The position numbers were made by a program, and so were the translations under genes. The notes under the pieces are model-generated. The model saw only the letters and a list, made by a program, of their open reading frames with translations. It was not told the origin of the DNA and searched no databases. A stretch of 32,000 nt of DNA from Dickeya solani IPO 2222 (GTDB lineage Bacteria > Pseudomonadota > Gammaproteobacteria > Enterobacterales > Enterobacteriaceae): contig NZ_CP015137.1 of assembly GCF_001644705.1 (NCBI RefSeq), positions 3,630,001-3,662,000 of the forward strand, written 5' to 3'. Positions 1-32,000 of the stretch are shown one piece after another. Within the stretch, counting starts at the first letter, position 1, and each line of letters begins with the position of its first letter.

Positions 1-260
1 ATATTGCCAACCTGCTGCTGGCGCCGTATTTCCGCCAGATCGCCGACGAATACCAGCAGGCGCTGCGTGATGTGGTGTCCTATGCGGTACAGCAGGGTAT
101 TCCGACCCCGACCTTCTCGGCGGCGATTGCCTATTATGACAGCTACCGTTCCGCGGTATTACCGGCCAACCTGATTCAGGCCCAGCGCGATTATTTCGGC
201 GCGCATACCTATAAGCGTATTGATAAAGAAGGCGTATTCCATACCGAATGGTTGGAATAA
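1..260 (+). CDS. gnd: 6-phosphogluconate dehydrogenase (decarboxylating), C-terminal fragment; the 5' end lies upstream of the window
   Basis: Frame 3 is open from the window edge. The translation [85 protein letters not shown] is the recognisable Gnd C-terminus. Stop TAA at 258-260. Confidence 0.95.
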
Positions 261-287
261 TATTCTGAAATATTTTTCATATTCTGA

Positions 288-312
288 AACCGGATAGAAA
301 TATCCGGTTTTT
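288..312 (+). terminator. Rho-independent terminator after gnd
   Basis: Stem aaccggata / tatccggtt with loop gaaa, followed by a T-run (308-312). Confidence 0.7.
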
Positions 313-639
313 CTTTCCAATATCTCCTCGCTAATAACTAAGACTTTTCTGAGAATATCTCATCTCGTTGTAACTAATGGGAAAAATATAACATTCTTGC
401 GACTTGTCTTATTTCCTTAATCGTTCAATTTTGTTTTTCTTATTCTTTATCTGAGTATCAGTTCGGATCCTTCCCGTGCGCTGGTGATTATTTCATGAAG
501 GATGAATTGAAATAATTGCTTCACAGGCGATGGGGAAGATCCAACCTGGCTGATTAATTCAGCCAGTCGTGGGTCAGGGGAGAGCTTTCGGGTTGTTTCC
601 TGCCTGATGTCCTTAAACAGGAAATAAAAGGAAATGGTA

Positions 640-921
640 ATGATGAAGAAAACGCTAGCGATCCTGGTACTGGCTCTGGCCGTACCTATGGGCGCTCTGG
701 CGGCTGGACCATCAGCTGTCAACGGTCCGCCCACTTCCCCAAATGGCGGTACCGTGGCTGGTTCATTCGCGTTTAGTGCGGCGAATGGCCTAGGGTCGGG
801 CCATGGCAATGGCAACGGGTTTGGTCGTGCTGTCGTGGCAGGCGTCGTTTCCGCCTCCACCAGCACCACCTCCAGCACCGTTGGAACCAGCACCTCAACC
901 GTGACGTCAACTAGTCCTTAA
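640..921 (+). CDS. yjbE: YjbE-like small secreted Gly/Ser/Thr-rich protein
   Basis: Signal peptide MKKTLAILVLALAVPMGALAA, then a low-complexity G/S/T tail ending STSTVTSTSP. It lies immediately upstream of yjbFGH homologues, as in E. coli. AGGA at 629-632 favours the ATG at 640/643 over the track start at 634. Confidence 0.6.
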   Translation: MMKKTLAILVLALAVPMGALAAGPSAVNGPPTSPNGGTVAGSFAFSAANGLGSGHGNGNGFGRAVVAGVVSASTSTTSSTVGTSTSTVTSTSP

Positions 922-937
922 TGATGGGCTAATAGCC

Positions 938-961
938 AAGGCCACTCCGGTGGCCTTTTTT
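938..961 (+). terminator. Intra-operon hairpin plus T-run between yjbE and yjbF (terminator/attenuator)
   Basis: Stem aaggccac / gtggcctt with loop tccg, followed by tttttt. It sits 17 nt after the yjbE stop and 34 nt before the yjbF ATG. Confidence 0.65.
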
Positions 962-994
962 CTGCTTCAGGATGTTCAGGCGAGAACCCGAACA

Positions 995-1669
995 ATGAAA
1001 AAAATCCTTGATTTAGCCTTGTTCCGGATGTTGGTGGTCGTTTTCTTCATGCCAGGACTCACAGGGTGTTCCCAGCAAATCAGTCAACTGGGTCAGGACT
1101 TTCGGCTGGCGTTGTGGGGAAGGGAAGATGTCAGCATGACGCCGCAACAGGTGGAGCAGCTTCCCTATGCTTCAGCGTATCTGAAAGTGGGTAAGGCGCC
1201 GCGCGTCTTTGTGGTGCTGGCGTTTGCCGATAACCAGCAACTGAAATGGGTGACGGCGGATAAAAATAGGGTGGTGACCCGCTTTGGCCGGTTGGTGAAA
1301 ACGCAGGGGCTGGGTGAAGACATTCAACAAGTCACGGAACTGGACACCGACCCGCTCAGTCTCGGTTTGCTGAAACCCGGCACCCCGAAACGCTGGCACA
1401 CCATCGTCAGCTGGTCGCAGGTGTTGCGCGGCGGCTACGACCTGCAATCGGAATTCGAAAATAAAGGCCCGGAAACCCTGACGATATTGAATATGCCCCG
1501 GCGGACGGTACGTTTCGACGAACAGGTGACCGTACCGGCGCTGGGCAAACGCTATACCAATCAATACTGGCTGGACCCGACCTCCGGTCAGGTCGTCCAA
1601 AGTTATCAGTACATGGGGCCAAACATGGTTCTGGTGCAGTTCACTGTTCTTAAGCCATACAATCAATAA
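995..1669 (+). CDS. yjbF: GfcB/YjbF-family exopolysaccharide lipoprotein
   Basis: Start placed at MKKILDLALFRMLVVVFFMPGLTGC (lipobox LTGC), not the track start at 950, which overlaps the terminator. Position between yjbE-like and yjbG-like genes. Confidence 0.8.
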   Translation: MKKILDLALFRMLVVVFFMPGLTGCSQQISQLGQDFRLALWGREDVSMTPQQVEQLPYASAYLKVGKAPRVFVVLAFADNQQLKWVTADKNRVVTRFGRLVKTQGLGEDIQQVTELDTDPLSLGLLKPGTPKRWHTIVSWSQVLRGGYDLQSEFENKGPETLTILNMPRRTVRFDEQVTVPALGKRYTNQYWLDPTSGQVVQSYQYMGPNMVLVQFTVLKPYNQ

Positions 1670-1678
1670 GGTAATTTT

Positions 1679-2458
1679 ATGTTGTCATTCAATCGATTGG
1701 CTGCCTTGTTATTGCTGGTGGCCGGAACATCAGGGGCGGCGCAGTTAACGGTAAAGTATGCAGGCGAAACCTTGCCTGCCGTGGTGCAGAAAGACGGCAC
1801 CCGTCTGGATCAGTTCTACGGCCAGATGACTTTCCCGGACAAGGCCAACTGGCAAACTGCGTTACTCACCAACGAACGTGTGACGGAAAAGGTCAGAGAA
1901 AAGGGCGAAAAGTTGCAGGCCCGGCTCTATCAATTGCAACTAGCCTGGCAGGTCGAGGGCGATGGCGACTGGGCGATCGCAGCCTGGTATATGGCGCAGG
2001 CGCTAAAACAGGTCAATACCGTCGGCCGGATCCGCGCCAGCATCGACCCGGATATCGTGCGTCTTTCTCCGCGGGATAATCGCCCGTTAGTGGGCAACTA
2101 TACCCTCTACCTGTCACCTTATCGGGATCAGTTCTTTTTGTTCGGGCTGATCAGCACCGGCATTGATATCGGCACCCCGAACGTGTTCAAGGATATTGAC
2201 CTCCAGTCAGGCTGGTCTGTCGAACAGTACATCGGCAGACGGCGTTTTCTGCCTGGCGGCGATAACCGCGACGGTTATCTGATTTCAGGCAACGGCCACT
2301 GGCGCAAAGTCCCGCTGGCTATCTGGAACCGCCAGCACTATGAACCGGCGGCGGGAGAAACGCTGTTCATCGGTTTTGACCCTTCTATTCTGCCCGAGGG
2401 CTTCACGTCTCTGAATGAGCAGATCGCCGACTATCTTGTCAACCGGATTCCACACTAA
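1679..2458 (+). CDS. yjbG: GfcC/YjbG-family periplasmic capsule/EPS protein
   Basis: Signal peptide MLSFNRLAALLLLVAGTSGAAQ, AAGG Shine-Dalgarno (SD) sequence upstream, operon position, and a stop that overlaps the yjbH start (TAATG). Confidence 0.8.
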   Translation: MLSFNRLAALLLLVAGTSGAAQLTVKYAGETLPAVVQKDGTRLDQFYGQMTFPDKANWQTALLTNERVTEKVREKGEKLQARLYQLQLAWQVEGDGDWAIAAWYMAQALKQVNTVGRIRASIDPDIVRLSPRDNRPLVGNYTLYLSPYRDQFFLFGLISTGIDIGTPNVFKDIDLQSGWSVEQYIGRRRFLPGGDNRDGYLISGNGHWRKVPLAIWNRQHYEPAAGETLFIGFDPSILPEGFTSLNEQIADYLVNRIPH

Positions 2459-4599
2459 TGGCTAACAACAGAACTTTTAAACTGAGCTGTCTGTCGCTGG
2501 CGATTGGCAGCACATTAGGGACGCCGGTCTGGGCGGCTGAAGCGGATAACCAAGATGCGGCGAACCGCAGCGGTTATTACCAGCCCGCCGGCGTATCGCA
2601 GATGGATTTTGGCGGCGTCGGACTATGGCAGATGCCGACGGCGCGGATGGCGGATACCGGCGAGTTTAGCGCCAGTTACCGCGACAATCAGGAATATCGC
2701 CGCTACGCCATTTCATTACAGCCGCTCGACTGGCTGGAGGCGACGTTGCGGTATACCGACATCCGTACCCGGCCTTATAGCACCACCCCCAGCTTCAGTG
2801 GTAATCAGACCTACAAAGACAAGAGCTTCGACGTCAAGGCGCTGCTCTGGCAGGAAAGCCGCTGGTTGCCGCAGGTATCGCTGGGGCTGCGCGATATCGC
2901 CGGCACCGGCCTGTTCGACAGCGAATATCTGGTAGCCAGCAAGCGCTGGGGGGCGTTCGATTTCACGCTGGGCATGGGCTGGGGCAATATGGCGCAGAGC
3001 GGCAACATTACCAACCCGGCCTGCCGGTTGATGTCGGGATTCTGTACCCGTTCCGCCTCAACGCAGACCGGGCAGTTCGCGGCGAAGAACTTTTTCCACG
3101 GACCGGCGGCGCTGTTTGCCGGGCTGGAGTATCAGACGCCGTGGGATCCGCTGCGTATCAAGCTGGAGTACGACAGCAACGACTACAGCGTGGAGGCGGC
3201 GGATCAGACGCGCCCGGTGTCGCAGCATATCAAGCAGGACTCGCCGATTAACGTCGGTCTGGTGTACCGCGCCACAGACTGGCTGGATACCTCGCTGTCG
3301 TGGGAGCGTGGCAATACCCTGATGTGGGGCTTCACGCTGCGCACCAACTTCAACCGGCTGCGGCCGCAGCACCCGGATGACGAGCCGCCGGTTTACCTGC
3401 CGGTGAAAAATGCGCAAGGCGGCACCGATTGGCAACGTGTTTCGCAGGAACTGGATGAAAAGGCCGGCTTTGCTCAACCGGATATTTATAGCGACGGTCA
3501 GCAGGTAACGGTGGTGGCGGAGCAGTATAAATATAACAGCGATGCCGAGGCCAGCCGGCGGGCGGCGACGGTTCTGGCGAACAATCTGCCGGATAACGTC
3601 GGGCAGTATCACATCGTCACCCGCAGCGGCCCGCTGACCGCTACCAGCACCCGTGTGGATGCGTCAGCGTTCCGCCAGCTGGAGTCCGGCAGTACGCCGT
3701 TGGGGCTGGATGAGCCGGACCCCTACCATGTCGAGCCGCTGCCGGAGCCGCGTGGTCGTCAGGTTCTGCATACCGAACCGCCGCGTTTCTCCTACGGCAT
3801 CGACCCTTCGTTGCAGCAGTCGTTCGGCGGTCCGGAATCGTTCTATATGTATCAGCTGTCGGCCAACGCCAGCGCTGATTACCGTATTACGGATAACTGG
3901 CGGCTGGGCGGCGCGCTGAGCGTCAATCTGCTCAATAACTATGACCAATTCAACTTCAGATCGCCTCCGCAGGACGGCGCGGCGCTACCGCGGGTCCGTA
4001 CCCATATTCGTGAGTATGTGACTGCATCGGACGTGCTGCTGACCAACCTGCAACTGTCGCGTTACGATCATCTGTCGCGCGACTGGTATACCCAGGTCTA
4101 CGGCGGTTATCTGGAAACGATGTACGCCGGGGTCGGGGGCGAGGTGCTGTATCGGCCGTTTGGCAGCAACTGGGCGGTTGGGATGGACGTTAACTACGTC
4201 AAGCAGCGAGACTGGGACGACCCGCAGCGCCTGAGAGATTACAGTGTAACCACCGGTCACCTGACCACGTACTGGTCGCTGCCGTTCGTCAAAGGCGGGC
4301 TGGCGAAAATCAGCGTCGGGCGCTATCTGGCCGGCGATAAAGGCGTCACGTTGGATCTGTCGCGCCGTTTCGACAGCGGCATCGTGGCCGGCGCGTTCGC
4401 CACCGTCACCAATGTCAGCGCCAGCGAGTATGGCGAAGGCAGTTTCACCAAAGGGATCTACTTCACCATCCCGTTCGATCTGATCTTCAGTTCACCAACC
4501 ACCCGTCATGGCTCCATCGGCTGGGTGCCGTTGACCCGCGACGGCGGGCAGATGCTGGATCGGCGCGACGTGCTGTATAACATGGTGGACCGGGAATAA
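2458..4599 (+). CDS. yjbH: YjbH/GfcD-family outer-membrane beta-barrel protein
   Basis: 713 aa with a signal peptide ending VWAAEA. Aromatic/Gly-rich beta-barrel-like sequence. Last gene of the yjbEFGH arrangement. Confidence 0.85.
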   Translation: MANNRTFKLSCLSLAIGSTLGTPVWAAEADNQDAANRSGYYQPAGVSQMDFGGVGLWQMPTARMADTGEFSASYRDNQEYRRYAISLQPLDWLEATLRYTDIRTRPYSTTPSFSGNQTYKDKSFDVKALLWQESRWLPQVSLGLRDIAGTGLFDSEYLVASKRWGAFDFTLGMGWGNMAQSGNITNPACRLMSGFCTRSASTQTGQFAAKNFFHGPAALFAGLEYQTPWDPLRIKLEYDSNDYSVEAADQTRPVSQHIKQDSPINVGLVYRATDWLDTSLSWERGNTLMWGFTLRTNFNRLRPQHPDDEPPVYLPVKNAQGGTDWQRVSQELDEKAGFAQPDIYSDGQQVTVVAEQYKYNSDAEASRRAATVLANNLPDNVGQYHIVTRSGPLTATSTRVDASAFRQLESGSTPLGLDEPDPYHVEPLPEPRGRQVLHTEPPRFSYGIDPSLQQSFGGPESFYMYQLSANASADYRITDNWRLGGALSVNLLNNYDQFNFRSPPQDGAALPRVRTHIREYVTASDVLLTNLQLSRYDHLSRDWYTQVYGGYLETMYAGVGGEVLYRPFGSNWAVGMDVNYVKQRDWDDPQRLRDYSVTTGHLTTYWSLPFVKGGLAKISVGRYLAGDKGVTLDLSRRFDSGIVAGAFATVTNVSASEYGEGSFTKGIYFTIPFDLIFSSPTTRHGSIGWVPLTRDGGQMLDRRDVLYNMVDRE

Positions 4600-4672
4600 C
4601 GGTAGATAGGGAATAACGGTAGATAGGGAAGAACGGTAGATAGGAAATAATAGTGGACCAGGAATAATCCAT
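4588..4672. repeat. Tandem array, 5 x 17 bp, seeded on the last codons and stop of yjbH
   Basis: Units: GACCGGGAATAACGGTA / GATAGGGAATAACGGTA / GATAGGGAAGAACGGTA / GATAGGAAATAATAGTG / GACCAGGAATAATCCAT. Unit 1 contains the yjbH stop (4597-4599). Confidence 0.85.
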
Positions 4673-4701
4673 CGTGGCGCGACAGTCATTCGGTCAATAC
4701 G

Positions 4702-4730
4702 CAACGCCTCCCGAAAAACGGGAGGCGTTG
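4702..4730. terminator. GC-rich hairpin between the convergent yjbH and the polymerase-like gene
   Basis: 11-bp stem caacgcctccc / gggaggcgttg with a 7-nt loop. No clear U-tract on either strand, so terminator function is uncertain. Confidence 0.45.
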
Positions 4731-4736
4731 CCAGTA

Positions 4737-6002
4737 TCAGGATTGGGGCTGTAGTGACGAGGGAGAGGAAAGCGGGTTTACGGCTCTGGTCCGCTGGCGG
4801 TGCAACGTGTTGCCGACCATCATCATGGTGACAAACAGAAACAGTCCGGGTGAAAAGTAGCCATAGCCGCGCAGGAAAAATTCGACCGCGTAGGCGATCA
4901 CCACCGCCATGGCGATTTTCAGCAGCGTTGATTCCATATCGGTGTTATCGCGGATACGGTTGATGGTGTTGACGGCTTTTTTCAGGATAAACAGGTAGCC
5001 GACACTGAGCAGCAGGCCGACGGCGCCGAATTCGCTGACGATTTTCGAGGCCAGGAAGCCGCCGTCGTTACGGTTGAAATCGCTGCCGGCGAGCGACTGG
5101 ATGACGTAGCCGTATTGGCCGACCCCATTGGTGCCGGCCATTTGCAGCCCCAGCCCGAGGCCGTGACTTTCCAGCAGCGCGTTTTTGGCGTCATCCAGCC
5201 CTTGCAGGAATACCAGCGTAGTGAGGTTGTCGGTATCGTCGCTGATGGTCAGGCGCGACCCAAAGTAGGCGATAGCCGGCAGGTCGGAAAAGTAGGTCAG
5301 CATGAAATACACCGACGCGACCAGCACCACGATAATCGTCAGCATCAGGGTAATGCGCCGCGCCATCCAGAAGATGAAAACCGCCATCATGCAGAACACC
5401 AGCAACGTCAGGCTGGGGAAAATCAACGCCTGTAACAGCAGGTTTGCCAGCAACACCACGCGTTCCCGGTTTTTCATCAGAATGCCGCTGGCGCAGACAA
5501 AGATACCGACCGTCAGAGCGTAATGGCTCTCTTCGGAAAAGGGAAATACCGCCTTGGGTTTCGCAACGTAACTACCGATATCAATGCGATGGATGACCGA
5601 GATCCAGCCGAGCAACAGCAGGGTATAGGTGACGGCCCGAAAAACGGAGGCGAGGGTGGCGGGTGGCACCGTCAACAGGCGGTTGGAAAATAGCGTGGCG
5701 CCAAGAAAAATAATAATCAGCGCCGGCAACGTGAAGAGTGGTTTGTAATTATCATAAAATGCAGCGATATAACCGGATTGTGCCAACAATATAAATACTG
5801 CTATCGAAAAAAGTAAGATTTTTCCACTGGAAAAGGTCAATTTCTTCATGCATCTCAAGCCATAAATATAGATAGCAGTGATGGCGACCATCATGCCCGG
5901 CGCCAGCGAGGATTGCTGGAGAAATACAAACACAAACTGTGGTATCAGGAAAATGCAAAGCATTGCCCAATAAAGAGAATTATGTTTTATGGTTGCCTTC
6001 AA
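4737..6002 (-). CDS. Polytopic membrane protein, O-antigen ligase/polymerase-like (Wzy_C-type)
   Basis: 421 aa, hydrophobic throughout, with roughly ten or more predicted membrane-spanning segments. Contains a larger loop GLGLGLQMAGTNGVGQYGYVIQSLAGSDFNRNDGGFLASKIVSEFGAVG that resembles the Wzy_C/WaaL loop. The track start at 6002 is a TTG codon; an alternative ATG lies at 5963. The 5' third is visibly AT-rich. Confidence 0.6.
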   Translation of the reverse strand: MKATIKHNSLYWAMLCIFLIPQFVFVFLQQSSLAPGMMVAITAIYIYGLRCMKKLTFSSGKILLFSIAVFILLAQSGYIAAFYDNYKPLFTLPALIIIFLGATLFSNRLLTVPPATLASVFRAVTYTLLLLGWISVIHRIDIGSYVAKPKAVFPFSEESHYALTVGIFVCASGILMKNRERVVLLANLLLQALIFPSLTLLVFCMMAVFIFWMARRITLMLTIIVVLVASVYFMLTYFSDLPAIAYFGSRLTISDDTDNLTTLVFLQGLDDAKNALLESHGLGLGLQMAGTNGVGQYGYVIQSLAGSDFNRNDGGFLASKIVSEFGAVGLLLSVGYLFILKKAVNTINRIRDNTDMESTLLKIAMAVVIAYAVEFFLRGYGYFSPGLFLFVTMMMVGNTLHRQRTRAVNPLSSPSSLQPQS

Positions 6003-6201
6003 TTTTCCATCCCCATACTCAGTTAACGTGTATTTTCAGTGATGATAAATCAGATTGAATTAAATTTTTAATTATTTTTGCAGAAAATTTATGATATCCA
6101 TCGGCGCTATTGTTTACCCTGCTGGTTATCAACCCATTACTTGCCACCACCTGAATTTCGATGTTTAACATGTTGAATTTATTGATATCGGAGAGATTGT
6201 T

Positions 6202-7704
6202 ATGAATAGAAGAGATTTCCTGGCCGGCAGCCTGGCATCGCTGGCGGTGACCTCGACGGCATCGGCGTCGCAGGAGAATAATGCGATTGCATTTACCAAT
6301 GATCTCAGCCGTTACGATATTGATTTTTCCGGAAAGAAAGATTCCACCGGGCCTTTTCAGACACTTCTTAATGATATGTTGGAACAGTCAAAGTCTTTAT
6401 CGAATGCCCAGCAAAAGGTCAGGTTAATGTTACAAGGCGTGGTTCAGGTTTCTTCCACAATAAAAATAGATGCATCAAAAGTTTCTATTCATGGTCCGCT
6501 GACAATTATTTTTACCAAAAATGGTAATTTCGATAAATATGCGGTTGTGGTTACCGGGAACCCGGATGTGGATGCCGCCTACAGCAATATTGTGGACAGT
6601 TTTTTTTCCGGTGTGCATTTTATTTCTGAAAAGAGAACGTTAGATCTGTTTTTTGCGTATAACCCGGAAAACAATTCCAACCGCAATGCGTCCTGTCTGT
6701 TGAGCATTTATTCCTGCCGTTTTACCGGGTTCAGAAAAGTCTTTTCCAACGGTGCGGGCGGCTGGGGCTGGAACTGGTTCTCCTGCGGGTTCAATAACTG
6801 TGACCGCCTGTTGTACCTAACCCGCCAGCCGGATTCCTACGAGCGCTTCACCTTCATCGGCTGTATCTGGCAAAACGGCGGGTACGCTTTTGAAATCGAT
6901 AATCCGGACGGCGTGGTGTACTGGCAGGCGGGCAGCTTTGATTACTGTGAGGGGATCGCGCTGATTAACGAAGGGCATGTGGAGATCAACGGCCACGTCG
7001 AGTACGTGAGGCGAAAGCAGCCCGCCGTGGTGCTCAGGAAAAAGAACGCCAGCTTTGTGTTCAACGGCGGAGCGATATTTGTGCGTCAGAATCCAGAACA
7101 GCCTTACCTCATTTTCGATCAGGCGTTTGATTATCAGACCACGCTGAACAACATTCGCTTTGCCACCGATGGCATCAATGTGACTTCTTGCGTGATATCC
7201 AACCGCCCTTGCTGGAAAAACAACCTGATTTTTACCAATCAGATGGCGGAGCTGATTGCCCTGAACGACAGCGGCAGCACGCTGGTTTATCCCGGCGCCG
7301 CCGGTTGCGCCAGTCGTTACGACCCAGCGCACATCAAAGAAGATAACGGGCGGTTTGTGAAAATCGCCGAGGGCGATAACGTGCAGGTACAGTTCCTGAT
7401 ACCGATCAACGGACACGATCAAATCGGGGTCACCTGGCAGGCGCAAACCTCCGTCGCCGGCAAGGTAGCGATTACCAAAAAGCTTCATGGCTACGGCGAA
7501 AACGGTCCTGGTCCGGTAATGATGGACCTGACCCGCGACGGCAAAGACTACATTCAGAGTAGCGATCGATTGCAGAAGGGCAGTTCGGGCACTATCTGGA
7601 AAATTCCGCGCAGCGCCTGGCTGCTTGCGCTGTCGTTCAATCTCTCCACCGCCAGCGTCGGCGACTATCTGGATATGCGCGAACTGAAGCTGGTCAGTTG
7701 CTGA
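6202..7704 (+). CDS. Tat-signal secreted protein, possibly a right-handed beta-helix polysaccharide-active protein (WcaM-like architecture)
   Basis: Twin-arginine signal MNRRDFLAGSLASLAVTSTASAS, with a GGAG SD sequence at 6190-6193. The N-terminal pattern YDIDFSGKKDSTGPFQTLL...VQVSSTIKIDASKVSIHG resembles the start of pectate-lyase-3/tailspike-type beta-helices. The function is inference only. Confidence 0.6.
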   Translation: MNRRDFLAGSLASLAVTSTASASQENNAIAFTNDLSRYDIDFSGKKDSTGPFQTLLNDMLEQSKSLSNAQQKVRLMLQGVVQVSSTIKIDASKVSIHGPLTIIFTKNGNFDKYAVVVTGNPDVDAAYSNIVDSFFSGVHFISEKRTLDLFFAYNPENNSNRNASCLLSIYSCRFTGFRKVFSNGAGGWGWNWFSCGFNNCDRLLYLTRQPDSYERFTFIGCIWQNGGYAFEIDNPDGVVYWQAGSFDYCEGIALINEGHVEINGHVEYVRRKQPAVVLRKKNASFVFNGGAIFVRQNPEQPYLIFDQAFDYQTTLNNIRFATDGINVTSCVISNRPCWKNNLIFTNQMAELIALNDSGSTLVYPGAAGCASRYDPAHIKEDNGRFVKIAEGDNVQVQFLIPINGHDQIGVTWQAQTSVAGKVAITKKLHGYGENGPGPVMMDLTRDGKDYIQSSDRLQKGSSGTIWKIPRSAWLLALSFNLSTASVGDYLDMRELKLVSC

Positions 7705-7855
7705 TCGCCGGGTGGAGTGTAAAGAAGGCGATCGTTTTACGAAAGCAGTGCGTAATCAATATAACTGGCTGTAAATAAGCGGTTTTTTAGGAGCAAGCGA
7801 CTTGTTGCCTTTTGGCTGGTTTCTTATGATGCACCCGTTGAAACTGAGGTGAATC

Positions 7856-8023
7856 ATGAAAAACGTAGTCAAAATGGTCGGTTTACTGGCATTGATCGCT
7901 ACCCTGAGCGGTTGCATTTTTCCTCCTCTGTGGGGAGGTCCGGGCGGCGGTCATGGCGGCCCCGGCGGCGGCGGGCCGGGTGGCTTTCACTACCAGCCCG
8001 CTAACGGACCGGGTCATCCCTGA
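7856..8023 (+). CDS. Small Gly/Pro-rich lipoprotein (55 aa), absent from the ORF track
   Basis: Hand translation: MKNVVKMVGLLALIATLSGCIFPPLWGGPGGGHGGPGGGGPGGFHYQPANGPGHP. Lipobox LSGC. GAGG SD sequence at 7846-7849, about 6 nt before the ATG. Stop TGA at 8021-8023. Confidence 0.6.
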   Translation: MKNVVKMVGLLALIATLSGCIFPPLWGGPGGGHGGPGGGGPGGFHYQPANGPGHP

Positions 8024-8321
8024 TGTGTAACGCGGCTGGCCTTCCCCCTGTGGGCTGGCCGCGTGCCGGATTGTCTCCTCGCCATTCCTCCCTCCCTGTG
8101 TTCTTTTCCTCCTTCCGTGTCATCCAACCCTCTGTTTTCACATCGATAATAGTCTTTATTCGCTGGGGCTAAACCCAGGTTGCATCCCGCAATAATTCAG
8201 AGCACCGCCTGGATTTAATCCGTTTTAAGAAAAACAGCGTCTTAACTGAGGTGATTTGAACTGGAATTTGGAATAATGACTGCGCGTTCGCCGTTATAAG
8301 GATTATAAGAAGGAGAGTGGG

Positions 8322-9386
8322 ATGTGTTCAGCACTTGTCGCTACACCGGCTGACATTGATCGTCGTCGCTCAGGATTGGCATTTGCCAGACGTGTCTATG
8401 TCCCTCGCATGATTGGTCTGGGGCTGGGTTTTTTTTATGTCACCGCCGTGCTGTATAACCTGACACAACCCGCGTGGGTGTGGGGGATATTGTTTTTCAA
8501 CGGTTTTCTCTGGCCGCATCTGGCGCTATTGCTGGCGCGCCGCGCTGGCGATCCGATGCGGTTCGAGTATGGCAACCTGCGGTTTGATGCCTGTATGGGC
8601 GGCGTCTGGATTGGCATGATGGGGCTGAATTCTCTGCCGTCGGTGTTGATCATGTCGATGATGGGCATGAACAATATCGCCGCCGGCGGTCTGCGGCTGT
8701 TTGTGCAAGGGCTGGCTATTCAACTGACCGGCGCGTTGGGTGTTATCTGGCTGGCTCACCGGCCGATTGCGTTTGCCACTACGCCCGAGCAGATCTATTT
8801 CTGTCTGCCGATGCTGTTTATCTATCCCATATCGGTGGGGTGGGTTACCTATCGCACCGCGATCAAGCTGGCGGAGCATAAGCGTCAGCTACGGGAAATC
8901 AGCATCCATGACGGTATGACCCGGCTGTATAACCGGCATCATTGGGAGCAGTTGCTGAAAAATGAGTTTGAGCAGTGTGTGAGTCGCCAGCAAGTGGCGA
9001 CGCTGGCGTTGCTGGATATCGATCATTTCAAGCGCATCAACGACAGCTTCGGGCATCACGTGGGGGATGATGTGATTCTGCTGCTGAGCGGCGGCATCAA
9101 ATCGACATTGCGACAGTCCGACATCACGGGCCGTTTTGGCGGCGACGAATTCGGCATGGTGTTGCCGCGGACGCCGACCGCTGAAGCAGAACGTATCGTC
9201 CAGCGGTTACGCGAGTATCTGGCAAGCATACAACTGCATCAGGCGCCGGCGCTGCGGGTGGGTATCAGCGTCGGGCTGGTGCAGTTTCATCCCGGCATGG
9301 CGGATTACCAGGTCTGGCTGAAAGCCGCGGACACCGCGCTGTATCGGGCCAAGGATAATGGCCGCGGCTGCACGGTCTGCGCCTGA
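8322..9386 (+). CDS. adrA: Diguanylate cyclase, MASE2 membrane domain plus GGDEF (AdrA/DgcC-like)
   Basis: The N-terminus RRSGLAFARRVYVPRMIGLG...WPHLA, the linker YRTAIKLAEHKRQL and the catalytic RFGGDEFGMVL match the AdrA (YaiC/DgcC) layout. Strong AAGGAGAG SD sequence at 8310-8317. Confidence 0.85.
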   Translation: MCSALVATPADIDRRRSGLAFARRVYVPRMIGLGLGFFYVTAVLYNLTQPAWVWGILFFNGFLWPHLALLLARRAGDPMRFEYGNLRFDACMGGVWIGMMGLNSLPSVLIMSMMGMNNIAAGGLRLFVQGLAIQLTGALGVIWLAHRPIAFATTPEQIYFCLPMLFIYPISVGWVTYRTAIKLAEHKRQLREISIHDGMTRLYNRHHWEQLLKNEFEQCVSRQQVATLALLDIDHFKRINDSFGHHVGDDVILLLSGGIKSTLRQSDITGRFGGDEFGMVLPRTPTAEAERIVQRLREYLASIQLHQAPALRVGISVGLVQFHPGMADYQVWLKAADTALYRAKDNGRGCTVCA

Positions 9387-9398
9387 ACGGTTCCGTCG

Positions 9399-9479
9399 CT
9401 AAGGCGCTATAACCATAAGTTAAAGCGCCATAACCTAAAGGGTCATAAACTAAAGGGTCATAACCTAAAGCGCCATAAA
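9399..9479. repeat. Tandem array of about 5 x 15 bp, seeded on the last codons and stop of the GntR gene
   Basis: Units: CTAAGGCGCTATAAC, then a 7-bp spacer, then TAAAGCGCCATAAC, CTAAAGGGTCATAAA, CTAAAGGGTCATAAC and CTAAAGCGCCATAAA. The last unit is the gene's own ...FMAL-stop on the minus strand. Confidence 0.85.
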
Positions 9480-10361
9480 TAGTGCCGGGTTGACTGCCTG
9501 GCGTCGCGCTTTTTCCAGATGCGTGCGCATGAAATCGGCGGCGCTCAGCCGATCGCCCTGCTCCAGATAGCGAATGATTTGCAGATGTTCTTCCGCCTGA
9601 TGTTTCCGCTGCGGGCGAAATCTCTCCTTGCGGTACTCCACCAGCCGCCGCAGTCGGGCCAGATGGCGGACGGTTTGCAGCAGAAAGCGATTGCCGGAGC
9701 AGACGGCCAGCGTGTCATGGAACCCGGAGCTGGTATCAAACATCTCCATTGCCGTCATGGTCAGGTAACCGTCTTCGGCCAGGTGTTCCTGCTGTTTCCG
9801 GCAATGTGCCAGCGCCTGCGGGTCAATGTGAAACGTCGCCGACAGCAACCCGGCCGGTTCGATAATGGCGCGCAGCGCGTAGCTTTCCTCATAGGCCTCT
9901 ACCGAATCGATCAGCGGCAGTGTGCGCCAGCCCTGGCCGGCCATGTGTTCCAGCCAGCCTTCCTGCTGACAGCGCAGCAAGACTTTGCGCAGCACCGGGC
10001 GGGTAACGCCGAATTCGAGCATCAGCTCCATTTCTGAAAATTGTTCCGGCAACTGGCGGGTGATGCGGCGTTCCGCCAACTGGCGATAGAGTGGGTCTTC
10101 CGCCTGCTCCAGCACTTCGGCGACCAGATTGCCCAATTGCGAAGCGTGTTGCGTCAGAAAAAAACCGCGATTGCGGTCGTAGGTCACCATGCCCTTATCC
10201 ATCAGGTACTGCATCGCCTGTTTTACCGGCGTGCGCGACGTGTTGAGCGCCTGCGCCAGCGACGACTCGACCAGATGATGGCCCACCGCGAGTTGCTCGC
10301 GCCTGACATAACTGATGACATCGCGCACGATGCGCGCCTGCAAAGGGGTGAGGGTCGCCAT
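9465..10361 (-). CDS. GntR-family regulator with two tandem wHTH modules and a C-terminal FCD domain
   Basis: First wHTH: HLVESSLAQALNTSRTPVKQAMQYLMDKGMV. Second wHTH: FSEMELMLEFGVTRPVLRKVLLRCQQEGWL. FCD-like helices: LRAIIEPAGL...FHDTLAVCSGNRFL. AAGGAA SD sequence before the ATG at 10361. Confidence 0.85.
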   Translation of the reverse strand: MATLTPLQARIVRDVISYVRREQLAVGHHLVESSLAQALNTSRTPVKQAMQYLMDKGMVTYDRNRGFFLTQHASQLGNLVAEVLEQAEDPLYRQLAERRITRQLPEQFSEMELMLEFGVTRPVLRKVLLRCQQEGWLEHMAGQGWRTLPLIDSVEAYEESYALRAIIEPAGLLSATFHIDPQALAHCRKQQEHLAEDGYLTMTAMEMFDTSSGFHDTLAVCSGNRFLLQTVRHLARLRRLVEYRKERFRPQRKHQAEEHLQIIRYLEQGDRLSAADFMRTHLEKARRQAVNPALFMAL

Positions 10362-10539
10362 GATTCCTTGCCAGCCAGAATAAATAACTGCTGATTATAC
10401 CTGTTACCGCCCGTGCAGACAGTGCTGCCGGCCAATTGTTCTTTATTTTACTAAAAGTCACTTTCGGTGTTAGTCAGCTTGATATTTTTAACGCATTAAA
10501 GGTCCGTTATTTTCACTGATTGTATTTTTTAATAATAAA

Positions 10540-11052
10540 ATGCAATATGGTGACATCCAGAACATCCAGCGGCATACGAAGAGACTGCCAGTGACGCCAT
10601 CAGCACACCCCTTACTGATTACCGGTCATCCTTTTGAATGGCTGACGATTCCCGGCCTGGGCCGGATAGCCTGTACTTTCATCCGCCATCAGCCCCCGCT
10701 GATACTGGTGTCGGCGGAAGTCCTGTCGCAATCCGGGTTGCTGGAGGAGGCGGTAAGCCTGCCTGTATGGGAAACGGTCCGTGTTTTTGGCGCGGCGGCG
10801 CTGTCGCGGTACATCGGGGAAAATGCGCGGCACAGTCAACTGGTGGTGATTGACCGCCTGTCAGGCGGATTACCCTGTGAGCTGGGGTTTGCCATACTCG
10901 ATCGGCAAGGATGGCAGCGCCACGTCGCCGCATCGACCGAACAGGTTATCAGGCAAGCGGTGCTGCAGCCCGACACGATCGCCTGCGATCATCTTCCCAC
11001 GGTCATGAACGCGGCGTTTTCATTGGTTCACCGCTATCAGCCCCACGGTTGA
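10540..11052 (+). CDS. Hypothetical protein (170 aa), no family recognised
   Basis: Only long ORF in this stretch with host-like codon usage (G/C third positions). Divergent from the GntR gene. No convincing SD sequence before the ATG, so the start and even the coding status are uncertain. Confidence 0.5.
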   Translation: MQYGDIQNIQRHTKRLPVTPSAHPLLITGHPFEWLTIPGLGRIACTFIRHQPPLILVSAEVLSQSGLLEEAVSLPVWETVRVFGAAALSRYIGENARHSQLVVIDRLSGGLPCELGFAILDRQGWQRHVAASTEQVIRQAVLQPDTIACDHLPTVMNAAFSLVHRYQPHG

Positions 11053-11060
11053 GCGGCCAG

Positions 11061-11107
11061 ACCGTCTGCGCCAGAACTCGTCTGCGTCAAAACTCGTCTG
11101 CGTCAAA
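11061..11107. repeat. Tandem array just after the stop of the 170-aa ORF (about 3 x 16 bp)
   Basis: Units: ACCGTCTGCGCCAGA / ACTCGTCTGCGTCAAA / ACTCGTCTGCGTCAAA. Begins 9 nt after TGA 11050-11052. Confidence 0.75.
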
Positions 11108-11280
11108 AAAACTGTTAGTAAAAATGGAATAATCATATCCATTTATCCACCTTTATCTCATGCCGCTATCCGGGCAGGATCTTGCACGACAGGCAATGAC
11201 CGCTTCGCCGTGTTAACGTCGTGGCAGGCCCGATCGTTTTCATCCCGAACACTTTTCATCCCGGAAAAACAGGAGAGCGT

Positions 11281-12042
11281 ATGCAGCAGCACAACCAACA
11301 AGGCACCACACAGGATGCCCGCGTGGCGATAGTCACCGGCGCGTCGCGGGGCATCGGCAGGGCGATTGCGCTGAAACTGGCGCAGCAGGGGTGGCGTGTG
11401 GTGGTGAACTATGCCCGGCAGCAGCAACAGGCGGACGAGGTGGTGAGCCGGATCCGCGAAGAGGGCGGGATCGCGCTGGCGGTTCAGGCGCAGGTGGACG
11501 AGCCTGAACAGGTAGCGGCGCTGTTTCAGCAGACGAAAGCGCAATTCGGGCGTATCGACGCCGTGATCAACAGCGCCGGGGTGATGGCGAATACGCCGAT
11601 TGCCGATGGCGATTTGGCGCAATTCGACGCGATGATCGCGACCAATCTGCGCGGTGCGTTCATTGTGCTGGGCGAAGCGGCCCGGCAGGTGGAAAACGGC
11701 GGGCGGATCATCGCGCTATCCACCAGCGTGATCGCCCGATCGCTGCCCGGTTATGGTCCCTATATCGCCTCCAAAGCCGGGGTGGAGGGGCTGGTGCGGG
11801 TGCTGGCGAACGAACTGCGCGGCCGTGAGGTCACGGTGAACGCTGTGGCGCCGGGACCGGTGGCGACCGAGCTGTTTTTTAATGGTAAGACCGACGCGCA
11901 GGTGGCTGCCATTACGGCCATGACGCCGCTGGAAAGGCTGGGTGAGCCGGACGATATCGCCAACGTGGTGGCGTTTCTGGTCGGGCCGGAAGGGGGGTGG
12001 GTTAATGGTCAGGTGGTCCGCAGCAATGGCGGGTTTGCGTAG
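11281..12042 (+). CDS. Short-chain dehydrogenase/reductase (FabG-like SDR)
   Basis: TGASRGIGRAIA cofactor motif, NSAG, and catalytic YIASKAGVEG (YxxxK). Start placed at the ATG after the AGGAGAG SD sequence (11271-11277), rather than the GTG at 11221 used by the track. Confidence 0.85.
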   Translation: MQQHNQQGTTQDARVAIVTGASRGIGRAIALKLAQQGWRVVVNYARQQQQADEVVSRIREEGGIALAVQAQVDEPEQVAALFQQTKAQFGRIDAVINSAGVMANTPIADGDLAQFDAMIATNLRGAFIVLGEAARQVENGGRIIALSTSVIARSLPGYGPYIASKAGVEGLVRVLANELRGREVTVNAVAPGPVATELFFNGKTDAQVAAITAMTPLERLGEPDDIANVVAFLVGPEGGWVNGQVVRSNGGFA

Positions 12043-12053
12043 TGGGTATGCGT

Positions 12054-12078
12054 ACCGGGGGCGGTCACTTCCCCCGGT
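12054..12078. terminator. Hairpin between the convergent SDR and virK-like genes
   Basis: Stem accggggg / cccccggt with a 9-nt loop. No strong U-tract. Confidence 0.5.
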
Positions 12079-12089
12079 GCTGGTGCGTG

Positions 12090-13040
12090 CTAGCTGGCGA
12101 TGCGATGCAGCGTGTCGGATGAGGCGCTGTGCCCCAGATTGTGCCTGATCTGGGTGTTGATGGCGTCGAGCAACTGATAACGGCGCTGGTACTGGGCCCG
12201 TTTTTTGCTCGGCAATTCATCCAGCGTTTTGCGTGTAATGGTCAGTGGAAGTTGGTACAACTTCTCCGCGTTTCTGTCTGCGTTGATTGACAGCCAGAAT
12301 TCGCTGTAACTGGAAAAACGCACCTTATTTTTACGGTAGCAGTAGCGCATGCTCTGATAAACATGGTTTTCATCGCCCACCGCCAGAATGCGATTGATCC
12401 CGGTAAGACCGGCGAGGGTCAGCAGGCATTCCAGCAACAGGCGTTTGGGAAACAGCCCGAAACAGGCTTTCGACGCGTCTTTGGTCAGCTCACGGGTCTG
12501 GTCGCTGCCTTTTCCCTGCAAACCGCCAATCATGATGGTGAGTTGATTCTGGTCGCGCAGCACCGAGAAGGTCAGCGACGCCAGCACTACATCGTTGAAA
12601 CGGATGCGCAGCGTGGCCTCGCCCTCTTTGTCGTAGCGCGAGGTGCTGCAAATCAGTGAGAAACTTTCGCCGTTCTTGCCGGAAAAACGCGCCAGACAAT
12701 AGTCATCCAGGCTGAGAAATGCCTGTTTCAGAAACGGGTTGGCCAGTTGATCCACGAAGGTGTAATGGGTACAGATGGCGTCAGCGCGTTCGGTAGCGTG
12801 TAGCGTGGCGGACAGATAAGGGCGGTGAATTTTGGTCGGCAGCATCGGCCGGATTTTCACCGCTTTCTGCATTGCGGGAATATCAATAATATTATTCAGA
12901 TAGCGTAAGGTAATTGACGGCATTAATAATGAGCGCAACAAAAATTTGGCTTTTATATCTGTCTTTCGCCAGATCTTCTCAGAGAAAAAATTACCCTTTA
13001 GCAGTTGAAAGAAAAGCGACAATGCAGATATTTTTTTCAT
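12090..13040 (-). CDS. virK: VirK/YbjX-family (DUF535) protein
   Basis: The N-terminus MKKISALSLFFQLLKG...WRKTDIKAKFLLRSLLMPSITLRYL is typical of YbjX/VirK. Start moved to the MKK codon at 13040, away from the upstream GTG/ATG extension. AT-rich upstream region. Confidence 0.75.
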   Translation of the reverse strand: MKKISALSLFFQLLKGNFFSEKIWRKTDIKAKFLLRSLLMPSITLRYLNNIIDIPAMQKAVKIRPMLPTKIHRPYLSATLHATERADAICTHYTFVDQLANPFLKQAFLSLDDYCLARFSGKNGESFSLICSTSRYDKEGEATLRIRFNDVVLASLTFSVLRDQNQLTIMIGGLQGKGSDQTRELTKDASKACFGLFPKRLLLECLLTLAGLTGINRILAVGDENHVYQSMRYCYRKNKVRFSSYSEFWLSINADRNAEKLYQLPLTITRKTLDELPSKKRAQYQRRYQLLDAINTQIRHNLGHSASSDTLHRIAS

Positions 13041-13423
13041 TTTAATTCCCCGTGAAATAGTGCTGTAAAAATAATCACAGGGGAGCGAATGCCGGTACTG
13101 ATGCATTCCCGTAAACGCATGCTCGGAAACCCTGCCACGCAGAAAGACAAGGTGTTTTTATCTCTGACCTCACGCCTTCTGTTACCGTGGAGTATAAAGA
13201 GGGAAAGGGAAATAAAAATCATAACCCCCGCGTTGTTGAGCATTGATTTAGTGAAAATAATAAATACCGGGTTATCGCAGGTCTGTTTGGGGTTGATTTA
13301 AACTTAATGGCCGGGAGGAGAGTATAATAAGAGATCGTACAGCAGAAATGCCTAAGCGCCTCAGGACGGTTGCCACAGGAAGATTTTTCGTCGTGGCAAC
13401 CGCTGGACTACGGCGATAGCAAA

Positions 13424-13451
13424 CAGGCCGGCAGGTGCGCCCGCCGGCCTG
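13424..13451 (-). terminator. Hairpin downstream of the BhsA-like gene
   Basis: Stem caggccggc / gccggcctg with a 10-nt loop. On the minus strand it is followed by TTTGCT, a weak U-tract. Confidence 0.45.
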
Positions 13452-13488
13452 GTCATTACTTAATCTGATTATTTTTTCCAGCTAACGT

Positions 13489-13749
13489 TTATTTATAAAC
13501 AATCGCGCTGGAGCGCACCAGATCGTCGTTATCCATAGAAATAATGACAAAATATTTTCCGCCCAGTTCATCTGCGGCTTGTGATAATTCGTGGGCCGCA
13601 TCCATTGGCGAGTCCGTATTATTTGACGTAATCATCCCAACTTTCTGATAACTATCCGCTTGCTCACGATTTATTTCCTGCGCGGCCAGCGTGCTGAAAG
13701 ACGCCAGTGCAATAGCACACGCCGCGATGCTTTTGATTATCATGTTCAT
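13489..13749 (-). CDS. YdgH/BhsA/McbA-family (DUF1471) small periplasmic stress/biofilm protein
   Basis: MNMIIKSIAACAIALASFSTLAA signal peptide, then ...YQKVGMITSNNTDSPMDAAHELSQAADELGGKYFVIISMDNDDLVRSSAIVYK, which is typical of DUF1471. GGAG SD sequence at 13758-13761 (minus strand). Confidence 0.8.
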   Translation of the reverse strand: MNMIIKSIAACAIALASFSTLAAQEINREQADSYQKVGMITSNNTDSPMDAAHELSQAADELGGKYFVIISMDNDDLVRSSAIVYK

Positions 13750-13766
13750 TATGCTAACTCCATCTT

Positions 13767-13893
13767 TATACCCGTCGTACTTCAAGTCGCAGGTGCGTTG
13801 GCTGCCCTCACTCACCCCAGTCACTTACTTATGTAAGCTCCTGGGGATTCACTCGGTTGCCGCCTTCCTGCAACTCGAATTATTTTGGGTATA
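13767..13893. repeat. ERIC (IRU) element, canonical 127 bp
   Basis: Termini TATACCCGTCGTACTTCAAGT... and ...CAACTCGAATTATTTTGGGTATA. Core CCCCAGTCACTTACTTATGTAAGCTCCTGGGGATTCAC matches the ERIC consensus. Confidence 0.9.
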
Positions 13894-14293
13894 GTTAAGG
13901 TGTTTATATTTATTTCAACAGAATTAAGTGCCGTGGAAAAAGAGTGATGACTGTTTCTCTGTTGAGTCTATTTATCATAGACGCCAGGTGAGGGTATTTT
14001 TGTCAATTGATGCCATTTTAATTTCAATGCTGTTAATGATGACGTGAAATAATACTTATGCGTCATGAGATGAAAATTCAATCGATTGATTTTCATTAAT
14101 AAGCTAAATGGCAAGTTCAACCGCTGACAGTATTGTTCCATCATAATAAAAACTGAATTTGAAAACCGTAGCCGATTTTTTTTACGCATCGATTCGATTT
14201 TTCTGTCGGCAGGTCAGCAACACAGGTTTGTCCCCGTGGAGTGTAATGGTTTAGTAATGCTGTTGTTACGAATGTGTCTTGTTTTCACTTTTA

Positions 14294-14312
14294 CGTAATG
14301 ATAATAATTATT
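14294..14312. promoter_or_regulatory. Fur box upstream of hmuS
   Basis: cgTAATGATAATaATTATt matches GATAATGATAATCATTATC at 15 of 19 positions. It lies 70 bp before the hmuS ATG. Confidence 0.7.
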
Positions 14313-14382
14313 ATTAACTTTTGGCTAATCCACACATCAATACCGTAGCCAGCGGACGGCGCTGTCGAGGGAGCTTTGGCAT

Positions 14383-15414
14383 ATGCATCATCACTACACA
14401 CACTATCTGCAACTGAAAGTTGAGCACCCGCGTAAGTACGCTCGGGATGTGGCCCGCATGATGGGGCTGAGCGAAGCGGAGCTGACATCGCTGCGCGTCG
14501 GGCACGACGCCCGCCGACTGTCCGGCGACACACGTGCGCTGCTGGCCGGGCTGGAATCCGTTGGCGAAACCAAATCCATCACCCGCAATGAATACGCGGT
14601 GCATGAGCAGGTCGGGGTTTACCGTAACCAGCGCATCGGCGAACACGTCGGTCTGGTGCTCAACCCGCGTGGGCTGGACCTGCGCCTGTTTCCCGAACAG
14701 TGGGGCAGTGCGTTTGCGCTGACCGAACAGACCGCACGCGGCGAGCGTCACAGCATTCAGTTTTTTGATCGCCACGGCGACGCGGTACTCAAGGTCTACG
14801 CCACCGACAACACGGAGCTGACCGCTTGGCAGGCGCTGATCGCGCGCTTCACGCTGGCGGATAACCCACCGCTGGCGCTGCAGCCTGCGCCGGTCGACAC
14901 GCCGGTGGCAACGCTGGACGCCGCTCTGCTTGAACAGGAGTGGCGGGCGATGACCGATGTACATCAGTTCTTCCCGCTGCTTAAACGGCACCAGATCACT
15001 CGCCCGCAGGCATTTCGCGCGGTGAGCGACGATCTGGCCTGTCAGGTGGACAACCAGGCGCTGGGGACGTTGCTGCGAGCCGCCCAGCAGGCAGGCAACG
15101 AGATCATGATTTTTGTCGGCAACCGCGGTTGCGTACAGATTTTCACCGGCGTGATCGAAAAGGTGACGCCGATGGAGAACTGGCTGAACGTGTTCAATCG
15201 TGACTTCACGCTGCACCTGGTGGAAGACGCCATTGCTGAAAGCTGGGTCACCCGTAAACCGACCAACGACGGCATAGTCACCAGCCTGGAACTGTTCGCC
15301 GCCGACGGTACGCCGATCGCCCAGTTGTTCGGCCAGCGCTCGGAAGGGGAACCGGAGCAAACGCGCTGGCGCGAGCAGGTGATGACGCTGGTGACGCCGG
15401 AGGTAGCGGCATGA
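14383..15414 (+). CDS. hmuS: Haem-degrading/haem-chaperone protein (HemS/ChuS/HmuS family)
   Basis: 343 aa with the N-terminus ...[27 protein letters not shown] typical of HemS/ChuS. First gene of an STUV operon downstream of a Fur box. Confidence 0.9.
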
Positions 15415-16280
15415 GAGCGCTGTGTCTGATGTTGCTGTGGCTGCCGTTGTCGCTGCTGGCCGCCGATCGCGTGGTGACTGTTGATCGGATAGTGACTACT
15501 GATCGGATAGTGACCAATGATCGAATAGTCACCATTGGCGGCGATGTTACACAGATTGTATTTGCATTGCAGGCGGGCGATCGGGTGGTGGCGCGTGACA
15601 GCACCAGTTTGCATCCCGAGGCGGTAACCGCGTTGCCGAATGTTGGTTACATGCGTCAGCTTAACGCGGAGGGGATTCTGTCGATGCAGCCGACGCTGGT
15701 GCTGGCGAGCGCGCTGGCGCAGCCGTCCACGGTGCTGGGACAGGTGGCCAGCCGGGGCGTGCGCGTGGTGACGGTGCCGGAGCCGCAAACGGTCGAGGGC
15801 ATTAGCACGAAGATTCAGGCGATCGCCGGCGCGTTGGGTGTGACGCCGCGCGGCGAGGCGCTGGTGCAACAGGTGAAACAGCAACTGGCGGCGGTGCCGC
15901 CCCAGCCGTCGACGGCTCGCATGTTATTCATCCTCAGTCATGGCGGCATGAGCGCGATGGCGGCCGGGCAGGATACTGCGGCGGACGCGGCGTTTCGCGC
16001 CGCCGGGTTACAGAACGCGATGCAAGGATTCAACCGTTATCAGCCGTTGTCGCAGGAAGGCGTGGTGGCAAGCCAGCCGGACTGGGTGGTGATCACCACC
16101 GATGGCGCTAAATCTTTGGGCGGCGACGCGGCAGTCTGGCAACTGCCGGGGCTGGCGCTGACGCCGGCAGGAAAGCACAAACGGTTGCTGGTGGTGGACG
16201 ACATGGCGCTGCTGGGCTTCGGTCTGGATACGCCTGCGGCGCTGTTGCGCCTGCGTCAGGCGGTGGATGCGGCGAAGTGA
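15411..16280 (+). CDS. hmuT: Periplasmic haemin-binding protein of the ABC importer
   Basis: Signal peptide [18 protein letters not shown], then the conserved [17 protein letters not shown] strand and class III SBP features. ATGA start/stop overlap with hmuS. Confidence 0.9.
15465..15536 (+). repeat. In-frame 4 x 18 bp tandem repeat at the start of mature HmuT
   Basis: Units: GATCGCGTGGTGACTGTT / GATCGGATAGTGACTACT / GATCGGATAGTGACCAAT / GATCGAATAGTCACCATT, which translate to [24 protein letters not shown]. Confidence 0.9.
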
Positions 16281-17266
16281 GCCAGCATCCCCGGCTGATG
16301 CTGCTGTCGATGGCGGGCGCACTGGCGCTGCTGGCGGTAATCGCCGCCAGCAGCGGCGCGATGCCGGTGTCATTGACGCAGTTGGTCAGCCTCCCGCTCG
16401 ACAGTATGGCGTGGCAGGTGTGGCTGTATATTCGGCTGCCGCGGGTGGTGCTGGCGTTGCTGGTGGGAATGGCGCTGGCGCTGTCCGGCGCCGGGATGCA
16501 GGGGCTGTTTCGCAATCCGCTGGCGGACCCGGTATTGCTGGGGGTCAGCAGCGGGGCGGCCGTCGGTGTGGCGCTGGCGATACTGTTTCCGCTGGCGTTG
16601 CCGACCCTGCTGGCGCTGTACCTGCCGCTGCTGGCCGCCTTTGTCGGCAGCCTGCTGATCATGCTGCTGCTGTTCTCCCTCAGCCTGTCGGGAGAACGTT
16701 CCCTGTCGCGCCTGCTGCTGGTCGGTATTGCCATCAACGCTATCGGCAGCGCCGCCACCGGCCTGCTGGCGTGGATCAGCAACGATCAGCAACTGCGTCA
16801 GCTGTCGCTGTGGGGCATGGGCAGTATGGCACAGGCGCAATGGGTGACGGTGGCGGCGGTGGCGTCGCTGGTGGTGCCGTGCGTATGGTGGCTGCAACGG
16901 CTGGCTTCGCCGCTCAATTTGCTGCAACTGGGCGATGAGGAAGCGCACTACCTTGGGGTGGATGTGCACCGCACCCGGCGTCGGATCGTCATTCTGTGCG
17001 CGGTGCTGGTGGCGGCAGCGGTGTCGGTCAGCGGGATCATCGTTTTTGTCGGCCTGATCACGCCGCACCTGATGCGGCTGCTACTGGGCGCGGATCACCG
17101 CTGGCTGTTGCCGGGTACGACGCTGGGCGGGGCGCTGTTGCTGTTGCTGGCGGATACGCTGGCCCGCACGCTGGTGGTGCCGGCGGAGATGCCGGTAGGG
17201 TTACTCACCAGCCTGGTGGGCGGACCCTGGTTTTTGTGGTTGATTCTGAGGCGGCAACATGGCTGA
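16277..17266 (+). CDS. hmuU: Haemin ABC transporter permease (FecCD family)
   Basis: 329 aa, polytopic, with FecCD-type motifs ([35 protein letters not shown]). GTGA overlap with hmuT. Confidence 0.9.
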
Positions 17267-18053
17267 ACCGCGTTTTGCGCCACTGGAGGCGCACCAGTTG
17301 AATTACCGGGTGGCCGCCGGTCGGACCCTGATTGACGATGTGTCGCTGACGCTGGCTCAAGGCGAACTGGTGGCGTTGATTGGGCCTAACGGCGCGGGTA
17401 AATCTACCCTGCTGCGGTTGTTGACCGGTTACCTGACCCCGCAGCGGGGCGAATGCCGGCTTGATGGCCGGGCGTTGACACGCTGGTCGCCGGGCGCGCT
17501 GTCGCGCCTGCGGGCGGTGATGCGTCAGGATAATACGCTGACTGCGCCGTTCCGCGTGGAAGAGGTGGTGGCGATGGGGCGAACCCCCTGGCGTGATACG
17601 CCGGAGCCGGACGTGGTGTCCGCGGTACTGGCGCTGACCGGCTGTGAGCACCTGCGCCAGCGGTTGTACCCGCAATTGTCCGGCGGCGAGCAGCAACGTG
17701 TCCGGCTGGCGCAGGCGCTGGCCCAGCTCTGGCGGGACGACGGCCCGCAAGGCTGGCTGTTTCTGGACGAACCCACCTCGGCGCTGGATTTGTTCTATCA
17801 GCAACGGCTGTTGCGATTGCTGAAGTCGCTGACCGACGCAGGGAAACTGGCGGTGTGCTGCGTATTGCACGATCTCAATCTGGCGTCGTTATGGGCTGAC
17901 CGGGTAGTGGTGATGCAGGGCGGCCGCAAGGTGGCGGAAGGGACGCCGACACAGGTGCTGACCGAAGCAGCGATTCAGCGCTGGTATCAGGCGGAGGTAT
18001 TGGTCAGCCCGCACGGCGACACCGGTATGCCGCAGGTGGCGCTGCGCCGTTAA
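17259..18053 (+). CDS. hmuV: Haemin ABC transporter ATPase
   Basis: Walker A GPNGAGKSTLL, signature LSGGEQQRV, Walker B FLDEPTSALD. 8-nt overlap with hmuU. Confidence 0.9.
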   Translation: MAEPRFAPLEAHQLNYRVAAGRTLIDDVSLTLAQGELVALIGPNGAGKSTLLRLLTGYLTPQRGECRLDGRALTRWSPGALSRLRAVMRQDNTLTAPFRVEEVVAMGRTPWRDTPEPDVVSAVLALTGCEHLRQRLYPQLSGGEQQRVRLAQALAQLWRDDGPQGWLFLDEPTSALDLFYQQRLLRLLKSLTDAGKLAVCCVLHDLNLASLWADRVVVMQGGRKVAEGTPTQVLTEAAIQRWYQAEVLVSPHGDTGMPQVALRR

Positions 18054-18108
18054 AGACGAGTGTGGCGCGCCGGTGAAGCGCGTCGATGAAGAAAGACGTA
18101 AAAAGTTC

Positions 18109-18127
18109 GACAATCATAATAACAACG
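18109..18127. promoter_or_regulatory. Weak Fur-box-like sequence upstream of the receptor gene
   Basis: GACAATCATAATAACAACG matches the 19-mer Fur consensus at only 11 of 19 positions. Confidence 0.3.
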
Positions 18128-18130
18128 ATC

Positions 18131-18197
18131 GTACCCGATGGATTTCGGGTTGCAGGAAAGCGGTTGACGCGCCGGTAACGCGAAGTATGACGGGTAT
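18131..18197. repeat. Internally deleted mini-ERIC (about 67 bp)
   Basis: GTACCCGATGGATTTCGGGTTGCAGGAAAGCGG resembles the ERIC left end (TATACCCAAAATAATTCGAGTTGCAGGAAGGCGG). ...CGAAGTATGACGGGTAT is the right end. The central core is missing. Confidence 0.7.
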
Positions 18198-18277
18198 GCA
18201 ACCGTAACTGATTGAATTAATACTGTTTGGCAATCCCTGAGCAAGAAGATAACGACATCCACTATTGAGGTTGCAGT

Positions 18278-20749
18278 ATGTTCTTGCACAACAAAGAAAA
18301 GCATCGCATCGGGTTAAACCGGCTCATGTTGACCGGCATATTGACCGGTCTCGCCTGCCCGACGCTGGCGGCGGACACAAACACAGCGGCATCATCGACT
18401 ACGACGCCATTACCGACCGCGACGACATCACCGACCACGACGACATCATCACCGACCACGACGGATAGAGGGACGAAAAAAGCCGCGCCGGCGGACAACA
18501 CCGCCGCTGCGTCGTCCGGCGATCAGATGACGGTGATGTCGCCGCGCGTCACCAAACCGGGCACCACCATCACCATGACCGACAGCGATATACAAAAGCA
18601 CGGAGGCAACGACTTCGGTTCTATCATGCGCTATCAGCCGCTGGTGAGCGCCACCGGCGTCAGCGGCGGTTCCGGCGCGGGTAAAAGCGGGTTCGATCGC
18701 GGCGGGTACACTGGCTACAACATCCGTGGTCTGGAGAGCAACCGGGTGGCGATCGACGTAGATGGCATCCCGCTGCCCAACGCCACCGGCCGCAGTTATG
18801 CCGGGCGTCCGGGGTTGAATACCTTCGGCATCGGCCGTGATTACATTGATCCATACATGTACGGACTGGTGAGCATCGACGCCGGCGCGACGCCGATCGA
18901 GCGCGCCAATAACGCCATCGGCGGCGCGGTGTCGTTCCGCCCCAAATCGCCCGATCAGTATTTATCGGCGCAGAAAGACCACTATGTCGGGTATCAGAGC
19001 GACTACGATTCCGCCAGCCGCAGCTGGCACAACGGCGTCACGGTCGCCGGCGGCGATCAGACCCTGCGCGGCATTGCGGTGGTCAGCCGCCGTGATGGTC
19101 AGGAGACCCGTACCAACAGCGACCGTCTGTCCGCCTATCCGCTCAACTGGCACTCGACGGCGGTGATGACCTCGGCTATCTGGCAGCCTAACGATCAGCA
19201 CCGTTTCACCGGGACGCTCGACTACTACAGCAAGACGTCGCACACCCATTACGACGGCTGGAATAACGTCGGCACCAGCATCGTCGGCACCTCGCAGCAG
19301 GACAGCGACAGCGAGCGCTGGAGCGGCAGCCTGCGCCACAACTGGACCTCCGCCACCAATGCCGGCTGGGTGGATGCGGTGGATTCCCGCCTTTACGCCC
19401 AGCGTTCCACCGCGAAAGATGACACTGACATGCCGCTGGACGACGGCAGCATGCAGAAGGTCAACTCCGACTACAACGTCAGAACCTACGGCGTCGAAAC
19501 CAGCCTGCTGAAATCCGTCGGCATGCACCAGTTCACCTGGGGCTTCAACGCCCAACAGTCCGATACCGAACGTCCGTTCCATCAGTCGCCGGCGCAGACG
19601 GGGGCTAATGTCGTCATGCAACCGGAAGCAGACAGCCGCAGTTACAGTCTGGGCGGCTTTGTGCAGGATAAGATGGAAGTCGAGCTGGCCGGCAAGACGC
19701 TGGCGATCACCCCTGGGGTACGGGTGGCGCATCAGAGCACCAAGTCGCGCAACCTGTCCAGCCTGAGCACGGGCAGCAGCGTGATCACCGCGGCTGATGT
19801 ACAGTCGCTGTACGGCAAGACCACCCGCGACACCGAAGTGCTGCCGTCGCTCAGCCTGCAGTATGAGCTGACGCCGCGTCTGAGCACCTACCTGCAGTAT
19901 CGCCGCGGCGCCCAGTTCCCGGACGCCAGTCAGCTGTACGGCTCCTGGAGTCTGGGTTCCAGCTATGCCGGCCGTGCGCAGTATGCGTTGATCGGTAACG
20001 GTAATCTGGAAACCGAAACCAGCAACAACTATGAGTGGGGGCTGAAAGGCGACGTGACCGACGGGGTGACTTTCCGCACCGCGGTGTTCTATAACGACTA
20101 CAAGAACTTTATCGCCAACACCCGTTATACCCGGGCGGCCAACCCAGAGAAATTCACCAACGTACCGTCGAATATCTACACCGCTTATCAGATGGAGAAC
20201 CGCGACAAGGCTTATATCTACGGCGCGGAATTCAGCAGCCGCGTGCAGTGGGGCACCTGGTTTGATGCGCTCGGCGGGTTCAGCACCACGCTGGCGGTCG
20301 GCTATAACGAAGGAAAATCTAAATCCCGCTATCTGGGCGACAAGTACGTCGACCTCGACAGCGTAGCGCCAGTGAAAGCGGTGGTCGGTCTGGCCTGGGA
20401 CGAAGCGAATAACCGCTACGGCGCGGCCATCACTTCGACTTTCCAGAAAGGCAAGCGCGCCACCGCCACCAACCGCCAGGGGTATAACAATACCGGCGCG
20501 GCGCTGACCGACTCGACGACCGAATACATGCGTGTGCCGGGGTACGGACTGGTGGACTTGACCGCCTACTGGCGGGTGCTGCCGAATGTGCGGCTGAGCG
20601 GCGGCGTCTATAACCTGACCGACCGTAAATACTGGGACTACCTGAGCAGCCGTCAGTTGACGCTGAGTACCGCTCAGGATGGTTACAACCGCGAACTGGC
20701 GGTGATGCCGGGACGCACCTTCCAGTTGGGCGTCAATGTCGATTTCTGA
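18278..20749 (+). CDS. TonB-dependent outer-membrane receptor, probable haem/haemoprotein receptor
   Basis: 823 aa. Signal peptide ...LACPTLAA, TonB-box-like DQMTVMSP, plug domain and a 22-strand-type barrel ending ...FQLGVNVDF. Degenerate FRAP/NPNL-like boxes (RGAQFPDASQLY ... GNGNLETE). Adjacent to hmuSTUV. Confidence 0.85.
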   Translation: MFLHNKEKHRIGLNRLMLTGILTGLACPTLAADTNTAASSTTTPLPTATTSPTTTTSSPTTTDRGTKKAAPADNTAAASSGDQMTVMSPRVTKPGTTITMTDSDIQKHGGNDFGSIMRYQPLVSATGVSGGSGAGKSGFDRGGYTGYNIRGLESNRVAIDVDGIPLPNATGRSYAGRPGLNTFGIGRDYIDPYMYGLVSIDAGATPIERANNAIGGAVSFRPKSPDQYLSAQKDHYVGYQSDYDSASRSWHNGVTVAGGDQTLRGIAVVSRRDGQETRTNSDRLSAYPLNWHSTAVMTSAIWQPNDQHRFTGTLDYYSKTSHTHYDGWNNVGTSIVGTSQQDSDSERWSGSLRHNWTSATNAGWVDAVDSRLYAQRSTAKDDTDMPLDDGSMQKVNSDYNVRTYGVETSLLKSVGMHQFTWGFNAQQSDTERPFHQSPAQTGANVVMQPEADSRSYSLGGFVQDKMEVELAGKTLAITPGVRVAHQSTKSRNLSSLSTGSSVITAADVQSLYGKTTRDTEVLPSLSLQYELTPRLSTYLQYRRGAQFPDASQLYGSWSLGSSYAGRAQYALIGNGNLETETSNNYEWGLKGDVTDGVTFRTAVFYNDYKNFIANTRYTRAANPEKFTNVPSNIYTAYQMENRDKAYIYGAEFSSRVQWGTWFDALGGFSTTLAVGYNEGKSKSRYLGDKYVDLDSVAPVKAVVGLAWDEANNRYGAAITSTFQKGKRATATNRQGYNNTGAALTDSTTEYMRVPGYGLVDLTAYWRVLPNVRLSGGVYNLTDRKYWDYLSSRQLTLSTAQDGYNRELAVMPGRTFQLGVNVDF
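18398..18463 (+). repeat. In-frame imperfect 18/21-bp tandem repeat encoding a Thr/Pro/Ser-rich N-terminal linker
   Basis: ...ACGACGCCATTACCGACCGC / GACGACATCACCGACCAC / GACGACATCATCACCGACCAC / GACGG, which translates to TTTPLPTATTSPTTTTSSPTTTD. Confidence 0.6.
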
Positions 20750-20767
20750 TCGTCACTGAGCTTTTCC

Positions 20768-20804
20768 AACGGTCTTCTGCCGGTTTGGCAGAAGACCGTT
20801 TTTC
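20768..20804 (+). terminator. Rho-independent terminator of the receptor gene
   Basis: Perfect 14-bp stem aacggtcttctgcc / ggcagaagaccgtt with a 5-nt loop, then a T-run. Confidence 0.85.
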
Positions 20805-20894
20805 CGCACGGCCTATCCTTCCTGTTTCTTCTGTGACGTTGGCTATTTCTTCAAGATTAAAATGCTGTTTTAATTTACGTGACGAATTGACGTA

Positions 20895-21166
20895 TATACC
20901 CAAAATAATTCGAGTTGCAGGACAAAACGCGTTGCGTTTTGAACAACGCAACGCGTTGGCCCTTCAGGGCAAGACTCATAATGAGTCTTGTAACGCGGCG
21001 ACACAGCGAATCCCCAGGAGCTTACTCAGGTAAGTGACTGGGGTGAGCGACAAATCTGCCAGGAGCAGATTTGAACGCAGCTCGCTGCGGCCCCGAAGGG
21101 GCGAGGCCTATGGATGGGCCGAGTAATAAAGCCAACGCACCTGCAACTTGAAGTATGACGGGTATA
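20895..21166. repeat. Expanded ERIC element (272 bp) with two internal insertions
   Basis: ERIC termini TATACCCAAAATAATTCGAGTTGCAGGA... and ...GCCAACGCACCTGCAACTTGAAGTATGACGGGTATA, with core GAATCCCCAGGAGCTTACTCAGGTAAGTGACTGGGGTGAGCGA. Two extra blocks of about 75-80 bp, each with its own hairpins. Confidence 0.85.
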
Positions 21167-21200
21167 AGCGGATAACCGCACGCTCATCAGGGAGAAAAAT

Positions 21201-22343
21201 ATGACAAAACACACAAGACTCACCACATGGGGCGGGGCGGCGGCGCTGCTGGCAACCAGCCTGTGGCCGCTGGCGTCGTCGGCTGTGATCGCGGTGTACG
21301 TATCGGCGGCGGGGGACGGGGAAATCCGCGCCTATACCTTGAATACCCAAAACGGCCAGTTGACCGCTACCGGCTCGGTGACCGCCGGTCCGCAGGTGAT
21401 GCCGATGGCGCTCAGCCCGGACAAGCGCCATCTGTACGCCGCGGTGCGCGGCAAGCCATACACGCTGGCCGGTTACGCCATCGACCGGAAGACCGGTGCG
21501 CTGAGCCCGGCCGGAACGGCGCCGCTGCCGGACAGCATGGCGTATGTCGCGACCGATCGTACCGGGCGCTGGCTGCTCAGCGCCTCCTACGGCGGTAACA
21601 AGGTGGCGGTCAGCCCGATTGCGGCCGACGGTCGCGTGAGCGCCGAGGCGGTACAGGTGCTGCCTACCGGGAAGAATGCGCACAGCATTATCACCGACCG
21701 CCAGAACCGGTTTGCGCTGGTCAGCAATCTGGGCAGCGACCAGCTGCTGCAATTCCGTTTTGATGCCAAACACGGCCAACTGATCCCTAATTCTCCGGCC
21801 GAACTGGCGCTGCCGCCGGGCAACGGACCACGTCATCTGGTGCTGTCGCCGGATAACCGCACCCTGTACGTCAGTAATGAGTTGTCCGGCAAAGTCGCGC
21901 GTCTGTCGCTGAACAAGACCACCGGCCGGCTGACGCTGAGGGATTACACCGATTCCCTCCCGGCGGATGCGGGAATGCAGCCCGGCACGGTCGACCCTAA
22001 AGCGCCGGGCATCGATAATCGCCCCAAAATCTGGAGCGCGGATTTGCGGCTGACGCCGAACGGCCGTTTCCTGTATGTTTCCGAACGCACCAGCAGCACC
22101 CTCAGCCTGCTGCGGGTTACGCCCAAGAGCGGTCAACTGCGTTATGTGACGCGCTATCCCACCGAAACCCAGCCGCGCGGTATTCAGATCGATCCCAGCG
22201 GTCGTTACCTGATCGCCAGCGGCGAAAAATCCGATCAGTTGTCGGTGTATCGCATTAATCAAACCAGCGGCGAACTGACGCTGACCGGCCGTTTCCCGAC
22301 GGGAAAAGGCGCCAACTGGATTGAAATCGTCACGCTGCCGTAA
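21201..22343 (+). CDS. Seven-bladed beta-propeller lactonase (Pgl/YbhE-like 6-phosphogluconolactonase family) with an N-terminal signal peptide
   Basis: Colinear similarity to E. coli Pgl: MALSPDKRHLYAAV, GPRHLVLSPDNRTLYVSNEL, ADLRLTPNGRFLYVSERT, PTETQPRGIQIDPSGRYLIASGEKS. An extra N-terminus, MTKHTRLTTWGGAAALLATSLWPLASSA, looks like a signal sequence. GGGAG SD sequence. Confidence 0.8.
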   Translation: MTKHTRLTTWGGAAALLATSLWPLASSAVIAVYVSAAGDGEIRAYTLNTQNGQLTATGSVTAGPQVMPMALSPDKRHLYAAVRGKPYTLAGYAIDRKTGALSPAGTAPLPDSMAYVATDRTGRWLLSASYGGNKVAVSPIAADGRVSAEAVQVLPTGKNAHSIITDRQNRFALVSNLGSDQLLQFRFDAKHGQLIPNSPAELALPPGNGPRHLVLSPDNRTLYVSNELSGKVARLSLNKTTGRLTLRDYTDSLPADAGMQPGTVDPKAPGIDNRPKIWSADLRLTPNGRFLYVSERTSSTLSLLRVTPKSGQLRYVTRYPTETQPRGIQIDPSGRYLIASGEKSDQLSVYRINQTSGELTLTGRFPTGKGANWIEIVTLP

Positions 22344-22388
22344 GCAAGACAGGGCCGCGCCGGTGAGCGGCAAAAACGCTGAGGCATG

Positions 22389-22413
22389 AGCCCCGCCCTG
22401 AACGGGCGGGGCT
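22389..22413. terminator. GC-rich hairpin between the convergent lactonase and dps genes
   Basis: Stem agccccgccc / gggcggggct with a 5-nt loop. No U-tract. Confidence 0.5.
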
Positions 22414-22435
22414 GTGATGAGACGTCAGGCCGGGG

Positions 22436-22921
22436 TTATTTCAGGTAGGCGTTGAACATCCAGATCTGTTTTTCCTGTTCTTTGATGTAATCGGTCATCA
22501 GCGACGCGGTGCCTTCATCGCTGGCGTCTGCCACCAGCGTCAGGATTTCCCGCTGTTGTTGCAGCAGCACGGCGTAACCGGCCAGCAACCCTTCCAGCGT
22601 TTTTTTGCCGTCGGTGGCGTTGACGTCTTCTTTGATGTCCGCCACGTTCAGGTAGTCGCTGTAGGCATGCAGCGGTTGTCCGCCCAGCGCCAGAATACGT
22701 TCCGCCAGTTCGTCGATTTTCAACAGTAGTTCGTTGTAGATTTCCTCAAACTTGGCGTGAAGTTCGAAAAAGGCCACACCGGAAATGTTCCAGTGATAAC
22801 CGCGCACATTCATGTAAAGAATCTGGTAGTTGGCCAGCAATGTGTTCAGTTTGGCGGCAATCTTTTCAGACTGCTGCACATCCAGGCCGATCGGGCTCTT
22901 TTTCTTTTTACTGCCTGACAT
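22436..22921 (-). CDS. dps: Dps-family ferritin-like DNA-protection protein
   Basis: 161 aa. KLNTLLANYQILYMNVRGYHWNISGVAFFELHAKFEEIYNELLLKIDELAERILALGG is a typical Dps ferroxidase region. AAGGAG SD sequence before the ATG at 22921. Confidence 0.9.
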   Translation of the reverse strand: MSGSKKKKSPIGLDVQQSEKIAAKLNTLLANYQILYMNVRGYHWNISGVAFFELHAKFEEIYNELLLKIDELAERILALGGQPLHAYSDYLNVADIKEDVNATDGKKTLEGLLAGYAVLLQQQREILTLVADASDEGTASLMTDYIKEQEKQIWMFNAYLK

Positions 22922-23181
22922 ATAACGCTCTCCTTTCTGTCAATCGCGTGTTGGTTCGCCATGAACATCAGTCCGGCATGTGCTCGTTTGCCGGGCAACG
23001 TGACGGCCTTTTCATCATAGACCAGAAACATGGACCAGAAACCACTGTCCCAACTCCACCGGGTGGACTGGTTCACCCTTTATAAAACGATTCTGTGAAT
23101 AAACGTTTGCGGCGTATCAATTTTTTGAAGCCGCGCACCTCCGGACTCCGGCGTGTGGCTACCGGATGGTGCGCGGCGGGG

Positions 23182-24075
23182 TCAGGGCAGGTGGTCCATA
23201 AACTCGCCGACCACCGCCATGCAGGCGGCGCGCTCTTCCACATGCGGCATGTGGCTGGAGTGCTTAAAGATCACCCATTCGCTGTTTCGGATGCGATCGG
23301 CGAAGGGTTGCACCACTTCGGGGGCCGCTTCATCGTATTCGCCGGATATCAGCAAGGTCGGCACATCGATGGCGTGGAGGTGCTCGATGATGCACCAGTC
23401 TTTCATGGAGCCGATGACGTGGAACTCGGTCGGCCCGTTCATGGCGTGGTAGACGGTCGGATCGTCGTCCATGGCCGCGAAGGTGCGCTTCACCTCGTCC
23501 GGCCAGGGATCAAGCCGACAAACATGGCGCTGGTAGAATACCTGACTGGCGGCGCGGTAGGCGTCGCTGTCCAGTGTGCCTGCCTGTTCGTGAGCCAGCA
23601 GCGTAGCCTGTACCTCTGGCGGCAGCGCGGCGCGCAGCCGGGCGGCGGCGGACAGCCACAGCGCCATAGAGGCGGGCGAGTTGGCAATCACCAGCCCCTG
23701 TAGCCCAGCCGGTTGCCGCACGGCGTGTTCCGCCGCCAGCATGCCGCCCCACGATTGCCCCAGTAAGGCATAGCGCTGTGCGATGCCAAGATGGCGCAGC
23801 AGGTTGTCGAGCTCATCCAGAAACAGCGCGACCTGCCAGAATCCGGCCGGCTTGTCGCGCAAATGGGTAGAGCGGCCGTTGCCGATCTGATCGTAATGGA
23901 TCACCGCCCGGCCGGTTTGGGCGAGATCGCGAAAGGCGTCCACGTAGTCGTGGGTGCAACCAGGACCGCCGTGCGCCACCACCAGCGGCGTCAGCGGCGA
24001 GGCGAGATCGCCGCAGACCCGATACCAGGTCTGGTACTCGCGAAAAGGGGCATACCCCTCACAGACGTTATACAT
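23182..24075 (-). CDS. pip: Proline iminopeptidase (alpha/beta hydrolase, PipA-like)
   Basis: [15 protein letters not shown], oxyanion HGGPG, nucleophile elbow GQSWGG, C-terminal HMPHVE. Start uncertain: ATG at 24075 (AAAGG upstream), 24093 or 24162. Confidence 0.85.
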
Positions 24076-24402
24076 AACGCATACCTTTTTCATGATGGAC
24101 TGGCACACGCTACCGCCGACGCATGGCGGTGAATAGCTAGCAAAAATACGAGGTTGTACCATGACGGCAGGATGCGTCTAAATAACGAGGATTTGTCGAG
24201 AGGACATTATCCGTATTTCTCTGTTAATCGGAACTACATTGTTTTTCATCAATGATTTTATTATTTACCCATTGAGTATTATAGGTTTATATCCATATAT
24301 TTTTCCATTCTGATAGATTGTATTATTCATACCGGTTTATTTATCCGCACATTATCGGTTTTTATATTTATTAAAATGATATTAATGGGATTTTAGAAAA
24401 TC

Positions 24403-24738
24403 ATGCCAAATCCTTTTACGGCGTCATGGAGCCGGAACGGTAATCTTTTGTGTCACGGTCACTGGATCATTCATTATCTGGAGCGTGAGTTTGAATTACC
24501 GGAGAAATACCGTGAACAGCATCTGGCAACGCTGGGTATTTATTCGGTGATTGATCCGGATGACGAGCTCTATCGGGATGGGCTGGATGAAGATGACTGG
24601 ATTCTGGAAAACGTCGACTGGCTGGCGGACTGTTTCGAATTGCACCAGGTGCCGATTGAAGAGGATTATTTCCGCTTTTTTTATCAGGCCGTCAATCCGC
24701 ACGACTGGCGCTGCACCAGCTGCGCCGGGTGTATGTGA
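24403..24738 (+). CDS. Hypothetical very acidic 111-aa protein with N-terminal CHGH and C-terminal CTSCAGCM
   Basis: Intact ORF with enteric-like codon use (ctg, ccg, gat). By my count, 22 Asp+Glu versus 7 Arg+Lys. Lower GC than its neighbours, preceded by about 240 bp of AT-rich DNA, and no strong SD sequence. No family recognised. Confidence 0.55.
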   Translation: MPNPFTASWSRNGNLLCHGHWIIHYLEREFELPEKYREQHLATLGIYSVIDPDDELYRDGLDEDDWILENVDWLADCFELHQVPIEEDYFRFFYQAVNPHDWRCTSCAGCM

Positions 24739-24755
24739 CGGTGCAGAGACGTGCG

Positions 24756-25628
24756 TTACAGCAGGCGGTAATGCATCGCCCGCACCACCGCCTGTACGCG
24801 ATTGCTGGCGCCGAGCTTACGGGCGGCGTTGTTGAGATGCAGGTTGACGGTCGCCAGCGAGCGATGCAGTTTCCGGGCGATCTCTTTGGCGGTCAGCCCT
24901 TCCGCCGACCAGGCCAGACACTCCTGCTCGCGCGGGCTGAGATGCACATGGCGACAGTGATACCAGGCTTCGTCGAACAACGGGAACACGTGCTCCTGGA
25001 AGGTGTGCGCCAGTAGCCCAATACGCGCCAGCACCGTCTCAATCTCGTTGTCGGTATCAAGCCCGGTGTGGATGGCGGTGACGGTGACGAAGCCGCCTTT
25101 GGGCAGATGCAGCGGCACCGTGACGCCACACCGCATATTGTGGTTCTGCATATAGTGAGATACCGGGCGATGCTGTTCGTTCAGCACCCGGCGCAGCGAG
25201 GTGTTCTCCGGCCGACAGTAGGACCAGGTGAACGGCGCGCAGCTGTCGAGGGCGTGGATCTGTACCGGGTCGACCTGATAGTAACCGCTCTGGCACCATA
25301 GCGACACCATGTCATCCGGCACATTGTGGGTGCGCAGTAGCGAAGGGGTGATCAACTCGCCTTCCAGCGAGCGCGGGACCGGCGTGTAGTCGTAAATCAG
25401 CGCGTCAAATCCCAGTTGCCGCACATCGTCGTACAATTGCCCGAAGGCGGGTTCAAACGCCGCCGCGCCGCGATGGCCACTGTCATGGACGGCAAGCCGG
25501 GCGGCGGTTTCTCCGCAAATGGCGACGTTCCTGCTTGCAGATGTTTTTCCGCTCACGGCTATTCTCCCACCTACGGCTATTTTTTCGCTCATGGCTATAT
25601 TTTCGCTCACGGCTGTCCTCCCGGTCAC
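24756..25628 (-). CDS. LuxR-family solo regulator of the plant-associated-bacteria (PAB) subclass (XccR/OryR/PipR-like)
   Basis: C-terminal HTH LTAKEIARKLHRSLATVNLHLNNAARKLGASNRVQAV. Autoinducer-binding-type domain with MVSLWCQSGYYQVDP...PFTW, giving M at TraR position 57, W at 61, and D70/P71/W85 retained. Start ambiguous: GTG at 25628, GTG at 25610, ATG at 25592, or GTG at 25556 (the last preceded by GGGAGA). Confidence 0.85.
   Translation of the reverse strand: MTGRTAVSENIAMSEKIAVGGRIAVSGKTSASRNVAICGETAARLAVHDSGHRGAAAFEPAFGQLYDDVRQLGFDALIYDYTPVPRSLEGELITPSLLRTHNVPDDMVSLWCQSGYYQVDPVQIHALDSCAPFTWSYCRPENTSLRRVLNEQHRPVSHYMQNHNMRCGVTVPLHLPKGGFVTVTAIHTGLDTDNEIETVLARIGLLAHTFQEHVFPLFDEAWYHCRHVHLSPREQECLAWSAEGLTAKEIARKLHRSLATVNLHLNNAARKLGASNRVQAVVRAMHYRLL
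25503..25628 (-). repeat. Degenerate 18-bp tandem array (5 clear units, up to 7) at the 5' end of the luxR solo ORF
   Basis: Minus-strand units resemble ATAGCCGTGAGCGAAAAT. They translate to MTGRTA VSENIA MSEKIA VGGRIA VSGKTS (ASRNVA ICGETA). Confidence 0.8.
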
Positions 25629-25917
25629 GGTGCTGATAACGACAACCCCCGACGTTTATTGCCTGAATTAATGCAATTTGGGTGCCAGTTGGCGGCGCGC
25701 AAAAACTAGCATTTCTACTAACTACCCAGCGCGGTGAGCGACCGTTAGCGTAAATACCAGTGCCGGATTAAGGCGGTGTTAATAGAGGTTTTTATGCGCC
25801 AGTGTCACGACGATCGCGCTGTTGTTCCCCGCCGGTGTTATTGCGCCGTCCCGGCCCCGATAACGCCGGCACCGGGCAGAGTGCACTGTTTGTGTGCAGC
25901 ACGGCGGGGGAAATAAC

Positions 25918-26856
25918 ATGCACCGTTACCGTTTTTTATTGCTGCGTCCGTTGCAGATGCTGCCGGTGCTGTTCGGCATCAGCCTGATCACTTTTCTGCT
26001 GGTGCGAGCCATTCCCGGCGATCCGGCGCGTCTTCTGCTGGGCATTCGCAGCACGCCGGACGCCATCGCCCGCATTCGCGCCCAGTACGGTCTGGATGAG
26101 CCGATCTGGCTGCAGTATTTCTACTTTCTGCGCAATCTGCTGCGCGGCGAAATGGGGCGCTCTATCGTCTACAAGATCGACACCCTGCCGCTGGTGGCGT
26201 CACGGGTGGAGCCGACGCTGCTGCTGGTGCTGGGCAGTGTGCTGATTGCCCTGCTGCTGGCCGTGGTGCTGGCGACGCTGGCAGTCCGTTATCACGGCGG
26301 GCTGACGGATCAGATTATTCGGCTGGTGTCCACCGCCGGGCTGGGGTTTCCCGCGTTCTGGCTGGGGATCATGCTGATCCTGCTGTTCAGCCTGCGGCTG
26401 GGCTGGTTTCCGGTGTCGGGTTATGGCAGCAACTGGGCCGAGCGGCTGCACCACCTGTTCCTGCCGTGCCTGACGGTGGCGCTGGCGTTATCGGCGGTGC
26501 TGACCCGCAACTTGCGCGTCAGCCTGCTGGCGGAGCTAAAAAGCGATTACGTGGTGGCGGCTTGCGCTCGTGGTCAGCCGGAGCGGCGGATTTTCTGGCG
26601 ACACGTGGTGCCGAATTCGCTGGTGCCGACGCTCAACCTGCTGGCGGTGAATATCGGCTGGCTGATTGGCGGCACGGTGGTGATCGAAAGCGTGTTTGCG
26701 TTACCCGGCATGGGACAACTGCTGGTTCGGGCGATTTTCAGTCGTGATTACATGGTGGTGCAGGGGGTAGTGATGCTGTTTGCCGTCGCCACCGTGACGG
26801 TCAATCTGCTGGCCGACCTGCTGACGGTGGCGCTTGATCCGAGGATTCGCTTATGA
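25918..26856 (+). CDS. Peptide/nickel-type ABC transporter permease (DppB/OppB-like)
   Basis: MHRYRFLLLRPLQMLPVLFGISLITFLLVRAIPGDPA is a typical DppB N-terminus. Six predicted membrane-spanning segments. Start placed at 25918, after a GGGGG run. Confidence 0.9.
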   Translation: MHRYRFLLLRPLQMLPVLFGISLITFLLVRAIPGDPARLLLGIRSTPDAIARIRAQYGLDEPIWLQYFYFLRNLLRGEMGRSIVYKIDTLPLVASRVEPTLLLVLGSVLIALLLAVVLATLAVRYHGGLTDQIIRLVSTAGLGFPAFWLGIMLILLFSLRLGWFPVSGYGSNWAERLHHLFLPCLTVALALSAVLTRNLRVSLLAELKSDYVVAACARGQPERRIFWRHVVPNSLVPTLNLLAVNIGWLIGGTVVIESVFALPGMGQLLVRAIFSRDYMVVQGVVMLFAVATVTVNLLADLLTVALDPRIRL

Positions 26857-27707
26857 ACCGGACTGTTTCCGCCGTCTTCACGCGCTTCACCCCGGCGCTC
26901 TGGCGGCCTCGCCAGCCGGCGCTGTTGGCAGGCATGGTGATTCTGCTGTGCTGGGTTCTGGTGGCGCTGCTGGCGCCGTGGGTAGCGCCGTTCGACCCGA
27001 TAGCGCAAGACCCGTCGGTCAGCCTGCAACCGCCGGGCGGCACCCATCCGTTCGGCACGGACAACTACGGCCGCGACATCTTCTCCCGCGTGATATGGGC
27101 CAGCCGCATCGACCTGCAAATCAGCCTGTTGGGGGTGGTGTTCCCCTTTTGCATCGGCACGCTGCTGGGTGCGCTGTCGGGTTACCTCGGCGGCCTGACC
27201 GACACCCTGGTGATGCGGGTGATCGACGTGGTATTGGCGTTCCCGTTTCTGGTGTTGATGCTGGCCATCATCGCGGTGCTGGGGCCGGGGCTGCTCAGTT
27301 TCTATATTGCTATGGCGATGGTGGGCTGGGTGTCCTACGCCCGGCTGGTGCGCGCGCAGGTGCTGACGCTCAGGCAGCGTGACTACATTCTGGCGGCCCG
27401 TAGCCTGGGCTACAGCCACTGGCGGGTGTTGTTCATCCACCTGTTGCCGAATGCGCTGACCAGTTCGCTGGTGTTTGCGATGTCCGACTGCGTGCTGGTG
27501 TTGCTCAGCGGCGCAGCCATCAGCTATCTCGGTTTGGGGGTGCAGCCGCCGCTGGCGGAGTGGGGCGTGATGGTGGCGGAAGGGCAGAGCTTTATTACCA
27601 CGGCATGGTGGATGACCACCTTTCCCGGACTGGCGATCGTACTGCTGGCGATGGGCTTCAGCCTGCTGGCGGATGGGCTGGGCGAACGACTGGGAGCGCG
27701 ACCATGA
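26853..27707 (+). CDS. Peptide/nickel-type ABC transporter permease (DppC/OppC-like)
   Basis: APWVAPFDP...HPFGTDNYGRDIFSRVIWASR is a DppC hallmark. ATGA overlap with the previous gene. Confidence 0.9.
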   Translation: MNRTVSAVFTRFTPALWRPRQPALLAGMVILLCWVLVALLAPWVAPFDPIAQDPSVSLQPPGGTHPFGTDNYGRDIFSRVIWASRIDLQISLLGVVFPFCIGTLLGALSGYLGGLTDTLVMRVIDVVLAFPFLVLMLAIIAVLGPGLLSFYIAMAMVGWVSYARLVRAQVLTLRQRDYILAARSLGYSHWRVLFIHLLPNALTSSLVFAMSDCVLVLLSGAAISYLGLGVQPPLAEWGVMVAEGQSFITTAWWMTTFPGLAIVLLAMGFSLLADGLGERLGARP

Positions 27708-28705
27708 CTCGACTGAATGTAAACGGATTGCTGAAGGTAAACGGACTGACGCTGGAGAATCGTCAGGGGGTCCGGCTGGTGGACGCGGTTTCCTTTTCTT
27801 TGCAGAAAGGCGAAATGCTGGGGCTGGTGGGGGAGTCCGGCTCCGGCAAGACCCTGACCTGCCGGGCGCTGATGCGGCTGTTGCCGGGGGAAGGACTGCG
27901 CATCGCCGCTGGCGAGGTGTGGCTCAACGGTCAGGATGTGATGCAATTGAACGACGCGCAGATGACCAACGTACGCGGACGGCAACTGGGGATGATTTTT
28001 CAGAACCCCGCCAGTCACCTCAATCCGGTGATGACCATTGGCGAGCAGATCGCTGAAAGCCGCCGCCTGCATTTCGGCCGTAGCCGTCGCGCGGCACGCG
28101 ATGAAGCGGTCGCGCTGTTGCAACAGGTCGGCATCCCCGACCCGGTACGACGGGCCGGCAATTATCCGCACGAGTTTTCCGGCGGTATGCGTCAGCGGGC
28201 GATGATCGCCGTGGCGCTGGCTTGCGAGCCGCAGATTCTGATCGCCGACGAACCGACCACCGCGCTGGACGTTACGGTGCAGATGCAAATCCTGCGGCTG
28301 CTGGCGCAACTGCGTGAACAACTGGGCATCGCCATCATCATGATCACCCACGATTTGGGGGTAGTGGCGCAGACCTGCGACCGCATGGCGGTCATGTACG
28401 GCGGCCGTTTGTGCGAACTGGGCGATAAGCGGGCGCTGCTGTCTTCGCCGCGCCACCCTTATACCCGCGCGCTGATTGCGTGCCAGCCGATGCAGGCCGG
28501 CGGCAGCGGACCGTTGCGCACCTTGCCCGGCCAGCCGCCGCTACCGGAGCAGTTCGGCGACGGGTGCCGGTTTGAGCCGCGTTGCGCGCGGGCGGGCGAA
28601 CGCTGCCAGCGTCAGGCGCCGCCGCTAACCGGGGCCCCTGACGACGCGGCGCGACAACTGGCGTGCCATTACCCGCTGGCGGAGCAGGAAGGAGAAGCCG
28701 GATGA
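27704..28705 (+). CDS. ABC transporter ATPase (DppD/OppD-like)
   Basis: Walker A GESGSGKT, signature [12 protein letters not shown], Walker [12 protein letters not shown], and a C-terminal oligopeptide-type Cys motif. ATGA overlap; start at 27704, not the track start at 27560. Confidence 0.9.
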
Positions 28706-29793
28706 ACGGGATAAGATACCCGCTGTTGGAAGCGGAAGAGGTTGATGTCACGTTCCCGGTATCGGGCCGCTTTCCCTGGCAGAAACGCGAAGTGCGGGCG
28801 GTCAACGGCGTCAGTTTGCAGATTGCTCCCGGCGAAACCCTCGGGCTGGTGGGCGAGTCCGGCAGCGGTAAAAGCACGCTGGGCCGCGCCTTGCTGCAAC
28901 TGGAGACGTTAAAACACGGCCGGGTGCGTTTCAACGGCATCCCGGTCAGCGATGGCTTGCATAGCGACGTGGCCCGGCTGCGGCAGGAAACGGCGATGAT
29001 TTTTCAGGACCCGTTCTCCTCGCTCAATCCGCGCCAGACGCTGTTCCAAAGCATCGCCGAGGTGCTAAAGGTCCATAAACGGCTATCGCCTGCGGCTACC
29101 GTCGAGCGCGTCAACCAGTTGCTGGCGATGGTGGGGTTGCGGCCGGAGCACGGCCGGCTCTACCCGCATGACCTGAGCGGCGGGCAGTGCCAGCGCGCCG
29201 GGATTGCCCGCGCGCTGGCGCTGGAACCGCAACTGGTGGTGGCGGACGAGTGCGTGTCGGCGCTGGATGTGTCGATTCAGGGGCAGATTATCAACCTGCT
29301 GATGTCGCTGCGCGCACAGATGGGGCTGGCGATGATCTTCATCGCCCACGATCTGGCGGTGGTGCGGCGGCTGTGCGATCGGGTGGCGGTCATGTACCTC
29401 GGGCGCATCGTGGAGGAAGGCCCGACCGAAGCGGTGTTCAACCAGCCGCAGCATCCCTACACCGCCGCGCTGATTAGCGCCATTCCCGATATTGATCCTA
29501 ACCGTCCGCTGCCGGCGAACGGCCTGATAGGCGAGCCGCCCAGCCCGCTGGCGCTGCCGCCCGGCTGCGCGTTTCATCCACGCTGTAGCCACGCCGTTGC
29601 CGCGTGTCGGCAACAGTCACCGTCATTACAACAGCAGGAACACCAGCGAGTCGCCTGCCTGCGCGCCGGAGAGTGGCAGCAGGCTGGCGCGTCGGTGTCC
29701 GCATCCGATGTTATTGCCGCACCAGGGACTGTTTCACCACCCATAACCATACCCACTTTATCAACAGGGGAGTCGTGCCATGAAAATAGATAA
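28702..29793 (+). CDS. ABC transporter ATPase (DppF/OppF-like) with a C-terminal extension of about 40 aa
   Basis: Walker A GESGSGKST, signature LSGGQCQRAGIA, Walker B VVADECVSALD. ATGA overlap with the previous gene. The tail overlaps the SBP gene by 14 nt. Confidence 0.9.
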   Translation: MNGIRYPLLEAEEVDVTFPVSGRFPWQKREVRAVNGVSLQIAPGETLGLVGESGSGKSTLGRALLQLETLKHGRVRFNGIPVSDGLHSDVARLRQETAMIFQDPFSSLNPRQTLFQSIAEVLKVHKRLSPAATVERVNQLLAMVGLRPEHGRLYPHDLSGGQCQRAGIARALALEPQLVVADECVSALDVSIQGQIINLLMSLRAQMGLAMIFIAHDLAVVRRLCDRVAVMYLGRIVEEGPTEAVFNQPQHPYTAALISAIPDIDPNRPLPANGLIGEPPSPLALPPGCAFHPRCSHAVAACRQQSPSLQQQEHQRVACLRAGEWQQAGASVSASDVIAAPGTVSPPITIPTLSTGESCHENR

Positions 29794-31294
29794 ACGCAAT
29801 GTGGCGACCGCTGGCGTGCTGCTGGCGCTCAGCCTGGTCAGCGAGCTGGCGCAGGCGGCCGGGATTCTCACCATCGGACGGCGTGAGGACAGCACCACCT
29901 TCGACCCGATTAAGTCGGCGCAGAACGCCGATAACTGGGTGTTTTCGAACGTGTTCGACGTGCTGATCCGGGTGGATAAAACCGGCACGAAACTGGAGCC
30001 GGGGCTGGCGCAGAGCTGGACGGTGTCGCCGGACGGTAAGGTGTACACCTTCACGCTGCGCGAGGCGCGTTTTTCCGACGGCTCGCCGGTGACGGCGCAG
30101 GACGCCGTGTTCAGCTTGACCCGTATCCGCGACAGCAAGGAGTCCTTGTGGCGTGATTCTTACAGCATCATCGACAAGCTGGAGACGCGGGATGCGCATA
30201 CGCTGGTGGTGACGCTGAAATCGCCTTCCGCGCCGTTTCTGTCGCAGCTGGCGTTGCCGAATGCCTCCGTGTTGCCGGAGAAAGTCGTCAGCAGTCTGGG
30301 TGAAGAAACCTTTGCCGAGAAGCCGATCGGCTCCGGGGCGTTTGTCATTACGTCCTGGGCGCGCGGCGACAAGATTGTGCTGGCGAAAAACCCCTATTAC
30401 TGGCAGGCGGACCACGTCAGCCTGGACGGGGTGGAGTGGCAGACGATCCCAGACGACAATACCCGTATGCTGAAAGTGCAGGCCGGCGAGCTGGATGCGG
30501 CGCTGTCGGTGCCGTTCTCACGTCTCGTGTCGCTGCAGAAAGACCCCAACCTCAAGGTGGCGCTGGACCCGTCCACCCGTGAAGACAGCTTGCTGATTAA
30601 CCATTCTCATGGGGTGCTCGGCAAGGTAGAAGTGCGCCAGGCGCTGGATTATGCGATCGATAAAAGCGCCATCGTCAAGACCGTGACGTTTAACTATGGC
30701 ACGGTCGCCAATTCTTACATTCCCAAAGGCGCGCTCTATTACTACGCCGACAACCTGCAACGCCCGTATGACCCGGAAAAAGCCAAACAGATGCTGAAGG
30801 CGGCGGGCGCATCCGATCTGAAACTGAATTATGTGGTCAACGCCGGGGATGAAGTGGACGAGCAAATCGCCGTGCTGCTGCAACAGCAACTGGCGAAAGC
30901 CGGGGTTACCGTTAATCTGCAAAAGGTCGACCCCAGCCAGAGCTGGAGCATGCTGGTGGCGGGCGATTTTGACGTGTCGGTGAATTACTGGACCAATGAC
31001 ATTCTGGACCCGGATCAGAAAACCACCTTTGTGCTCGGTCACGACAGCAATATGAACTACATGACCCGCTACCAGAACGACAAGGTCAAGGCACTGGTTG
31101 CCGCCGCGCGGGTGGAACTGGATCCGAAAAAGCGTGAGCAGATGTATATCGACTTGCAGAAGATGGCCAAAGACGACGCCAACTGGATCGATCTCTACTA
31201 CAGCCCGTACCGTAATGTGACGCGCAAGAACATCAGCGGTTTCTACCAGAACCCGCTGGGGCGTTTCTTCCTCGAAGATACGGTGAAGGGGTAA
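29780..31294 (+). CDS. Family-5 (peptide/nickel type) periplasmic substrate-binding protein
   Basis: Signal peptide MKIDKRNVATAGVLLALSLVSELAQAAG. 504 aa with SBP_bac_5-like sequence (FTLREARFSDGSPVTAQD, YYWQADHVSLDGVEW). AGGGGAG SD sequence. Confidence 0.9.
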   Translation: MKIDKRNVATAGVLLALSLVSELAQAAGILTIGRREDSTTFDPIKSAQNADNWVFSNVFDVLIRVDKTGTKLEPGLAQSWTVSPDGKVYTFTLREARFSDGSPVTAQDAVFSLTRIRDSKESLWRDSYSIIDKLETRDAHTLVVTLKSPSAPFLSQLALPNASVLPEKVVSSLGEETFAEKPIGSGAFVITSWARGDKIVLAKNPYYWQADHVSLDGVEWQTIPDDNTRMLKVQAGELDAALSVPFSRLVSLQKDPNLKVALDPSTREDSLLINHSHGVLGKVEVRQALDYAIDKSAIVKTVTFNYGTVANSYIPKGALYYYADNLQRPYDPEKAKQMLKAAGASDLKLNYVVNAGDEVDEQIAVLLQQQLAKAGVTVNLQKVDPSQSWSMLVAGDFDVSVNYWTNDILDPDQKTTFVLGHDSNMNYMTRYQNDKVKALVAAARVELDPKKREQMYIDLQKMAKDDANWIDLYYSPYRNVTRKNISGFYQNPLGRFFLEDTVKG

Positions 31295-31298
31295 GGTT

Positions 31299-31330
31299 AA
31301 CCGCTCCCGTTGACCGGGAGCGGTTTTATT
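31299..31330. terminator. Bidirectional terminator between the SBP gene and amn
   Basis: 11-bp stem aaccgctcccg / cgggagcggtt with a 5-nt loop, then TTTTATTT on the plus strand. Confidence 0.8.
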
Positions 31331-32000
31331 TACCGGAACGGTGGTTCGTTGAAGGTGCGTAGCTTGCGCGAGTGCAGGTGTTCCGCTTCGGCGCGCAGCA
31401 GGTCCACCGCGCGGATGCCGATCTGCAAATGCTCGGAAATCGCGCCTTCATAGAAGCGGTTGGCCTGACCGGGCAGTTTAATCTCACCGTGCAGCGGTTT
31501 GTCCGACACGCACAACAGGGTGCCGTAAGGCACTCGGAAGCGATACCCCTGCGCCGCGATGGTGGCGCTTTCCATGTCTACCGCCACCGCCCGGCTGAGG
31601 TTGAAGCGGAGCGCCGAAGCAGAATAACGCAGTTCCCAGTTGCGGTCGTCGGTAGTGACCACGGTGCCGGTGCGCAGGCGCTGTTTCACTTCTTCGCCCG
31701 GCATGCCGCTCACCTGCTTGGTGGCGTCGTACAGGGCGCGCTGTACTTCGGCGATACTGGGAATCGGGATGTCCGGCGGCAACACCGAATCCAGCACGTG
31801 GTCGTCGCGCAGGTAGGCATGCGCTAACACGTAATCGCCGATGGTTTGACTTTCCCGCAGGCCGCCGCAGTGGCCGATCATCAACCAGGCGTGCGGCCGC
31901 AGTACCGCCAGATGGTCGCAGATGGTTTTGGCGTTGGACGGCCCGACGCCGATGTTCACCAGCGTAATGCCGCGCCCTTCGCGCGAGATCAGATGGTAGG
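31330..32000 (-). CDS. amn: AMP nucleosidase, C-terminal part; the 5' end lies beyond the window
   Basis: ...LVNIGVGPSNAKTICDHLAVLRPHAWLMIGHCGGL...AVDMESATIAAQGYRFRVPYGTLLCVSDKPLHGEIKLPG...RTFNEPPFR matches Amn. The frame stays open to position 32000. Confidence 0.9.
   Translation of the reverse strand, partial: YHLISREGRGITLVNIGVGPSNAKTICDHLAVLRPHAWLMIGHCGGLRESQTIGDYVLAHAYLRDDHVLDSVLPPDIPIPSIAEVQRALYDATKQVSGMPGEEVKQRLRTGTVVTTDDRNWELRYSASALRFNLSRAVAVDMESATIAAQGYRFRVPYGTLLCVSDKPLHGEIKLPGQANRFYEGAISEHLQIGIRAVDLLRAEAEHLHSRKLRTFNEPPFR

Follow-up and report, generated by a model that had tools for sequence, protein, structure and literature searches.

One main route of host sensing in plant-associated bacteria is through PAB LuxR solos. 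In Xanthomonas and Dickeya zeae, pip genes act as virulence factors, and D. solani is an important potato pathogen.

The Pip system itself is already known: it has been studied in D. zeae and Kosakonia and catalogued in D. solani. In D. zeae MS2, pipR and pipA were studied by Feng et al. 2019 (AEM 85:e01611-19; PMC8860905, PMC9452768). In this strain pipA is reported to be under PipR control, and virulence is affected by deletion of pipA and unaffected by deletion of pipR (PMC8860905), so that pip must to some degree be expressed, or act, independently of PipR. Table 1 of a 2022 review lists a homologous locus in six D. solani strains (PMC8860905). The one M/W-type enterobacterial solo (Met and Trp at positions 57 and 61, TraR numbering) put to test is PsrR of Kosakonia sp. 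KO348: it influenced colonisation of the rice root endosphere, and its pip was not induced by root macerate, ethanolamine or HEHEAA (PMC7301841). These reports run against the preliminary description of the present DNA, which had suggested that the unit was uncharacterised in the enterobacterial context. In Pseudomonas sp. GM79, PipR activates pipA through an inverted repeat and requires the Aap transporter (PMC4981722). HEHEAA is established as the ligand for GM79 alone.

Gene content and layout of the D. solani locus

The D. solani locus is very probably a Pip system, that is, a PAB (OryR/PipR-type) LuxR-solo signalling module (Table 1). This identity follows from domains, residues, AapF orthology, synteny, and two conserved operators. 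In the window, i.e. the whole 32-kb stretch of DNA that was analysed, an ORF check finds all seven genes, pip, the solo, and the five ABC genes (25918-31294), intact where the preliminary description had placed them, and all seven ORF lengths equal those in sister species. The solo followed by pip, and an operon of five ABC genes running the other way, are syntenic in ~75 loci from Gamma-, Beta-, and Alphaproteobacteria, and the layout recurs in ~80 genomes. The earlier functional identification as a sensing and uptake unit was right, given this synteny, the AapF orthologue, and the operators in front of pip and the ABC operon.

Table 1. Features of the D. solani Pip locus, in window positions
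Feature	Position	Strand	Evidence or remark
Foreign segment 1 (pip, operator, promoter)	23127..24224	.	not in empty-site Dickeya genomes
pip / pipA, proline iminopeptidase-family hydrolase, 297 aa	23182..24075	-	TIGR01250, PF00561
Predicted -10 hexamer TAGCGT, pip promoter	24107..24112	-	21 nt downstream of operator; function inferred
PipR-type lux-box operator CCTCGTATTTTTGCTAGCTA before pip	24134..24153	-	PWM; centre ~-68.5 from pip ATG
Resident 111-aa gene, uncharacterised PF27390 (PM0253) family	24403..24738	+	between pip and pipR, convergent with pipR
pipR-type PAB LuxR solo	24756..25628	-	maximal ORF 290 aa; PF03472 + PF00196
18-bp variable tandem repeat (hexapeptide AVSxKx), pipR 5' coding or leader region	25542..25614	-	TRF
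Second PipR-type operator ACTAGCATTTCTACTAACTA, pipR/ABC intergenic, facing ABC operon	25705..25724	+	PWM
Predicted -10 hexamer TAGCGT, ABC-operon promoter	25746..25751	+	21 nt after second box; function inferred
ABC permease, AapB-like, 312 aa	25918..26856	+	PF00528, PF19300; 66-82 % identity across related loci
ABC permease, AapC-like, 284 aa	26853..27707	+	PF00528, PF12911
ABC ATPase, OppD/DppD-like	27704..28705	+	PF00005, PF08352; ATGA start-stop overlap with preceding gene
ABC ATPase, OppF/DppF-like, 363 aa	28702..29793	+	PF00005, PF08352; length identical in D. dianthicola
Periplasmic substrate-binding protein (SBP), AapF orthologue, 504 aa, Sec signal peptide	29780..31294	+	PF00496, E 1.7e-102

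The pip product scores 263.6 bits against TIGR01250 (cut-off 167.65), also matches PF00561, carries the nucleophile elbow GQSWGG, and is 65-81 % identical to the solo-adjacent pip in 78 loci. An in-frame ATG at 24093 is an alternative start. The ATG at 24162, which opens the maximal ORF, was rejected as the pip start because it lies upstream of the operator. The linkage of the solo to a proline iminopeptidase gene holds, with pip downstream on the same strand. However, the two genes do not directly adjoin: 680 bp separate them, and solo-pip spacers in relatives measure 70-140 bp. A domain search of the large ORFs of the window found no Autoind_synth (LuxI) domain, in agreement with the earlier reading that a luxI-like gene is absent there; an unlinked expI/expR pair is present elsewhere in the D. 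solani genome (PMC8860905).

The PipR-type LuxR solo

The solo has both domains of the family anticipated for it, PF03472 (E 1e-22, 80.4 bits) and PF00196 (E 3e-17, 62.4 bits), each above its gathering score. In a gapless HMM alignment to LasR, M107 stands opposite LasR W60 (TraR W57) and W111 opposite LasR Y64 (TraR Y61), while D120-P121 stand opposite D73-P74 (TraR D70-P71) and W135 opposite W88 (W85). The match to TraR (1h0m) begins at query 111 = chain 61 and agrees in register, confirming M57/W61 together with D70, P71, and W85. The equivalent of G113 is the G of RCGVTVPLH, aligned to LasR, and the HTH residues E178, L182, and G188 are kept in the same alignment as E/L/G in REQECLAWSAEG at +4/+6 spacing. 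Among related loci, M57, W61, P71, and W85 occur in 82 of 82, and D70 in all but one (N70).

Y61W is common to all described PAB solos. W57M characterises the OryR/XccR/NesR/PsrR type and is not universal. The preliminary description took the double substitution to define PAB solos; this fits OryR, XccR, and NesR but not PipR, since W57 is kept in GM79 PipR (PMC4981722, PMC7301841) and position 57 is W also in the Pseudomonas relatives P0052 and P0072. The closest relatives of the solo are the pip-linked solos of Brenneria, Rahnella, Kosakonia, Pseudomonas syringae/fluorescens, and Rhizobiales, and a D. solani database protein is 100 % identical to it. The module as a whole is concentrated in plant-associated taxa and strictly tied to the remodelled LuxR solo.

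The start of pipR can be placed at five codons: GTG 25628 (290 aa), GTG 25610 (284 aa), ATG 25592 (278 aa), GTG 25556 (266 aa), and ATT 25520 (254 aa, the family-typical length). The position 25628 given earlier does open the ORF but is only the outermost of these candidates. GTG 25610 has a GGAGGA Shine-Dalgarno sequence 5 nt upstream, and the same pipR sequence is publicly annotated as 254, 266, 278, 284, or 290 aa. The codon at the family-typical start is ATG in D. dadantii, ATT in D. solani, and CTT in D. dianthicola. The expression level of PipR is in doubt because pipR lacks the family-typical ATG. TRF calls the repeat at 25573-25614 (period 18, score 70), and four degenerate units are legible in the sequence. 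The repeat differs in D. dianthicola by exactly one unit, and Dickeya PipR proteins hold ~3 to 7 units.

The ABC importer and its binding protein

The transporter consists of two BPD_transp_1 permeases, two ABC_tran + oligo_HPY ATPases, and one SBP_bac_5 protein. The SBP aligns with crystallised AapF, the HEHEAA-binding protein of Pseudomonas sp. GM79 (PDB 7kz8/7kz9), at 760 bits and 68 % identity, ungapped, over residues 25-503 versus 12-490; the next PDB match reaches only 178 bits. The identified ligand of AapF is the non-peptide HEHEAA, which is not bound by a close AapF homologue of another species (PMC10134790), and for this reason 68 % identity is insufficient to fix the ligand of the D. 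solani protein. An aapA-like second peptidase gene was not found in the window, which has one pip-like gene; two pip-like genes occur in 51 of 81 related loci.

Operators and predicted promoters

The operator PWM was trained on 27 distinct boxes of relatives, all of them lying upstream of pip. The pip box is the best PWM match in the window (score 20.9; background mean -30, SD 9) and the ABC-side box is second (16.4), followed by a third-best match at 8.8. Thus there are exactly two PWM outliers in the 32 kb, both in the expected intergenic regions. The ABC-side box recurs at the same place and in the same orientation in ~70 of 81 related loci. The centres of enterobacterial pip boxes fall between -65 and -69, and the pip box is conserved in D. 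dianthicola.

Both D. solani promoters share one predicted geometry, a box, 21 nt, and TAGCGT, and relatives have TAnnnT hexamers 20-21 nt past the box. Between species both operators and -10 hexamers are kept, while the adjoining spacer is wholly diverged. The predicted promoter implies a 5' UTR of ~160 nt for the ABC operon. A modest addition made here is the two-operator map with its fixed promoter geometry, a pair of predicted sites conserved family-wide, which offers precise targets for mutagenesis and EMSA.

Resident gene and chromosomal site

The gene between pip and pipR sits inside the Pip module but does not belong to the Pip system. Its homologues carry PF27390. Where Dickeya genomes have no Pip locus here, the genes run dps, resident gene, amn, and the Pectobacterium homologue adjoins cinA-recA. 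The native segment around the resident gene (24225-24736) is 79 % identical in nucleotides to the empty site; segment junctions were mapped by blastn against the empty-site genomes L086-L089.

The split around the resident gene is found in the solani/dadantii/dianthicola/fangzhongdai clade. The D. zeae/oryzae-type locus has a different chromosomal site and a compact 85-bp solo-pip spacer. This is evidence, from genome comparison, that two independently located Pip loci exist within Dickeya, and the results from MS2 are therefore not to be moved uncritically to D. solani. It is conceivable, though rather doubtful, that the locus of the solani/dadantii/dianthicola/fangzhongdai clade forms a lineage of its own, separately acquired and structurally rearranged, with a function distinct from that of the MS2 system. 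The D. solani-type locus may recognise a different plant compound, e.g. one that matters on potato or other dicot hosts; PipR output may be tuned by the non-ATG start together with the variable 18-bp repeat; and the resident convergent gene may insulate pip transcription from pipR.

Proposed mechanism and alternative explanations

The D. solani locus has the gene and residue features of a PAB solo system and would be expected to answer to plant-derived compounds, not AHLs. The following mechanism is proposed: the AapF-like periplasmic protein would capture a small plant-derived, peptide-like compound, which the two permeases and two ATPases would import. In the cytoplasm, the compound would bind the PipR-type solo, with its AHL pocket remodelled by W57M and Y61W, and the liganded solo would bind the two 20-bp lux-type operators, each predicted to overlap a promoter's -35 region. 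Activation of pip and the ABC operon would follow, the latter reinforcing uptake in a positive feedback. Negative feedback, as in GM79, probably comes from the Pip peptidase, which would degrade or modify the signal. The present analysis supplies the identities of the genes, the key residues, the orthology to AapF, the synteny, and the two operators with their geometry; that the solo activates pip, that the transporter is required, and that the peptidase feeds back are carried over, by analogy, from the literature on relatives. The ethanolamine-derivative signal is not simply transferable to D. solani, because GM79 PipR is W/W and the M/W-type PsrR gave no response.

Alternatively, the locus could be a nutritional operon for peptide uptake and catabolism, in which peptides serve as food and the local solo induces the peptidase, with no dedicated interkingdom signal. 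The parts of the transporter do score best against Opp/Dpp/Nik/Gsi models, but every NCBIfam equivalog score is far below its cut-off, and AapF, of which the SBP is a specific orthologue, has the non-peptide ligand HEHEAA (PMC10134790). Peptone and the tripeptide Ser-His-Ser elicit the GM79 PipR response, although Ser-His-Ser does so at relatively high concentrations only (PMC4981722). The reported lack of a virulence defect in the MS2 pipR mutant (PMC8860905) would suit a nutritional role; the strict linkage to a remodelled solo and the concentration in plant-associated taxa would not, and we consider this explanation unlikely. Still less probable, to the point of being very hard to sustain, is an orphan receptor of the SdiA/ExpR2/QscR type, one that responds to AHLs and listens in on Dickeya's ExpI signal or on foreign AHLs. 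Dickeya makes AHLs via ExpI (PMC8860905), PF03472 is an autoinducer-binding domain, and SdiA is the best NCBIfam match. That match is weak, however, with 52.1 bits against a cut-off of 350 for NF007561, and the TraR model gives 33 bits against 250. The AHL receptors in the PDB are remote matches (E 1e-12 to 1e-5), W57M and Y61W alter two of the six conserved residues of the AHL pocket, and the clade members tested gave no AHL response (PMC4981722, PMC7301841).

A decaying or functionally uncoupled remnant, with pip perhaps expressed independently of pipR, is very improbable. It would account for the split around the PF27390 gene, for ATT or CTT where D. dadantii has ATG, for the variable repeat in the 5' region of pipR, and for the report that pipA, and not pipR, matters for MS2 virulence (PMC8860905). 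Against decay, however, the seven ORFs are intact with lengths as in sister species, in-frame upstream pipR starts with a good Shine-Dalgarno sequence are available, and operators and -10 hexamers are conserved between species despite the diverged spacer. The split layout is kept in four species, which implies long-term maintenance. A PAB LuxR-solo signalling module remains the preferred explanation, and the locus, whose existence in D. solani was already known, is reasonable to target in studies of virulence and of signal identification. The present analysis adds the predicted operator map, the evidence of two independently located loci, and the split around the resident gene.

Comparison with known Pip systems

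In Xanthomonas, OryR and XccR resemble the D. solani solo in having M/W and an adjacent pip, which is activated via a lux-type box; they are reported to respond to plant compounds and not AHLs (PMC10134790, PMC4981722). The Xanthomonas loci have no linked ABC importer but an APC-family transporter gene nearby instead (PMC4981722). OryR and XccR are considered more distant because no Xanthomonas protein appears by name among the 120 closest solo homologues listed.

Pseudomonas sp. GM79 shares the order of solo and pipA, the upstream inverted repeat, centred at -71.5 (PMC4981722) versus -68.5 in D. solani, and a divergently transcribed ABC importer of type I that combines two TMD and two NBD with a single SBP. 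It differs at positions 57/61, where GM79 PipR has W/W (PMC4981722, PMC7301841) and D. solani M/W, and its transporter operon is headed by a second peptidase gene, aapA, which the window lacks. PsrR of Kosakonia sp. KO348 is like D. solani in M/W at 57/61, an adjacent pip, and a five-gene ABC transporter without aapA (PMC7301841); Kosakonia solos are 64-65 % identical to the D. solani solo. The genus differs, and the KO348 layout is compact whereas that of D. solani is split.

D. zeae MS2 shares with D. solani the genus and the three reported components: LuxR solo, pipA, and ABC peptide-type transporter. The two loci have 72 % nucleotide identity at 90 % coverage, and the D. oryzae/zeae-type solo is 65 % identical to that of D. 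solani. Unlike the D. zeae/oryzae type, the D. solani-type locus is split by the resident gene, and its pipR carries a repeat at the 5' end.

Composition and relatives of the Pip module

The identification of this locus as a plant-signal solo, pip and importer module is supported by its relatives, the orthology of its substrate-binding protein (SBP) to AapF, synteny and conserved operators. The ORFs named in the preliminary description all exist and are intact, and the solo ORF matches a D. solani LuxR-family protein from NCBI with 100% identity. A domain scan finds PF03472 and PF00196 in the solo. Pip belongs to TIGR01250, the proline iminopeptidase family (263.6 bits against a cut-off of 167.65), and the transporter comprises two BPD_transp_1 permeases, two ATPases with ABC_tran and oligo_HPY domains, and one SBP_bac_5 protein. 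Domain scans of the window's large ORFs show no LuxI-type domain, in agreement with the claimed absence of luxI.

The residue register of the solo comes from a gapless profile alignment with LasR. A match to TraR (1h0m), in which query residue 111 faces chain residue 61 at its start, gives the identical register. This register bears out the proposed W57M and Y61W replacements (TraR numbering) and the retention of D70, P71 and W85; G113 and the three invariant helix-turn-helix residues are likewise present. M57, W61, P71 and W85 occur in 82/82 solos examined, and D70 in all but one. The scores of the solo against the SdiA equivalog (52 bits, cut-off 350) and the TraR equivalog (33 bits, cut-off 250) are far below threshold.

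The nearest relatives of the solo are pip-linked solos, with identities of 89–93% in other Dickeya, 62–72% in Brenneria, Rahnella, Sodalis, Acerihabitans, Pantoea and Kosakonia, 52–57% in Pseudomonas syringae/fluorescens, and 41–53% in Rhizobiales. The scan of genome contigs yielded no Dickeya locus; the Dickeya loci came from exact-protein look-ups. In a tblastn synteny table of 81 loci, a solo followed by pip, with a divergent permease-permease-ATPase-ATPase-SBP operon, is found almost everywhere. A second peptidase gene, aapA, is present in 51 of these related loci, and none is found in the window. The SBP matches AapF of Pseudomonas sp. GM79 (PDB 7kz8/7kz9) with 760 bits and 68% identity over 479 ungapped residues, and its next PDB match reaches 178 bits. 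Judged by sequence, it is closely orthologous to the AapF of these crystal structures.

Features of the Pip locus and diagnostic residues of the solo
Feature	Position	Strand	Remarks
pip	23182–24075	-	
111-aa gene	24403–24738	+	PF27390 'PM0253', uncharacterised family; between pipR and pip, opposite strand
pipR (solo, maximal ORF)	24756–25628	-	
ABC genes (five)	25918–31294	+	SBP gene last, 29780–31294
Predicted operator 1	24134–24153	-	PWM 20.9; centre -68.5 from pip ATG at 24075
Predicted operator 2	25705–25724	+	PWM 16.4; divergent pipR/ABC intergenic region
Native DNA	22391–23126, 24225–24736, 31298 onward		blastn mapping to empty sites
Foreign segment 1	23127–24224		pip and operator; blastn mapping
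Foreign segment 2	24737–31297		pipR and ABC genes; blastn mapping
Solo M107			opposite LasR W60 (TraR W57)
Solo W111			opposite LasR Y64 (TraR Y61)
Solo D120-P121			opposite LasR D73-P74 (TraR D70-P71)
Solo W135			opposite LasR W88 (TraR W85)

Predicted operators and promoters

The solo-pip spacers of the relatives share a conserved 20-bp palindrome with the consensus CCTATCACTTTTGATAGCTG. An initial regular expression for the operator gave no match, and a position weight matrix (PWM) was used instead, built iteratively from 27 distinct pip-side boxes and used to scan the entire 32-kb window on both strands. Exactly two outliers stand out from the background (mean -30, SD 9, third-best match 8.8). 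In enterobacterial relatives the box is centred -65 to -69 from the pip ATG. The ABC-side box was outside the training set, yet in about 70 of the 81 related loci a single additional strong match falls in this intergenic region, pointing in every case toward the transporter (or aapA) operon. The operator-promoter block is conserved between D. solani and D. dianthicola, whereas the adjacent spacer is unrelated. A short-range inverted-repeat search did not single out the operators.

Both boxes in the window are followed, after exactly 21 nt, by the identical hexamer TAGCGT, a predicted -10 element. In lux-type class II promoters the box overlaps the -35 region, and the box-21 nt-TAGCGT spacing is, as far as sequence can tell, of this geometry. 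Transcription starts are predicted near 24100 (pip) and 25758 (ABC operon). The pip start at 24075 adopted in the preliminary description is right, because the ATG of the maximal ORF, at 24162, sits upstream of the operator. A scan of 23–26 kb for the sigma-70 consensus and terminators found 2 promoter-like sites against 1.8 expected, showing no enrichment; such a scan is uninformative for activator-dependent promoters.

The predicted leader of the ABC operon (25752–25917) is about 160 nt long, and the distance from box to permease start is about 204 bp in the window versus about 97 bp in Rahnella. This leader might hold an additional regulatory element.

A module split around a native gene

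The pip gene is separated from pipR by the 111-aa gene. Its PF27390 label comes from precomputed annotations of a family that occurs in Enterobacterales and Pasteurellaceae; the gene has no match in the local Pfam, NCBIfam and PADLOC collections. Insertion of this gene into the Pip module was considered and rejected, since the gene is found at the empty site of other Dickeya: genomes without Pip at this position have the order dps, PF27390 gene, amn. The dps-amn interval natively holds the PF27390 gene, and it is the Pip parts that map as two foreign segments. Apart from the split, these parts keep their canonical order and orientation. D. dianthicola, D. dadantii and D. fangzhongdai show the same split, and therefore this layout is old and maintained.

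The PF27390 gene is convergent with pipR, with 17 bp between the two stop codons. Its 3' end carries a 71-bp indel between D. solani and D. dianthicola, so that the C-termini differ. An extra 167-aa gene with no Pfam match lies between the SBP gene and amn in the loci of D. dadantii (L090, 2262–2765) and D. fangzhongdai (L091, 2358–2861), and the latter also has a 135-aa ORF (10105–10512) that separates the PF27390 gene from pip; D. solani lacks both.

The wider neighbourhood also differs between species. ORFs of 421 and 500 aa (4737–6002, -, and 6202–7704, +) lie between yjbH and a MASE2-GGDEF gene, in a patch with a GC content of 0.45–0.52 versus about 0.6 around it. They have no match in Pfam, NCBIfam or PADLOC and are missing in the D. 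dianthicola locus L079, where yjbH abuts a GntR gene. By its sequence, the pair may form an islet specific to the strain or species. Between a 170-aa gene and pgl, the interval 11221–20749 contains an SDR gene, a DUF535 gene and genes for haem uptake (a cluster of hemS, periplasmic binding protein, FecCD permease, ATPase and TonB-dependent receptor). This block is absent at that position in L079, and the neighbourhood around it is a variable region.

The 5' end of pipR

The 5' end of pipR (within 25520–25628, -) contains a variable tandem repeat of 18 bp, encoding a hexapeptide. D. solani and D. dianthicola differ by one unit, and Dickeya proteins contain about 3 to about 7 units; D. dianthicola PipR occurs in 283-aa and 301-aa forms. 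The family-typical start (254 aa) is ATG in D. dadantii, ATT in D. solani (at 25520) and CTT in D. dianthicola. In public databases, the identical D. solani sequence is annotated with five starts, giving 254, 266, 278, 284 or 290 aa. A conserved GGAGGA lies 5 nt upstream of an in-frame GTG at 25610.

Two Pip loci in Dickeya

A D. oryzae/zeae-type solo shares only 65% identity with the solo in the window. The D. oryzae assembly GCA_017897305.1 has a compact Pip locus (L082) with an 85-bp spacer at another chromosomal site, flanked by GntR, M20 peptidase and P5CR genes on one side and GGDEF on the other, and it also has an empty dps-PF27390-amn site (L089). The different site together with the empty one implies that the genus has two independent, separately placed Pip loci. 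It seems rather unlikely that the solani-clade locus represents a rearranged lineage of distinct function.

Relation to known systems

The module was correctly recognised in the preliminary description, but its supposed novelty in enterobacteria does not hold. As summarised in PMC8860905, Feng et al. 2019 characterised the luxR-solo system of D. zeae MS2, which consists of pipA/pipR and ABC-type peptide transporter genes; according to that summary, ΔpipA is avirulent on banana and ΔpipR is not. Table 1 of PMC8860905 includes six D. solani strains, among them IPO 2222T (90% coverage, 72.13% identity). The pipR promoter of MS2 is bound by IHF (PMC9452768). PsrR of Kosakonia is a further member from the enterobacteria (PMC7301841), and a 2023 survey includes Dickeya in the genera that have PAB solos (PMC10134790). 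Because of the MS2 study, the Table 1 entries, PsrR and the survey, the locus is a known, already catalogued system. The two-operator regulatory anatomy is new here; the module split, the second Dickeya site and the pipR 5' end are not mentioned in the literature searched, where Feng et al. 2019 is represented through reviews.

The ethanolamine-derived signal proposed by analogy with GM79 is not supported. PipR of GM79 has W/W at positions 57/61 (PMC4981722, PMC7301841), as do the Pseudomonas relatives examined, whereas the Dickeya solo has M/W. Kosakonia PsrR, of the same M/W type, gave no response with root macerate, ethanolamine or HEHEAA (PMC7301841), and HEHEAA is not bound by a close homologue of AapF in another species, P. 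syringae (PMC10134790). For these reasons, and because the GM79-type aapA is missing, the ligand cannot simply be carried over from GM79.

The mechanism itself is probably shared. The AapF-like SBP and importer would take up a small plant-derived compound, which would activate the PipR-type solo; the activated solo, acting on both boxes, would switch on pip and the importer, and Pip may degrade the signal. In GM79, pipA activation, the transporter requirement and peptidase feedback have been shown (PMC4981722), and in D. zeae MS2 pipA is controlled by PipR, as summarised in PMC8860905. Orthology and the conserved operators suggest that the same mechanism operates in D. solani.
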